A stretch of DNA of 61,147 nucleotides from an uncultured Thermoanaerobaculia bacterium (GCA_964573125.1 CAZNIX010000001.1:1-61147); one strand, 5' to 3'; numbered from the stretch's first letter, positions 1 to 61,147 are shown. Numbers and translations are program-made. The notes: generated by a model from the letters alone, not told the origin.

Positions 1-3000
1 CCCGCCGGCGCCCCGCCGGCCGGCGGCGCCGCGCCGGCGGCGCGCGCCGGCTGGATCGCGCGCCTGATCGCGGTCTCGGCGACGAACCCGTGGCTGACCG
101 TGCTGTTCGTGGCGGCGCTCGCGGTGTGGGGCTGGTTCGCGCTGGTGCGCTCGCCGCTCGACGCGATCCCGGACCTCTCCGACGTGCAGGTGATCGTCTT
201 CACCGAGTGGCCGGGCCAGAGCCCGGACATCATCGAGGACCAGGTCACCTACCCGATCGCGGCGGCGCTGTTGGCGGCGCCGCGGGTGGCCTACGTGCGC
301 GGGCAGTCGATGTTCGGGATGTCGTTTCTCTACGTGATCTTCGACGACGGCACGGACCTGTACTGGGCGCGCTCGCGAGTGCTCGAGTACCTCGACGAGG
401 CGCGGGCGCGGCTGCCCGCGGGGGTGACGCCGACGCTCGGTCCGGACGCCACCGGCGTCGGCTGGGTCTACCAGTACGCGCTGATCGACCGCAGCGGCCG
501 GCTCGACCTCCAGGAGCTGCGCAGCCTCCAGGACTGGAACCTCCGCTACGCGCTGGAGAGCGTGCCCGGCGTCGCCGAGGTGGCCTCGGTGGGCGGCTTC
601 GTCAAGGAGTACCAGATCGCGGTCGACCCGGCGCGGCTGGAGGCGTTCGGGGTCACGGTCCAGGAGCTGGCGCGGGCGGTGCGCGAGTCCAACCGCGAGG
701 TCGGCGGCCAGGTGCTCGAGCTGGCCGAGCACGAGGTGATGGTGCGCGGCCGGGGCTGGATCGAGAGCCGGCGCGACCTCGAGCTGGTGGCGCTGCGCGC
801 GAGCGAGCGCGGCGTGGCGGTGCGGATCGGCGACGTCGCCGAGGTGCGGCTGGGCCCGGCGCCGCGGCGGGGCTTCGCCGACCTCGACGGCGAGGGCGAG
901 GCGGTCGGCGGCATCGTGGTCATGCGCTACGGCGAGAACGCGCTGGCGGTGATCGACGCCGTCGAGGAGCGGCTCGCGGAGGTCCGGGCGAGCCTGCCCG
1001 AGGGGGTCGAGCTGGTCGTCACCTACGACCGCTCGGGGCTGATCCGGGAGTCGATCGCCACGCTCACCCACACGCTGATCGAGGAGATGCTGGTGGTCTC
1101 GCTGGTCATCTTCCTCTTCCTGCTCCACGCCCGCAGCTCGCTGGTCGTGATCGTCACCCTGCCGCTCGCGGTGCTGCTCTCGTTCATCCCGATGTCGTTC
1201 CAGGGGCTGACCGCGAACATCATGTCGCTCGGCGGCATCGCGGTCGCGATCGGGGCGATGGTCGACGCCGCGATCATCCTGATCGAAAACGTCCACAAGC
1301 GGCTCGAGCAGTGGCAGGCCGGCGGCCGGCGCGGGGAGCGGCGGGGGGTGATCGTCGCGGCGATGCAGGAGGTCGGGCCGTCGCTGTTCTTCTCGCTGCT
1401 GGTGATCACGGTGTCGTTTCTGCCGGTGTTCACGCTCACCGGGGTCGAGGGGCGGCTGTTCCGGCCGCTCGCGTTCACCAAGACCTACTCGATGGGCTTC
1501 GCCGCGCTGCTCGCGGTGACGCTGACCCCGGCGCTCGCGGCGCTCTTCATCCGCGGCCGGATCCGGCGCGAGGAGGCCAACCCGCTCAACCGCTGGCTGA
1601 TCCGGCTCTACACGCCGGTCGTGCGCTTCGTGGTGCGCCGGCGCTGGCCGGTGGTCGCGGCGGCGGCGCTCGCGGTCGCCGCGACGGTGCCGGCGTTTCT
1701 CGCGCTCGAGAGCGAGTTCATGCCGCCGCTCCATGAGGGGGCGATCCTCTACATGCCGACCGCGCCGCCCGGGATGGCGTCGAGCGAGGCCGTGCGCGTG
1801 CTCCAGGACATGGACCGCAAGCTGCGCGCGTTCCCCGAGGTGGTGTCGGTGTTCGGCAAGATGGGCCGCGCCGAGACCGCGACCGACCCGGCGCCGATCG
1901 GCATGGTCGAGACCGTGATCGTGCTCGAGCCGCGGGAGGAGTGGCGGGAGGGGCTGACCTGGGACGGGCTGATCGCCGAGATGGACGCCGCGCTCTCCTA
2001 CCCCGGCATGCCCAACATCTGGTGGATGCCGATCCAGACCCGCACCGAGATGCTCTCGACCGGCATCCGCGCGCCGCTCGGGGTCAAGGTGTTCGGCGAC
2101 GACCTCGCGGTGGTCGAGCGCGCGGCGGTCGAGATCGAGGGCGTGGTCGCGGCCATCGCGGGCACGCGCAGCGCGTTCGCCGACCGCTCGACCGGCGGCT
2201 TCTACCTCGACGTTGAGGTCGACCGCGAGGCGGCGGCGCGCTACGGGGTGCGCATCGCCGACGTCCACGACGTGGTCGCGACCGCGATCGGCGGGCTCGC
2301 GATCGACGAGACCGTCGAGGGGCGGGAGCGCTACCCGATCGCGGTGCGCTACGCCCGCGGCTTCCGCGAGGACCCCCGCTGGCTCGAGCGCGTCTTGGTC
2401 GCCACCCCCTCGGGCGCCCAGGTGCCGCTGCGCCAGGTGGCGGCGCTGACGTTCGCGACCGGGCCGCCGATGATCCGCAGCGAGGACGGGCGCCTCGTCG
2501 GCTACGTCTTCATCGACCCCGGCGAGCGCCCGCTCGCGGCCTACGTCGAGGAGGCGCGCCGGGCGGTCGCCGCGCGGGTGGCGCTGCCCGCCGGCGTGCG
2601 CATCGAGTGGGCCGGGCAGTTCCGCCACTACGAGAGCGCCAAGGCGCGGCTCAAGATCGTCGTGCCGGTGACGCTGTTCCTGATCGCGCTCCTGCTCTAC
2701 CTCAACACCCGCTCGGTGGTCGAGGTCGGCATCGTGCTGCTCGCGGTGCCGTTCTCGCTGATCGGCGCGGTGTGGCTGCTCTGGCTGCTCGACTACCACC
2801 TGAGCGTCGCGGTCTGGGTCGGCCTGATCGCGCTCGCCGGGCTCGACGCCGAGACCGGGGTCGTGATGCTGCTCTACTTGACGCTCGCCTGGCGGCGGCG
2901 CCGCGAGGAGGGGCGGCTCCGGAACTTCGACGACCTGCGCGAGGCGATCGTCGAGGGCGCGGCGCAGCGCATCCGCCCCAAGCTGATGACCGTGCTCACG

Positions 3001-3207
3001 CTCCTGCTCGGCCTCCTGCCGGTGATGTGGTCCGCCGGCACCGGCGCCGACGTCATGAAGCGGATCGCCGCGCCGATCGTCGGCGGCATCCTCACCTCGT
3101 TCCTCCTCGAGCTGACCGTCTACCCGGCGGTCTTCGCGCTCTGGAAACGGCGGGGGTTGCAGGAGGCTTCGGCCGTTCTCGGGGCAGCCGAAGAGCCGGC
3201 GGCTTGA
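1..3207 (+). CDS. cusA: CusA-type heavy-metal (Cu/Ag) efflux RND inner-membrane pump; 5' end runs off the window
   Basis: The frame of ORF 100..3207 stays open back to nt 1. The upstream residues (..GWIARLIAVSATNPWLTVLF..) already look like CusA TM1, so the GTG at 100 is probably internal. RND hallmarks are present (LDAIPDLSDVQVIV, two large periplasmic loops, 12-TM layout). The three CusA methionine-site contexts are also present: EGAILYMPT, DPAPIGMVET, RTEMLSTGI. Confidence 0.9.
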   Translation, partial: PAGAPPAGGAAPAARAGWIARLIAVSATNPWLTVLFVAALAVWGWFALVRSPLDAIPDLSDVQVIVFTEWPGQSPDIIEDQVTYPIAAALLAAPRVAYVRGQSMFGMSFLYVIFDDGTDLYWARSRVLEYLDEARARLPAGVTPTLGPDATGVGWVYQYALIDRSGRLDLQELRSLQDWNLRYALESVPGVAEVASVGGFVKEYQIAVDPARLEAFGVTVQELARAVRESNREVGGQVLELAEHEVMVRGRGWIESRRDLELVALRASERGVAVRIGDVAEVRLGPAPRRGFADLDGEGEAVGGIVVMRYGENALAVIDAVEERLAEVRASLPEGVELVVTYDRSGLIRESIATLTHTLIEEMLVVSLVIFLFLLHARSSLVVIVTLPLAVLLSFIPMSFQGLTANIMSLGGIAVAIGAMVDAAIILIENVHKRLEQWQAGGRRGERRGVIVAAMQEVGPSLFFSLLVITVSFLPVFTLTGVEGRLFRPLAFTKTYSMGFAALLAVTLTPALAALFIRGRIRREEANPLNRWLIRLYTPVVRFVVRRRWPVVAAAALAVAATVPAFLALESEFMPPLHEGAILYMPTAPPGMASSEAVRVLQDMDRKLRAFPEVVSVFGKMGRAETATDPAPIGMVETVIVLEPREEWREGLTWDGLIAEMDAALSYPGMPNIWWMPIQTRTEMLSTGIRAPLGVKVFGDDLAVVERAAVEIEGVVAAIAGTRSAFADRSTGGFYLDVEVDREAAARYGVRIADVHDVVATAIGGLAIDETVEGRERYPIAVRYARGFREDPRWLERVLVATPSGAQVPLRQVAALTFATGPPMIRSEDGRLVGYVFIDPGERPLAAYVEEARRAVAARVALPAGVRIEWAGQFRHYESAKARLKIVVPVTLFLIALLLYLNTRSVVEVGIVLLAVPFSLIGAVWLLWLLDYHLSVAVWVGLIALAGLDAETGVVMLLYLTLAWRRRREEGRLRNFDDLREAIVEGAAQRIRPKLMTVLTLLLGLLPVMWSAGTGADVMKRIAAPIVGGILTSFLLELTVYPAVFALWKRRGLQEASAVLGAAEEPAA

Positions 3208-3250
3208 CCCCGGCCGGCGCCGGCTCGTCGATCAAGGGCTCCGGGGCCGC

Positions 3251-4402
3251 TCAGAGCTTGCCGCCGAGAGGCCCGTCCTTCGCCTCGTCGCCCAGGGCCG
3301 GCTCGTAGCGCGTGCTTCGACCTCCGCCGGGCAACCGGCGCAGGGCTCCCGTCCGCAGAAGGTCGGCCAGATCGCGGCTCGCCGTCGCCCTCGAGGCACC
3401 GGTGATCGCGACGTACTTCCTGGCGGAGATCCCGCCCTCGAAGCCCTCGGGGCCGGCCCGGAACATGCGCGCCAGCGCCTTGCCCTGGCGCTGGTTCACC
3501 CGATCGCCGAAGCGGCGCCAAAACCGTGCCTTCTCGAGGACGAAGGTGATGGTCGCCCGGGCTCGGAGCTGGGCCTCGAGGACCGTCTCGACGAAATAGC
3601 CGACCCAGTTCGTGACGTCGAGCTCGCCACGGCTCGCCGAGGCCAAGGCCTGGTAGTACCTCTTGCGCTTCGCCTCGATCGCCATCGAGAGGCTGAGCAG
3701 AACCGGACGCCCGAGCTCCTGGCACAAAGCGGTCTCGGAGATCGCGCGGCCGATCCGTCCGTTGCCGTCCGCAAACGGATGGATGCACTCGAAGTGAAGA
3801 TGGGCGACCGCCGCGCGCACGGGACCCGGCAGGTCGCCGGTCTCGCCTCTCGGTGCCGAGCCGTTGAACCACCTGAGGAAGCGCGCCATCTCCCTCGGCA
3901 CGTCGGTCGCCGGCGGCGCCTCGAAGTGCACGACCTCGCGGCCGATGGGGCCGGAGACGACCTGGATCGCGTCATCGCGCCAGGTGCCGACCGGGATGCG
4001 CCGGCGCAGATCGCCCTCGGCGATCACCATGTGATGCCAGTCGAAGAGTCGCCTCGCCGTCAGAGGCTCGCGGAAGCGCTCCCGCACCGAGATCATGAGC
4101 GCGGCGATCCCGTCGGCGCGCGGGTCGGCGACGGGCTCCGGCGTCCGGTTGAGCCGCAGCCGGTTCCGAATCGAGGACCGCACGTCGCCCCGATCGAGAT
4201 CCTCGCCCTCGATCGAGGAGGTCGTGATCGCCTCGGACACCATGAGGTCGATCAAGGCCTCCGTCTGCTCTTCGTCGCCGAGTTGGGCGACGCTCCCTTT
4301 GAGCGCATTCGCCTCGGCGGCGTAGCGATAGAGCGCGCCGTGTACGCCCTGGAGGTCGAAGCGGAACCGGGGCCAGCCCTCTCGTGCCCAGATGTACGTC
4401 AT
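3251..4402 (-). CDS. Fic family protein (AMPylase-type) with C-terminal winged-helix-like tail
   Basis: ORF 3251..4435. The likely start is ATG 4402 (MTYIWAREGWPRF, the typical Fic N-terminal IW..WP motif). The canonical Fic motif HPFADGNGRIGRA is present. The C-terminal ARKYVAITGASRATASRDLADL looks like an HTH. Confidence 0.9.
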   Translation of the reverse strand: MTYIWAREGWPRFRFDLQGVHGALYRYAAEANALKGSVAQLGDEEQTEALIDLMVSEAITTSSIEGEDLDRGDVRSSIRNRLRLNRTPEPVADPRADGIAALMISVRERFREPLTARRLFDWHHMVIAEGDLRRRIPVGTWRDDAIQVVSGPIGREVVHFEAPPATDVPREMARFLRWFNGSAPRGETGDLPGPVRAAVAHLHFECIHPFADGNGRIGRAISETALCQELGRPVLLSLSMAIEAKRKRYYQALASASRGELDVTNWVGYFVETVLEAQLRARATITFVLEKARFWRRFGDRVNQRQGKALARMFRAGPEGFEGGISARKYVAITGASRATASRDLADLLRTGALRRLPGGGRSTRYEPALGDEAKDGPLGGKL

Positions 4403-4538
4403 CGCGCGTACCCTCTGCCGCGCCGATTCTAGCACTCATTCGACTCACATGACCCTGCGACATGAGCCGAATCGCCGACCTATTCGGCTCATCGCCTGCC
4501 CGCGCCGTGTTCCCGCCGGCCGGGCGGGATAGCATCTC

Positions 4539-5444
4539 GTGGCGATGGAGACCGCCCGCCGCCCCGGTCCGCTCGCCACCCCCCTCGCCACGCTGCGGGC
4601 CGTGCTCGAGATGATCAAGTTCGAGCACACCCTGTTCGCGCTGCCGTTCGCGCTGCTCGGGATGATCCTCGCCGCCGAGGGGATGCCGCCGGCGCGCACC
4701 TTCGGCTGGATCGTGGTCGCGATGGTCGGCGCGCGCAGCGCGGCGATGGGCTTCAACCGGCTCGCCGACCGCCGGCTCGACGCCGAGAACCCGCGCACCG
4801 CGGCCCGCGCGCTGCCCGCCGGCGAGGTCTCGCCGCGGGCGGTCGCGCTGTTCGTCGCGGCGAGCTGCGCGCTGCTCGTCCTCGCCGCCTGGCGGCTCAA
4901 CCCGCTGGCTCTCGCGCTCTCGCCGCTCGCGCTCGCGATCGTCCTCGGCTACTCCTACACCAAGCGCTTCACCTGGGCCTCGCACTTGGTGCTCGGGCTC
5001 GGGCTCGCCGGGGCGCCGCTCGGGGCGTGGATCGCGGTCCGGGGCGAGGTCGCGGCCGCGCCGCTCGCCCTCGCCGGCGCGGTGCTCCTCTGGGTCGCCG
5101 GGTTCGACGTCCTCTACGCGCTCCAGGACCTCGAGTTCGACCGCCGGCGCGGCCTCCACTCGATCCCGGCCCGGTTCGGGGTCCGGGGCGCGCTCGTGCT
5201 GTCGGCGCTGCTCCACGCCGGCGTGCTGGCGCTCCTCGCCTGGATGCCGGCGCTCTACCGGCCGGGCCACCTCGGCGCCGGCTGGTGGATCGGCTGGGCG
5301 GGGTGTCTGGGCCTGCTCGCCTGGCAGCACTGGGTAGTGCGGCCGGCGGACCTCTCGCGCCTCAACGCGGCGTTTTTCTCCGCCAACGCGGCGCTCTCGG
5401 CGTGGCTCTTCGCCGCCGCGGCGGTTGATATACTGCGCGCCTGA
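4539..5444 (+). CDS. UbiA-family polyprenyltransferase (MqnP-like, menaquinone via futalosine)
   Basis: This is a 301-aa polytopic membrane protein. It has the Asp-rich prenyltransferase motifs NRLADRRLD and YALQDLEFD and an N-terminal [15 protein letters not shown]. Its stop overlaps the next start (TGATG at 5442-5446), coupling it to the mqnE-like gene. Confidence 0.85.
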
Positions 5445-6649
5445 TGACGGCGCCGCCGAGCCCCCGCCAGGCCCTGGAACCCGCGACCTTCCCCGCCCCG
5501 TTGCGGGACCTGGCGGCCAAGGTGCGCGCCGGCGAGCGGCTCGACGAGGCCGACGCGCTCGCCTGCTTTTCGACCCCGCACGTCCTCCATCTCGGCCGGC
5601 TCGCCGACGCCGTGCGCAAGTCGCTCCACGGCAACCGCGCCTACTTCAACCTCAACCGGCACATCAACCCGACCAACGTCTGCGTCTACACCTACAACTG
5701 CAAGTTCTGCGGCTTCGCGGCGCTCCCGGGCGAGGACCACGCCTGGGAGATGAGCCACGAGGAGGTCTACCGGCGCGCCGCCGAGCAGGGGGGCAACGAG
5801 GTCACCGAGTTCCACATCGTCGGCGGCCTCCACCCCGAGCTGCGGATGAGCTGGTACGAGGAGATGCTGCGCGGCCTCAAGGAGCGCTTCCCGCGCGTCC
5901 ACCTCAAGGCCTTCACCGCGATCGAGGTCGGCTGGTTCGCCAAGCTCGAGAAGCTCTCGATCGAGGAAGTCCTGGTGCGCCTGCGCGCGGCCGGCCTCGG
6001 TTCGCTCCCCGGCGGCGGCGCCGAGATCTTCCACCCCGAGGTGCGCGAGGTGATCTGCGACGGCAAGCTCGACGCCGGCGAGTGGCTCGAGGTCCACCGC
6101 GTCGCCCACCGCCTCGGCATCCCGTCCAACTGCACCATGCTCTACGGCCACGTCGAGGGCCCCGAGCACCGGGTCGACCACCTGCTGCGGCTGCGCGCGC
6201 TCCAGGACGAGTCGCTGGCGCGGGCGGCGGCGACCGGGAGCGGCGCCGCGTTCAACGCGTTCATCCCGCTCGCCTACCACCCGGAGAACAACTACCTCGG
6301 GCTCAAGTACCACACCGCCGGCAGCGACGACCTGCGCACGATCGCGACCTCGCGCCTGGTGCTCGACAACGTCCCCCACGTCAAGGCCTACTGGGTGATG
6401 ATCACCCCCAAGCTGGCCCAGGTGGCGCTGCGCTTCGGCGCCGACGACATCGACGGCACGGTGGTCGAGGAGCGCATCTACCACATGGCCGGCGCCGAGA
6501 CCGACCAGCAGCTCCCGCGCGCCGAGCTGGAGCGGGTGCTCCGCCTGGCCGGCTTCGAGCCGGTCGAGCGCGACACGCTGTACCGTCCGATCGACCGCCC
6601 GATCGCGCGCGCGGCCGAGCTCGTCCCCGAACCGGTGGCGGTGGCCTAG
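5444..6649 (+). CDS. mqnE: Radical-SAM menaquinone biosynthesis enzyme, aminodeoxyfutalosine synthase (MqnE)-like
   Basis: 401 aa. Motifs seen: HINPTNVCVYTYNCKFCGF (Fe-S Cys cluster region), TEFHIVGGLHPEL, VHLKAFTAIEV, LPGGGAEIF and GADDIDGTVVEERIYHMAGA. This is the pattern of the MqnE/MqnC/CofH family, and from memory of family motifs it is closest to MqnE. Confidence 0.75.
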   Translation: MTAPPSPRQALEPATFPAPLRDLAAKVRAGERLDEADALACFSTPHVLHLGRLADAVRKSLHGNRAYFNLNRHINPTNVCVYTYNCKFCGFAALPGEDHAWEMSHEEVYRRAAEQGGNEVTEFHIVGGLHPELRMSWYEEMLRGLKERFPRVHLKAFTAIEVGWFAKLEKLSIEEVLVRLRAAGLGSLPGGGAEIFHPEVREVICDGKLDAGEWLEVHRVAHRLGIPSNCTMLYGHVEGPEHRVDHLLRLRALQDESLARAAATGSGAAFNAFIPLAYHPENNYLGLKYHTAGSDDLRTIATSRLVLDNVPHVKAYWVMITPKLAQVALRFGADDIDGTVVEERIYHMAGAETDQQLPRAELERVLRLAGFEPVERDTLYRPIDRPIARAAELVPEPVAVA

Positions 6650-6673
6650 CGCCCTCGGGCCTCGAAGGCGCGC

Positions 6674-7324
6674 GTGGCCGACCAGCCCCTCCCCTTCCAC
6701 TACCTCGCGGTCGACGGCCCGATCGGGGTCGGCAAGACGACGCTGGTCGACCTCCTCACCCGCCGCTTCGAAGGGGTCAAGATCCTCGAAGACGCCGACA
6801 ACCCGTTCCTCGGCGACTTCTACCGCGACCGCCAGGGGGCGGCGTTCCAGACCCAGCTCTACTACCTGCTGTCGCGCTTCAAGCAGCAGCAGGACGTCCA
6901 GCAGCGCGACCTCTTCGAGCGCCTGCTGGTCGCCGACTACACGTTCCAGAAGGACCGCATCTTCGCCTACCTGACGCTCGGCGACGACGAGCTGATGCTC
7001 TACGACAAGCTCTACACGCTGCTCGAGCCGCAGGTGCCGACCCCCGACCTCGTGCTCTTCCTCGCCGCCGACGTCGCGACCTGCATGGAGCGGATCAGGA
7101 AGCGCTCCCGCGACTACGAGCGCACCATCTCGCCCGACTACCTGCGCGAAGTGATCGACGCCTACAACCACTACTACCACTACTACAACCGCACCCCGCT
7201 CCTGGTCGTCGACACCCGCGAGCGCAACTTCCCGGAGCGCCCCGAGGACCTCGACGACCTGGTGGCGCGGCTGCGGCGGCCGATCAAGGGGACGGAGTAC
7301 TACGTGCCGCGGGGCGCGGGGTAG
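6674..7324 (+). CDS. Deoxynucleoside kinase family protein
   Basis: 216 aa. It has an N-terminal P-loop VDGPIGVGKTTL, a dNK-like QKDRIFA segment and an Arg-rich lid IRKRSRDYER. Size and order of motifs fit the dAK/dGK family. Confidence 0.8.
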   Translation: MADQPLPFHYLAVDGPIGVGKTTLVDLLTRRFEGVKILEDADNPFLGDFYRDRQGAAFQTQLYYLLSRFKQQQDVQQRDLFERLLVADYTFQKDRIFAYLTLGDDELMLYDKLYTLLEPQVPTPDLVLFLAADVATCMERIRKRSRDYERTISPDYLREVIDAYNHYYHYYNRTPLLVVDTRERNFPERPEDLDDLVARLRRPIKGTEYYVPRGAG

Positions 7325-7399
7325 GGGAACCCGGGCCGTGACGACGCGCGCGCGCCTCCGCCCCGGCCGCCGCCCGGCGCGACCCGAGATCGACCCGGG

Positions 7400-8605
7400 G
7401 TGACCGCGCGCCGCGTCCGCGCGCTGCGCCTGGCCGCCGTCGCCTTCGGCGTCGCGGCGGCCGCGGGAGTGGGCGAGATCGCGTGCCGTCTCCTCCTCGA
7501 CCCCCCGCACGCGCTGCGCTTCGCTGCGGCCGCCGAGGAGGGCCTCGAGGCGGAGGGCCTGCCCGACGCCGTCTTCTACCTCGAGACGCCGCTCGGCAAC
7601 CGGCTCAAGGCCAACGCCGAGGGCGTCGTCCGCGGCCACTACCTCCACGGCGGCGACGTCCCGCTGCGCACCAACCGGTTCGGCTTTCGCGGCCCGGAGG
7701 TCGTCTTCGACGACCGCTTCCGGGTCCTCTTCCTGGGCGACTCGATCACCCTCGGCGACTACCTGCGCGAGGAGCAGACCTTCGTCCACCGGGTCGGCGC
7801 GCGGTCGCTCGGCTCGGCCCACCCCGTGCAGGCGATCAACGCCGGCGTCGGGGCGATCGGGGTCGAGGAGTCCTTCCACATCCTGCGCGAGACCGGTCCG
7901 CTGATCGCGCCCCACGCCGTCGTGCTCGACCTCTACCTCAACGACGCCGCCCCCTCGCCGGCGGTGCGTCTGATGCCGGTGCCGCGCGGCCTGCGCTGGA
8001 GCCGCCTGGCCCAGCACCTCTACCAGGCGCTCAGCGTGCTGCGCTCCCGCGACGGCGGCGACGGCGCCGCCGGCGGCCCGTCGTCGGCCGAGCTGGAGCG
8101 GTGGCGGGAGCAGGCCGCCGAGCGCTACCCGGGGGCGCCGGGCGACTGGCGCACCGAGCGGGCCGCCTACAACCAGGCGATGGTGAAGTGGTTCCACGAC
8201 TGGGGCGCCGCCTACAGCGACGGCGGCCAGCGGCGGATCCTCGACTTCGGCCGGCGGATCGTCGAGCTCGGCCGGTCGCTCGGCGCCCAGCCGCTGGTGG
8301 TCCTCCACCCGACCCGTTTCCAGGTCGAAGCGGAGTTCGACGCCGGCGAGCCGCAGCAGGCGTTCGTCGACTCCTTCGCCGCCGCGGGCGTGCCGGTGCT
8401 CGACCTGCTGCCGGAGCTGCGGGCGGAGTACCGGGAGCACCCGCGCCCCCTGTTCTACGACCAGTGCCACCACACCGCCGAAGGCGCCGCCCTGGTCGGC
8501 GATTGGATCTACGGGTTCCTCGAACGATCGGTCCGGTGGCGCGACCTCCCGCGTCCGGAGGTCCCGCCCGCCGACCGCGACCCGCCGGCCGCCGGAGGGT
8601 CGTGA
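7400..8605 (+). CDS. SGNH/GDSL hydrolase family protein
   Basis: 401 aa with an N-terminal hydrophobic anchor/signal. The SGNH blocks are VLFLGDSITLGDY (block I), LYLNDAA (block III) and YDQCHHT (block V, D..H). Confidence 0.7.
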   Translation: MTARRVRALRLAAVAFGVAAAAGVGEIACRLLLDPPHALRFAAAAEEGLEAEGLPDAVFYLETPLGNRLKANAEGVVRGHYLHGGDVPLRTNRFGFRGPEVVFDDRFRVLFLGDSITLGDYLREEQTFVHRVGARSLGSAHPVQAINAGVGAIGVEESFHILRETGPLIAPHAVVLDLYLNDAAPSPAVRLMPVPRGLRWSRLAQHLYQALSVLRSRDGGDGAAGGPSSAELERWREQAAERYPGAPGDWRTERAAYNQAMVKWFHDWGAAYSDGGQRRILDFGRRIVELGRSLGAQPLVVLHPTRFQVEAEFDAGEPQQAFVDSFAAAGVPVLDLLPELRAEYREHPRPLFYDQCHHTAEGAALVGDWIYGFLERSVRWRDLPRPEVPPADRDPPAAGGS

Positions 8606-8903
8606 AGTGGCGGCCGAGCCCGCGTCGCTCGGCGCGCAAAGTCTCGCTCGCACCGGCGCGGCGGCGCCGCGCGCCGGCACCAGGCTGGCCGAGAACGCCG
8701 CCGCGCCGGCGGCGAGCGCGACGATTCGCATTCGCCGGGCGGCCCGTTGTTGAGTTAGACTGGAGCGCACCGCTTGGATCCCGGGGGCCGGCGTCGCGCC
8801 GGCGGGACCGAGACGGAAGGCAGCATTCCCCCGCCGGCAGCCTGCCCAGGCAGCCGAGCCCGATCGCTGGACCCGCAGGGTGCGGGCCGGCAGAGGAGGC
8901 GCG

Positions 8904-9905
8904 ATGAGCGACCGTCCGCAGAAGCTCCGCTCCGAGCAGAGCGGTCCCGACACGTCCCGTCCCGACACGATCACCGTCCCGTGGGTGACCGAGGCGCCCG
9001 GCCGCGGCGAGCGGCTGGTGATGGTCACCGCGTACGACTACCCGCAGGCGCGCACCGCCGACGCCGCCGGCGTCGACCTCGTCCTGGTCGGCGACTCGCT
9101 GGCGATGGTCGTGCTCGGCCATCCCGACACCCTGGCGGTGACCCTCGAGGAGATGCTCCACCACGTCAAGGCGGTGCGCCGCGGCGTCGCCCGCGCGCTG
9201 CTCGTCGCCGACATGCCCTACGGCTCGTTCCACCTCGGGCCCGAGCAGGCGGTCGGGAGCGCGCTCCGCTTCGTCAAGGAGGGGGGCGCCCAGGCGGTCA
9301 AGATCGAGGGCGCCCGGCCCGAGGTCGTCGCCGCGCTGGTCGCCGCCGAGATCCCGGTGATGGCCCACCTCGGCCTCACCCCGCAGTCGCTCCACCGCTT
9401 CGGCGGCTACAAGGTCCAGGGGCGCGGCGAGGCGGCGCGCGCGGCGCTGCTCGAAGCCGCGGTCGCGATGGAGGCGGCCGGCGCCTTCTCGCTCGTCCTC
9501 GAGTGCGTGCCCGAGGATCTCGCCGCCGAGGTCTCCGCGCGGCTCGCGATCCCGACCGTCGGCATCGGCGCCGGCGCCGGCTGCGACGGCCAGGTGCTCG
9601 TCTACCACGACCTCCTCGGCATGGAGGAGCGGATCGCGCCGCGCTTCGTCCGCCGCTACGCCGAGCTGGGCCGCGCCGCGCGCGAGGCGATCGCCGCGTT
9701 CGCCGCCGACGTCCGCGCCGGCCGCTTCCCGTCCGCCGCCGAGAGCTACGGCGATCCCACCCGGCCGGCCGCGGACGCGACCGGCGCCCGCTCGAGCGCG
9801 CCGTCCGCCGCGCCGTCCGCGCCCCCGCCCCGCCACGGCGCGCCGGGAGCCGAGCCGAGCGCCGCCAGGGACTCCGAGCCCGCCGCCCGGCGGCTCTACG
9901 GCTGA
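8904..9905 (+). CDS. panB: 3-methyl-2-oxobutanoate hydroxymethyltransferase with Pro/Ala-rich C-terminal tail
   Basis: ORF 8880..9905; ATG 8904 is preceded by GAGGAGG. Motifs: VTAYDYPQARTADAAGVDLVLVGDSLAMVVLGH, VKIEGA, GHLGLTPQS. The last ~70 aa are low-complexity P/A/S-rich. Confidence 0.95.
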   Translation: MSDRPQKLRSEQSGPDTSRPDTITVPWVTEAPGRGERLVMVTAYDYPQARTADAAGVDLVLVGDSLAMVVLGHPDTLAVTLEEMLHHVKAVRRGVARALLVADMPYGSFHLGPEQAVGSALRFVKEGGAQAVKIEGARPEVVAALVAAEIPVMAHLGLTPQSLHRFGGYKVQGRGEAARAALLEAAVAMEAAGAFSLVLECVPEDLAAEVSARLAIPTVGIGAGAGCDGQVLVYHDLLGMEERIAPRFVRRYAELGRAAREAIAAFAADVRAGRFPSAAESYGDPTRPAADATGARSSAPSAAPSAPPPRHGAPGAEPSAARDSEPAARRLYG

Positions 9906-10050
9906 TCCCGGGCGCGCCACCGTCACCGGACCGCGCGAGGCAGAGGCATGGGCACCGCACCCACCCCGGCACAGCTCCGCACCGCGCCGGCGATCGGGCC
10001 GAGCCCGGAGCCTGCCGCCACCCGGCTGCGCGGAGCGAGGACCTGACGCG

Positions 10051-10923
10051 ATGGACACCGCCCGCACCGCCGCGCAGCTCCGCACCGCGACCCTGCTCTG
10101 GCGGATGCGCGACCGCCGGATCGGCTTCGTGCCGACCATGGGCGCGCTCCACGAGGGGCACCTCGCGCTCGTGCGCCGCGCGCGGGAGCTGTCCGACCGC
10201 GTGGTCGCCTCGGTATTCGTCAACCCGACCCAGTTCGGCGCCGGCGAGGACTACGACGGCTACCCGCGCGACCCGGAGCGCGACGCCGCGCTCCTCGCCG
10301 CGGCCGGCTGCGACCTGCTCTTCCTCCCCGACGTCGACACCGTCTACGCGCCCGGCGACGCCACCGCCGTCGAGGTCGCCGGCCCGCCCGCCGAGGGGCT
10401 CGAGGCCGCCCACCGCCCCGGCCACTTCCGCGGCGTCGCGGCGGTGCTCGTCCGGCTCTTCCACCTGGTCGGCCCCGAGGTCGCGGTCTTCGGCGAGAAG
10501 GACGCCCAGCAGCTCGCGGTCGTGCGCAGGCTCGTGCGCGACCTCCACTTCCCGCTCGAGATCGTGGCCCACCCGACCGTGCGCGAGGCCGACGGCCTCG
10601 CGATGTCGTCGCGCAACGCCCACCTCGACGCCGCCGAGCGCCGCGCGGCGCCCGCGCTCTACCGCGCGCTCTCCGCGGCGCGCGAGGCGATCGCGGAAGG
10701 CGAGCGCGACGCCGGCCGCCTGCGCGCCGCGATGCGCGGCGTGCTCGACGCCGAGCCGCTGGTTACGCCCGAGTACGCCGAGGTGGTCGACGCCGAGACC
10801 TTCCGCCCGGTCGCCCATGCGCACGGCCGCCTGGTGCTGCCGGTCGCGGCGCGCGTCGGCCGCGCGCGGCTGATCGACAACCTCCAGATCGAGATCGACG
10901 GCGCCGCCGAGGCGCCGCGCTGA
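10051..10923 (+). CDS. panC: Pantoate--beta-alanine ligase
   Basis: 290 aa. Motifs: [46 protein letters not shown]. Confidence 0.95.
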
Positions 10924-11051
10924 AGCGAGGCGCCGCCGATCCAAGGCGACCCACCGACACGCACTCGAGAACCGAACGCCTCCGAGCGACACCGATCACA
11001 ACGACCGATCCGACCGACACCGACACGACGTCCACCCGAGGAAACCACGCG

Positions 11052-11504
11052 ATGCGCAGGACCCTGTTCAAGTCGAAGATCCACCGCGCCACCGTCACCG
11101 GCGCCGACCTCGACTACCCCGGCTCGGTGACCGTCGACCCGCTGCTGATGGCGGCCGCCGACCTCGTCGAGCACGAGCGGGTCGAGATCTACAACATCAC
11201 CAACGGCGAGCGCTTCGCCACCTACGCGATCTCCGGCGCGCCGGGCGCGGGCGAGATCGTGATCAACGGCGCCGCCGCGCACAAGGCGTCGCCGGGCGAC
11301 CTCGTGATCCTCGCCAGCTACGCCGAGTACGAGGAGGACGAGGCGCGCCGCCACGTGCCGGCCGTGGTGCTGGTCGACGCCGCCAACCGGATCGCCGCGC
11401 GCCCGCCGGCGCCGGCGGTTGCGCCTCCGGCCGTGCCCGCGGAGATGCCGGCCGTCGCGCCCGCACCGCCGCCCGCGGCCGAGCCGATCGCCGCCGCGGG
11501 CTGA
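11052..11504 (+). CDS. panD: Aspartate 1-decarboxylase with Pro/Ala-rich C-terminal extension
   Basis: It begins [29 protein letters not shown] (includes the G-S self-cleavage site) and contains NGAAAH. About 35 extra C-terminal residues are almost only P/A/V. Confidence 0.95.
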
Positions 11505-11573
11505 GCCGGGAATCCGATCGCCGGCCGGGCGTAGGCTAGGGCGGCCCAAGACCCCGAGAGGAGGGACGGCACC

Positions 11574-12029
11574 ATGGCACCGACCGAAGACACCCGCGTC
11601 ACGTTCGACCCGATCAAGCTCGAGCAGCAGAAGAAGTACCTCGACCTGCTGGCGGTCTTCCACTACGTGGTCGGCGGCCTCGCGTTCCTGATCTCGCTGT
11701 TCTTCACCATCCACATCACGCTCGGCCTGGCGATCCTCCTCAACCCGGCCGCGTTCGACGGCGCCGACCCGCCGCCGGCTTTCCTCGGCTGCTTCATCGC
11801 CGGCATCGGCGGCACGCTCCTGCTCTCCTTCTGGGCCTACGCGGCTTTCACCGCCTACGCCGGCCGCTGCCTGGCGCGCCGGCGCCGCTGGGTCCTGTGC
11901 CTGGTCTCGGCGGCGATCAGTTGCCTGTTCAGCCCGTTCGGCACCATCCTCGGCATCTTCACCATCATCCTGCTCATGCAGAACGGCGTGCGCGAGGCGC
12001 TGTTCGCGCGCGGCGAGGCCGCGGACTGA
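11574..12029 (+). CDS. Small integral membrane protein, unknown function
   Basis: 151 aa with 3-4 hydrophobic helices ([55 protein letters not shown]). Codon third positions are G/C-rich like the neighbours. I recognise no family. Confidence 0.5.
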
Positions 12030-12085
12030 GCGGCGCCGCGGCGGCGCCCGCCCCGCGCTATCATCGCCGGCGCAGAGGAGGACCG

Positions 12086-12898
12086 ATGCCCGCCCCCGCC
12101 GTCGCCACCCCGCAGGCGACCACCGAGATCGAGCCGCTGACGATCGCCGGCCGCAGCTTCCGCTCGCGGCTGATCCTCGGCACCGGCAAGTACCCCGATT
12201 TCGAGACCATGGAGGCGGCGCTCGCCGCCTCCGGCACCGAGATGGTCACCGTCGCGCTCCGGCGGGTGAACCTCGACGACCTGGGCAAGGGCTCGCTGAT
12301 CGACCACATCGACCCGGCCAAGTACCTGCTCCTCCCCAACACCGCCGGCTGCTACACCGCGGAGGAGGCCGTGCGCACCGCGCGCCTCGCGCGCGAGCTG
12401 GGGGGCTGGGACTGGATCAAGCTCGAAGTGATCGGCGACCCCAAGACGCTCTTCCCGGACAACGTCGAGCTGCTGCGCGCCACCGAAACCCTGATCGCCG
12501 AGGGCTTCACCGTCCTCCCCTACACCAACGACGACCCGGTGGTGTGCAAGAAGCTCGAGGCGCTCGGCGCGCCGGCGGTGATGCCGCTCGGCGCCCCGAT
12601 CGGCTCCGGCATGGGCGTGCGCAACCCGGCCAACCTGCGCATCATCGTCGAGCAGGCGGGCGTGCCGGTGATCGTCGACGCCGGCGTCGGCACCGCCTCG
12701 GACGCCGCGATCGCGATGGAGCTGGGCGCCGACGGCGTGCTGATGAACACCGGCATCGCCGGCGCCGCCGACCCGGTGCGCATGGCCCGCGCCATGCGCC
12801 TGGCGGTCGAGGCCGGCTGGCTCGCCGCCCACGCCGGCCGCATCCCGAAAAAGCTCTACGCCACCGCCAGCTCGCCGGTCGAGGGGCTGATCGAGTAG
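12086..12898 (+). CDS. thiG: Thiazole synthase
   Basis: ORF 11897..12898. The plausible start is ATG 12086, preceded by GAGGAGG. Motifs: [57 protein letters not shown]. Confidence 0.95.
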
Positions 12899-12996
12899 GG
12901 GAGTCGGCGCCGGCGGAAGCGGGAATCGCGACCGCCGGCCCAGGGTTGCCAGCCCCGGCGGCTTCGTCTAGAATCCGCCGTCCTGTCAGTTGACGT

Positions 12997-13073
12997 GCAC
13001 CCGTAGCTCAACTGGATAGAGCATCTGACTACGGATCAGAAGGTTTGGGGTTCGAATCCCTACGGGTGCACCA
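12997..13073 (+). tRNA. tRNA-Arg: tRNA-Arg, anticodon ACG, CCA encoded
   Basis: The cloverleaf can be read by eye. The acceptor GCACCCG pairs with CGGGTGC. D arm: GCTC..GAGC. Anticodon stem TCTGA/TCAGA with loop CTACGGA (anticodon ACG). T arm: TGGGG-TTCGAAT-CCCTA. Discriminator A plus CCA follow. Confidence 0.95.
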
Positions 13074-13346
13074 ATAACTCCAATCAGATCAAGCGGTTAG
13101 AGACCGTTAGCACTTCGCGGAGTGCTGACGGTCGGTCTGTCGTTGCTCTATCGTTGCTGGGAAGCCAGCGGTAGGGGTCGGGGCAAGAGTGGCTCGGGCC
13201 GGAAGTGACGCGGTCTCAGTGGGTTGCGGGAGATCGCCGGCGATGGCGATTTAGCGCTCCTTCAACGTGGCATTGTCCCAGGGCGTCTCACCCGGTATCA
13301 TTTCAGCGGCGGCGCAGGCGCCGGATCGGCGAAACAGCCTGGCGTT

Positions 13347-13385
13347 GGGGATAGAGCATCTGACCAGCGATCAGAAGGTCTAGAC
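13347..13385 (+). other. Degenerate partial copy of the tRNA-Arg D-arm/anticodon-arm segment (tRNA remnant)
   Basis: GGGATAGAGCATCTGACCAGCGATCAGAAGGTCT matches tRNA positions 13012-13046 (TGGATAGAGCATCTGACTACGGATCAGAAGGTTT) at most positions. No acceptor or T arm can be folded around it. Confidence 0.6.
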
Positions 13386-13835
13386 CCCGCGGGAGGCAGA
13401 GGACCCAGCAAACTGGCGATGAGGTACCGTGTAGGCGCGGTGAGTACTCTCGCGGCGCCTCCACCAGGGTACGCCGAGGTCTTGACGTCGAAGCCGACGG
13501 CGAGGAAGGGCACGAGGGACTAGCTCGTGAGGGCTCGATGCCAGCCGGCAGATGGTGTACCGTCCTGGCTCTCCCTCGCCAACTCCGACAGCGGAGGTCT
13601 TGTGATGGCGGGTCTGGAAACCGTCTAACCCAAGAGACCGACCGCGATCTCGCCAACTGACAAGACGCCGGATCGTCAGACCAACACCCGGTCAGGCCGC
13701 CGCGTGGCCGCCTGACTCGTAGACGACCCTTGGGAAGCGGCACGCCCTGGGTGGCCACTCTTGCGGAGTACCGTGTAGGATTGGGCGAGCACCAAACTGA
13801 GTAGCACGAGCCCTCTCATCAGCCCGAGGTAAGGC

Positions 13836-14423
13836 ATGCCCCGAAAAGAGGTTTCGCCTGGAACGCCGATCGAGCCGTACAGGCACGAGGAAGAGGAAGC
13901 TCCCAATGTCATCGCTGGGCCTGTGCCCCAAAGCGACAGAAACGTCTCAGACGACAGACCTACTCCGCTAGCTTCCTCCCTAGAGCTGGCGCATCTTCAA
14001 CAGGAGGCGGATCACTATTTCACGGCAGAAGTACAACAGGAGCAGCGTGCGAGCTGGCTACTTGCTCTGTCTCTCGGATATCTCGCCATTCTGCACCAAT
14101 CTACCGACCCAAACTCGCCCTCGCTCTCACTCTTCCGACAGAGTCTCTGGCACACCCTCGGCATTCTTGGCCTTGTCGGATCCATGCTCCTAGCCGTAGT
14201 CGCAATCTGGCCGCTCCACGGCGCAAATGGGAAGCCGGTAAGCCCCTTCTGGCGCCCCGGGACTCAACCACAAACGCACGCTGTCACCCTGGAGGTGATC
14301 CGGCGGCACTACTGCAGCCACCGGTACCGAGCAGAACTCAAGGCCCGCAGGGTCGCCTGGGCCCTCATCCTACTAGTAGCGGGTGCTCTCTGTTCCATTG
14401 CAGGTTTCACGCTAGGCTCCTAG
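13836..14423 (+). CDS. Hypothetical 3-TM membrane protein with acidic/disordered N-terminus
   Basis: 195 aa; the ATG is preceded by GAGGTAAGG. Three hydrophobic helices: WLLALSLGYLAILH, LGILGLVGSMLLAVVAIW, VAWALILLVAGALCSIAGFTL. It sits in the lower-G+C islet, convergent with the STAND gene (27-nt gap). Confidence 0.55.
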   Translation: MPRKEVSPGTPIEPYRHEEEEAPNVIAGPVPQSDRNVSDDRPTPLASSLELAHLQQEADHYFTAEVQQEQRASWLLALSLGYLAILHQSTDPNSPSLSLFRQSLWHTLGILGLVGSMLLAVVAIWPLHGANGKPVSPFWRPGTQPQTHAVTLEVIRRHYCSHRYRAELKARRVAWALILLVAGALCSIAGFTLGS

Positions 14424-14450
14424 CGGCCTGTTGTTGTCTCCAGCCTCCCC

Positions 14451-17400
14451 TCAGATATCAATCTTGAACCTGGTTCGGAGCGATTCTGCGATGCGAACGC
14501 CTTCTCGATTGTCTACGTCAAAATCCAGAATCTTACGGACCAGGGTCCCGCACTGTCTAGCATAGTCAACATAGGAGTCATCAGACTCCGCGAATCTCTC
14601 CTCGGCTAGATCAAACAAGCTGCGCGCGTACTTCATCATCACGAAGACATTGGACCGATCTGCAGCATGAGCCTTGCTGAACTCAGGCAGGGCCGACGCG
14701 TTGTCACCAATACCCAAGAAGAACAAGCCGTAAAGCAGGTGAAACTGCGCCCGATCCGCGCCGGATCGAATCTTGGCCTTGCTCAAGCGTTTGAGGGCTT
14801 CGCTGGCCCTTTCGACCCCGTCCCTCTTGATCGTTAGAGCGGCGTAGGCGCGCACCGCCTCAGGCCCCTTGTCATCCCGCAGCACGGACTCGATGATCGG
14901 CTCCGCGAGGTCAATCCGATCCTCGAAAAGGTAGAGCAACCCCAGCTGGGTCCTGATAGCGTTGATCGGCTTCCTGCTCCTCACCTCGACCTCGTAACAG
15001 AATCGCTCTCCGTCCACCAGCACCGAGATCGCGTCCTCAACCTCGCCGAGTGAGGCATATGTTCGGCCAAGATAAAAATAGGGCCAGGGGTTCCGCTCGG
15101 TGAGTTGTACCGCCCTCTTAAAGACCTTCTCCGCGGTCCCATAATCGCGCTTCCTAAGAGCTAGCCGGCCTTCGACGACGAGAAGACTTACATCCTCAAC
15201 GCCGGAATCGCGAGCGATTCTAACGAGCTCACCAATTGCCTCGTCCTGAAACTGAGTCAGAGCAGTCCTCGCCAGCTCCGCGAGGAGGAGGGTGTCTCGA
15301 CGGTCCTGAGAAAACACCTGCTGAGCGAGAGGCAGAGCTATGTGAAAGCGTCCGCACTTTGCTTCGACCTGAGCTGAGAGTCGTAAGAGTTCACGGGTCT
15401 CCCGGCGGGAAAGCAATGGTCGCAGAATTCCCGCAGCCTCCTCATATCGTTGCTGCTCCATAAATGCCTTAACCGTGGCGACTGCGCCATCAATCAATCG
15501 GGTGGGCGATCTAACTGTGAGACCCACCAGCAATGCGTGGTACTCGGCCTCAACAAGACTGGCCAGATCGGGGGCATCAGCGCTGCTGAGGGCTTCATAC
15601 GCGCTAGCCGCCTCTTTGTGAAAGTTTTCGACAAGCTCGGATGAAAGAAGCTCTGCACTGAAATAGTCCCTCAGCACTGCAGCCAACTCGATTCGATCCG
15701 GGCCATTAGGCTCGACCGCCCCAAGTGCGACTAGATTTCTGAGGGGCTCCGCTACCGGAAAACCGACAACCATGGGGATAACACCACGAGGCAGAGATGT
15801 CCTAGCCAAGTTTAGGATCCGAAGGAGCACCTTCTGCTCGTCATTCAGCTGCATGCCCTCAACAAGCCGCGAAACGAAATTTAGGACGAACCCCTTCCTA
15901 TGCCTCAATTCCTCAAGAAGATCCGATAACCCCTGCTCATAAATGGCGTCTGCAGCCAATTCGATGGCCTTGGGATGGCCGCCCAAACGCTCTACTATCT
16001 CCTCCTTCAGAGCCCCAGAGACGTCCTTGCCAGAGAAGCCAACGCGGCGAAGCTGAGCATCGAGAACCCGAACGCCGAACTCTGATCTCTTCCCATCGAG
16101 ACCACGAATCAGCAGCCGCGTTCGTACGGCTTGATCAGCCAGCTCCAGAGGGAGCTGATGCCGTGTCTCGAAGATGACTTTTGTGCCAACCTCCGCCGCG
16201 ACCTCAACTAGGGCATTGAGAACGGCCGGACTCGCGGGGTCTCGCCATCGGCTCCACTCCAGGAGGTGGTCGGCTCGCTCGATAAGTAGCACGGAACAAT
16301 TGGCAACGACACGGCGGAACTCTGCCGCGTTCACGATGTCCAACGGCTCCGACTGCAAATCACCACGGGCATCACCGCGCTGCATAATAGCGGCTAACAA
16401 ATACTCTAAGGAGGATGTTTCAGTGAGCCGGACATGCCTAGGGATCTTCATCCCGGCCTCAGAGAAAGCCCGTCTGAGTGCCGAACTCTTCCCTATCTCC
16501 GCGAGGCCGTGAACATCCAGGACTGATAGAGCCGGATGGTCAAGAAACTCAAGAATGCGGCGGACCTCTTCATCTCGGTCGATAACATTTCTGGCATCGA
16601 TCGAGGGTCGCCTACTTGGCAGAGCCTCTGTCATTGCATGTCGCCGACAGGCGACGAGATACGCGGCCAGCTCTACGAGCACATCAGGCTTGCTGGCCTG
16701 GCCAGCGCCAATGCGGGTAGTCAGGTCGGCTTGGCAAAAGGCTGCTAAGTCGGACTCCAAAGAAGTCAGGTCAGTGAGGGTCTGGAGCTGGCAATCGTCA
16801 CCGAGGACATCCCACAGATCCTCGGCGGGTGCGCCGCGTTGCTCCGTCTCCAGTAAGCTCGTGAGCTTCCTTTGCTGAAGAGGACCAGGCCCCAGCGTTT
16901 CGAGGATCTCTCGCAGCGTCGTGGAGCGCTCCGCTGATGAATCCGTAGCAGCACGGAGCCGAGCTACCTCTGCCGAGACGTTGAGGGAGGAGGTACCTTG
17001 ATAGACCACCTCTGCGAGTCGTACAAGGCGGAAGGCCTGCCGAGGTTTCGCTGTACTCACCTCAACGGCTACCACCTCAAGATCTAGATCGACAACGAGA
17101 ATCGAGTCGACCGCGGGCAGGCCGCGCGGGAAGGTAGGATGGAACCAGTCGGCTGTTCTCGAATCGACGACGGCTCCAAAGCGCGAGCCGCCCCACTGCG
17201 CGTCATTGCAGAGGACAACAGCGTGCCGGTTCCTGACCTGCTGTTCAATGAAACTGGAGAACTGCTCAGGCCGATGGTCGTAAGCGATGGCAGCGGCTAG
17301 GCTGTACTGATGCCTCACTCCTTCGAACTGGAGCGCATCGGAGCAGATCAGTGGCAATACTTTGACCGACTCGTTATTAAGTGTAACGTCGATTGGCTGC

Positions 17401-17948
17401 GGCTTTGGTATAGCTGGATCTGGAGAAAAGAGGTTGGCTGTCTCATACGGGGAGCGTGTGGTTTTTGGAACGAGAGTCGCCCTACCCGACCGGATGAGTG
17501 CAAGGACGTTGGTGGCTCGATATTTTGAACATATTCTGGCAACGTTCTTTTTGTCGATGCCGAGTTGGCTGTAGGTGCGAAGCGCAGATTGAGTTCGTAG
17601 TGGTGTATGGGATCCCGCCAGAACTGTACCACCCGTTCGAGCCGACCAATCCGCAATGACTTCAAGGGCGTCTACAGGCACGGCCCCCTCAGGGAAGAGG
17701 ACGAGATCGGGCTCCAGGGGGCTCACCCAGTCCAGAACACCACCGAGTCTGGCCTTCTGCCACTCCGTGTAGCGCTGCTGACAGTGTATCTGCAGGCTGA
17801 GAACGTCCAGTCCCCTCGCGGCGAGTTTCGCGAGACTCGCGGCATCAGGGGCGTCCGGGAGAAACGGCTCCTGAAGGAAGGCCGTTCTTCCAGCTTCGAG
17901 GGCCGGATGCGAGCGGAGCTGGCACAGAGCGATGCGGATTCTTCTCAT
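14451..17948 (-). CDS. C-N hydrolase (nitrilase superfamily) - STAND P-loop NTPase - TPR repeat fusion protein; candidate NLR/Avs-like defence sensor
   Basis: This is a single 1165-aa ORF with markedly lower G+C than its flanks. aa 1-300 carry the nitrilase contexts IALCQ..DLVLFPE (E87), LVPKTTRSPYE (K162) and VLPLICSDALQFE (C202). Walker A is GLAEIGKSS (aa 481-489; nt 16485-16508) and a Walker B-like SVLLIERAD lies at aa 552-560. The C-terminal ~330 aa are TPR-like helices (PWPYFYLGRTYASLGEVEDAISVL, FHLLYGLFFLGIGDNASALPEF). Confidence 0.85.
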   Translation of the reverse strand: MRRIRIALCQLRSHPALEAGRTAFLQEPFLPDAPDAASLAKLAARGLDVLSLQIHCQQRYTEWQKARLGGVLDWVSPLEPDLVLFPEGAVPVDALEVIADWSARTGGTVLAGSHTPLRTQSALRTYSQLGIDKKNVARICSKYRATNVLALIRSGRATLVPKTTRSPYETANLFSPDPAIPKPQPIDVTLNNESVKVLPLICSDALQFEGVRHQYSLAAAIAYDHRPEQFSSFIEQQVRNRHAVVLCNDAQWGGSRFGAVVDSRTADWFHPTFPRGLPAVDSILVVDLDLEVVAVEVSTAKPRQAFRLVRLAEVVYQGTSSLNVSAEVARLRAATDSSAERSTTLREILETLGPGPLQQRKLTSLLETEQRGAPAEDLWDVLGDDCQLQTLTDLTSLESDLAAFCQADLTTRIGAGQASKPDVLVELAAYLVACRRHAMTEALPSRRPSIDARNVIDRDEEVRRILEFLDHPALSVLDVHGLAEIGKSSALRRAFSEAGMKIPRHVRLTETSSLEYLLAAIMQRGDARGDLQSEPLDIVNAAEFRRVVANCSVLLIERADHLLEWSRWRDPASPAVLNALVEVAAEVGTKVIFETRHQLPLELADQAVRTRLLIRGLDGKRSEFGVRVLDAQLRRVGFSGKDVSGALKEEIVERLGGHPKAIELAADAIYEQGLSDLLEELRHRKGFVLNFVSRLVEGMQLNDEQKVLLRILNLARTSLPRGVIPMVVGFPVAEPLRNLVALGAVEPNGPDRIELAAVLRDYFSAELLSSELVENFHKEAASAYEALSSADAPDLASLVEAEYHALLVGLTVRSPTRLIDGAVATVKAFMEQQRYEEAAGILRPLLSRRETRELLRLSAQVEAKCGRFHIALPLAQQVFSQDRRDTLLLAELARTALTQFQDEAIGELVRIARDSGVEDVSLLVVEGRLALRKRDYGTAEKVFKRAVQLTERNPWPYFYLGRTYASLGEVEDAISVLVDGERFCYEVEVRSRKPINAIRTQLGLLYLFEDRIDLAEPIIESVLRDDKGPEAVRAYAALTIKRDGVERASEALKRLSKAKIRSGADRAQFHLLYGLFFLGIGDNASALPEFSKAHAADRSNVFVMMKYARSLFDLAEERFAESDDSYVDYARQCGTLVRKILDFDVDNREGVRIAESLRTRFKIDI

Positions 17949-18107
17949 TCCTGATCAGCATGTGTGGAGAGCGTCAACCACCTGTATCGCCGGAGTTCCC
18001 GCGAGCCCAGCGGTTCCTGGGAGGATCGCCATTCTGTGAGCGTAGACGGGGACGGGCGCTGGCGCAACCTTATGCCCAATTAGCAAAGGGCGTAAGAGTC
18101 CGCCCTC

Positions 18108-18734
18108 TCATGAGCAACCACGACCCGGGGCGGGCCGGAGCAGGAGCAGCGCCAGGAGGCCCGCTACGAGCAGGCCGAGATCCTGGGTCACCCCCAGAGT
18201 GAAAGCGGCGGTGCCGCCGATGGCGGCCCAGAGGATCGGGATCACCAGCAGATAGCGCGACCGGCCGGGCTGCGTCCAGGCCAGGAGGCCGAGCGTGAAG
18301 ATGGTCGTCGGGCAGGGCACACCGAGCACCGGTAGCTCTCGCAGGGGGTGGCCGGACAGGAGGCCCCACGCGGGATAGACCAGCAGCGCGAAGCCGATCA
18401 TCGAAGCGCCCAGCGCACCGCGCCACGAGCCCGTGGCGAAGCGGATCCGCCGCCGCCACGCCGCCACCAGAAAGAGGATGGCCTGAGCGACGAACATCCC
18501 CCCGAAGATCGTCGCGGCGGGGTTGATCGGGCGGAAGAAGAGCCAGTGGTAGAAAACGCCAGTCCAGGCCCACAGCAGAGCGAGGAGCGCCGCCGCCGGC
18601 ATGCTCCGACCGCGAGCCGCGAGCACGACCGCCGAGAGCGCGAGAACGTAGAGAAGCACCTGCGCCGGCCACACGGCGTCGTTGTAGTCGGCGAAGACGG
18701 CGAAGAACTGCTCGCGTGTGAAGGGAAGTCCCAA
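18108..18734 (-). CDS. DUF6064-like integral membrane protein
   Basis: 208 aa, multi-TM. The N-terminal PFTREQFFAVFADYNDAVWPAQ is the motif I associate with the DUF6064 family. G+C is high, like the core genome. Confidence 0.6.
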   Translation of the reverse strand: MGLPFTREQFFAVFADYNDAVWPAQVLLYVLALSAVVLAARGRSMPAAALLALLWAWTGVFYHWLFFRPINPAATIFGGMFVAQAILFLVAAWRRRIRFATGSWRGALGASMIGFALLVYPAWGLLSGHPLRELPVLGVPCPTTIFTLGLLAWTQPGRSRYLLVIPILWAAIGGTAAFTLGVTQDLGLLVAGLLALLLLRPAPGRGCS

Positions 18735-18785
18735 GGATCGATCCCCTCTCCGAACCTCCGAACGCCAGCGTGGCGCCCTTGCTCG

Positions 18786-19718
18786 TCAGCCTGCCACAGG
18801 AAGGGCCGCAGGCACGGGCGGACGCCGCAACAGCGCTCCGCGGAGGAGGCTGACGGCGAGCACCGCCAGGAACACGCCGCCGGCGAGAACCGGCGGCTGC
18901 GCCAGCGTGAGGATCTGGAAGCCGATGGCGGCGGCTCCGGTCACGGCGAGCGGCACCGCCCAGCGCTTCCGGCGGAGCACGGCGACGATGCCCCAGACGA
19001 ACACGACGACCATCCCAGCCCAGATCAGAACCTCCGCCCTCTCCGCTGCTCGCGAGGGGGCGGGGCGTCCCTCCGCGAAGCCGCGGATCCCCTCCAACAT
19101 CCGGCGCTCCATCACGAAGTGGGCGGCCTCGAAGAAGCCGCGGTCGAAGGCCCGGCCGAAAGCGGAGGGCGGCGCTGTCGCGCGGGAGCGGACGAGCAGG
19201 CGGGTGGTGTCGGCGCCGACCGGCTCGATCACGAAGGCCCAGCTGCCGTCCGGCGGCCGGTCGTGGGGCGTCCCGGCCCGCCAGGTGGCGAAGGCGAGCG
19301 CGCGGCCGGGGACCATGGCGAGCAGCGGCGCGCTGCCGAGGCCGTCGAGCTTCTCGGGCGGGTACATCCAGAGGCTGTCCCCCGGCCGCCACTCCTGGGC
19401 GCCGGGCAGGATCTCGGTCGCCCGGGGCAGCTCGCAACCGGCCAGGTCCTCGAGGATCTCGTAGCTGTAGAAGCCGGCGCGATCCTGGCCGAGCTGCGCC
19501 ACCCATTGCCAGACCTCGTCGGCCGTGGCGGCGATGGTCACGGCTCGGGTGGTCGATCGGGAGCCCGGCGCGATCTCGTCACCGGGGAGCACTCTCGTCT
19601 GCTCGGCCTCGGTCGAGCCCCAGGACAGAAACCACGGCCGCACGACGAGGGCGTACAGCGACACCATGGCACCCAGGGTGAGGGCGAGCGCGGCGAGCTT
19701 GCGAAGGGTGGTCCGCAT
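18786..19718 (-). CDS. SRPBCC (START/polyketide-cyclase-like) family protein with C-terminal TM helices
   Basis: ORF 18786..19868. The likely start is ATG 19718 (MRTTLRKLAALALTLG, an N-terminal anchor). VWQWVAQLGQDRAGFYSYEILEDL is typical of this SRPBCC subgroup. The C-terminus has 3 hydrophobic helices. Confidence 0.6.
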   Translation of the reverse strand: MRTTLRKLAALALTLGAMVSLYALVVRPWFLSWGSTEAEQTRVLPGDEIAPGSRSTTRAVTIAATADEVWQWVAQLGQDRAGFYSYEILEDLAGCELPRATEILPGAQEWRPGDSLWMYPPEKLDGLGSAPLLAMVPGRALAFATWRAGTPHDRPPDGSWAFVIEPVGADTTRLLVRSRATAPPSAFGRAFDRGFFEAAHFVMERRMLEGIRGFAEGRPAPSRAAERAEVLIWAGMVVVFVWGIVAVLRRKRWAVPLAVTGAAAIGFQILTLAQPPVLAGGVFLAVLAVSLLRGALLRRPPVPAALPVAG

Positions 19719-19886
19719 GGCGCACCTCCACGGGCTCGAAATCTGGCGCAGAGGCGTGCGGGGCGCGCCACCCCGACGGGTAGCGGTGGCGCCGCGGCAA
19801 GGCGGGAGTGGGCGGGTCGCAGCCGCGAAGAAAGGCGGCTCCTGAACCTCGGGCCGCCGAACGAACACAAGACCGGAGGCTGGACG

Positions 19887-20105
19887 TCAGCCCGCCGCCT
19901 TCCGCCGCCCGCCGCCGGACTTCGCCGCCTTCGGCGCCTCCGCCTCGCCCTCCCCCTCCTCCGGCAGCCGGAAGCCCACGATGCCCCGGCCGAAGTCCTC
20001 CACCTCCAACCCCCGCGCCTTGTCGAGCGCGAGCGCCCGGTGGGCGAAGAACCGTTTCGCATCCACCAGCCGCGACCGGCCGTTCAGGTCAGCACGGAGC
20101 CTGAG
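19887..20105 (-). pseudogene. 3' fragment (C-terminal ~70 codons) of a paralogue of the 21433..21858 gene
   Basis: LRLRADLNGRSRLVDAKRFFAHRALALDKARGLEVEDFGRGIVGFRLPEEG aligns with LKLRAQPNGRSRLVDAKRFFDHRGLAVDKARGLEVEDFGGGVVGFRLPEEG of the full copy. The N-terminal half is missing. Confidence 0.6.
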
Positions 20106-20216
20106 CGCACCCCTTACCGCTCTCGACAGCCTGTGGGTGGTCAGCCGGCTTGCCGACAAGCAGGTTCTCTGGCCCGTGCATCTTCGTAGGGGCCGAGTTG
20201 TATGGGACGGCTCCGC

Positions 20217-21101
20217 TTACTCCTCGAGGCGCACGCTCTGGTAGTCAATCTCGGCCGCGATTCTCGGATCACAGATGACGATCTCCTCATTGGCGCGGAC
20301 ATCAAAGAGCCGTTCGTAGTCCTCGTCCCCCAGCATCTCGCGAATGCGGGTCGTAGCCAGTTGGTTGATCCGGTTCGCGAACTCCTCTCCGTTGATCCTG
20401 CCGGACACGACCTCCAGGTCAAGCGCCTCCTTCTCTGCACGGATCTCAGTCCGAAGGTTGACCAGGCGCTCCGCGAACTGTTCGCCGCGTTCCCCGAGCT
20501 GCGCTTCAATCCAGGTGGCAAACACGTCGTCCTCGGACACCGCCATGCGATCGCCTGCGGAACAATCGCGAAGCAAGCGTATCCACTGCCACGGCCGCTT
20601 GACGTCCCCGTACGTCCCGTACAAGAGCCACGTCACCGGGTAGAACTTTGCTCCCTCAACCGTCGGCGGGGAACCGCCGTCACTCGCGGCGAAGAGAACG
20701 CGGTTGGCGATCTGGTGACAGACGCCGTCGATCCCGTAGACGACTCCGCTATTCGCTGCCACGGGCTTGGAGGACTTAACGTTCGGCTGCGCGATGCACC
20801 GCGCGAGCTGCACATCCGCGGACCAATGGCCGAGCTCGCGTACCTCGATCGAAGGATCTGTGGTGTCGCGGCACGATCCCGTGCAGTACCAATAGTCCTC
20901 GTTCGGCGGCGAGCAGGTGGTCGGCGACTCATAGGTCGTGACCCAGGTGTGGTTGGCCACCCGCACCGAATCCCAAAGCGGTGCAGCCCAGGCCACCAGC
21001 GTGTCGTCGCCGCCTGGCCCCGGAGAGCAATGAGAGACGCCCCAGAGCAGCGCCACGACGAGTAGCGCGAGCGCCGTGCCGGTGCCAGTTTTCGCTCTCA
21101 T
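20217..21101 (-). CDS. Secreted hypothetical protein (Cys-containing N-domain, helical C-domain)
   Basis: ORF 20217..21371. The likely start is ATG 21101, preceded by AAGGAGGTG. Signal peptide: MRAKTGTGTALALLVVALLWGVSHC. I recognise no family. G+C is moderately lower than the core. Confidence 0.6.
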   Translation of the reverse strand: MRAKTGTGTALALLVVALLWGVSHCSPGPGGDDTLVAWAAPLWDSVRVANHTWVTTYESPTTCSPPNEDYWYCTGSCRDTTDPSIEVRELGHWSADVQLARCIAQPNVKSSKPVAANSGVVYGIDGVCHQIANRVLFAASDGGSPPTVEGAKFYPVTWLLYGTYGDVKRPWQWIRLLRDCSAGDRMAVSEDDVFATWIEAQLGERGEQFAERLVNLRTEIRAEKEALDLEVVSGRINGEEFANRINQLATTRIREMLGDEDYERLFDVRANEEIVICDPRIAAEIDYQSVRLEE

Positions 21102-21432
21102 AGTCACCTCCTTGCCGCGGATCCGCGCCGGATCGGCGGCGTTCATCCACGGACTATCATGCGGTATAGGTTCTAAGCAACGCCCAAAGGGGTGGGGGCG
21201 CCGTCCCCAAGGGGCGGGTGCTGTGGATTGCTGTGGATAGCGTCGCAGGCGGGTATCCCGGAGGGTGGGATGCCCGCTCGATGTGCCGAGGCACCCTCGG
21301 GAGAGAGCGAGCAGCGGAGGAGGCGGCGCGTCGTCGATTGCCTGGAGTTGGGGGTGGCGGGAGTTCGGCAACTAAGAAACGAGGCGGCCCTGTCACCAGG
21401 ACCGCCCGCTGTCGAGACCAAAGAGGAGATCG

Positions 21433-21858
21433 TCAGCTCGCCTTCCGGCGCCGCCGACCTACTGGAGCGCTCGGCGGTGCCTGCGGCTCCGCCTCCGCCC
21501 CCTCCTCCGGCAGCCGGAACCCCACCACCCCGCCGCCGAAGTCCTCGACCTCCAGCCCCCGCGCCTTGTCGACGGCCAGCCCCCGGTGGTCGAAAAAGCG
21601 CTTCGCATCCACCAGCCGCGACCGGCCGTTCGGCTGCGCCCGCAGCTTCAGCACGCCGCGCCCGCCCTCCGGCGCCGGCCGGATGCCGACCACCCGGCTC
21701 TTGGCGTTGTAGCCGATCTGGACGGCCTCGACGCCCTCGCCGAGCATGGCGACGGCGGCCTCGGTGAGGACGAGCTGGCCGGCCTTGCGGACGGTCACCC
21801 GCGGAGTGGTGGAGTTGACGGTGGCGGTGCCCTCGAAGAACTCGAACTCCGTGCTCAT
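21433..21858 (-). CDS. Hypothetical 141-aa protein (full-length copy of the duplicated gene)
   Basis: ORF 21433..21912. ATG 21858 is preceded by AAGGGAGA. The protein starts MSTEFEFFEGTATVNSTTPRVTVRKAGQLVL and has a basic C-terminal tail. I recognise no family. Confidence 0.6.
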   Translation of the reverse strand: MSTEFEFFEGTATVNSTTPRVTVRKAGQLVLTEAAVAMLGEGVEAVQIGYNAKSRVVGIRPAPEGGRGVLKLRAQPNGRSRLVDAKRFFDHRGLAVDKARGLEVEDFGGGVVGFRLPEEGAEAEPQAPPSAPVGRRRRKAS

Positions 21859-21993
21859 GCTGTCTCCCTTCGTGTGGGGCTTGGGTGCCCCGGTTGTTGA
21901 GGGCCACACCACTACGGAGGAAATCGCCGGGAAGTCAAGCCACCAGGTGGGCGAAATGTGCTGCGGGGCGGGAGGTTTCGGGGATCGGCCCCG

Positions 21994-22023
21994 TTGACAC
22001 CTGGACCCGGGCTGGTCTACTCA
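21994..22023 (+). promoter_or_regulatory. Putative sigma-70-like promoter (TTGACA, ~17-18 nt spacer, TACTCA) giving a near-leaderless BlaI-like transcript
   Basis: CCGTTGACACCTGGACCCGGGCTGGTCTACTCA ends 7 nt before ATG 22031. The same CCGTTGACACC..GG..CC.GG....TACT pattern recurs at 22317-22348. Confidence 0.3.
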
Positions 22024-22030
22024 GGCGGCC

Positions 22031-22323
22031 ATGACCACGCTGCCCGCTGGCCCGGCCTTCCTCCCGCCCCTGGCGCCGGCGGCGCGCGAGCTGATGGAGG
22101 TGCTCTGGAGTGCGTGCCGTCCCCTCAGCACCCGCGCCGTGCACGACGCGGTGGCGAGGCGGTTCTCCGCGCGCACCGGGCGGGCGATCCAGGCCACGGC
22201 GACGCTGCTGACCAGGCTCATGGCGCGGGGCTGGGTCGTCGGTGAGAAGCGGGCGGGATGCGGTGCGTCTACGCGCCGAAACGCGCTGCGCCCCAGGCGC
22301 TTTCGCCTCCCTCGTTCCGTTGA
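22031..22323 (+). pseudogene. BlaI/MecI/CopY-type winged-helix repressor, short and apparently frame-disrupted
   Basis: The N-terminus ARELMEVLWSACRPLSTRAVHDAV....ATATLLTRLMARGWVVGEKRAG fits the penicillinase-repressor wHTH. The expected ...R.vY.P continuation (MRCVYAPKRAAPQA, stop 22321-22323) is in the -1 frame from about 22256. The listed 292-aa ORF continues only as Arg/Pro-rich read-through that overlaps radC. Confidence 0.4.
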
Positions 22324-22348
22324 CACCCGGCCCGGTCCCGCCTTACTG
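22320..22348 (+). promoter_or_regulatory. Second copy of the TTGACA promoter-like motif, upstream of radC
   Basis: TTGACACCCGGCCCGGTCCCGCCTTACTG lies 62 nt before the radC ATG 22410 and is similar to the motif at 21994. Confidence 0.3.
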
Positions 22349-22409
22349 GTTAGGGTCTGTCCATCCCCGCGGTGCACCGGCCCCCCAGGGCCGGCCCCGG
22401 AGAGGCCCG

Positions 22410-23127
22410 ATGCGGCGACGCCGACCCAGCCCACCCCGCCCCTGCACCCAGCCCAGCCTCATCGCCGAGATCCCCCACGACGAGCGCCCCCGGGAGCGCC
22501 TGCTGCGCAACGGCGCGCAGGCGCTCTCCGACGCCGAGCTCATCGCCATCCTCCTCAAGGGCGGGCGCAAGGGCGCGTCGGTCCTCGACCTCAGCCGCGA
22601 GCTCCTCTTCCAGTCCGGCGGGCTGCGCGGCCTCGCCAACGCCTGCACGAAGAGCCTGCGCCGCAACGGTGTCGGCGAGGTCAAGATCGCCACCCTCCTC
22701 GCCGCGGTCGAGATCGCCTGCCGCATGGCGGCGGCGGCCGTGCCCGCCCGCGAGCCGCTGTCGAAGCCGGCGGAGGTCTGCCGCTACATCGACCTGCGCT
22801 ACGGCCGGTCCGGCCAGGAAGTCATGGGGGCGCTCTACGTGTGCGCCCGCCACCGACTGATCGGCGAGCGCGAGCTGTACCGCGGCACCCTCCACCGGGC
22901 GGCGGTTGAGCCGCGGGCAGTGCTGCGCGAGGGGCTGCTGCTCGGCGCCGCCGGGTTGGTGCTATTCCACACCCACCCCTCGGGCGACCCGGCGCCGTCC
23001 CGTGAGGATCTGCTGTTCACGCGGCGGATGCACCGGGCCGGCGGTCGTCGGGATCGAGCTGGTCGACCACCTGGTGGTCGGGGTGGGCGGGGCATGGGTG
23101 AGCGTCAAGGAGCGGGGCGGGTGGTGA
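22410..23127 (+). pseudogene. radC: RadC-like JAB/MPN domain protein, interrupted by a +1 frameshift near 23041
   Basis: PHDERPRERLLRNGAQALSDAELIAILL (HhH region) and LVLFHTHPSGDPAPSREDLLFTRRM (JAMM motif) lie in the frame of ORF 22242..23318. The conserved C-terminus VVGIELVDHLVVGVGGAWVSVKERGGW* is in the frame of ORF 22906..23127. The switch is in GCCGGCGGTCGTC at 23037-23049. Confidence 0.75.
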
Positions 23128-23318
23128 CCAACCCCCTCGACGACCTGATCGCCGAGATCGGCCGCGTCGGCGAACCGGAGACGTTGACCTGGCTCGAGGG
23201 CGAGGTCGAGCGGTGGAGCGAATGGGCGGCGAGCATGCGCGGGCTGGACTGCGTTTGGATCGACCAGATTGCGCACGCGGTCAACGAGCGCCGAGCCGAG
23301 CTGCGGGGTGGGTCGTGA
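23124..23318 (+). CDS. Hypothetical 64-aa protein, translationally coupled between radC and the ComM-like gene
   Basis: GTG 23124 overlaps the radC stop (GTGA), and its own stop overlaps the next GTG (GTGA at 23315-23318). Sequence: VTNPLDDLIAEIGRVGEPETLTWLEGEVERWSEWAASM.. I recognise no family. Confidence 0.4.
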   Translation: MTNPLDDLIAEIGRVGEPETLTWLEGEVERWSEWAASMRGLDCVWIDQIAHAVNERRAELRGGS

Positions 23319-24112
23319 CCGACCTCGGCGAGATCTGCGGCCAGGAGACGGCCCGGCGGGCGCTCGAGGTCGCCGCGGCAGGCGGCCACAGCCTGCTGCT
23401 GGTCGGCCCGGCGGGGTCGGGGAAGTCGATGCTGGCGCGGTGTCTGCCAGGGCTGCTGCCGCCGGACACGCCGCGGCCGCTGCGGGTGCCGGGGCTCGGC
23501 CTCACGCCGAGAGGCGTGGCCCGTGAGCTCACCCTCGCCGCCGGCGGGACGCTGATCCTCGACGACCTGCCGGCGCTGCGGCCGGCGACCCTGCGGGCGC
23601 TGGCCGAGGCGCTCGACGGCGCGCCCGTCCAGCTCGTCGCGACGATGCGCCCCTGCCCGTGCGGTCACGCCGGGGACCACCGCGCAGACTGCGCGTGCCC
23701 GCCGGGCGTGATCCGCCGCTGGCGGGCGCGGGTCGGTGTCCCGCTCGCCGAGCGGTTCGATCTGTTCGTCGCCGTGCCGGCGGTAACGATCGGCGAGCTG
23801 CACCGCGGCGCCGGCGAGCCCTCTGCCCGCGTCGCCGGCCGGGTCGCCGCCGCGCGGGCGGTCCAGACCCGCCGCGGCGGCCTCAACGCGGCGATGGGGC
23901 CGGGCGACGCCCGACGCTGCCGGCTCGACAACCCCGGGCGGAAGTTGCTGGACGCCGCCTTCGAGCGGCTGGGGCTTTCCGCCGGCGCCCTCCACCGGGT
24001 GCTGCGGGTGGCGCGCACCCTCGCCGACATGGCGGGGGCGGAGCGGCTCTCCGCCGGCCACGTCGCCGAGGCCATCCAGTGCAGACCGGAAGTCGAGGGG
24101 GCGCGGTGGTGA
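23315..24112 (+). CDS. ComM/YifB-like Mg-chelatase-type AAA+ ATPase, lacking the N-terminal domain and internally shortened
   Basis: GQETARRALEVAAAGGHSLLLVGPAGSGKSMLARCLPGLLPP (Walker A), TLILDDLP (Walker B), MRPCPCGH and LSAGALHRVLRVARTLADMAGAERLSAGHVAEAIQCR match the ComM/YifB order. The ~190-aa N-terminal domain is absent, as are ~40-60 aa between Walker A and the CPCG motif. Confidence 0.75.
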   Translation: MTDLGEICGQETARRALEVAAAGGHSLLLVGPAGSGKSMLARCLPGLLPPDTPRPLRVPGLGLTPRGVARELTLAAGGTLILDDLPALRPATLRALAEALDGAPVQLVATMRPCPCGHAGDHRADCACPPGVIRRWRARVGVPLAERFDLFVAVPAVTIGELHRGAGEPSARVAGRVAAARAVQTRRGGLNAAMGPGDARRCRLDNPGRKLLDAAFERLGLSAGALHRVLRVARTLADMAGAERLSAGHVAEAIQCRPEVEGARW

Positions 24113-24625
24113 CGGCCCCTGGGGCGGCCCTGGCCATGGTGAGGGTGCCGCCAGCCGGCCCCAGGCCCTTGGCGGCCCTCCCAGAGGCCGTGGGGGCCGG
24201 CCCATGACCGAGGACGAGGCCCAGGCGGCGTTGGCCGCCGTCGCCCTCGAGCTGGTGGCCATCGCCGACCGGCTCCAGGCCATCCACGACGAGCTACCGG
24301 AGACACCTGCCCGCGACGCGATGCTGGAGCACCGCATCCCGCGGGACGTGGCGACCGAGGTCTACGGCGTGGTCGAGGGCGTGCGCGTGGACGAGATCCG
24401 GCCGGCGATCGAGTACCTCGAGCCGGCCTCGCGGGTGACGGCGGAGGAGCTACGCGAGCGGTTCGAAGACGAGAGGAAGGGGCGATGACAGCGAAGACAA
24501 TGCCTGAGCCTGAGGGGCCGGACGACGAGCGGTTCGTGTACGTGGTGACGTCGGCGGGGGTGGAGGCGCTGCGGGAGGGGGCAGTGACGTTCGATAGCGA
24601 GCGGGCGGCGGTGAGGTGCGAGCGG
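24086..24625 (+). repeat. Left copy of a ~540-bp direct repeat (3' end of ComM-like gene + 94-aa gene + small gene)
   Basis: From CCGGAAGTCGAGGGGGCGCGG onward this aligns with 25616-26160 at most positions; the differences are mainly at codon third positions. Confidence 0.8.
24204..24488 (+). CDS. Hypothetical 94-aa helical protein (copy 1)
   Basis: MTEDEAQAALAAVALELVAIADRLQAIHDELPETPARDAM... It has a paralogue at 25733..26017, and conservation with mostly synonymous differences argues that it is coding. Confidence 0.55.
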   Translation: MTEDEAQAALAAVALELVAIADRLQAIHDELPETPARDAMLEHRIPRDVATEVYGVVEGVRVDEIRPAIEYLEPASRVTAEELRERFEDERKGR

Positions 24626-24646
24626 CTTCACACACGACGTGGTTGA
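24485..24646 (+). CDS. Hypothetical 53-aa protein (copy 1), ATGA-coupled to the 94-aa gene
   Basis: MTAKTMPEPEGPDDERFVYVVTSAGVEALREGAVTFDSERAAV.. The start overlaps the preceding stop. There is a paralogue at 26014 and a stub at 60717-60756. Confidence 0.4.
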   Translation: MTAKTMPEPEGPDDERFVYVVTSAGVEALREGAVTFDSERAAVRCERLHTRRG

Positions 24647-24856
24647 TCTCGCTTGACTGAACCGTCCGCCGTCGCCACCGCCCGCCTCGGGCGATCTGTG
24701 CGGTCAGCCTGACCCTCGAGGGACCCTCACTGGCGAGTGGCCTGTCGCCACGACCCGATCCTCGACCGCGGGCAGTGCCTCTCGCCCGGTCTCGCCTGGG
24801 GCGCAAGCGTTCTCCTGCCCCGCACCGCGTCTACTGCAACTGCTGGGTTCTGCGGA

Positions 24857-25384
24857 CTACCTTTGTGGATTCTCCCTCGGCCGGAGAATGAGCACCGCCG
24901 ATACTAGGCCATTCTTACTGTTCGCGTTGGCTAGAGGAGTTCTTCCGGCCACCCTTCCGAGATCCTCGTCAAGGACAAAAACCGAGACGCGAATCTCGAT
25001 GAGCCTGTGCGTCGATAAGAGAAAGCGTCTGCCATCGCCGTCCTCAAACTGCTCAAACGGCGCAGCCGCTCCCAAACCGCTGGGCGGAACAGCGCCGCAA
25101 TAGTGGAACTCTGCTCCGAGAAGACCGGTTGCCGTTTGCTCCCCCCTGCAGCGCCACCTGTACGAATTGTTAATGACGATTGCCGATACAAAGATCTCAT
25201 GCTCCGTATCGTTAATGAGAAAGACGCCACCCTCACCGCCACTTAGTTTCAGTCCCTGTCGCAAACGCCCCTCGACTAGGCTCCTACGTGTGTCGATGCT
25301 GTCATCAGCACTAATGAGGAGACTGACCCCGGCCACCAGAATGGCGAGTGAAATGATAGTCTTTATTGCCTCCCGCCACTTCAT
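24857..25384 (-). CDS. Hypothetical membrane-anchored protein in low-G+C insert
   Basis: ORF 24857..25444. The likely start is ATG 25384 (MKWREAIKTIISLAILVAGVSLLI, an N-terminal TM anchor). Codon usage is A/T-rich, unlike the flanks. I recognise no family. Confidence 0.5.
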   Translation of the reverse strand: MKWREAIKTIISLAILVAGVSLLISADDSIDTRRSLVEGRLRQGLKLSGGEGGVFLINDTEHEIFVSAIVINNSYRWRCRGEQTATGLLGAEFHYCGAVPPSGLGAAAPFEQFEDGDGRRFLLSTHRLIEIRVSVFVLDEDLGRVAGRTPLANANSKNGLVSAVLILRPRENPQR

Positions 25385-25615
25385 GATTATTTCCCGGTCC
25401 CAGCGGATCTGCACGTCCTCCTCAGCGGATCGTCGCAGCATCACGTGCAGCAGGCCGCAGAACCGGTGCTTCTACGGATCCACGTCGATAGGTGGGAGAC
25501 GACAGCCGACACGCTGACGCGCCTGCTTCGGCTGGTAGTCCTATAGCCATCTGTCTAGGTTCTAAGAATTTAGGCAAGTCTACATCGGATCGAGACTCGC
25601 CGCAACTGTCCGCCC

Positions 25616-26160
25616 CCGGAAGTCGAGGGGGCGCGGGGGTGACGGCCCGGGGGCGCCCCTGGCCATGGTGAGGGTGCCGCCAGCCGGCCCCAGGCCCTTG
25701 GCCGCCCTCCCAGAGGCCGTGGGGGCCGGGCCATGACCGAGGCCGAGGCCCAGGCGGCGCTGGCCGGGGTCGCCCTCGAGCTGGTGGCGATCGCCGACCG
25801 GCTCCAGGCCATTCACGACGAGCTGCCGGCGTCGCCCAGCCGCGAGGCGATGTGGGCGCACGAGATCTCGCGCGACGTGGCCACCGAGGTCTACGGCGTG
25901 ATCGAGGCCGTGCTGGCCGACGAGGTCCGGCCGGCGATCGAGTACCTCGAGGCGGCGTCGCGGGTGACGGCGGAGGAGCTGCGCGAGCGGTGGGAAGACG
26001 AGAGGCGGGGACGATGACGCCGGACCCGATGCCCGAGCCCGAGGGGCCGCAGGACGAGCGGTTCGTCTACGTGGTGACCGCCGCGGGGGTTGAGGCGCTG
26101 GGGCAGGGCGCGGCGGAGTTCGACAGCGACCGGAAGGCGCCGGTGGCGGAGCGGAGCGGC
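25616..26160 (+). repeat. Right copy of the ~540-bp direct repeat
   Basis: It starts with the last ~27 nt of the ComM-like reading frame (..PEVEGARG*) although no ComM-like gene precedes it. The 94-aa and small-gene paralogues follow. Confidence 0.8.
25733..26017 (+). CDS. Hypothetical 94-aa helical protein (copy 2)
   Basis: MTEAEAQAALAGVALELVAIADRLQAIHDELPASPSREAM... is colinear with copy 1 over its full length. Confidence 0.55.
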   Translation: MTEAEAQAALAGVALELVAIADRLQAIHDELPASPSREAMWAHEISRDVATEVYGVIEAVLADEVRPAIEYLEAASRVTAEELRERWEDERRGR

Positions 26161-26259
26161 GATCAGCGGCCTGGTGGGACCGCGGCGACGCTGACCGCGG
26201 CGGCGGCGGCGGTGATCCTGCTCGAACAGCGCTCTACGCAGCGGGGTAGAAGCGGCTGA
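26014..26259 (+). CDS. Hypothetical 81-aa protein (copy 2 of the small gene, longer C-terminus)
   Basis: MTPDPMPEPEGPQDERFVYVVTAAGVEALGQGAAEFDSDRKAP.. It has the same ATGA overlap with the preceding gene. It diverges from copy 1 after about 45 codons. Confidence 0.4.
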   Translation: MTPDPMPEPEGPQDERFVYVVTAAGVEALGQGAAEFDSDRKAPVAERSGDQRPGGTAATLTAAAAAVILLEQRSTQRGRSG

Positions 26260-26427
26260 GTTCCAGCGACTCGACGCACTGCTTGAGCAGGGTCGTCTTC
26301 CGACCCGACGGCCTCCGCCCAGAGATTTCGTCGGTCCGTGATCTTTTGCGGTCGAAAAATGTACCTAGCGGAGACCCGAACGTCGCCTCAGGACAGTGTC
26401 ACCTCTTCAGACAGGAGGAATCACCCG

Positions 26428-27606
26428 ATGAGAATCTCCACCCCTCTGGTCGTCACCGCGTTGCTCTGTGCGCTCGTCCTCACGAGCCCGCTGCCGGCGA
26501 ACGCGCAGGGCTGTACCCTCTGGTTGCCGAGCAGTATCGAGAATGCCATCGACAGCCTCTTGCTCGGCGCCTGCAATCGCCACGATACGTGCTGGCGGAC
26601 CCTCAACCCCTGTGGTGGTCCGTATCTCGGCCTAGGCTGGAAGGCGCAGTGCGATCTGGCGTTCCTCGCCGACCTGTCGGCGGTCTGCGTGGCCGCGACG
26701 GCGATCATCTCCTTCCCCAACTCCTATTTCCCGGACGCCGACGAGTTCCTCGAGGACTGCGAGACCGGCGCCGCGGCGGCCTATGCCGGCGTCTCCGCCG
26801 CGATTCCGATCTGGTGGGGCTCGCAGTGCGCCTTCGGCTGCAACGCCAACACGTGCGCTAGCCTCAGCGCCCCCCTCCCGTCGTACTGCTGCCCCGCCTT
26901 CCCGCCCTGCGAATGCTTCAGCGATCAGGATTGCGATTACCTTCCTCCGCCCACCGAATGGGGGACCTGGGCTTGCCTCGGCTGCAGGTGCATTCCGACC
27001 AACAGCCCGCTCGTACTCCACCTCCCGGACTACCTGCCGATCAAGGCCGCCGGCGGCGACTGGTGGCAGCAGGGATTCTGCGGCCCGGAGGCGCCGACGG
27101 TCTGCCTCGATTGGCGCGACGAGGGCAACCTGACCTGCACCGGCTGGACCGCCCCCGAGACTGACGTCGCCTTCCTCGTCACGCTGAACGAGGAAGACAC
27201 GCTGTTCCTGGCCGTCGGCCAATCCGTTCGTGCCGAGCCCTGGCGCCACATGTTCGGCAACGTCACCAAGGGAAGCGCCGGGGACTTCCCGTACGCGCAC
27301 GGCTTCGAGGCGCTGGCCGCGTTCTGCGGCCAGGATCCCGACGTCGGCGTGGCACTCGACCTCGGCGAGTGCGGCGAGCGTCTCTACGCCTGGGTCGACC
27401 GCAGCGCCGACGGCCGGATCGAGGCCGCCGAGCTGGTGGAGTTCTCGCAGCTCGGGATCTCGTCGCTGGGCAATGTGAGGGCGACGGACAAGATGGACAA
27501 GTGCGGCAACACCTTCCCTGCCGAGTCCCATGCGCTCTGCGCCGGCCGCAAGTGCGGGACCTGGCTCGACGTGTTCTTCGAGTCGCGCCCGCTTCCGGCT
27601 CCTTGA
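26428..27606 (+). CDS. Secreted Cys-rich protein with phospholipase-A2-like C-x-x-H-D-x-C-W motif
   Basis: ORF 26338..27606; ATG 26428 follows a strong AGGAGG. Signal peptide: MRISTPLVVTALLCALVLTSPLPANA. GACNRHDTCWRTLNPCG resembles the sPLA2 catalytic CC..HD.C[YW] box. There are more than 25 Cys residues, and the C-terminus has an EF-hand-like DRSADGRIEAAEL. Confidence 0.55.
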   Translation: MRISTPLVVTALLCALVLTSPLPANAQGCTLWLPSSIENAIDSLLLGACNRHDTCWRTLNPCGGPYLGLGWKAQCDLAFLADLSAVCVAATAIISFPNSYFPDADEFLEDCETGAAAAYAGVSAAIPIWWGSQCAFGCNANTCASLSAPLPSYCCPAFPPCECFSDQDCDYLPPPTEWGTWACLGCRCIPTNSPLVLHLPDYLPIKAAGGDWWQQGFCGPEAPTVCLDWRDEGNLTCTGWTAPETDVAFLVTLNEEDTLFLAVGQSVRAEPWRHMFGNVTKGSAGDFPYAHGFEALAAFCGQDPDVGVALDLGECGERLYAWVDRSADGRIEAAELVEFSQLGISSLGNVRATDKMDKCGNTFPAESHALCAGRKCGTWLDVFFESRPLPAP

Positions 27607-27715
27607 CGCGGGGCCGGCCGCCGACTCCCCGATGCTCGCGCCGGGACCGCCGTCACGGGCGGTCCCGGCACGGCGCGGTTCGCCGCGGCGGACTGATATC
27701 GTCGGGGCCGCGCAC

Positions 27716-28594
27716 ATGGATGGTGGACGTGCAACCGGAATCGCCGTCGTCGCCGCCGCGGCCGTTCTCGCCGCCGCGGCCCCGGCGGCGGCCCAGACCC
27801 CGCGCGTGCTCCTGGTCGGCGACAGCTGGGCGGCGTTCTTCTGGCAGACCGAGGCGCTGAGCCAGACCTTCGCTGCGCACGGCCATCCGGAGTTCGTCGA
27901 GCGGGGCGCGGTCACCGCCATCTCCGGCAGCACCGCCGCCGAGTGGACCGATCCCGCCTTCCTGCAGCTGATCACCGACGAGCTGGCCGCGCACCCGACC
28001 ATCGACGTCGTCCAGATCACCCTCGGCGGCAACGACTTCCTCGACGGCGAGCCGGACGGCTGGTACGTCGGCATCCCCGACCCGGAGGCGCTGTACGCCG
28101 AGATCGTCGCCGACGTCGCAACGGTGGTCGACCACACCCTCGCCCTCGACCCCGACCTCCGGGTGCTGGTCAGCGGCTACGACTACCCCAACTTCGTCGA
28201 GTCGCTCGAGCGCATCCTCGCCTTCGTCTGCATCCCGCTCTGGAACGGCATGAACCAGCCCGACCCGACGACCCTCAACCAGGCCAGCCTCGCGCTCGGC
28301 GAGGAGTTCGACACCCTCGCCGCGACGCGCGAGCGGGTCGACGTAATCCACCACTGGGGGCTGATGCAGTTCGTCTTCGGCGCCGGCGCCCCGCCGCCCG
28401 GCGACCCCACCCAGCCGAGCCCGATCGAGGCGATGGCGCTCCAGGCCGACTGCATCCACCTGCGCCCCGCCGGCTACCTCGCGGTCGCCGAGAGCCTCTG
28501 GCAGAGGTACTACGAGCAGGCGCTGACCGGGACGATCTTCTCCGACGGCTTCGAGAGCGGCGACGTCGGCGCCTGGAGCGGCAGCGTTCCCTGA
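27716..28594 (+). CDS. Secreted SGNH/GDSL lipase/esterase
   Basis: ORF 27530..28594. The likely start is ATG 27716 (signal MDGGRATGIAVVAAAAVLAAAAPAAAQ). SGNH blocks: VLLVGDSWAAFF, ISGSTA, TLGGNDF, ADCIHLRPAGY. Confidence 0.75.
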   Translation: MDGGRATGIAVVAAAAVLAAAAPAAAQTPRVLLVGDSWAAFFWQTEALSQTFAAHGHPEFVERGAVTAISGSTAAEWTDPAFLQLITDELAAHPTIDVVQITLGGNDFLDGEPDGWYVGIPDPEALYAEIVADVATVVDHTLALDPDLRVLVSGYDYPNFVESLERILAFVCIPLWNGMNQPDPTTLNQASLALGEEFDTLAATRERVDVIHHWGLMQFVFGAGAPPPGDPTQPSPIEAMALQADCIHLRPAGYLAVAESLWQRYYEQALTGTIFSDGFESGDVGAWSGSVP

Positions 28595-28756
28595 GCGTCG
28601 GCCAGGGGATTCCGAGCTTGTCAGCGGCGGTTACGACCCCACCCATGCGCGCGATCCGGAGCAGGACGACGGGTGCCGGCAGGACCGGGACTCCGGCCAC
28701 CAGCCGGCGCTCGCGCACTCGGCCGGCGACGAGTCCCCCGGGATGGCGCGCGAAGC

Positions 28757-29791
28757 TCACGACCGCTGGGCCGCGCGGGCCTCCGGGGAAGCCTGCCAGC
28801 CGAAGCCCTCGTAGCTCCACTCGAAGCCGCCGCCGGGACGGAGGTCGAAGACCGCGAAGCCCTCGGCGGTGTCCATGCCGGCCCGCGGGCCCATCCACTG
28901 CTGGCCGCTGACCGAGCCGAGGCAGAGGAAGGTCTGGCCGGCGAGCTCGAGGCGCTCGACGAGGTGGAGGTGGCCGCTGAGCACCGCCCGGACGTCGCCC
29001 TCTTCGAGCGCCTCGAGCAGCGCCTCGGGGTTGCGGCTCATGCGGTCGAACCCGATCTGCCAGCGGCCGTTCTCCAGGTCGCGCTCGGGGCGGCTGGTGA
29101 GAAACTCGACCGCGGTCAGCGGCGGCACGTGCATGGCCACCATCGCCGGCTTGCGGCGGTTGTCCCGGAGATCCGCGCGCAGCCAGTCGAGCTGCTCCTC
29201 GTCGACGAAGCCGACGTGCTTGCCGGGCGTGGTGCGGTGGACGTTGTCCACCACCACGAAGTGCCAGCCGCCGTGGTCGAAGCTGTAGTAGCGGCGGTTA
29301 AGATCGAGCACTCTCTGCATCAGGCCGAACGCGAAGTCCGGGTGGTCGGGCGGGATGGCGCCGGCGCCCCAGCCGGCGGCGTCGTGGTTGCCGAGCAGGT
29401 GGTAGGCGGGGATCGAGGTGCTGTCGTTCCAGATCTCGACGAAGCGATCCGCCCGCCGCCGCGCCGCCTCGAGGTCGAGCGAGCGGAGGTCGTGGCAGAG
29501 GTCGCCGCCAGTCCACAGAAACGCCGGCTTCGGGCGCAGCCGCTCGACCGCCTGGAGCGCGGCGGCCATGCCTTCGTCCGACCGGAACTCGTCGCGCAGG
29601 TGGACGTCGGGGAAGTAGACGAAGCGGAAAGACGCGGAGCCGTCGCCTCGCTCCGCCCGCCCTTCCGCCGCCGCCGGCCACAGGCCGAGCCCGGCCCCGA
29701 GCGCGGCGGCGCTGGCTCCCTTCACGAAGTCCCGACGGGTGGCGGCGGCGCGGTGTCCGGGGACGGTCGATCGGTTGTCCTGGTCGCTCAT
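28757..29791 (-). CDS. Tat-exported metallophosphoesterase
   Basis: It has a twin-arginine signal (TRRDFVKGASAAALGAGLG). Calcineurin-like motifs appear in order: YFPDVHL, GGDLCHD, GNHD, HVPP, GHLH. Confidence 0.85.
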   Translation of the reverse strand: MSDQDNRSTVPGHRAAATRRDFVKGASAAALGAGLGLWPAAAEGRAERGDGSASFRFVYFPDVHLRDEFRSDEGMAAALQAVERLRPKPAFLWTGGDLCHDLRSLDLEAARRRADRFVEIWNDSTSIPAYHLLGNHDAAGWGAGAIPPDHPDFAFGLMQRVLDLNRRYYSFDHGGWHFVVVDNVHRTTPGKHVGFVDEEQLDWLRADLRDNRRKPAMVAMHVPPLTAVEFLTSRPERDLENGRWQIGFDRMSRNPEALLEALEEGDVRAVLSGHLHLVERLELAGQTFLCLGSVSGQQWMGPRAGMDTAEGFAVFDLRPGGGFEWSYEGFGWQASPEARAAQRS

Positions 29792-30201
29792 GGAGTCCTC
29801 CTGGTCGTGGGTCTTGGGGGGCGATCTGCGGGCGATCTCCGATCTCGAGGTGCCGCTCTGCGAGATCGCCGGGCCGCCGGTTCCGGCAGCGAGGCCGGCC
29901 CGCGGCCCTCGACCCCCTCTTCGACCAGCTCCCGGATCTTCTCGCGCGCCGCGGCGAGTGCACGGCGGCCCTCGCCGGTGGCCTCGTAGTACTTCCGAAC
30001 CCTGCCGCCGACGACGCGGTTCTCCCGCCTGAGCCAGCCTTCGGCCTCGAGCGCGTGCAGCATCGGGTAGAGCGTGCCCGGGCTCAGCTCATAGCCGTGA
30101 CGGGCTAGCTCCTCGATCATCGCCAGCCCGTAGACCGGCTCTTGCGCTGCGTGGTGCAGGATGTGGATCTTGATGAAGCCGAGGAAGAAGTCGCGGAGCA
30201 T
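29788..30201 (-). CDS. PadR family transcriptional regulator
   Basis: IKIHILHHAAQEPVYGLAMIEELARHGYELSPGTLYPMLHALEAEGWL..VRKYYEATGEGR is the classic PadR wHTH. There is a 4-nt ATGA overlap with the metallophosphoesterase gene (same operon). Confidence 0.85.
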   Translation of the reverse strand: MLRDFFLGFIKIHILHHAAQEPVYGLAMIEELARHGYELSPGTLYPMLHALEAEGWLRRENRVVGGRVRKYYEATGEGRRALAAAREKIRELVEEGVEGRGPASLPEPAARRSRRAAPRDRRSPADRPPRPTTRRTP

Positions 30202-30339
30202 TGTGCACTCCTCCGATATCGGAATCCGATACTAGCGCGACTGTCTGCAGGCCGGGACGTCCCTGCCGTCGTTCAAGCGGTGCACGGCGGAACACGTGCG
30301 AGGCGGTGGCTGGCGGCCAGCCGGCCCGGCTCACCGCGC

Positions 30340-31622
30340 TCAGCCAGTCCGGCTCCGCAGCCAGAGCCAGCCCATCGCCAGGGCGAGCGTGACCAGGGCC
30401 ACCGGTACGCCGGTCCGGGCGTGGCGCCGCCAGCCGATCTCGATCCCGTGGCGCGTCGCCACGTCGGCAACGATCAGGTTGGCGATGCTGCCGACGATCA
30501 GGAGGTTCCCCGCCAGCGTGCTGGTCAGCGCGAGAAGCGGTCCGGCCAACGGGTAGCCTCCCGGTACGCTTTCGACCAGCGGTGCGAGCAGCATCACCGC
30601 CGGCACGTTCGAGACGGTGTTGGAGAGTGCGACCGTGAGCGCGAACAGCCAGCCCGGGCGGCCGGGATCGATCCCCGCGGCGCCGAGGGCGGCGACCGCA
30701 CGGTCGGTAACGCCGGTCGCCTCGAGCGCGTGGTTGACCACGAACAGACCGCAGAAGAGCACGAGGAGTTGCCAGTCCACGAGCCCGAGCATCCGCCGCG
30801 AGTGCAGCCGCCGGCTGCACAGCAGGACGCCGGCACTGGCGAGCGCGACCAGGTCCCGCCGGGCATCGGTGGCCAGGAAGGCGATGAGCAGCGCCGTCGT
30901 CATGAGGAGCCCCTTCGCGGTCTGCCAGCGGTCGAGCGCCGGCGCCGTCTCGTCGCCGTCCTCCGGCGCAGCCGCTGCGCCTGTCGCCGCCTGAGACTGC
31001 TCCGGCGCGACCGTCCACCGCCTGCGCTGTTGACCGGCGATTACCGCCCAGGTCGCCACCAGACCCGCCACCGCCGGCACGCCCGCGTCGCCGAGGTAGC
31101 CGACGAACGACAGCCCTAGGGTCTCGCCGATCAGGATGTTCTGCGGGTTGCCGATCAGCGTCGCGGCCGAGCCGACGTTGGCGGCGCAGGCCAGGGCGAG
31201 CAGGAACGGCACCGGGTCGAGACCGCGCCGCCGGCAGGCGTCGATCAGCACCGGCGCCACGGCCAGGCACACGATGTCGTTGGTGAACACGGCCGCCAAC
31301 GCGCCCGCGAGCAGCACCACCGCCAGGAGCAGCTTCGGAGGATCGAGGCCGATCCGGGTCACCGCCTCGGCCACGCGCCCGTAGAAGCCGCCGAGCCGGA
31401 GCTGTGCCGAGAGCACCATCAGGGCGAAGAGCAGGGCGATGGTCGGCAGATCGACCGCCCTCGCCGCATCCTCGATGGTCAGGACCCCGAGGGCGACGAG
31501 CGCGATGGCGCCCAGGAGAGAGCCGCACCGGTCCGGTCGAGCTGAAGCCGCGGCAGGCGGCCGAGCAGCATCCCCAGGTAGACCAGGGCGAAGACGCCGA
31601 GCGTCACCGCGGTGGGGTTCAT
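30340..31622 (-). pseudogene. ArsB/NhaD-superfamily anion permease, frame-disrupted about 35 codons after the start
   Basis: The N-terminus MNPTAVTLGVFALVYLGMLLGRLPRLQLDRTGAAL (ATG 31622) is in the frame of ORF 31479..31784. The continuation LLGAIALVALGVLTIEDAARAVDLPTIALLFALMVL... and the remaining ~390 aa of a multi-TM permease are in the frame of ORF 30340..31770. The switch is at the GCTCTCTCCTGG tract around 31515-31525. Confidence 0.7.
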
Positions 31623-31735
31623 CCTGGATGGGGACAATAGTGCATCGGTCGCCCACGCCCCGGCGCGTGGTTGACGAGAATCGCCGGAATGCCGTAGCCA
31701 CTGGCCTCCCAACGACGACCACGAGAGGAGGCCCC

Positions 31736-32638
31736 ATGCCCCGCCACTCCGACGACAACCCCGCCGCCATCTACCGCGACTCACTCAGCCGCGGCAGCTA
31801 CTGGGCCGTCCACCACTCCCTCGAGACGATCGTCAAGCTCCTCGGCGGCACCGACCCCTGGACCCACCCGTGGCACCGGCTCCGCTACCGCGACACCGCG
31901 CGGGTGCGGGCGCAGCTCGTCGAGCGCTACGCCCCGGCGACGGTCAACAAGATCCTCTCGGCGCTCCGCGGCGTACTCAAGACGTGCTGGCGGCTCGGCT
32001 TGATCGACGCCGAGACCTACGCCCGGGCGGCCGACGTCGCCAACGTCCGGGCGAAGACGCTGCCGTCGGGGCGGGCGGTCGAGCGCGACGAGGTGCGGGC
32101 GCTGTTCGCGGCGTGCGACGACTCGCCGGCCGGGCGGCGGGATGCGGCGATGCTGGCGATCCTCTACGGCGGCGGGCTGAGGCGGGCGGAGTTGTGCGGG
32201 CTCGACCTCGACGATTTCGACGCCGGCGGGTGCGTGATCACCGTGCGGGCGGGCAAGGGCCGGCGCGACCGGCGGGTGTTCCTCGCGAAGTCAGTGTGCA
32301 AGGTTGTTCGAAGATGGATCGCCGCACGGGGCGGTGACGACGGGGCGCTGTTCTGCCCGATCAGTGCCGGCGGCACTGTGCGGCTCACCCGGCTGCGCGG
32401 CGAGGCCGTGCGGTACATCCTCCAGCGGCGCCAGCGGCAGGCGGGGCTCGACGGCATCACGCCGCATTCGCTAAGGCGCTCATATGTGTCCGAGTTGCTC
32501 GCGGCCGGGGTGGAGGTGTTCACCGTGCAGAAGCTGGCGGGTCACGCCGATGCGGTGACCACGGCGCGGTACGACCGGCGGGGCGAGGGTGAGCCGCGGC
32601 GGGCGGCGGCGCAGCTGCGGATTCCCTCGGCACGGTAG
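31736..32638 (+). CDS. Tyrosine recombinase / phage-type integrase (XerC/D-like), intact copy
   Basis: ORF 31439..32638; ATG 31736 follows GAGAGGAGG. Catalytic contexts: LYGGGLRRAEL (Arg), HSLRRSY (His-x-x-Arg), GHADAVTTARY (His...Tyr). Its first ~105 codons plus ~70 nt of upstream sequence are repeated at 49655-50040. Confidence 0.9.
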   Translation: MPRHSDDNPAAIYRDSLSRGSYWAVHHSLETIVKLLGGTDPWTHPWHRLRYRDTARVRAQLVERYAPATVNKILSALRGVLKTCWRLGLIDAETYARAADVANVRAKTLPSGRAVERDEVRALFAACDDSPAGRRDAAMLAILYGGGLRRAELCGLDLDDFDAGGCVITVRAGKGRRDRRVFLAKSVCKVVRRWIAARGGDDGALFCPISAGGTVRLTRLRGEAVRYILQRRQRQAGLDGITPHSLRRSYVSELLAAGVEVFTVQKLAGHADAVTTARYDRRGEGEPRRAAAQLRIPSAR

Positions 32639-32670
32639 TAGGCGCCGTGACGAGCTTGATCTTTTGGTTC

Positions 32671-33639
32671 TCAGGACACCTTTTCGATCAACCACCGAAC
32701 TAACCCGGCCTCAACAACCATGGCCGCGAGCTCCTCCGGCCCGACGAGGGTAACCCGAGGATCCTCAAGCTTTGCCGGTTCGCCAGAGTGGTAGACGTAG
32801 AACATCCGCCCATAGAGATCAGCCCGCTCGCCCAGTTTGGCAGTGTAGTCGGCCAACTCGGCCGAGGTCGTCCTGGACTTGATCTGGACGAACGCCCGCT
32901 CACCTGTGCTGGGCAAGACTAGATCGATGTCGAGCGTGTCCTGGGACTTGCCGACAACTCCCACGCGCCGCCAGCCACTTGCGGAGAAGACCAGATCAAC
33001 CAAGAGCTCGAAGTCCTTCGGGGTGAGCATCCGCATCAGGGGCAGAATCGACGCCTCCATCTCCTGTGAGGCAAGGAGCGCCCGCTCCACCTCAGGCATC
33101 TTCTGACCGTTGATCCTCCGAACGACGTACTCTGAGACATCAACGTCGCATGACGTCCCACGGTAGGCCGCCAACTTGGTCACGGCACCCGAAAGCCGAT
33201 CCTTGGTAAGGGGAATGCCGTCGAGGTCGGTGGATCGCCAACCCCCGCTGATCCGCCGGAAGACGCCGTCGCCGTCAGGATGCGGTTCAGGGGGACTCGC
33301 GTCGAGCATGCCCCAGTGCAGGCGCTCGTTCATGAAGGTGATCCACAGCGTCGTACCTGCGTCCTCGAAGAACAGCCGCAGCTCGTTTGTGTAACGTGTC
33401 GCAGTGCCCTTGTCCCGCCCTTCGGCGACGAAGGATCTCGCGAGCTCGTCCCACTGCTCCGACTGACATAGCGCAAACCGACTTGGTGCCGCCGAGCCGA
33501 AACCGATGCGGATGATCCCGTTCTCAAGACATTCCTTCTCCCAGCTACCGCCCTCGCCGAGCTTGATGTACCGGACGCGACTTGGCTGGATCACGGTCGC
33601 CTCGGCTTCCCGTCCGCGGTTGTCCGCGGTCAACCCCAC
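32671..33639 (-). CDS. Mrr-type (PD-(D/E)xK) restriction endonuclease domain protein with uncharacterised N-terminal domain
   Basis: The C-terminal DFELLVDLVFSASGWRRVGVVGKSQDTLDIDLVLPSTGERAFVQIKSRT has the Mrr_cat layout (FE.LV..L...G......D.GiD....-x-vQ.K). I do not recognise the N-terminal ~190 aa (RYIKLGEGGSWEKECLENGIIRIGF...). Confidence 0.75.
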   Translation of the reverse strand: MGLTADNRGREAEATVIQPSRVRYIKLGEGGSWEKECLENGIIRIGFGSAAPSRFALCQSEQWDELARSFVAEGRDKGTATRYTNELRLFFEDAGTTLWITFMNERLHWGMLDASPPEPHPDGDGVFRRISGGWRSTDLDGIPLTKDRLSGAVTKLAAYRGTSCDVDVSEYVVRRINGQKMPEVERALLASQEMEASILPLMRMLTPKDFELLVDLVFSASGWRRVGVVGKSQDTLDIDLVLPSTGERAFVQIKSRTTSAELADYTAKLGERADLYGRMFYVYHSGEPAKLEDPRVTLVGPEELAAMVVEAGLVRWLIEKVS

Positions 33640-33700
33640 ATCCGTTGCTGCCCGAGCGAGAGATCGCCCACATCGACGCCAGGCCGCTACTCCGACCCCG

Positions 33701-34039
33701 TCAGCTCGCCCAGGCCCCGAAGTACTCCTCCCGGAGCCTGCCGATGAAATCGTGCTCGGCCAGCCGGTAGTAGATCGTCTGTGCCTCGCGCCGGCTGTTG
33801 ACCAACCTGTATGCCCTGAGCTTGGTCAGGTGCTGCGAGACCGCCGACACCGACACCCCCAAGAGCTCCGCAAGATCGGAGACGCTCACCTCCGTTAGGC
33901 TCTCGAGCAGGAAGAGCAGCTTCAGGCGAGTCGAGTTCCCTGCCAGCTTCATCAGCTCCGCCGTCTCGTCGATCCCCGGCGCCTCCGCCAGGGTCTTGTC
34001 CGTCAGCTCCGCCTTTCCACTCCGTGTTCCTTGCGCCAT
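33701..34039 (-). CDS. ArsR/SmtB family transcriptional regulator (metal-site cysteines replaced)
   Basis: LAGNSTRLKLLFLLESLTEVSVSDLAELLGVSVSAVSQHLTKLRAYRLVNSRREAQTIYYRL is an ArsR wHTH. The usual ELCVCDL box reads EVSVSDL. Confidence 0.85.
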   Translation of the reverse strand: MAQGTRSGKAELTDKTLAEAPGIDETAELMKLAGNSTRLKLLFLLESLTEVSVSDLAELLGVSVSAVSQHLTKLRAYRLVNSRREAQTIYYRLAEHDFIGRLREEYFGAWAS

Positions 34040-34267
34040 CCTGTTCCTCCCCGCCTGTCTCGGGCCGACCGATCGCCGGACGGCCGCCGTCCGAAGTGTA
34101 CTACTCAGCGTTCACGGTCCAGCAGTTGGCCAGGCATGCGGATGTGGCGACGGCGGCGGGCACGACCGACGGGGAGGGGAGCGACGCATACAGGTGCGCA
34201 TTGGCACGGACAGACTGAAGCGGCATCGGATGAGCAGGTAGACGCGCGTGCGGCCGCCCGTCATCGG

Positions 34268-34654
34268 TTACTCGGTAGGGTCGAGGCTTCGGTCGTCGCC
34301 AAGGGCCGCTGCTAGCTTGCCAACGGCACCCGGCTTCGAACGAATCCAGCGGCGGAACGAAGCGTGCTTCTCGTCCTGTATCAGGCTCTCCCAGTCAGGC
34401 AGAACGACACAGACATCGCGCTGTTCCAGAAACCCTGCCTCTATGAATGCGTCGATGAGCGTCGGCACCTCGCTCTGGGGTATTGCAAAGGCCAAAGCCC
34501 ACTCCGCCCTGGAGATTGCGGCGACGTCGGGTGAGCGAGCCACATCTACAAGGAGCTCCCAGAGCTGACTCCGGAGCCCCAGGGCAGCGACGGGTGGGAT
34601 GCCAAGAAGTTCCGCCAAGCGAACGACGCGAGGTTCGTCTGTTGGTCCGTACAT
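34268..34654 (-). CDS. Hypothetical 128-aa protein
   Basis: ORF 34268..35101, but the upstream two thirds are antisense to an integrase remnant. The plausible start is ATG 34654 (MYGPTDEPRVVRLAELLGIPPVAALGL..). I recognise no family. Confidence 0.45.
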   Translation of the reverse strand: MYGPTDEPRVVRLAELLGIPPVAALGLRSQLWELLVDVARSPDVAAISRAEWALAFAIPQSEVPTLIDAFIEAGFLEQRDVCVVLPDWESLIQDEKHASFRRWIRSKPGAVGKLAAALGDDRSLDPTE

Positions 34655-34807
34655 GTCGTCCACTCTAGAACAGGATCGTGCGGGATCTTGCCTTCCGTCT
34701 ACCGCGGCCTCTGGAGAGCACGAGAGAACAGCTGCACGGGAAGCCATCGAGAAGCCCGGCCAGGGCCGGAAAGAACCGCCAGGATGCCGAGCGCCCACGG
34801 TCTGGAC

Positions 34808-34930
34808 GGGTTGACCGTCCAGCGGCTGGCGGGACATGCCGATCCGGTGACGACGGCGCGGTACGATCGGCGGGGGGAGGGGGAGCGGCGGCGGGCGGCG
34901 GCGGCGCTTCAGATTCCCAAGGCCGGTTGA
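34808..34930 (+). pseudogene. 3'-terminal remnant (~40 codons) of a tyrosine recombinase gene
   Basis: LTVQRLAGHADPVTTARYDRRGEGERRRAAAALQIPKAG* aligns with FTVQKLAGHADAVTTARYDRRGEGEPRRAAAQLRIPSAR* of the intact integrase. Nothing upstream of it is integrase-like. Confidence 0.7.
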
Positions 34931-35102
34931 CCTCTTCGACGCCGCCGGGCACCGCGTCTCTCGACACGCCACGGGCAGCCTTCGCGATGACCAACCCCTA
35001 CCCAGTCGATCCGTGAAAGAATAGCTTCGGGTTAAGCGAGTGCGAGCAGTCAGGCAGTCCAGTCCCCTGCCGCACGTTTTTTGGAAAGGACTCGATGCCA
35101 CT

Positions 35103-35807
35103 ATGCAAGTGGACCTCCCGAAGCTCCTCCATCCACGTCTCGCGGGCGATTGTCTGACGCTCTATCAGAATGCTCACTATAAGCACGCCGCCCTCGAGGC
35201 GATGCAAACGGTGGAAGGCGCGTTGCGGGAAAAGGGTGTCGCTCCTGCACGGGCCTTTGGCGTACGGCTAGTTAGGGCCACGCTTGGGCGCTCGCAGCAC
35301 ATAATGCTGAGCCTAGAATTGGGGCAGGAGTTGCAGGACGCCGCCCTGAAGATGTTCGAGGGCGCTTTCTCGTTCTACCGCAACTATGCAGCACACGAGG
35401 GGGCAAGAATCGATGACCGTGTCGCTCTCAGAGTTATGATGCTCGCTAGTGAGCTGCTCGATCTGCTCGGTGCATCGCGCAGAAGCTTCACGGCGCTAGG
35501 TGGACTCGACGGCCTTTTGAAGCACGGTTTTTTTAAGACCCGACAAGACGTCGCCAATTGTCTCAGGTTCCTCGGCGGCTCTTGGTATTCGGACATCGCA
35601 CTCGACGGCTGGCTAGAGGACCAGGCTGAGGCCGGAGTAGATGATCTTCAGATCGAGGTGGCCTTCGACCTTGATCTGGTGATGGCAACGGAAACGATTC
35701 GCCACGGAGACGACGGCGTCTCGGAGATCATCACGACCATCGAGCTTACAGATCTTGGCCAGCAGGTACTCCACCAGGCCGAAGCAACACTCGACAGCAA
35801 CCCTTAG
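35103..35807 (+). CDS. TIGR02391 (Hypoth_Ymh)-type domain protein with extra C-terminal domain
   Basis: ORF 35040..35807, ATG 35103. LHPRLAGDCLTLYQNAHYKHAALEAMQTVEGALRE ... FEGAFSFYRNYAAHEG ... ALRVMMLASELLDLL matches my memory of the TIGR02391 motif order. Low G+C. Confidence 0.65.
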   Translation: MQVDLPKLLHPRLAGDCLTLYQNAHYKHAALEAMQTVEGALREKGVAPARAFGVRLVRATLGRSQHIMLSLELGQELQDAALKMFEGAFSFYRNYAAHEGARIDDRVALRVMMLASELLDLLGASRRSFTALGGLDGLLKHGFFKTRQDVANCLRFLGGSWYSDIALDGWLEDQAEAGVDDLQIEVAFDLDLVMATETIRHGDDGVSEIITTIELTDLGQQVLHQAEATLDSNP

Positions 35808-36000
35808 ATTCAATGAATTGGCGGGCTAGATCCCACAATCTAGCAGATACCCGGCCGCCACCGCAGGGGGCTGCCCGCTCTCGACCAGTTCCAACGGTCT
35901 TCTCTCCTCGCCGTCAGGTCGGCCAAACTGATGCCCTATCGGTATGCCGGTGCGCAACAGGAGGGCTCACGAACACCCCCAAGAGGCCTCCGTCTGCCCC

Positions 36001-37200
36001 CTATTGTCGGCTAACGAGCAGCAACATTAAAAACCAAACGAGAAAGATCATACTGGCGACCCAATGAACAAACAGGTCGTTAATCGAGCTCTTCGAGTCG
36101 TGTCTACGGATCGCTCGCAAGAAGATCGCAGGCCTTCTGTCGCTCCCGCTGCCGATGTCGCTGTAGGTCCCAAATAGGTCGTAGGAGCCCTGCCCTCGGA
36201 GTTTTGGTGCCCATCCGAGACGTTTGATGTAGCTGACCTTGTAGATATCTTCGCGACGGCGCTGCGGCTTCACAAGGAGTATCTCGCGTTTCGCGAATGC
36301 GAGAAATGGCGAGTTGGTCTGGTTGGACGAATTGAAGACCAAGAAGCAATCGCCTTGCTTCTCGCTGGCGTCGATACGCACGACCTTCTGGAACCTGCAT
36401 CCACGAACTGCCACTTGACTCTTTCCTGCCGTGAGCCCGCTAGTCTCGGCCCTGATGCGAGCAAATTCGCTGGAGGTTATACTACGGTAATATGACCGAA
36501 GCATGCGGACATACGAGAGCGGTCGCCACACAGGTATACCCAGAACGTTGACAAAGGTGAAGTCCTCCGACCAGTTCCAGATAATAAGTGGAATGCTGAA
36601 GTCATCATAGCCTATGCTGAAGCCCAGAGCATTGGCGTAGAATAGGCGAACATTGTGTTGGAAGAAGAAGGCTAGAACAAAGAACGTGCCGGCCGTATAG
36701 AGGCGGCCGGCACGGAGCAGGAAGTCCCCGCTCTCATTCAGCAAAAGGCGCGACGTGATGATAAACCCAGCCATAATGAAGAACATCAGAAGCAGGCGCC
36801 TGACCGAGGGCTTGGCAACAAAATAGAATGGCTGCACTACCAGGATGAGACCGAGGCCCAGGAGTAGAAAGTCGCTGCTCGGCCTGATGCTTAGACTACG
36901 TCCGAGCGCAGACTTCTCACGTCCCCGAGACCTCTCGACAGGCTTGGTATACTGTGAGTGGAGCCACCCGCTCTCGCCGGTGCTATTAACTCGGACACTA
37001 TACCATGCGCCGCTCTGACCAACCAGTTCTACCTGAGTACCGGGTGGAAGCGTGCGAATCACCGAACAATTGACTGTGTTTGGACAGCGCCGGAGGTTCA
37101 GCCGCGTCGTGGTCGTCACTTGATCCGCCCGAGCGGCAGAAGAGATCGTCAACGTGACGATTGTGAGGAGCAAAGCGGCTCGACACTCTCGCTTACTCAT
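36001..37200 (-). CDS. Signal peptide + SH3b domain + multi-TM + uncharacterised C-terminal domain protein
   Basis: ORF 36001..37227, ATG 37200 (MSKRECRAALLLTIVTLTISSAARA). The SH3b-like segment is TTTRLNLRRCPNTVNCSVIRTLPPGTQVELVGQSGAWYSVRVNSTGESGWLHSQY. Four to five TM helices follow, then a ~190-aa soluble region and a terminal TM. Low G+C. Confidence 0.6.
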   Translation of the reverse strand: MSKRECRAALLLTIVTLTISSAARADQVTTTTRLNLRRCPNTVNCSVIRTLPPGTQVELVGQSGAWYSVRVNSTGESGWLHSQYTKPVERSRGREKSALGRSLSIRPSSDFLLLGLGLILVVQPFYFVAKPSVRRLLLMFFIMAGFIITSRLLLNESGDFLLRAGRLYTAGTFFVLAFFFQHNVRLFYANALGFSIGYDDFSIPLIIWNWSEDFTFVNVLGIPVWRPLSYVRMLRSYYRSITSSEFARIRAETSGLTAGKSQVAVRGCRFQKVVRIDASEKQGDCFLVFNSSNQTNSPFLAFAKREILLVKPQRRREDIYKVSYIKRLGWAPKLRGQGSYDLFGTYSDIGSGSDRRPAIFLRAIRRHDSKSSINDLFVHWVASMIFLVWFLMLLLVSRQ

Positions 37201-37483
37201 CACGGCCCTCCGAGTCCTGGCGCCCATCGGCGCCGCGGCTCATCGGCGCGCGAAGCGTGACCGGTGCCAACGTGCCAATCACGAGAGCAGGGGCTAGGGT
37301 AACCAGTGGAACCATTCTTCGCGGCCGGACCCAGGTTCGCCAGCTAGCTTTCGGTAAGTTAGTGCTGGTCATCTTGGTGCCCTCGAAGAGCTCCGTCACA
37401 CTCCGTCACCTAGACGCGCCGTTCTCGGGCGCAATGGCCGGCCTTCCCTGCTCCTTACGATCGAGGCACGATATGGAGCAATC

Positions 37484-38236
37484 CTATTGCGCAAGGCACG
37501 TTGTCCTGAATCTCTCCCAGAGAGCCGCTACCTCTTCTGCCCATCGCTTCAAGTACTGAACCCCCAGGCGGTTTTGGCGCCGTAGGTCGTCAACCCAAAT
37601 GAGGACCCCTGGAAGGCCGACCGCTGCTCCGACCCAGCCACCAGGTGTGGTCAAGGAGTAGATAATTCCAGCCACGCCAAGCGAGTAAATTCCCAAGCCC
37701 TGAGCTATTCGCCGAGGAGATCTCAATCTGCCGGTAGCCTCAAGCTTGGACATTTCCTCCTTCAGCTCAAGGCAAAGGGAGCGGCAGTCCTCCTCAAGAG
37801 CGTCGCAGTCGGTGGCCAGAAGCTCGTCCAGATCGGGAAGCCCGCGCCTACTGACGCCGAAGAAGTGAACGTGGATTACGGAGCCAGCGGTGAAGGTGAG
37901 TAGCAGAGCCACCAATATCCACTTGTAGATTTCCCACTGAGCCGCCACCATCAGCCCTTGCCCATAGAGAGGAAAAGACAAGAGTGCAAGATAAAGCACT
38001 GCGAGGGCCAGGAGGAGTCGCGCAGGCATTCCGATAGCTGCTCTAGTAGCATCCCTTACTCGGCGCATAAGCCCTCCGTATGACGTGTCTACTCGAATCA
38101 CGTCGGCAACAGCCTTAAAGATACCTGAAGCGACCTCGATCTTGGCGAGTTCCTCGCCGAAGCGCGCTCTCTCCGCTGCTGAAAGCCTGCCGAGAACCGG
38201 CCGAAGCCTAGGTCCAATCCCAAACTGTCTCTCCAT
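37484..38236 (-). CDS. Hypothetical membrane protein
   Basis: 250 aa. A helical N-terminus is followed by TM pairs (LLLALAVLYLALLSFPLY / WILVALLLTFTAGSVIHVHFF ; LGIYSLGVAGIIYSL / VGAAVGLPGVLIWV) separated by an acidic coiled segment. Low G+C. I recognise no family. Confidence 0.5.
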   Translation of the reverse strand: MERQFGIGPRLRPVLGRLSAAERARFGEELAKIEVASGIFKAVADVIRVDTSYGGLMRRVRDATRAAIGMPARLLLALAVLYLALLSFPLYGQGLMVAAQWEIYKWILVALLLTFTAGSVIHVHFFGVSRRGLPDLDELLATDCDALEEDCRSLCLELKEEMSKLEATGRLRSPRRIAQGLGIYSLGVAGIIYSLTTPGGWVGAAVGLPGVLIWVDDLRRQNRLGVQYLKRWAEEVAALWERFRTTCLAQ

Positions 38237-38269
38237 TAGTGTTTCTAGAGCGTCTCTTCCTAAGGAGGC

Positions 38270-39551
38270 GTCAGGAAATAAATGCGGCAGTCGTCAACCC
38301 CCCTTGCGAGGGCGAATGGTGTAGTTCCAGTCGCCATGGAATCCGTGAGGTTTGAGGTTGACCTGAGCCATCTGCTCGTCGGTAACGACCGTGCCCTTGG
38401 GATAGCTGCCGTGATCGATCTCGGACCTGACCCGCAGTCCCGCCGCCGTGGTGGTCGATCCGATGAGGCTGACGATGGCGGCCAGGCTGACGAGCGGTTT
38501 CCCGCGCCAGTTGGTGGCGATGTGGGAGAACAGGCGGTGTTCGATCTTGTTCCACTTGCTGGTGCCCGGCGGGAAGTGGCAGACGGTGATCGCCAGCCCG
38601 GTCCGGTTGGCGAACCGCTGCAGCTCCCACTTCCACAGCCGCAGGCGAGGCCCGTTGCTGCCGCCGGCGTCTGCCGTGATCAGCAACGAGGTGGCTTTCG
38701 CGTAGGCCGGCCGCCCCATCCGTTTCCACCAGCTTCGGATCGCGTTGACGGCGAGGCTGGCCGTGTCGTGGTCGATCCCGACGCTGACCCAGCCTTCGTT
38801 GCGGTGCAGGTCGTAGACCCCGTAGGGGATCGCCTTGCCCTGCTCGGGGATCAGGAAGTCGTGCACCCGAACCGTCTCTGGTGTGCCCTTCGGCCGCCAT
38901 TCGCGGCCCGCGTTCTTGAAGTCGCCGACCAGCTCCTTCTTCTTCGTGTCCACCGAGATGGCCGGCTGCCCGCCCTTCTGGAAACGACGGACCTGGTCGA
39001 GGATGTAGCGGAACTGCGCGTCGCGATCCGGGTGCTGGGGCCCCTCGCGGGTCTTGCGGTTGGCCTGGAGGCTGTAGCCGCTCGCATTCAGAAGCTCGGC
39101 GACCAAGTTGTGGCTCACATCGTGTCCCTGAGCCTGAAGCTCCTCCGCCAATCGACGCACGCTCTTCGACGTCCAGCGCAGCGGCGAATCGGGATCGCCG
39201 GAAGCCGTCGGCTCCACCAACGCCTCCAGATCCTCGGCCAGCGTCAGGTCCTTGTCGGTCGCTCGCTTGCGTCCGCCTCCCGGCCGACGGGTCCGCTCCG
39301 GGCTGAGCGTCTCGCCCGACTTCAGCTCCTGAATGCCCCGCTCGATCGTCGAGCGTGCAAGCCCGGTCGCCTCTCGTACCCGCTCGATTCCACCGCGACC
39401 CAGCGCACGGGCTTCCGTCGCCGCCCACAGCCGCCTCGAGCGCTCCGTCAGCACCGGCGCCAGGGCCGTGTACTTCGTACGCAGAGTCTCGCTGTCCACA
39501 CATCAGAAGCTACGACATCCTGACATGAAAGTCAAGCAGTTATTTCCTGAC
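38270..39551 (-). mobile_element. ISAzo13-family insertion sequence (~1.28 kb) with terminal inverted repeats
   Basis: GTCAGGAAATAA at 38270-38281 is the exact reverse complement of TTATTTCCTGAC at 39540-39551, with partial matches a few nt further inward. The IRs enclose only the transposase ORF. I found no clear target-site duplication. Confidence 0.8.
38294..39499 (-). CDS. ISAzo13-family DDE transposase
   Basis: 401 aa, colinear with the ISAzo13/Rhodopirellula-type transposase pattern: DPDSPLRWTSKS, HPDRDAQF, ISVDTKKKELVGDFKN, AIPYGVYD, GWVSVGIDHDTA, LLITADAGGSNG, CHFPPGTSKWNKIEHRLFS. Confidence 0.9.
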   Translation of the reverse strand: MDSETLRTKYTALAPVLTERSRRLWAATEARALGRGGIERVREATGLARSTIERGIQELKSGETLSPERTRRPGGGRKRATDKDLTLAEDLEALVEPTASGDPDSPLRWTSKSVRRLAEELQAQGHDVSHNLVAELLNASGYSLQANRKTREGPQHPDRDAQFRYILDQVRRFQKGGQPAISVDTKKKELVGDFKNAGREWRPKGTPETVRVHDFLIPEQGKAIPYGVYDLHRNEGWVSVGIDHDTASLAVNAIRSWWKRMGRPAYAKATSLLITADAGGSNGPRLRLWKWELQRFANRTGLAITVCHFPPGTSKWNKIEHRLFSHIATNWRGKPLVSLAAIVSLIGSTTTAAGLRVRSEIDHGSYPKGTVVTDEQMAQVNLKPHGFHGDWNYTIRPRKGG

Positions 39552-39564
39552 ATTCCCTAACCGT

Positions 39565-39822
39565 TCAAGTTGCCTGAAATCGTCCACATCTGCAAGTGAG
39601 AATTCGCTCTAGATTATCGAGGTGTACTTGCAGCTGCACGCAGCTTCTAGCCGGCCGCGTGGATTTCTTGAACTCACGAGCCATGTCATCCAAACATAGG
39701 CTTATGCTGTCCAAGTACGTGGCTAATCTTTCGCGTTGATTTCGACGACCCCGGAGTACATCTCGCTTAAGAGGCAGGAGCATGTTGGCTACTGCCAGGA
39801 CAATGTCCGCAAAGGTAGTCAT
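39565..39822 (-). CDS. Hypothetical 85-aa protein (weak call)
   Basis: An open frame in A/T-richer DNA immediately right of the IS. There are no recognisable motifs, and it may be a fragment. Confidence 0.3.
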   Translation of the reverse strand: MTTFADIVLAVANMLLPLKRDVLRGRRNQRERLATYLDSISLCLDDMAREFKKSTRPARSCVQLQVHLDNLERILTCRCGRFQAT

Positions 39823-40110
39823 CGGATGGCCGGTCCCACGGAGCTTTTCGGTAGCGACGTGCTGAGAAGGCTAAGGCCTGCGAAGACCTAGAGTAGTTTT
39901 AATGAAGCCGCTTCGGGGCAGCTTCGGAGAGGCGCCCCGTCGTGGTGCGCCTACGGCTCCCGAGTCGCCGTCCGCCAGTCTGCCGAGCGCCGAGGCCGTC
40001 GGTGGTATCCCCTGGTTTGATGAAAAGCGGTTCACGACACCGGACCTCGCGCCTTCGCAGGGATCTCGATTCCTCACGCGGCTGGAGCCATCGTGGCCAC
40101 TGGAATCGGA

Positions 40111-40270
40111 TCTCTAGTGAGCAGCAGCTAAAATGCTGTGCCTGCGCGGGGCCACAGCCACCGTCGCAGGCGCTCGTCCTCCCTCTCGGGATCACTGCTC
40201 CGGAGACTGCTACAGGACAGCAGCTATAGTCAAATCGAAACATGCGCTCAGGCGCGTAGGGTCGGAGGTC
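40111..40270 (+). repeat. Copy A of an unclassified ~100-160-nt interspersed repeat
   Basis: It shares with copies B and C the blocks CTCTAG.., GCTAAAA/GACACTG, (GCCTGCGCGGGGCCACAGCCACCGTCGC with B), CTCGG..CACTGCTCCGGAGACTGCTACAG, AGTCAAATC and GGCGCGTAGG. It lies 76 nt downstream of the FG-GAP/SGNH gene stop. Confidence 0.7.
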
Positions 40271-40345
40271 TCAAGGCTTAGGGGTTAGTCTGTAGTTTCT
40301 ACGGCCGAGGTTTGGCCTACCTGCGGGCCGCAGGGTTCTCAACGC

Positions 40346-43099
40346 TCAGGGCGAAGACGAGCTCCACCCCGACAGGTCGCCCGTCTCGAAGGTGTCCGCG
40401 AACAGGCAGTTGAAGGCGTCCTCCGCGGTCTCGTTGGGCCAGGTCGGGCAACGGTCGAGCGGCGCGCAGAAGCCGTCGCCGTCGATGTCGTTGAGCGGGT
40501 CGAGCGGACAGGGGTCGATGTCGGCGCACAGGCCGTCGCCGTCCCAGTCATCTTCGGAGTCACCCGGGCAGGCGTCGCAGGCGTCACCCGCGCCGTCGCC
40601 GTCGGCATCCTCCTGTCCGGGATTGGCGACCACCGCGCAGTTGTCGCAAAGATCGGGGAAGCCGTCGAGGTCGGCATCGGTGGCCTCCGAGGCCGCGAGG
40701 TCGACCTCGGCGTAGAGAGACATGCCGGCCCCGGAGGAGGCAGTCCCTACCGCCTTGAACAGCGCCCGGCCCACCGGTGCGCCGGGCGCGATTTGCACCA
40801 AGACGTCGAGCCGCCCCATGGGATCGGCCGTTGCGCTCCCGAGGCTCTCGGAGTACACGCCCGAGTCCGCGAGCAGGCGCAGCAGCACGCCGCTGGCGGG
40901 CTCGAGCCCCGCGCCCGCAAGGCGAACCGTCTGGCCCGGGACGAAGGTGTGGAAGACCAGTCCGCAGCCGGCGATCTCGGCCTCGACGTGAAGCTCGCCC
41001 TGCTCGGCGACCGGTCCGGCCGTCGGCCGCGCAGCCGCAGGCGACGGGCAGCTCGGTGGGGAGGGGTTCTCGATCCGGTCCCGGACGGCGAGGGCGTATC
41101 CCACCTGGCCGGCGAGGTTTGGATGGAAACTCTCGCTGTCATTGAAGAACTTGACCCCGTGGAGCCACCGCTGACCGCCCGCGCAGACGTCGTGGCCGAC
41201 GAACGCGCCGCGCACGTCAACGTAGGCGAGCCCGACCTCGGCGGCGGCGCATTGCATCGCGGTGTTCAACTCGTCCCCTAGATCGTTGATCCACTCCTGC
41301 TCGCTCTCCTGGAAGAAGTTGCCAAGGCACTCGCCGGCCGGGTTCCCAAAGAGCCGCGGATAACCGACGACGTAGACCGTCGCCTCGGGCGCGGCTGCCT
41401 GGAGCTGCTGGTAGGCGGTGGCGAGTCGTCCGCCGGCCAACTCCGCGATCGCGGCTTCGACCTGCGCGCGAAGCGACGACCCGGGTTCTCCGTCGGGGAT
41501 AAAGAGCGGATCGTCACACGTCGGGCCGATGAAGAACCCGGTCCAGGCACACTCCGTAAGCACCTTCTTGAACAGAGCGTCGTTGCCGCCGATGGTGATC
41601 GTGACGACGTCCGCATCGGGCAGGAGTGGATCGCCGAGCTGCGCGGGCTCAGCGTTGGGCCCCACCCCGAAGGGCGGAAACTCCCGCGGGCTCGTCAGGT
41701 GCTGGACCACGGCCCCCGAGCAGGCAACGTTGTGCCGCAGCTCGGCCTCCGGGAGCGCGACCGCGCCGCTGTCGCCTCCCGGCTCGTCCCCGGGCCAGGC
41801 GCGGGCGGAGCGGTGGCACATGTTCTGGCCCGGCCGGTTTGTAGCCCCGTAACGGCCGGCGCCCTCGCCGGAGGAGTACGAGTCCCCGACCGCCGCCGAT
41901 TCGACGAAATTGAGGCCAGGAGTGTTGCGAAAGATGGAGAGGCTTCCACCGCTCTCATTTGTAACGATAAGGTCCTCGGCCCCATCACCATCGAGGTCGC
42001 CTATCGCTAGCTGCGTTGGCACCGGACCTGTGGGTAGGCTTGGACCTGGCACGAAGGACACGGTACCAGGGATACTCACGTTGCGAAGAATACTGGCGGT
42101 GTCACCTCCTGAGTTTGCAGTCGCAAGTTCGAAGCCATCGCTAGCCGTCAGGTCACCGGCGGCGAGGCCGTCGGGCTGGCTCCCCCCCGGGAACATCACT
42201 GGATCCGCGAAGGAGAAGACCCCGGGAGTGCTCGTGTTACGAAGAACAGTGAAGGTATTCTGAAAGGCATCGGATGTTGCGACATCGAGCAACCCATCCC
42301 GGTCAGCATCAAGAAGCACAACGTCGGCGGGGCCATCACCAACAGAGAAGATGACTGCGGAATCAAACATGAAGTCGCCGGGCGTGCTTCTGTTTCTCTG
42401 AACATACACGCTGTCGGTATCGGTGATGGCGACGACTACATCAACTTTGGTGTCGCCGTCCATGTCGCCAAGCGCAAGAGGTCGCGCATGACTTGCTGTA
42501 GAGAGCTCGAGGCGACGCACTAGAGAGATGAGCCCTGGTGAACTGTTGTTCTGAAATATACTGACATGGCTGCTCCCGTTGCTCGTCACTGCTAGATCGA
42601 GCTTTCCATCGCCATCGAGATCGGCGGCACGGACTCGATGGGCGGTATGGACAAAATAGTCTATATGCGGCTCCAGACTAATCAGCCCTGGTGAGCTGAT
42701 ATTGCGCAAGACGGATAGAGACTGGCCGCCGTTCTGTCCCGAGTTGGCTGTCGCAATATCGAGCTTCCCGTCGCCGTCCACATCCACAACTATTATCCCT
42801 TGGGGATGCCTTCCCGTAAGGAAGGTCTCAGGCGGAGCAAGCATCACCTCCCCTGGATCGCCGATGTTGCGCAGAACTGCCACTTGATGCTCCTCGTGAA
42901 CGGCAACGACTACATCAGTTCTGCCGTCAGCATCAATATCAGCGAGAGTTACGCCAAGTGGAGCGACGCCTACGGCGACATCGATACGGGGATCGAAGTT
43001 CTGGCCATAGCTCGCAGGCGCTTGGCCGATTAGTTCAAGGAATAGAATGAGTGCAGGTATCCACTTTAGCGTGTAGGTTCCTTGTTTGGAATAATACAT
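40346..43099 (-). CDS. Secreted FG-GAP/VCBS repeat - SGNH hydrolase - thrombospondin type-3 (Ca-binding) repeat fusion protein
   Basis: ORF 40346..43372. The likely start is ATG 43099 (MYYSKQGTYTLKWIPALILFLELIGQAPASYG signal). Six or more FG-GAP blades (DIDADGRTDVVVA, VDGDGKLDIATAN, DLDGDGKLDLAVTSN ...) are followed by SGNH blocks (AAVGDSYSSGEG, TIGGNDALF, DSESFHPN). The C-terminal DADLDGFPDLCDNC..DADGDGAGDACDACP..DGDGLCADIDPCP are TSP3-like repeats. Confidence 0.85.
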   Translation of the reverse strand: MYYSKQGTYTLKWIPALILFLELIGQAPASYGQNFDPRIDVAVGVAPLGVTLADIDADGRTDVVVAVHEEHQVAVLRNIGDPGEVMLAPPETFLTGRHPQGIIVVDVDGDGKLDIATANSGQNGGQSLSVLRNISSPGLISLEPHIDYFVHTAHRVRAADLDGDGKLDLAVTSNGSSHVSIFQNNSSPGLISLVRRLELSTASHARPLALGDMDGDTKVDVVVAITDTDSVYVQRNRSTPGDFMFDSAVIFSVGDGPADVVLLDADRDGLLDVATSDAFQNTFTVLRNTSTPGVFSFADPVMFPGGSQPDGLAAGDLTASDGFELATANSGGDTASILRNVSIPGTVSFVPGPSLPTGPVPTQLAIGDLDGDGAEDLIVTNESGGSLSIFRNTPGLNFVESAAVGDSYSSGEGAGRYGATNRPGQNMCHRSARAWPGDEPGGDSGAVALPEAELRHNVACSGAVVQHLTSPREFPPFGVGPNAEPAQLGDPLLPDADVVTITIGGNDALFKKVLTECAWTGFFIGPTCDDPLFIPDGEPGSSLRAQVEAAIAELAGGRLATAYQQLQAAAPEATVYVVGYPRLFGNPAGECLGNFFQESEQEWINDLGDELNTAMQCAAAEVGLAYVDVRGAFVGHDVCAGGQRWLHGVKFFNDSESFHPNLAGQVGYALAVRDRIENPSPPSCPSPAAARPTAGPVAEQGELHVEAEIAGCGLVFHTFVPGQTVRLAGAGLEPASGVLLRLLADSGVYSESLGSATADPMGRLDVLVQIAPGAPVGRALFKAVGTASSGAGMSLYAEVDLAASEATDADLDGFPDLCDNCAVVANPGQEDADGDGAGDACDACPGDSEDDWDGDGLCADIDPCPLDPLNDIDGDGFCAPLDRCPTWPNETAEDAFNCLFADTFETGDLSGWSSSSP

Positions 43100-43177
43100 G
43101 GCTCGCTTACACCTCCCCGAAGGGTGAGATATTTGAAGTGCGGCTGCTTTATTTGACGTGACTTCTGGACTCGCGGC

Positions 43178-43280
43178 TCTGGCAAGGAACGCTAAGACAC
43201 TGTCGCCTGCGCGGGCCACAGCCACCGTCGCGGGGTCACTCGTCCACACTCTCGGAACACTGCTCCGGAGACTGTCAAGA
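43178..43280 (+). repeat. Copy B of the interspersed repeat (3'-truncated)
   Basis: CTCTGGCAAGGAACGCTAAGACACTGTCGCCTGCGCGGGCCACAGCCACCGTCGC...CTCGGAACACTGCTCCGGAGACTG. It shares its 5' part with C and its central part with A, and lies 79 nt upstream of (antisense to) the FG-GAP/SGNH gene start. Confidence 0.7.
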
Positions 43281-43490
43281 AAGCCGCCGGGCTGACACGC
43301 AGCCATGCCCGGGTCGTCGCTCGACGGCACCGCCACCGGCGGCGGAAACAGCCGCCGCGAAGATAGTGACAACCAATGACAAGACTGCGATGAAGGAACC
43401 TAGGTCCATTGACTAGCCTGTAGAAATGAGGGAGTCCTAGCCCTAGCTGCCTTTGCCCATCAGTCACGCCCCCTCGGGGCCTAGACTCGG

Positions 43491-43640
43491 ACCTCTAGCA
43501 AGGAACGCTAAAACACTGCGAATCGGCGCCGGGGCGCCGGTCGCCGTTCACGCTCCTCGGTGCACTGGCTCGGAGACTGCTACAGAGTGCGAGCCAGAGT
43601 CAAATCTGCATATCTACGGAGGCGCGTAGGCTCTGAGGGG
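43491..43640 (+). repeat. Copy C of the interspersed repeat
   Basis: CCTCTAGCAAGGAACGCTAAAACACTG...CTCGGTGCACTGGCTCGGAGACTGCTACAGAGTG..AGAGTCAAATC...GGAGGCGCGTAGGCTCTGAGGGG. The central segment differs from A/B but forms its own perfect hairpin (CGGCGCC-GG-GGCGCCG). Confidence 0.7.
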
Positions 43641-43749
43641 AAGCGACTTGGAGGTCATCGCAGCTGAGGGAGAGGTGCCGTCGAGCTGGCGGCGGGAGAT
43701 CGGGAGGGCGGCAAGGCCAGCCGATCGCGGTACGGGTAGGATCATCCCC

Positions 43750-44097
43750 GTGGTTGCTCGTTCGGCGCTCTGGCTCCTCTCGTCGCTCGCCGCGGTCAGT
43801 GCCACCGGCGAGGTGGTGACGATCCGCCCCGTCCACGTCGTCGGCCGGTTGCCCGTCGAGGCCACGGCGGAGCTGCTGGTCGGCAACTACAACGACCGAG
43901 AGACCCTCACCCGGGAGTCCGCAGAGCGTCGCCGCCCCGGCACGCGACTCCCGGATTGCATCGTCATGCGCTGTTCGCCGCCAGGCGCGTGGCATACGGT
44001 GGGGGGCCGGCCCCTCGGCCGCGGCCGGACCGGACCGTGCGCCCAGCGAGGCGGTGGGGAGGAGCAGCGATGGACGGCGCGACGCTCGGTTGGGTGA
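43750..44097 (+). CDS. Possible small secreted protein (weak call)
   Basis: Within ORF 43648..44097, GTG 43750 gives (M)VARSALWLLSSLAAVSATGEVVTIRPVHVVGRLPVE.. with a signal-peptide-like start and G/C-rich third positions. The Arg/Gly-rich tail overlaps the next gene start, so the end is doubtful. Confidence 0.25.
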   Translation: MVARSALWLLSSLAAVSATGEVVTIRPVHVVGRLPVEATAELLVGNYNDRETLTRESAERRRPGTRLPDCIVMRCSPPGAWHTVGGRPLGRGRTGPCAQRGGGEEQRWTARRSVG

Positions 44098-47000
44098 TCC
44101 TGGCGGTCTTCGCGCTCGCCTTCGTCGGGCTGGCGCTCGCCCTGCGGTCGGGAGCCAAGAGCCTCCGCGAGCGAAACGAGCGGCTCCTCGCCCAGGGGTT
44201 CTCGCCGGCGGAGGATCCGGACCTTCGGCTCTGGATGGCGCGGCACGTCTTCGGCCATGAGCGCGAGCTGCCCCAGATCTCCACCCTGCTCGAGCGCCCG
44301 GACCCGGGTTCGGGGTGCACGATCTCGGTCTGCGACGTGGGCTGGCCCGGCGAGTCGGAGTCGTGGGCCGGCACCGTCCTGGTGCGATCGAACCGGCTCG
44401 AGCTGCCGTGGTTCGTCCTGCTGCCCAAGGTGACCAAGGGACCGAGCACCGAGTTCCTCAACGGGCTGATGATCGAGGAGGAGGCGACGCGGCGGGGCGC
44501 CCGGCTCCTGTCGCTAGAGATGCACCCGCGGGTGGCCCACCGGTACGCCGTCGGCAGTCTCGACCCGGATCGGCTAGCGGCGCGTCTCGACGACGAGCTG
44601 ATGGCCTGGCTGGCGGAGACCGAGACCTTCACGGCAAGCGGCGAAGACGACGTCCTGGTGGTGCGCCCTTGCACACGCTCCGCCGACCGCCTATCCTTGT
44701 CTGCTATCGAAAACGCTACGCGGGGGACGCCCATGAACGACCGGTACAGTCTTGTAGAGGGGCTCGCGGTGGGGGCGATCGGCCTCCTCTCGCTGCTCGC
44801 CGCTCCGCGGCTGGACGCCCAGCCGTACCTGGTCGCGAACATCAACGACACCGAGAGCGGGTTCCGCAGCGAATCCGACCCGTTCGTGCTCGGGGTCGTC
44901 AACGACCGGGTGATCTTCGCCGGCACCGACCTCGAGCACGGGCGCGAGCCGTGGGCGACCGACGGCACCGCGGCCGGTACGCGGCTCCTGGCCGACGTCC
45001 AGCCCGCGTCTTCTCCGACGTTCGGCCCGTTTCGCGTCGGCGAGGTCGGTGAGCTGCTCCTCTGCAGATCGGCCGATCGGTTCTTCGCAACCGACGGCAC
45101 GCCCGAGGGCACGGTAGGGCTCCACTTCCACAAGCTCGGCCAGCGCGAACCGTACAGCCAGGAGGGCGTGTACGGGCGGCTGGATGACCCGCCGCGACTG
45201 CTGATCTCCTTCGAGGAGTTCCTCGTCGGCAGGGACCTCTGGGTCACCGACGGCACGCCCGGAGGAACCCGCCTGGTCGCCGAGCTGAACGGGTCCCCGC
45301 CCGCGGGAGCCTCGATCGGCGATGCCGTGGTCTTCGTCAACAACGAGTCCTCCGAGCTGTGGCGCAGCGACGGCACCCGTGCCGGGACCGTGCCGGTCCG
45401 CAGCTTCGAGCGCATCGACCAGCTCGTCGGCCTCGACGAGGGACGGGCGATCCTCGCGGCCGACGACGGCATCGCCGGGATGGAGATCTGGGTCACCGAC
45501 GGCACCCCCGCGGGGACCCGCCTGGTCGAGGACCTGCGGCCCGGGCCGGACGACACGTCCCTGACGCTGTTCGGCGCCGCCCGCCCCTCGGGCCGGGCGT
45601 TCTTCCTGATCCGCGATCCCGGCTTGAGCCTCTGGAGCACGGACGGCACGGCGGCCGGCACCGTGTTCCTGATCGACGACGCCGGCGGGAGCTTCTACCC
45701 CCAGGTCGACGGGATGCTCTTCGCGGCGATCTCCGTCGCCGACGCCGGCGTGGAGCTGCTGGCGAGCGACGGCACTCCGAACGGCACCCGGATCCTCGAC
45801 CTCTGCCCCGGGAGCTGCTCGAGCTTCCCGGGCCGGGTCACCTCGACCTCGATCGGCCTCCTGTTCGCCGCGTTCGACACGCAGCACGGCAGCGAGCCGT
45901 GGCTGACCGACGGCACCGAGGCCGGGACCCGGCGGCTGGCCGATCTGTGTCCCGGTCCCTGCACCAGCGGAGCCAGGTTCCTCGCCGACCTCGGCAGCGA
46001 GGTCGTCCTCTACTCGACGAACTCCGCCCAGGCGTGGGTGAGCGACGGCACCGAGGCCGGGACGCGCCCGCTGCCGCTGCCGCCGGGCGTGACCATCCCG
46101 ACGACCACCACCGCTGCCGTCGTCGACGGCGTGGCGGTCTTCAACGCCTCGGACCCCGTCGGCGGACGCGAGCCCTGGCGTACCGACGGCACCGCTGCCG
46201 GGACGTTCCGGATCGCCGATCTCGCCGAGGGCGGCGGCGACTTCGGCTCCCGCCCGGCCGGTTTCGAGGAGTTCGGGGGAGAGGCGTTCTTCGTCGCTCT
46301 GGTCGGCACCCCGGCGTCGTCCGTCGGACGTCTCTGGCGGACCGACGGCACCGCGGCCGGCACGAGTCCGATCCCGGCGCTCGACTCGGAAGGCCACGTC
46401 ACCGACTTGCTCGCATCGGGCGGCGATCTCTTCGTGCTCACACAGCACGGCCTGCGGACCGAGCTGTGGCGCACGGACGGCAGCACAGCCGGCACGCGCC
46501 GGATCTTTGCCGACGACGTCCCCGAATCGCCCTCGTGCTGCGAGGCCACGCTCGCCCGTGCCGGCGGAGACCTCTTCGTGCTCGGTCCGGGACTGTGGCG
46601 GGCGGGCCGCACACCGGGATCGGCGCGGAAGCTCGCCGAGCTGGAGTTCTCCGACCGCACGCTCGAGCATGGACCGGGGGTCCTCGACGGCAGGATCTAC
46701 TTCGCCGCCACGGCAGGGGCTACGGGCGGCGAGCCGAACATCGAACTCTGGTCGTCCGACGGCACTCCCGCCGGCACCCGGCGCGTGCGCGACATCCAGC
46801 CGGGGGCGGCGTCGTCGCATCCGCGCGACTTCACCGCGCTCGGGGGCCGGCTCTACTTCATCGCCGTCCACGGGTTCGACCAAGAGGGCCTGTGGCGAAC
46901 CGATGGAACCGAGAGCGGGACCGAGCTGCTGCGCGAGTACGAGAGGTTCTTTGGGGCGGGCCGCATCCTCGGTGCGGTCGGCGGCCGGATCGTGCTGCAC

Positions 47001-48725
47001 GACGGCGAGACCCTGTGGGCGACCGACGGGACCGACTTCGCCGAGCTCGGCAGCCTCTCCGGGGAGATGGGTTCGATCAGCAGCGCGAAGGCGGTGCCGT
47101 TCGCGGGACGACTCTTCTTCATCGCCGGGTTGAGGGACTTCGGCTCCGACCCCCGGCTGTGGTCGACCGACGGCACGCCGGCGGGCACCCACCCGGCCGC
47201 CGGCGGACCGCCGGCCGGGCACCAGGTCTTCAACCTGTTCCGCGCCGGCGAGGGGCTGCTGCTGCTGGTCCAGCACCCGCTCTTCGAGCGGGAGCTCTGG
47301 CTCACCGACGGCACGCCGGCGGGTCGGCGCCGGATCGCCTCGCTGCAGGGGCTGGAGGTCTACGACTTCGGCCTCGGCAACGGCGTGCCGCCGATCGCGC
47401 TCGGCGATCAGCTCCTGTTCAACGCCGTCAGCGATCCGATCGGCGAAGAGCTGTGGGCGGTCGACCTCGACTCGAACCTGCCGCCGTTCGGCCCGCCGGA
47501 GGCACCGAGCGACCTGCGGGCGGAGGCCTGGTCGGAGTCGGGGGTGCGGCTGTCCTGGAGCGACGAGTCGCAGTTCGAGACCTCGTTCCTGATCGCCGGC
47601 GCGACCGCCGAGGAGTCGCTCAGCGGCACGGTCTCGGTGCCCGCCGGAACCGACTCGGTGTTCATCCAGGGGCTGCCGCCCGAGACGCCGTTCACCTTCA
47701 CCGTGACGGCAGTCAACTCGATGGGCGCCTCGGCGCCGAGCAACGAGGCGAGCGCGACGCCGCTGCCCGCGGTCGCCGGCCCCTGCCTCGCCGACGCCGG
47801 CACGCTCTGCCTGGCCGGCGGACGGTTCGCGGTCTCGGTGCTGTGGCGCGACCAGCACAACGGCGGCGTCGGCACCGGCGGCGCCCTGCCGCTCGCCGGC
47901 TCCGACCGCACCGGGCTGTTCTGGTTCTTCGATCCCGCCAACGTCGAGCTGATCGCCAAGGCGCTCGACGGCAGCACCGTCAACGGCTTCTACTGGTCGT
48001 TCTACGGCGCGCTCTCCGACGTCGAGTACTGGGTCACCGTGGTCGACACCGACCGACGGCGCAGCCGCACCTACCACAACCGGCCGGGCGAGGTCTGCGG
48101 GGTCGGCGACACGATGGCGTTCCCCGAGGTCGCGCCGGTGGCGGGCGAGGCGGCCACCTCGACGGGCGATGCGGCGGGCGAGGCGGGCGCAGTGGTGGTG
48201 ACGTGGCCGTTCACGCCAGCCGCCGCGGAATCGCGGCGGGACCGGCCGGGCGCGGCGAGCGCATCGGCTCAGCCTGCACTGACTCCACCGGCGGAGGCGC
48301 TCGATCCGCGTGGCCGCTGGCGCGCCCTGTCGCTGCCGGCCGGCGAACCGCCGGCAGCTCTCGCCGCGGCCGGCACGACCGGCGGCTCGTGCGCGCCCGG
48401 ACCCGAGACCCTCTGCCTGCTCGGCGGCCGCCTGCGCGTCGAGGTCGACTGGCACGACCAGCACAACGGCGGCAGCGGCACCGGCAAGGCGGTGCTGGGC
48501 ACCGACAAGTCGGGCTTCTTCTGGTTCTTCAACGCCGACAACCTCGAGCTGGTGGTCAAGGCGCTCGACGGCACCACCGTCAACGGCCACCTGTGGGTCT
48601 TCTACGGCGCGCTGTCAGACGTCGAGTACACGATCACCGTCACCGACACCACGACCGGCGCCGCCGTCCCCTACCACAACCCGCCCGGCGAGATCTGCGG
48701 CGGCGCCGACACCGAGGCGTTCTGA
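44070..48725 (+). CDS. Giant ELWxxDGT-repeat exoprotein with FN3 domain and two tandem copies of a C-terminal Cys-bracketed domain
   Basis: ORF 43956..48725. ATG 44070 gives an N-terminal TM helix (WVILAVFALAFVGLALAL). An internal ATG 44733 gives a classic signal peptide (MNDRYSLVEGLAVGAIGLLSLLAAPRLDAQP) with no intervening stop. There are ~16 repeats of [ED][LP]W.[ST]DGT.[AG]GT (REPWATDGTAAGT, DLWVTDGTPGGT, ELWRSDGTRAGT ...). An FN3-like segment lies at ~47490-47760. Domain copies are at 47778-48122 and 48390-48722. Confidence 0.85.
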   Translation: MDGATLGWVILAVFALAFVGLALALRSGAKSLRERNERLLAQGFSPAEDPDLRLWMARHVFGHERELPQISTLLERPDPGSGCTISVCDVGWPGESESWAGTVLVRSNRLELPWFVLLPKVTKGPSTEFLNGLMIEEEATRRGARLLSLEMHPRVAHRYAVGSLDPDRLAARLDDELMAWLAETETFTASGEDDVLVVRPCTRSADRLSLSAIENATRGTPMNDRYSLVEGLAVGAIGLLSLLAAPRLDAQPYLVANINDTESGFRSESDPFVLGVVNDRVIFAGTDLEHGREPWATDGTAAGTRLLADVQPASSPTFGPFRVGEVGELLLCRSADRFFATDGTPEGTVGLHFHKLGQREPYSQEGVYGRLDDPPRLLISFEEFLVGRDLWVTDGTPGGTRLVAELNGSPPAGASIGDAVVFVNNESSELWRSDGTRAGTVPVRSFERIDQLVGLDEGRAILAADDGIAGMEIWVTDGTPAGTRLVEDLRPGPDDTSLTLFGAARPSGRAFFLIRDPGLSLWSTDGTAAGTVFLIDDAGGSFYPQVDGMLFAAISVADAGVELLASDGTPNGTRILDLCPGSCSSFPGRVTSTSIGLLFAAFDTQHGSEPWLTDGTEAGTRRLADLCPGPCTSGARFLADLGSEVVLYSTNSAQAWVSDGTEAGTRPLPLPPGVTIPTTTTAAVVDGVAVFNASDPVGGREPWRTDGTAAGTFRIADLAEGGGDFGSRPAGFEEFGGEAFFVALVGTPASSVGRLWRTDGTAAGTSPIPALDSEGHVTDLLASGGDLFVLTQHGLRTELWRTDGSTAGTRRIFADDVPESPSCCEATLARAGGDLFVLGPGLWRAGRTPGSARKLAELEFSDRTLEHGPGVLDGRIYFAATAGATGGEPNIELWSSDGTPAGTRRVRDIQPGAASSHPRDFTALGGRLYFIAVHGFDQEGLWRTDGTESGTELLREYERFFGAGRILGAVGGRIVLHDGETLWATDGTDFAELGSLSGEMGSISSAKAVPFAGRLFFIAGLRDFGSDPRLWSTDGTPAGTHPAAGGPPAGHQVFNLFRAGEGLLLLVQHPLFERELWLTDGTPAGRRRIASLQGLEVYDFGLGNGVPPIALGDQLLFNAVSDPIGEELWAVDLDSNLPPFGPPEAPSDLRAEAWSESGVRLSWSDESQFETSFLIAGATAEESLSGTVSVPAGTDSVFIQGLPPETPFTFTVTAVNSMGASAPSNEASATPLPAVAGPCLADAGTLCLAGGRFAVSVLWRDQHNGGVGTGGALPLAGSDRTGLFWFFDPANVELIAKALDGSTVNGFYWSFYGALSDVEYWVTVVDTDRRRSRTYHNRPGEVCGVGDTMAFPEVAPVAGEAATSTGDAAGEAGAVVVTWPFTPAAAESRRDRPGAASASAQPALTPPAEALDPRGRWRALSLPAGEPPAALAAAGTTGGSCAPGPETLCLLGGRLRVEVDWHDQHNGGSGTGKAVLGTDKSGFFWFFNADNLELVVKALDGTTVNGHLWVFYGALSDVEYTITVTDTTTGAAVPYHNPPGEICGGADTEAF

Positions 48726-48782
48726 GTCCGCCATGCGCCTTCGGCACACCCTAATGGAGGAAACACCAGGCCATGCGGAGTG

Positions 48783-48980
48783 TTACCGTTCGTAACGAAC
48801 ATCAGCGTGTTTCTTCGTAGCAAGCGGTCCCTCTGACCGAAGGTCGGAAGGGAAGCGAAAGCCGTGCGCTGACTCGGTGGCGGCGACTTCCGATTCCGTG
48901 AGGCCGGGTGCGAACCGAATGCCTTGTTCTCGGAGAGCGCTGACGACGGCTTCGAGGTATTCGGGTGGCAAGTCGGTCAT
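48783..48980 (-). pseudogene. SMI1/KNR4-like N-terminal fragment
   Basis: MTDLPPEYLEAVVSALREQGIRFAPGLTESEVAATESAHGFRFPSDLRS resembles the start of SMI1/KNR4 family (immunity-type) proteins. The frame ends after 65 codons, far shorter than the family. Confidence 0.45.
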
Positions 48981-49041
48981 GAGGTCAGGCCGTCCCCGGG
49001 AGCACGACACCGAGTCTGCCACGACAGCCACCACCATGGGG

Positions 49042-49569
49042 TCACGGCGTCACTGGCGGCTGCGACCCAACCCTCTCGACCGGGAGACCGTAGGCCCATT
49101 GCTTGGGCCAGAACCCGTCCTCGATCCGCGCCGCCACGGTTGCGACGGTCTCCTCGCTGTAAAGGCAGGTGTCGAGCTGCGGGACGCGAGTCTCATTGTC
49201 GGCGACATACTGCGGCAGGAGAGTCTCCAGCTCTCCGCGGTCCGTCCAGTAGAGGCCGGCAAGGGCGTAGAGCCGACCAGCCGGCGTCTCCGCGGCGGCG
49301 AGCAACCTCTTGAACCGCTTGTCGGCCCGCGGGCTCTGGAGGACGCGCCGATACGCCGCCACGTAGCAGCTCGGAGCGCCGCCATCTCCGACGTAGGGTG
49401 ACTCGATTTCGGTGGCGGTCCGTAGGATCTTCATCGCCATCGCCTGTTTCGAATCCAGGCGATGCCCGCTCTCCTCCCGGCAGTACCACAAACGCCCGCT
49501 CAGACAACCGCCGAGCGTCGTACACGCCAGGAAGAGGAGCCCAAGCCGAAGACCACCCCACTCCATCAT
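49042..49569 (-). CDS. Hypothetical lipoprotein
   Basis: ORF 49042..49737. The upstream part is antisense to the integrase-repeat leader. The likely start is ATG 49569 (MMEWGGLRLGLLFLACTTLGGC, lipobox-like LGGC). I recognise no family. Confidence 0.5.
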   Translation of the reverse strand: MMEWGGLRLGLLFLACTTLGGCLSGRLWYCREESGHRLDSKQAMAMKILRTATEIESPYVGDGGAPSCYVAAYRRVLQSPRADKRFKRLLAAAETPAGRLYALAGLYWTDRGELETLLPQYVADNETRVPQLDTCLYSEETVATVAARIEDGFWPKQWAYGLPVERVGSQPPVTP

Positions 49570-49726
49570 GCCGTCTCGGTAGACACCGCGAGCGGGCAAC
49601 ACGTTCCCCCGGAGGCCCGCCTCGTCGCAGCCAGACTCGATTCGCCGCCATCTCGTGGTTGACGAGAACCGGCGTTTTCCCGTAGCCACTGGCCTCCCAA
49701 CGAGGACCACGAGAGGAGGCCGCCCC

Positions 49727-50040
49727 ATGCCCCGCAACCCCGCCGAGAACCCCGCCGCCGTCTACCGCGACTCCCTGAGCCGAGGGAGCTACTGGGCGGT
49801 CCACCATTACCTCGAGACGATCGTGAAGCTCCTCGGTACCTCCGACCCCTGGACCTACCCGTGGCACCGCCTACGCTACCGCGACACGGCGCGCGTGCGG
49901 GCGCATCTCGTCGAGCGCTACGCGCCCGCGACGGTTAACAAGATCCTCTCGGCGCTTCGCGGCGTGCTCAAGACCTGCTGGCGGCTCGGGCTCATGGACG
50001 CCGAGACCTATGCCCGAGCGGCCGACGTCGCCAACGTCCG
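49727..50040 (+). pseudogene. 5' fragment (first ~105 codons) of a second tyrosine recombinase copy
   Basis: MPRNPAENPAAVYRDSLSRGSYWAVHHYLETIVKLLG...AADVANVR is colinear with the intact integrase (31736-32049), including the upstream TTGACGAGAA...GAGAGGAGG leader (49655-49726). Similarity stops abruptly at 50040, and the rest of ORF 49655..50299 is unrelated. Confidence 0.8.
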
Positions 50041-50044
50041 TCGC

Positions 50045-50137
50045 GATAGAAGCCGAGTGCCCGCGCTCGAGGTCGGCGACCTTGAGGTGGACGAAGCCGA
50101 TCCGGGCCTCGGGATCGATAGGGCGCGCCGGTGTCAT
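50045..50137 (-). pseudogene. Possible N-terminal stub of a glyoxalase/VOC-family gene
   Basis: MTPARPIDPEARIGFVHLKVADLERG.. (ATG 50137) looks like the first beta-strand/helix of VOC proteins (hVhLkVaDLer). It is cut off where the integrase fragment begins. Confidence 0.35.
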
Positions 50138-50295
50138 CGCCTGTCGAAGTGCGGGCTGGTACGCCCACGCAATCCAACGAGGAGAGGCCCGGAGCATTCG
50201 CCCCGGGCACCCTACCGAACCATACCTTGCCCTACCACGCCATTCCGCACCAAACCGCTAACGGCGCCAGAGGCTAGCCTAGGGACAGGAACAAG

Positions 50296-50883
50296 CTAGC
50301 GACTCTCCGCTTGGGCCACCGGAGGCCGGCCCGCATCGAACCGAAGGTCCAGCTTGCCGTCGACGCCGTCGTAGCGAAACCTCGCGAACCGGAGCAGGTC
50401 GCGCCCCATCAGGCCGATCAGCTCCGTTGGCTTCCCCTCGCGAGTGAGGCCGGTCATCTCGAACGGCTTTTCCAAGTCGGGAAGGCCCTGGACCTCGCGC
50501 TCGAGGGAGATGCGCGAGGAGGCACCGCGAGAGCCCGAGATGGCGATCTCGAGGCGTGCGAAGTAGACCGGATTCTCGTGGCGGCCACCTGCACCGTAGC
50601 CAACCCCCATCCGGGTGGGCTTGAGTCCGAGTCTCTCCGCTGCCGTTTGGGAGATGCAGGTCCCTGAGGCTGCCGTGTCCAGCAGGATGGCGCCGACCAC
50701 GGGCGGTGGCGGCTGCTGGCCGTGATCGAGAAGCGCCTCGGCGAGGCGCATCGGGATCATCCAGCGAGCGGGGATGATGGGGCCGTGGATGTGGAGGACG
50801 TCTGGCCCGTAGGTCTCGACAATACGAGTCGGCACCCGCGGCGTGCTAGGCCTCCATCCGCTTCCCGCCCTACGTTTCCCCAA
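50296..50883 (-). CDS. Retropepsin-like (clan AA) aspartic protease family protein
   Basis: 195 aa. AILLDTAASGTCIS occupies the position of the D-[TS]-G-A active-site loop (here D-T-A-A-S-G). LIGLMGRDLL resembles the retropepsin flap/ILG.D motif. The size fits the bacterial/archaeal stand-alone clan AA family. Confidence 0.6.
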   Translation of the reverse strand: MGKRRAGSGWRPSTPRVPTRIVETYGPDVLHIHGPIIPARWMIPMRLAEALLDHGQQPPPPVVGAILLDTAASGTCISQTAAERLGLKPTRMGVGYGAGGRHENPVYFARLEIAISGSRGASSRISLEREVQGLPDLEKPFEMTGLTREGKPTELIGLMGRDLLRFARFRYDGVDGKLDLRFDAGRPPVAQAESR

Positions 50884-51166
50884 ACATCACTCCCAGGTCC
50901 CAGGCGATCGACGTGACCTCGGGCCGGCGACGCTTCACTTCCGAGACCAGGAATACGGTGTCCAGACCGAAGCGATCCAGTGCGAAGCCGTAGGCGTCGT
51001 CGTAGGTGGAGAAGAAGCCGGCGGGCTCGCCGTCATGGAAGACAGCGAACTCCCCGGCGTGTCTTTCCAGCATATCCTCGAGCACGGCATCGAAGGCTCG
51101 CTGCTCGGCGCGTAGCGTCTCTAGCCGGTCAGTCACGGCTTCCTCCCGGGGATCGGATGGCCACAT
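50870..51166 (-). CDS. Hypothetical 98-aa protein, overlapping partner of the aspartic protease gene
   Basis: MWPSDPREEAVTDRLETLRAEQRAFDAVLEDMLERHAGEFAVFHDGEPAGFFSTYDDAYGFALDRFG.. There is a 14-nt overlap with the protease start. The second half has a 'v.i.dgevvg.f.t..eA' pattern seen in small antitoxin-like/DUF5678-like proteins (from memory only). Confidence 0.45.
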   Translation of the reverse strand: MWPSDPREEAVTDRLETLRAEQRAFDAVLEDMLERHAGEFAVFHDGEPAGFFSTYDDAYGFALDRFGLDTVFLVSEVKRRRPEVTSIAWDLGVMFGET

Positions 51167-51509
51167 GGTACCTCATGGCCATTGTGCATACTCGATACGG
51201 CAAAGCGGACAGGCAGGTTCGGGGCTGCCGGCTGAGGGGCTCATTGATCTCGCTCATGTCCGTCTCCATGCCTCGGTAGCCATCATACGCCCGTGGTCAT
51301 CCTCGCCGGTGTCGCTCGCCGGAACTCCACCACGCGGGCTTCGGCCCGCCGCCGGCGATCTCCTCCATCCGCCTTCCCCAATCGGTAAGCGCCTGCTGCT
51401 TTTCCGGATCGGCACCGTAGCGGTCGCGGTCGGAGGGCGGGGTGGGCGGTGAAGGTGCCATCGCGTTCCATCGTGCCCGGGCCAGACGGCCCTCTGGCGG
51501 GTCGCGATC

Positions 51510-52673
51510 CTAGCCGGCGGCCAGCCGCAGAATCACCAGGAGGTCGGCCCCACCGAGCACGACCAGCACCTCGTCCAGGCCGTCGCCGTCGAGGTCGCCG
51601 CAGGCGATCCCCTCGGGCTGGCGGCCGACGGGGACCGTGCGCGTCACGGCGCCGGGTTCGCGCCAGCTCGCGGTGGTGACGCTGCCGCCGTTGTAGTCCG
51701 CGGTGATCGCCTCGGCGCGGCCATCGCCGTCGAGATCGCACGCGGCGACCGCCACCGGCGCCGCCCCGGTCGGCAGCGGCTGGACCGAACCGCCGAACGG
51801 TGCGAGGCCGCCGCGGCCGTCGCCGCGCAGAAGGATCAGACCGTCGCGCCCGCGCCCGGTCGAGTTGCTCGCCGAGCTGGCGACCGCGAGGTCGGCGGCG
51901 CCGTCGCCGTCGAAGTCGCCCGCGGTGACCGCGAACGGCGCATCGCCGGCGGCGAAGGGCGAGCCGGGTGCCGGGCGGAAGCCTCCCTGCCCGTCGCCCA
52001 GGAGCACGGTCACGTCCCCGCCCCGGAGGTTTGCGGTCAGCACGTCCAGCGTCCCGCTGGCGTCGATGTCGGCCAAGCGGACCTTGTGGTAGGGATGGTC
52101 GCCGACCTGCAGGACCGGGCCGGCGCGGAAGCCGCCGTCGCCGTCGCCCCAGAACAGGTGGACCGAGTCGTCCTCCCAACTGTCGAGCGCGAGGTCGGGT
52201 CGGCCGTCGCCGTCGAGATCGCCGGCCGCGATGCCGTGCGGGTGCGGGCGCACGCCGACGATCAACGGACCGGCGCTCGCCGGCACCCAGCGCCCGGCGC
52301 GCGCGAGCAGCACCGTCACGCGATCGGAGTCGTGGTTCGCCAGCGCGAGATCGGACGCGCCATCGCCGTCGAAGTCTGCGACCGCGAGGTCGTTCGGGTT
52401 CGGGCCGGCGGCGAAGGGCGAGCCGGAGACCTCGGAGAACCGGCCCGCTGGCTGCCCGAGGAAGACCGAGACATCGCCGCTCGCCGCGTTGGCCACCGCG
52501 GCGTCGAGCCGGCCGTCGCCGTCGAGATCGGCCACTGCCACCGCAGCGGGTCCGCGGCCGGTGGGATGGCGCGCGATCTCGACCAGGTTGGGCGACAGCG
52601 GCGAGGCGCAGCCGAGGCCGAACAGCGGGACAAGAGGCGAAAGGAGCAACCGCGGTATGCGGGAATCGCGCAT
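51510..52673 (-). CDS. FG-GAP/VCBS repeat lipoprotein (7-bladed propeller-like)
   Basis: Lipoprotein signal: MRDSRIPRLLLSPLVPLFGLGC. Seven repeats are of the type ADLDGDGRLDAAVAN / ADFDGDGASDLALAN / GDLDGDGRPDLAL / ADIDASGTLDVLTAN / GDFDGDGAADLAVAS / CDLDGDGRAEAITAD / GDLDGDGLDEVLVV. Confidence 0.8.
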   Translation of the reverse strand: MRDSRIPRLLLSPLVPLFGLGCASPLSPNLVEIARHPTGRGPAAVAVADLDGDGRLDAAVANAASGDVSVFLGQPAGRFSEVSGSPFAAGPNPNDLAVADFDGDGASDLALANHDSDRVTVLLARAGRWVPASAGPLIVGVRPHPHGIAAGDLDGDGRPDLALDSWEDDSVHLFWGDGDGGFRAGPVLQVGDHPYHKVRLADIDASGTLDVLTANLRGGDVTVLLGDGQGGFRPAPGSPFAAGDAPFAVTAGDFDGDGAADLAVASSASNSTGRGRDGLILLRGDGRGGLAPFGGSVQPLPTGAAPVAVAACDLDGDGRAEAITADYNGGSVTTASWREPGAVTRTVPVGRQPEGIACGDLDGDGLDEVLVVLGGADLLVILRLAAG

Positions 52674-53024
52674 CGGATCTCTCCGGGCAGGGCGACGACC
52701 GCGGTGACGATACCCTCGAAATGGGGCGAACAGTCGGCCAGTGTGGCGGCGGTGGTGGTGAACCGCGGGCCAGAGTGGGGGTGGTAGTGGTGAGCCCGCC
52801 AGGCGCCCGCCGTCTCTGAGGCCGGTGGGAGGGCACCAGAGGCCCGCCGCCGCCCGCGGCCATGGTGACCCTGCCGCCAGCCTGCTGGCGGCCCCGCCAG
52901 ACCAACCCGTCAGCGCGTGCCAACCGGCGGCTGGCTCAGCTACTGGCGAGGCAGTGCCCGAGGTGCCCTGGCGAGGTCACACCTTGCCCTTGCTCTGGAC
53001 GCTTTCCGTGGTAAGTCTGAGACG

Positions 53025-53340
53025 ATGAACGAAGGCCTCTCGCGGAGGGCGGGTTCCGGACGCGCCCAGCGACGAAAGCGCTGGCGGAGCACCAGGGTCT
53101 GGCTGAGCGGCTGTGTCGCAGCAGTACTCGTCGTGGCCGGGTTCTACATGCCGCACCGCGTTCAGGCCGAGGCCCAGGCCGTGTCGGTGGAGTCGCTCGG
53201 CGATGTTCCGGCTCGAGCGCAGGGGGCGGGGCATCTGATCGTCGCCACCTACAACGTCGCTCACGGCCGGGGTGGCGAGTTCGATGCCTCCAACTGGTCC
53301 GGCGGGACGAGGGAGGAGAAGATCCGGCGCCTCGAGATTC
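53025..53340 (+). pseudogene. Possible N-terminal fragment of an endonuclease/exonuclease/phosphatase (EEP) family gene
   Basis: ATG 53025. A TM anchor (VWLSGCVAAVLVVAGFY) is followed by HLIVATYNVAHGRGG, which resembles the first EEP motif. No later EEP motifs follow in any frame that I could read. Confidence 0.3.
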
Positions 53341-53548
53341 CTCGCGACGGCATCGGGATCACGCCTCATGCGACGAGGCGCACCGATCTCAGCTCTCTGC
53401 TATCGGCCGACGGCACCCTCGACCTCACCGGCACCGAGATCGCCTCGCGGATGGCGCTCGCCGCGGTGACGCTGGCAGCACGTGGACCATGTCGTTGATC
53501 GTGGCGCCGATGCGGCCGAGGCCCTCGACGACCTCCAGGTCGAACTCG

Positions 53549-53992
53549 ATGCGCGGTCGGCCGACCCTGCCGGCGGTCCTGCCGGATCCGAATGCGATCG
53601 GCCTCGCCTGGCTCTGGGTCTACCTCGGTGTGTGGGTGCTGTTCGCGCTCTGGATGGGCGCGATCTTTCCGGACCTCGACCTCGGCTACCAGCGCTTCGA
53701 GCGCTACACCGAGATGTGGCTCGGCGATCACGGCGGGCCGGCGACGCTCCAGTTGACGGTGATGGCGGTCCAGGTCCTGATGGTGGTCTACCTCTGGCTC
53801 CGCTACCGCGGCCTCCGCCACCACCGCAGAATCGCGCTCGGCCCGTACCTGGTCCTCGCCGGCGTCGCCCTGCTGCTGCTCGGCCTGCAGCAGGTCTTCC
53901 TCTCGCTTTCCGCCCTCGACCAGCCGCATCTGCTGCCGTGGCCGCAGACCGAAGGCGTGCCGATCCCGGATCCCACACCGGGAACCCCGTAA
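53549..53992 (+). CDS. Hypothetical membrane protein
   Basis: ORF 53489..53992; G/C-rich third positions begin around ATG 53549. Three to four TM helices: IGLAWLWVYLGVWVLFALWMGAIF, LQLTVMAVQVLMVVYLWL, LGPYLVLAGVALLLLGL. Confidence 0.45.
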   Translation: MRGRPTLPAVLPDPNAIGLAWLWVYLGVWVLFALWMGAIFPDLDLGYQRFERYTEMWLGDHGGPATLQLTVMAVQVLMVVYLWLRYRGLRHHRRIALGPYLVLAGVALLLLGLQQVFLSLSALDQPHLLPWPQTEGVPIPDPTPGTP

Positions 53993-54300
53993 GGGGAATC
54001 GCGCGGCAACGAGGCAGCGACTTGGTCACGAAGGAGCTGTCGAGCCGCGTGAGCCGGATCGTCCTCGAACCGCAGCGTGTGGCATTCGGTTCGAGACCAG
54101 CCGGGCTGCATACGCGATGTCCGCTCGACTTCGACCGAGAGCGCCGAGGATGCGACCCGCTATCGCGACTGGTAACAACGGGCCGGAGGCCTCACCTGGC
54201 ATAGGAGTCGACTCCCGGTGAAGAGCAGCCGCACCGGTGGCGGCGCTACAATCTCGTGCATCCCCTGATTACCGATCCACCGACCCGGAGGCGAATCGCG

Positions 54301-55560
54301 ATGAGATTCCTCGCCCTCACCCTGTTCCTGATGACCGCGGCGTCCGCCGAGGCCGAGGAGATCGTCGCCGAGACCGAGCACCTGCGCTGGGTCTGGACCG
54401 ATAGCGCGATGGATGCCGAAGACCGCGAGCTGGTGCAGGAGTGGGGCGAGGCGACGTATCGCGAGGTCGCCGAGATGCTGGGGATCCGCCGCGAGGAGCG
54501 TACGGTGGTCCTGATGAACGGACCTTCGGCACGGCCCGACGGGAGCTGGGGGATTCCTCACGTCGACTCGGGAGGCCGGGTCCACCTCTACCGCTTCGGT
54601 CCCACCCGTCACGACTACCTGAGCGCCTTCGCACACGAGCTTGTCCACTCGTTCCGGGCCGACCGGCTGCCGCATCACGACTGGTTCTTCGAGGAGGGTT
54701 TCGCCGAGCTCGTCGCTCTGCGCATCAACGACGGGACCCGCGGCTTTCCCTGGTACGACTTTCCGGTCGACGTGGTGGCCGGGCAGTGGGTGGCGGCCGG
54801 CCTCGATCTGCCGATGCCGATGCTCCGCGAACGGCACGGCGAGCTGAACCTCCCGTGCAAGCTCCAGGTCTACGCCCTGCGCGGCTCGTTCTTCGAGGAT
54901 CTCGGCCGGCGCTTCGGCGACGCGGCCCTGCTCGAGATGGCGTCGCGCGAGCAGGCGGGCTCGCGGGAGGACTACCGGGACGTCCTCGGCGCCGATCTCG
55001 ACGCCCTCGCCCGCGAATGGCGCGAGCGGCTACTCGCCCGGTGGGCGGCGATCGAGGATGCGCCGGCCCAGGCGGAGCGCTACCGCACGGACTCGCCGGC
55101 GAAGTACCAGCCGATGTGCTCACCGGACGGCGCCCGGCTGGAGCCCGAGATCGCCGGCGAGCCCGAGACGGAGCGGCCGCAGCCGGCCACGGTCACCGCG
55201 AAGGGCAAGCCGATCGAATACCGCTGGTACGGCACGGCACCGTTCTGCTCCTCCTCTCCGAGCGACTGCAAGGAGGACGAGGGCTGGTACTTCTGGCTCA
55301 CCAACGCCTGGGGCACCGGCCGCCTCTGCTTCGCCGGTAGCAAGTCGCTCTGTGTCAACGTCCGGAAGTCCGAGTACTGCGACATCCACTGGGTCGGCGA
55401 CGAGCCCGACTGCTCCCTCAGCGGGTTCTTCTGCATCAACAAGGGCGGCGTGGTCATCGCCACCGCGACCGGCTACGAGGGCTTGGGATGCACGACCGGC
55501 GCGGCCACGCTCTGCGCCAAGCCGTGCGCCGATCCTCCACGCGCCCCCGGCTCCCGATGA
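54301..55560 (+). CDS. Secreted HExxH zinc metallopeptidase-like protein with Cys-rich C-terminal domain
   Basis: ORF 54256..55560, ATG 54301 (signal MRFLALTLFLMTAASAEA). AFAHELVHSF (HExxH) is followed by FFEEGFAELVA (a gluzincin-like third ligand, E). The last ~110 aa contain 12 Cys (APFCSSSPSDCKED..LCFAGSKSLCVNV..YCDIHW..PDCSLSGFFCIN..LGCTTGAATLCAKPC). Confidence 0.6.
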   Translation: MRFLALTLFLMTAASAEAEEIVAETEHLRWVWTDSAMDAEDRELVQEWGEATYREVAEMLGIRREERTVVLMNGPSARPDGSWGIPHVDSGGRVHLYRFGPTRHDYLSAFAHELVHSFRADRLPHHDWFFEEGFAELVALRINDGTRGFPWYDFPVDVVAGQWVAAGLDLPMPMLRERHGELNLPCKLQVYALRGSFFEDLGRRFGDAALLEMASREQAGSREDYRDVLGADLDALAREWRERLLARWAAIEDAPAQAERYRTDSPAKYQPMCSPDGARLEPEIAGEPETERPQPATVTAKGKPIEYRWYGTAPFCSSSPSDCKEDEGWYFWLTNAWGTGRLCFAGSKSLCVNVRKSEYCDIHWVGDEPDCSLSGFFCINKGGVVIATATGYEGLGCTTGAATLCAKPCADPPRAPGSR

Positions 55561-55869
55561 GCCCCCCGCCGCGGGTGACCGGACCGCCGCCACTCCTCCT
55601 ACGAGGCCGCGCGAGGTGATCGCAGCGGCGATGAGAGAGGTCGCAGGCGACCGAGCTCACCGTACGCACCGCGCAGACCGAGCACGATCGAGTCGTGGCC
55701 GCCCTCCGGAGGCGGATCCCCCCGTGCGCATCGGAGACCATGGCTGCGCCTACGCGAGCGCGGAGAGCCGGTAGTTGAAATCCACGCCCGGCATCCGCTA
55801 GCTTCGACCAGCCCCTCGGGGGCGAAAAGGCCAACCCAGGGACCGTCCAGGCTAAGCAGGAGGCGGCTG

Positions 55870-56322
55870 ATGTGGCCCTTCAAGCGGAAGTATCCCGATA
55901 GGCGAGAGCTCCAGGTCGCCGATAGCTGGTCGCTCTCGCAAGGCTCCCACGACGGTCATCCGCTCATCGTGCGGGTCAACCGTGGCGTCGCCGAGGCCGT
56001 CGGCCACCCCGCTTTCGCGCACCAGGTCGGCGTGGCCTTTCCGCTCCATTCGCCGGACGCGAACGGCTTCCCTGGCGCCGAGGAGACGGAGCAGCTCGAC
56101 GAGATCGAGGAGCTCGTGGTGGCGAGGCTCGGCGCGGACCGGCAGTGCCTCCACGTCGCCACCCTCTCAACCGGTGGCATGCGCGAGCTGGTGTTCTATT
56201 CGTCCGATCCCGCGGCGACCGACGCCGCCCTCGGGGAGCTCGCTGGCGAGGTCCGGACCCACGAGCTCCAGCACATCATCCAGCCGGACCCCAAGTGGCG
56301 CGTCTACCGGCAGTTCGCCTGA
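55870..56322 (+). CDS. DUF695-like protein
   Basis: 150 aa. PLIVRVNRGV...HQVGVAFPLHSPDANGFPGAEETEQLDEIEE.....GGMRELVFYSSDP matches my memory of the DUF695 layout (regulator-of-RNase-E-inhibitor-like fold). Confidence 0.55.
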   Translation: MWPFKRKYPDRRELQVADSWSLSQGSHDGHPLIVRVNRGVAEAVGHPAFAHQVGVAFPLHSPDANGFPGAEETEQLDEIEELVVARLGADRQCLHVATLSTGGMRELVFYSSDPAATDAALGELAGEVRTHELQHIIQPDPKWRVYRQFA

Positions 56323-56704
56323 CTCGAGCCGCTCACCGTGGCTGAGCACCGCCAGCGCCTCGTAGACCGCCTGCTCCTCGGGATCGTGGCGGCGGCGCTG
56401 GGAGTGGAAGGGAGGCGGGGTCGGGACCACCACCCGTGTGCGCGCCGAACGGACGGCCGCCGCGTGGGTCGCCGCGTGGACCGCGACGTCGTAGGGGACG
56501 CACCGCGGCTGGGCGCGCCGGCGATCCCCGGCTCGCGCCGAGCGGGAGCGCCGGTGGAAGGCGGGGCGGGCCGGTCGCACATCGCAGATTGAGCCCGGGA
56601 AGTGAAGGCAGGCGCCCCGGCTACGAGTCGCGGTCGCCAGACTGCGGTCACTCGGTCCTACGCAGGATCGAAGGCCACCAGCCGGAGAACCTCCGCGCTT
56701 CGCG

Positions 56705-57229
56705 TCAGTGCTTGACCCGATAGAGGACGTAGACGCAGCCGTTCGCGAACCGCCGGCACTCCTGTAGCTCGAGGTCGATCTGCCGGCTCATGGGATGGAA
56801 CAGGGGGATGCCGGAGCCGAGGACGACCGGATGGATGTTGAACCCGATCTCGTCGATCAGTCCGGCCTCGAACAGCGAATGCGCCAGCTCGCCCCCGCCC
56901 ATGACACAGATGTCCTTGCCGGCCTGTTGCTTGAGCTCGCCGACGAACTCCGCGGCGTCCGTCCGGACCACGACGACGTTCCCGCCAGGATCGGTCTCGA
57001 GGGTCCGGGAGAAGACGAAGTTCTGAACCCCGGGATAACCGGTGCCCTGACCCATCCGGACGGCCACCTCCCAGGTCTTCCGTCCCATCACGACCGTGTC
57101 GATGGTCTTCCAGAAGTCCTTCATGACTGCGGCGACCTCGTCGCCCCACAAGAGCCAGTCCACCGAGTGATCGGGGCGAGCCAGGTAGTTGTCCAGGCTG
57201 TTCGCGCCGCCAAACGTCACCTTGCGCAT
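56705..57229 (-). CDS. Dihydrofolate reductase-family (RibD C-terminal domain) protein
   Basis: MRKVTFGGANSLDNYLARPDHSVDWL...IDTVVMGRKTWE...ICVMGGGELAHSLFEAGLIDEIGFNIHPVVLGSGIPLF is the typical YwjB/RibD_C pattern. Confidence 0.8.
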   Translation of the reverse strand: MRKVTFGGANSLDNYLARPDHSVDWLLWGDEVAAVMKDFWKTIDTVVMGRKTWEVAVRMGQGTGYPGVQNFVFSRTLETDPGGNVVVVRTDAAEFVGELKQQAGKDICVMGGGELAHSLFEAGLIDEIGFNIHPVVLGSGIPLFHPMSRQIDLELQECRRFANGCVYVLYRVKH

Positions 57230-57409
57230 GGCTCTGGTCCTTTCTCGTCGATCCGGTCAGGCACGGCGTGCACTCCGAGGGAGAATACCGGTGACCGTCG
57301 TGTCCATGCCGGGGCGGATGGCAACTCCTTTGGAGTCGCTCTTCAGCAGTTCCTCCGCCGGGAGGTCGCAGGCCAGGGTGCCAGTCAGCCCCACGAGGAC
57401 AGCGATGGC

Positions 57410-57622
57410 CACCCCTGCCTTGGCCGCCCCGGTCTGCGGATTGCGCCGCTTCTCGGTACGGATCACTCCCGCCTTCTCCTGCGCCGTGCCGATCAACAGC
57501 ACCCCCTCCTCGGCGCGGAAGTCCGCGAGCCGCTCCCGGGCCACCTCCTCCTTGCGCTGCCCCTTCTCGAAGGCCGCCAGATCCGCCCCCTCCGACTGGG
57601 CGAACCTCTCGATGGACTGCAC
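57410..57622 (-). pseudogene. N-terminal stub of an uncharacterised conserved gene
   Basis: IERFAQSEGADLAAFEKGQRKEEVARERLADFRAEEGVLLIGTAQEKAGVIRTEKRRNPQTG resembles the start of a longer family (F.KGQRK....GVL.IG.AQEK..V.RTEKR.NP.TG). The rest of ORF 57257..57622 is unrelated and runs up to the DHFR-family gene. Confidence 0.35.
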
Positions 57623-57635
57623 GAAGTCCCGCGGG

Positions 57636-60315
57636 TCACTCCTCGCGCAGCGCCGCCAGCGGGTCGGCGCGGGTGGCGCGGCGGGCGGGTAGGGCGCAGG
57701 CGACGAGCGCCGTGGCGACGAGGACGGCGGTGACCACCGCGAGCACGCGCGGCTCGAGCGGCGCGACCGCGAAGAGCAGGGAGGCGAGGAGCCGGCCGAC
57801 CCAGGCGGCGCCGAGCAGGCCGAGCAGGACGCCCGGCAGCGCCAGGCGCAGGCCGCGGTACAGCACCAGGCGGGCGACCGCGGCGGGGACCGCGCCGAGC
57901 GCGATACGGATCCCGAACTCGTGGCGGCGGCCGGCGACCGCGAGCGCCGTCACGCCGTAGATCCCGAGTGCGGCGAGGACGAGCGCCGCGGCGGCGAAGC
58001 CGGCGAGCAGCCGGTTGGTCAGCCGCCGAGTGCTCACCGAGCGGCCGACGGCGTCCGCGAGGCTGCGCAGGTCGTAGAGCGGCACGGTCGGGTCGAGCGC
58101 GCGCAGCTCGCTCCGGAGCAGGGGGACGATCGCGGCGGCCGGTTGCGCGGTGCGCACCACCAAGTCGACGCCCCAGCGCGGGTCCTGTCCGTGGGGCCGG
58201 TAGATGTAGGGGGCGGTCGGGCCGTCGAGCCGGCGGTGCTTGATCGGCGCAGCCACGCCGACGATCGTCAGCCACGGGTTGTTCGCGACGTCGCCGTGCC
58301 GGATCCGCCGGCCGACCGCCTCGCCGTCCGGCCAGTATCGACGCGCCAGCGACTGATCGACGACCGCGACCGGCGGCGCAGCGGCGCCGTCGCCCGCGGT
58401 GAACGCGCGGCCGGCGAGGAGCCGCGTGCCGACCGCGGCGAAGTAGTCGGGCGAGACCGGGCGGATGCTCGCCACCGGGATCGGCTCGCCGGGCCCCGGT
58501 TCCCGCCCCTCGACGACGAACTCGTGCTGGTGGTCGCCGCGGCCGAACGGCGCGGTCTGGGTGATCGCGGCGGCCTCGACGCCCGGCAGGGTGCGCAGCC
58601 GCTCGAGCAGCCGGTCGTGGAACGCGGCGGGGTCGGGGTGCCGGTCGTAGGGGAGCGAGAGGCGCGCGGCGAGGACGTTCTCGGCGCGGAAGCCGGGATC
58701 GACCGCGAGCAGGTGGCGGAAGCTCTCGATGAGCAGGCCGGTGGCGGCGAGCAGGACCAGCGAGAGGGCGAACTGGGCGACGACGAAGGCGTGGGCGAGC
58801 CGCCGGTCGCCGCGCGACGCCGTACCCCGCGCGCCGGCCTTGAGCACGCTCCCGACCGGCACCCGCGCCGCGCCCAGTGCCGGCGCCAGGCCGGATCCGA
58901 GCGCGGTGGCGAGGGCGGCCGCGATCGCGAAGGTGAGCACCGTCCGATCGAGCGCGATCCCTTCGAGATGAGGGAGGCGCTCGAGCACGACCGGCTCGAC
59001 CGCCCGCGCGCCCCACGCCGCGAGCAGCAGGCCGGCGGCGGCGCCGGCGAGGCCGAGGAGCATGCTCTCGACGAGGAGCCGGCGCGCGATCCGCCACGGT
59101 CCGGCGCCGAGCGAGCAGCGGACCGCGAACTCCCGGCTGCGCGCCGCGCTCCGCGCCAGCAGGAGGTTGCCGAGGTTGGCGCAGGCGATCAGCAACACCG
59201 TGCCGACCGCGCCGAGCAGCACCAGCAGCGGCGCCCGCACCTCGCCGGTCAGCCGGCTGGCGAGCGGCACGGTGACCGCAAGCGAGAGCTCGCCGGCGGC
59301 TGCAGCGGGCTCCCGCAGTTTCCGGAAGTCGTCGGCGAGCCGGCCGATCTCGCGCGCGGCGTCGGCCGCGGTCGCGCCCGGCGCGAGCCTGCCGAGGGCC
59401 GAGTAGCACCAGCAGTCGACGCTGTCCGGGTCGACCCCGATCGGCACCCACAGCTCGGTGCGGTCGGGGAAGTGGAACCCCGGCGGCATGATCCCGACGA
59501 CCACCGTCGGCAGCCCGTCGAGGTCGATCGCCCGGCCGAGGATCGCGGGATCGCCGCCGAAGCGCCGCTGCCAGAGCCCGTGGCCGAGGATCGCGACCAG
59601 GTTGTTGCCCGGCGTCTCCTCCTCGGGGCGGAAGGTCCGGCCGTGGAGCGGCCGCGCGCCGAGCACGTCGAAGAACTCGCCGGCGACGTTGGTCCCGAGC
59701 AGGCGCTCGGCGTCGTCGCCGCCCGCGAGGTTGAACCCGGTGCCGGTGTAGATCGCGATCGTCTCGAACGCACGGCTGCGGTCGCGGAGGTGGACGTACA
59801 GCGCCTCGGGGAGGTCGACCACCGGCAGTCCCTTGGCCGGCGCGGTCAGCCAGAACTCGACCAGGCGCTCGGGCTCGGCGTAGGGCAGCGGGCGGAGCAG
59901 GACCGCGTGGACGGCGCTGAAGACCACGGCGCCGGCGCCGATCCCGAGCGCGAGCGTGAGCAGCGCGACCGCGGTCGTGCCGGGGCTGCGGCGGAGCGCG
60001 CGCAAGGCATGGCGGAGGTCGGCGCCGAGGCCGCCGAAGATGCCGCCCCAGGCCGCGCGCTCGGGAGCGGGCGGGTCCGGACGCGCCGGGAGTTCGACCC
60101 GGGCGAGTCCCCCGGCGAGGTCGCCGTCGAGCTCGGCGAGCGCCGCCCGGCGCGCCTCCTCCGGGGGCTCGCCCGCCGCGCGCAGCTCGGCGTAGCGGTC
60201 GCCGAGGTGCTGGGCCAGCTCCTCAACGATCTCCGCCTCGCGCACCGGCGGCAGCTCGAGCCGCCCCAGGCGCGCCCGGATCTCGGCGGCCCACTCGGAC
60301 GCCCGCCCGGAGAGC

Positions 60316-60323
<8 letters not shown>
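57636..60323 (-). CDS. ADOP-family duplicated ABC-transporter permease (MacB/FtsX-like)
   Basis: 895 aa. The N-terminal 'permease prefix' helix is WAAEIRARLGRLELPPVREAEIVEELAQHLGDRYAEL. Two MacB periplasmic domain + FtsX 4-TM modules follow. An 8-nt overlap with the upstream PadR gene is the usual ADOP arrangement. Confidence 0.9.
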
Positions 60324-60648
<325 letters not shown>

Positions 60649-60781
60649 GGCTGCCTCCGATATGTTTGACTGCACTATATAGGAGTCAGACTGCCCGCGT
60701 CAAGTGTCCTCGATGACCGGAGGACGAGCGTTTCGTCTACGTCGTAACCGCTGCGGCCTCACCGCGCGACGCGTGGTACTC

Positions 60782-61147
60782 TACGTGCTGCAAGCCGCGC
60801 TCGCCGCCTGCCACGCCCGCGCGCGCCGGGCCGCCGATACCGACTGGCCGCGCATCGCCGCGCTCTATGACCGGCTGCGCGTCGTGGCGCCCTCGCCCGT
60901 GGTCGATCTCAATCGCGCGATCGCCCACGGCATGGCCTTCGGGCCTGAAGCGGGCCTCAGACTGGTGGACGAGATCGCCGACGCCGACGCCCTCCGCCAC
61001 TATGCGCCCTTGCCGGCGGCGAGGGGCGACTTTCTGTTCCGGGCCGGCCGACTGGCCGAGGCGCGTTCAGAATTCGAGGCTGCGGCCACGCTGACCCGCA
61101 ACGTGCGGGAAAGGGCCTTTCTCCTCGCACGGGCGGACGCCTGCGAC
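60782..61147 (+). pseudogene. 3' portion of an ECF-type sigma factor gene (DUF6596-like C-terminal domain), 5'-truncated and running off the window
   Basis: Frame 60788.. reads LQAALAACHARARRAADTDWPRIAALYDRLRVVAPSPVVDLNRAIAHGMAFGPEAGLRLVDEI..ARGDFLFRAGRLAEARSEFEAAATLTRNVRERAFLLARA. This is the conserved C-terminal domain of a class of ECF sigma factors. No sigma regions 2/4 precede it. Confidence 0.6.

Follow-up and report, generated by a model that had tools for sequence, protein, structure and literature searches.

A predicted NLR-like STAND-TPR protein with a DRT1-type nitrilase head in an uncultured Thermoanaerobaculia bacterium

Results

A complete gene in a low-G+C islet beside tRNA-Arg

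The window analyzed here is a 61,147-nucleotide stretch of DNA from an uncultured Thermoanaerobaculia bacterium (GCA_964573125.1 CAZNIX010000001.1:1-61147). Within this window, a complete gene for a nitrilase-STAND-TPR protein was recognized at 14451..17948 (-) from the ORF list, its translation and full-length homologues. The ORF is intact, starts with ATG and encodes a product of 1165 aa, which can be aligned over its entire length with homologues 1160-1190 aa long, at 42-62% identity. An earlier note on this DNA had described the product as a nitrilase-superfamily N-domain, a STAND NTPase centre and a TPR C-terminus; this three-part layout was borne out, with the catalytic residues of the N-domain aligned, and the catalytic and P-loop motifs it named are present in the translation where it had placed them. 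Since E87, K162 and C202 are invariant in eight homologues at 34-62% identity and are retained in 99-103 of 105 N-domains, the catalytic motifs are not a product of chance.

The gene is carried by a low-G+C islet of about 5 kb (13074..18100, from composition profiles), which lies directly 3' of a tRNA-Arg(acg) gene (12997..13073 (+), ARAGORN) forming its left edge; on the right it is followed by a host-like DUF6064 gene (18108-18734). The G+C content is 0.55-0.62 over 13000-18000 versus 0.73-0.80 in the flanks. GC3 is 0.62 for the gene versus 0.97-0.99 in the upstream core genes, and 0.62-0.65 inside the islet versus 0.87-0.99 in the neighbouring genes. A 31-nt partial copy of the tRNA-Arg, running from the D-arm to the variable region (direct repeat D3, 13349..13379 (+)), is identical to 13014-13044 at 28 of 31 positions and is possibly the scar of an earlier rearrangement at tRNA-Arg. 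The lower G+C and the adjoining tRNA thus agree with the islet as first proposed, but neither an integrase nor an att repeat bounding it was found in the window. Relatives occur in Acidobacteriota, Vicinamibacterales and Planctomycetota, and the closest of them (62% identity) is flanked by rsmE and prmA and does not adjoin a tRNA. At each locus compared (the window, L002, L004, L021 and L024) the gene is below its flanks in G+C. Together with the G+C dip and the GC3 values in the window, this supports the earlier suggestion of horizontal transfer, and the gene looks horizontally acquired.

The N-terminal domain is a predicted DRT1-type nitrilase

The first 322 residues (16983..17948 (-)) were assigned to a DRT1-type nitrilase (C-N hydrolase) domain using AF2 and Foldseek, HMM searches against the PDB, hhalign and PADLOC. 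A search with Pfam PF00795 (CN_hydrolase), which the earlier note had put forward as a check, did not recover this domain: no match was obtained with the full protein (E<=1) or with aa 1-320 alone (E<=10), none among 33 relatives (E<=1e-3), and the NCBIfam models also miss the head. The assignment must therefore rest on structure and profile-profile evidence. The AF2 models were of moderate confidence, with a pLDDT of 68.7 (pTM 0.75) for the N-domain and 71.6 for a second model. When the N-domain model was searched with Foldseek, 105 PDB chains matched at E<=1e-3, and the best 50 of these all belong to the nitrilase superfamily (best E 1.6e-8, with modest TM values of 0.38-0.59); in BFVD (viral), the sole significant match was a CN hydrolase. 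The structural check thus returned the nitrilase-superfamily fold (an alpha-beta-beta-alpha sandwich) that had been expected, and the PF00795 miss reflects the divergence of the head, not a place outside this fold.

Further profile comparisons point to one branch of the superfamily. The only significant PDB match of the family HMM was DRT1 (9yfd, E 1.9e-6), with the Cys aligned, and hhalign of the family profile with five DRT1 nitrilase domains gave a probability of 98.2% (E 3.7e-14) and brought the four tetrad positions into register, versus a probability of 34% for metabolic nitrilases. When the whole protein was searched with PADLOC v2 (E<=1), only RT_UG5-nitrilase and RTasNitrilase matched, the former over the N-domain at E 2e-5. 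As judged from these alignments, the head is specifically homologous to the DRT1 clade, not to metabolic nitrilases, and belongs with the nitrilases of the class 3 clade.

The predicted catalytic residues follow an IALCQ motif (aa 6-10) and were located through the DRT1 alignment and their conservation, with E. coli YafV as an additional reference for K162 and C202. E87 (codon 17688..17690 (-)), the predicted catalytic Glu within DLVLFPE (aa 81-87), is aligned to a Glu invariant in the five DRT1 nitrilase domains (FSE/PE motif) and weakly to the Lnt ‘WPE’ motif; of the 105 N-domains aligned, 100 have no gap at this position and 99 of these retain the Glu. The motif LVPKTTRSPYE (aa 159-169) contains both the predicted catalytic Lys K162 (17463..17465 (-)), which is aligned to the DRT1 ‘QGK’ Lys and the YafV ‘YDK’ Lys (retained in 103/104), and E169 (17442..17444 (-)), the predicted second Glu of the tetrad, aligned to a Glu that all the aligned DRT1 domains share (TPDE motif) and retained in 99/104. 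The predicted nucleophile C202 (17343..17345 (-)), within LPLICSDALQ (aa 198-207), is aligned to the Cys of YafV ‘LPLVCYD’ and to C1116 of DRT1 (9yfd), which is the catalytic Cys of that protein (PMC13275509), and is retained in 103/104. No tetrad residue is therefore retained in fewer than 99 of the 105 divergent N-domains. From the modelled fold and the Glu-Lys-Cys triad, plus the second Glu, in canonical order, we assign the N-domain to the nitrilase superfamily. The head also has an insertion of about 45 residues after strand 1, with conserved residues of its own (Q10, H14, E27 and P28), and further family-specific invariant residues (H114, N248, G253 and R264).

A STAND NTPase centre and a C-terminal TPR array

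The head is followed by a linker (aa 323-450, 16599..16982 (-)) that is predicted to be helical, has conserved Cys, Trp and Asp residues, and accompanies the N-domain in some non-STAND architectures. The STAND NTPase core (aa 451-720, 15789..16598 (-)) was assigned from motif conservation, Foldseek and nSTAND6. It contains a Walker A motif GLAEIGKSS (aa 481-489), a Walker B-like SVLLIERAD (aa 552-560), an ‘ETR’ strand (aa 590-598) and a GGHP motif (aa 656-659). The Walker A consensus GxxxxGK[ST] is invariant, with G481, G486 and the lysine K487 (codon 16488..16490 (-)) present in all 57 family NTPase domains; in the GHP motif, G657 is found in 53/57, and H658 and P659 in 56/57. The acidic E557 of the Walker B strand (hhhhE[N/D]) is retained in only 35/57.

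Pfam nSTAND6 matched the centre with E 7.9e-5 and 23.2 bits, under its cut-off of 27.7, and AAA_16 and ATPase_2 were weaker; P0142, a relative sharing the head, reaches Pfam NB-ARC with 23.9 against a cut-off of 23.5. The top Foldseek matches of the central region were the STAND-TPR protein 6mfv, NRC2, PAB2304, CED-4, Dark, WRR4A, Roq1 and RPP1, with E values of 1.7e-7 to 4e-5 ahead of ORC/Cdc6 and low TM values (0.24-0.30). The proposed profile check of the NTPase thus fell short at the nSTAND6 cut-off, but the P-loop, the GHP motif and the structural matches speak for it, and on motifs and models the centre is a STAND NTPase.

Between the NTPase and the TPR region, the AF2 secondary structure indicates a helical or winged-helix segment (aa 721-830, 15459..15788 (-)), which falls within the region matching STAND proteins in Foldseek. 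The C-terminal TPR array (aa 831-1165, 14454..15458 (-)), the presumed sensor, was confirmed by Pfam models exceeding their cut-offs: TPR_19 (3.8e-12, 46.8 bits, cut-off 25), TPR_14 (2.5e-10, 40.4, cut-off 23.5), TPR_16 (33.0 bits, cut-off 32.7) and TPR_2 (27.5, cut-off 27). These matches span aa 853-977, weaker ones reach about aa 1116, and NCBIfam TPR families match the C-terminus with scores all well under their cut-offs. Compared with the window protein, the TPR array is the best-conserved module of the family, with a mean identity of 43%.

Family architectures and genomic neighbourhoods

Exhaustive HMMER searches gave a family of 567 cluster representatives. The head is joined to the same STAND-TPR in 52 of the 156 proteins listed; it is also joined to other NTPases of the AAA_16, NB-ARC or nSTAND3 type with TPR, and to proteins that have no P-loop, many of them with GAF domains.

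The family is patchy across phyla. At one locus (L001), the relative neighbours a type IIG RM system, a methyltransferase, and LmuB-like, DpdF/GajB-like and NERD helicases; at another (L003), IetA, IetS and the DISARM protein DrmMI lie immediately upstream. An NmeDI-type endonuclease (L010), HsdS (L017) and HicAB (L008) were found at three more. Defence or toxin-antitoxin genes therefore adjoin the gene in 5 of about 13 loci, a raw count without a background rate, while the remaining loci, the window included, have no adjacent defence or toxin-antitoxin gene. Several homologues are placed among housekeeping genes (L011, L021 and L020). The loci compared, which come from unrelated phyla, have neither synteny nor a conserved metabolic partner, contrary to what a syntenic housekeeping gene would show.

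Discussion

A probable immune receptor with a nitrilase output

Taking architecture and family context together, we consider it reasonably likely that the gene product is a single-protein conflict sensor of the NLR/Avs-like type, and most likely an anti-phage one, the defence role being what we infer from its domains. The same architecture and context fit phage and other invaders alike, and the protein could be a switch for conflict or programmed death without specificity for phage, in which a STAND-controlled nitrilase answers plasmids, other mobile elements, damage or kin signals. The GAF-fused heads suggest small-molecule sensing in the wider family, and Kaur et al. (2020, 2021) link STAND-centred conflict systems to multicellular bacteria. 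Against this broader role, which we regard as rather unlikely, most neighbours observed come from classical anti-phage or anti-DNA systems (RM, DISARM and IetAS), and the head has its closest relative in a phage-defence effector.

Most nitrilase-superfamily enzymes are metabolic (PMC9226505), and the protein might accordingly be a housekeeping or regulatory enzyme, namely a ligand-gated amidase or nitrilase for nitrile or amide metabolism or detoxification with its TPR-STAND part serving as a MalT-like metabolic sensor. The homologues among housekeeping genes and the lack of an adjoining defence gene in the window fit this. It is nevertheless improbable given the patchy, non-syntenic distribution, the G+C of the gene, which is atypical in every host compared, and the closeness of the head to the immune DRT1 clade. 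MalT-type regulators have their output to DNA. A DNA-binding output domain was found neither in the family members, window protein included (Pfam), nor in the window protein with NCBIfam, which also speaks against a regulator of this kind. A head that is not hydrolytic, acting as an Lnt-like acyl-transferase or mainly as a structural oligomerisation module with its catalytic residues in another role, would agree with the N-acyltransferases known in the superfamily, the weak ‘WPE’ match and the tetramer core that nitrilase domains form in DRT1, but it is very improbable in view of the near-invariance of all four tetrad residues, the insignificance of the Lnt match (E 1.8) and a window protein that, unlike Lnt, has no membrane segments.

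For an anti-phage sensor of the NLR/Avs-like type, the following mechanism may be proposed. The TPR array probably binds a trigger, and the STAND NTPase, judging from how STAND proteins work, probably turns this binding into nucleotide-dependent oligomerisation. Nitrilase-superfamily enzymes require homo-oligomeric assembly for activity. Given this requirement and the fact that the nitrilase effector of DRT1 acts as a tetramer (PMC13275509), clustering of the N-domains would switch on the Glu-Lys-Glu-Cys C-N hydrolase. By analogy, ligand-triggered oligomerisation probably both assembles and activates the nitrilase, which would then break down or alter a putative essential molecule bearing an amide or amine and so bring the infected cell to arrest. 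In this scheme, what we infer for the protein is its trigger, its oligomerisation, its enzymatic activity and its defence phenotype.

The reuse of the head invites a wider reading, which we put forward tentatively and with less than even confidence: the DRT1-type nitrilase may be a portable immune effector placed under at least three unrelated kinds of controller, namely reverse transcriptases (DRT1/UG5/UG29), STAND-TPR receptors and large proteins that lack a P-loop, many of which contain GAF domains, and in all of them it may hydrolyse the same putative essential amide-bearing substrate upon induced assembly. If so, the immune chemistry would differ from that of nucleases, NADases, proteases and pores, and the substrate could be sought most simply through the STAND version.

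Comparison with known systems

Canonical amidases (Nit2/omega-amidase YafV, the PH0642 amidase and D-carbamoylase) have the same fold as the head in Foldseek and the same motif order and spacing, with K162 and C202 aligned to YafV as above. They are free-standing, whereas the head is receptor-fused, contains the insertion of about 45 residues, and is too divergent for PF00795 or an HMM search against PDB nitrilases. The best structural matches to the centre, 6mfv (the STAND-TPR protein of P. horikoshii; E 1.7e-7) and 2qen (PAB2304; E 8.4e-7), have in common with the window protein an NTPase-plus-TPR arrangement, but the sequence identity is about 17% and the titles of these PDB entries name no nitrilase domain.

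The window protein resembles the Avs/AVAST and bNACHT proteins (Avs1-5 and the Avs families of PMC13581612) in its N-terminal effector, central STAND NTPase and C-terminal repeat sensor. It is likewise a single-gene system with a patchy distribution, beside defence genes at some loci, and with an effector common to an unrelated defence system. It differs in its NTPase, which is nearest to Pfam nSTAND6 yet under the cut-off of that model, and no Avs, NLR or other STAND defence model of PADLOC (v2, E<=1) matches it.

DRT1 and other class 3 UG/Abi reverse-transcriptase systems use C-N hydrolase (nitrilase) domains as their effectors (PMC9226505, PMC13275509), and the nitrilase of DRT1 is needed for defence in an assembly-dependent manner (PMC13275509, PMC9226505). 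The earlier note was unaware of any amidase-type output among described defence systems; in view of these effectors, such an absence is not supported. The head of the window protein is homologous to the nitrilase domain of these systems (DRT1, which is UG1, together with UG5 and UG29), with the Glu-Lys-Glu-Cys tetrad and an N-x-G-x-x-G-G-S motif aligned (9yfd). In DRT1 as in the window protein, the nitrilase is joined to a large sensor or regulator, and the activity of DRT1 is tied to oligomeric assembly (PMC13275509). The nitrilase is C-terminal in DRT1 and N-terminal here; DRT1 relies on protein-primed DNA synthesis and filaments, whereas control here would lie with the STAND NTPase and TPR; and no counterpart of the C-terminal ‘lid’ tail of DRT1 has been established in the window protein. 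A DRT system was considered and rejected, since Pfam, NCBIfam and PADLOC found no reverse-transcriptase domain in the window protein, their matches being confined to the nitrilase portion of such models, and the rest of the protein is STAND and TPR. The STAND and conflict-system papers searched do not use the word ‘nitrilase’ in their main text, and with no description found in that literature the STAND-TPR fusion is apparently new. While nitrilase effectors as such are already known from DRT1, the protein described here is probably an immune protein, in which an NLR-like switch would control a DRT1-related C-N hydrolase output.

A divergent nitrilase head

The gene at 14451-17948 (minus strand) is a genuine open reading frame of 1165 aa with an ATG start, and every motif on which the earlier note had based its reading of a nitrilase-superfamily domain fused to a STAND NTPase and a TPR sensor was found in place. 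These are IALCQ (aa 6-10), DLVLFPE (aa 81-87), LVPKTTRSPYE (aa 159-169) and LPLICSDALQ (aa 198-207) in the head, and GLAEIGKSS (aa 481-489) and SVLLIERAD (aa 552-560) in the NTPase domain. Pfam did not bear out the nitrilase assignment, as CN_hydrolase matched neither the full protein nor, at E<=10, aa 1-320 alone. NCBIfam had no match in the head, and neither phmmer nor an 8-sequence HMM found a nitrilase match to it among PDB sequences. The only lead from the standard libraries came from PADLOC, whose RT_UG5-nitrilase (E 2e-5) and RTasNitrilase (E 9e-3) models matched aa 66-256 of the protein. Given these blanks in Pfam, NCBIfam and the phmmer and small-HMM searches, the assignment needed a structure model, a broader profile and a profile-profile comparison.

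An AlphaFold2 model of the head, built from 8 homologues and of moderate confidence (pLDDT 68.7, pTM 0.75), matched 105 PDB chains at E<=1e-3, and the top 50 (probability 1.00, TM 0.38-0.59) all belonged to the nitrilase superfamily, in agreement with the fold proposed earlier. Among them were PH0642-type amidases, Nit2, D-carbamoylase, N-carbamoylputrescine amidohydrolase, NitFhit and NAD synthetase, whose glutaminase domain belongs to the superfamily. The sole significant match in a viral structure library was a CN hydrolase. When an HMM of 22 diverse N-domains was compared with PDB, one significant sequence was returned, that of the defence reverse transcriptase DRT1 (9yfd, E 1.9e-6), and C202 was aligned on DRT1 C1116, the catalytic residue according to the DRT1 paper (PMC13275509).

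The hhalign comparison of the head with five DRT1 nitrilase domains from plasmids gave 98.2% probability (E 3.7e-14, 229 columns). Residues E87, K162, E169 and C202 fell on the Glu (FSE/PE), Lys (QGK), Glu (TPDE) and Cys (ICYD) that are invariant in the five domains, and CNDAQWGGS of the head aligned with ANTGVYGGS of DRT1. The alignment with the E. coli omega-amidase YafV was weaker (E 4e-4, 34%), with K162 on YDK and C202 on LPLVCYD. Thus, the proposed catalytic triad aligns to characterised nitrilase-superfamily residues in DRT1, and two of its members do so in YafV as well. The tetrad residues are kept in 99-103 of 105 divergent N-domains, as are the family-specific positions Q10, H14, E27, P28, H114, N248, G253 and R264. 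Since the structure, sequence-profile, profile-profile and canonical-enzyme tests agree, the head is a nitrilase-superfamily domain and almost certainly a catalytic one. Its place is in the divergent nitrilase clade of class 3 UG/Abi reverse transcriptases described by Mestre et al. (PMC9226505).

STAND core and TPR array

The best Pfam match of the NTPase domain was nSTAND6, whose score of 23.2 bits falls short of the 27.7 cut-off. Among the 57 family NTPase domains, GxxxxGK[ST] is invariant (57/57), the GHP of GGHPxA is kept in 56, and a Walker B strand (hhhhE[N/D]) and one with 'E[ST]R' can be recognised; the GHP motif corresponds to the STAND GxP/'GLPL' motif. The closest structure to a central AF2 model of moderate confidence (aa 325-840, pLDDT 71.6) was the P. 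horikoshii STAND-TPR protein 6mfv (E 1.7e-7), and the other top matches were the tomato NLR NRC2, PAB2304, CED-4, Dark and the plant TIR-NLRs WRR4A, Roq1 and RPP1. STAND/NLR-type structures ranked before ORC/Cdc6, and the low TM-scores are expected of a multi-domain model. The C-terminal third proved to be TPR, as the earlier note had read it, with Pfam TPR models matched over their cut-offs.

Size and architectures of the family

A word-index search with the full protein found about 7-8 relatives; leaving out the TPR part gave the same 8 and an N-domain alignment only one, perhaps in part because candidates were capped at 8000, and the first impression was of an ultra-rare family. This impression was overturned when the N-domain profile was run exhaustively with HMMER against 1.84 billion cluster representatives: 567 matched at E<=1e-3, of which 294 reached E<=1e-10 and 136 reached E<=1e-30. 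In current annotation, the 50%-identity clusters concerned (at least the 136 that match strongly, and as many as 567) are labelled at best 'TPR repeat protein', their catalytic head being missed by Pfam and NCBIfam and flagged weakly by the PADLOC RT-nitrilase models.

The architectures of 156 proteins (150 matches listed together with the relatives already found) were then sorted. Among these 156, the layout of the window protein, N-linker-NTPase-WH-TPR, occurs in 52 (median 1170 aa), about 69 stay below 950 aa, mostly through truncation at contig ends, and 34 are long proteins with the same head on another module. A few of the 34 carry other NTPases with TPR (AAA_16, NB-ARC and nSTAND3/6 matches), while about 30, of 1000-1830 aa, are without a Walker A motif (for example P0058, P0085, P0105 and P0121). 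In the latter the nitrilase head is N-terminal, often with a helical linker. A Pfam scan of a 33-protein set found GAF_2 in 16, and a small molecule may act as the gate in this second, Walker A-less and often GAF-bearing architecture. One head on differing control modules is the pattern expected of an effector domain. In one metagenomic relative (L036), head and NTPase are encoded by an ORF of 737 aa (659-2872) and the TPR part by a separate one of 421 aa (2893-4158); a frameshift, a pseudogene or a true two-gene form could account for the split.

The tRNA-Arg islet and its surroundings

The lower-G+C islet that had been noticed beside tRNA-Arg(acg) (12997-13073, plus strand) was confirmed, with G+C falling from 0.73-0.80 to 0.55-0.62 across about 13.0-18.0 kb and GC3 of 0.62 in the STAND gene vs 0.97-0.99 in the upstream core genes. 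The islet (about 13074-18100) holds the STAND gene, a 195-aa ORF and a 31-nt tRNA fragment, and the next gene (18108-18734) encodes a host-like DUF6064 protein. The 195-aa ORF (13836-14423, plus strand) is convergent with the STAND gene and as low in G+C, and its predicted product has three hydrophobic segments after an acidic N-terminus. Neither Pfam nor PADLOC recognises it, and no counterpart was found near homologues of the STAND gene, so a two-gene system with a conserved partner was rejected. The fragment (13349-13379), 335 bp downstream from the intact copy, spans the D-arm to the variable region, is identical to 13014-13044 at 28 of 31 positions, and may have been left by an insertion or rearrangement that once took place at tRNA-Arg. 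An islet bounded by an integrase or att sites was also considered and rejected: neither an integrase nor an att repeat was found, and a second copy of the tRNA-Arg 3' end is absent throughout the window.

Composition is mosaic across 13000-44000, with extra low-G+C patches at 20-21, 25-26, 33-40 and 42-44 kb. This region includes RadC (22242-23318), overlapped by a truncated ComM/Mg-chelatase-like ORF (23213-24112), an SH3_3 protein (36001-37227) and a 1008-aa FG-GAP/GDSL-lipase/TcdB-like protein (40346-43372). A 163-nt direct repeat of 83% identity (19949-20111 and 21495-21657, 1546 bp apart) lies among overlapping long ORFs with no Pfam matches. The tRNA-Arg may mark the border of a larger variable region. 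No known defence gene adjoins the STAND gene, and the window otherwise holds a single weak PDC-S02 match (32671-33639).

Distribution and neighbourhoods of relatives

Full-length homologues came from MAGs of Acidobacteriota, Vicinamibacterales and Planctomycetota and from metagenomes of soil and sediment; none was found among the plasmids of PLSDB or the viral contigs of IMG/VR. No synteny was seen among the compared loci. At L001 the neighbours are a type IIG RM enzyme (E 4e-155), a methyltransferase, an LmuB/mad3-like ATPase, a DpdF/GajB-like 1740-aa helicase and a NERD helicase. On a Vicinamibacterales chromosome (L003), IetA-IetS and the DISARM methylase DrmMI (1254 bits) stand in tandem directly upstream, and this stretch (2037-9490) is a compact defence island. 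Other neighbours are an NmeDI-type endonuclease (L010), HsdS (L017), and HicA/HicB with an HTH_17 protein (L008). The closest relative (L011, 62% identity) lies by rsmE and prmA, and L021 by rlmL. Defence or toxin-antitoxin genes were thus seen as neighbours at L001, L003, L008, L010 and L017, but not at L011, L021 or in the window; in a small sample taken without a background set, the association with defence islands is anecdotal.

In an Acidobacteriota MAG (L002), the family gene has secreted repeat proteins nearby and adjoins a gene for a 495-aa AAA_16 ATPase (13630-15117, minus strand). Given the low G+C shared by the AAA_16 gene (0.51) and the family gene (0.55) between flanks of 0.73-0.74, joint acquisition is possible. 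The gene is markedly below flank G+C in the window, L002, L004, L021 and L024, which fits a mobile single-gene conflict system.

Proposed mechanism

STAND proteins oligomerise upon ligand binding, their N-terminal effectors being activated by proximity, and nitrilase-superfamily enzymes need oligomeric assembly. The most economical model, which we infer and consider probable, is that the TPR array would bind a trigger, the NTPase would drive assembly, and the assembled heads would form an active Glu-Lys-Glu-Cys hydrolase attacking an essential amide- or amine-bearing molecule. The nitrilase effector of DRT1 is a tetramer in which a neighbouring protomer completes the active site (PMC13275509).

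A conflict or death switch directed at something other than phage is a considerably less likely reading. Slightly less likely again is a ligand-gated metabolic amidase. A non-hydrolytic role of the head is improbable given the conserved tetrad.

Comparison with known systems

A nitrilase-STAND fusion is mentioned neither in Kaur et al. 2020 and 2021 nor in the 2026 STAND survey (main text), and full-text literature searches for nitrilase with STAND, NACHT or Avs found none described. The view in the earlier note that an amidase-type output is not known from described defence systems is wrong, since DRT1/UG1, UG5 and UG29 have it (PMC13275509, PMC9226505). [quoted passage not shown]

The protein connects two classes of defence through an effector that is common to both and mechanistically unsolved; nitrilase effectors rank among the least well understood outputs of prokaryotic immunity. 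The occurrence of the DRT1-type head on STAND-TPR and on P-loop-less, in many cases GAF-bearing, proteins suggests a general exchangeable effector and no peculiarity of reverse-transcriptase systems. Since STAND proteins can be activated through co-expression of a single trigger protein, the STAND form may make it easier to identify the nitrilase substrate and the way in which growth is arrested.

Plasmids of Vibrionaceae and Pseudoalteromonas carry DRT1-type RT-nitrilase genes, each followed by a small ORF of 140-168 aa (L012, 4413-4835; L014, 4387-4839; L015, 4366-4872), and the translations from L012 and L015 have an N-terminal hydrophobic segment; L015 also adjoins qatD. This pairing recalls the UG5-large 'RT-nitrilase + TM' system. 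The window protein has its head in the DRT1-type nitrilase clade but carries no RT, and is therefore not a DRT. PADLOC places it in no named Avs family, yet it would work in the manner of the Avs/NLR-type sensors.
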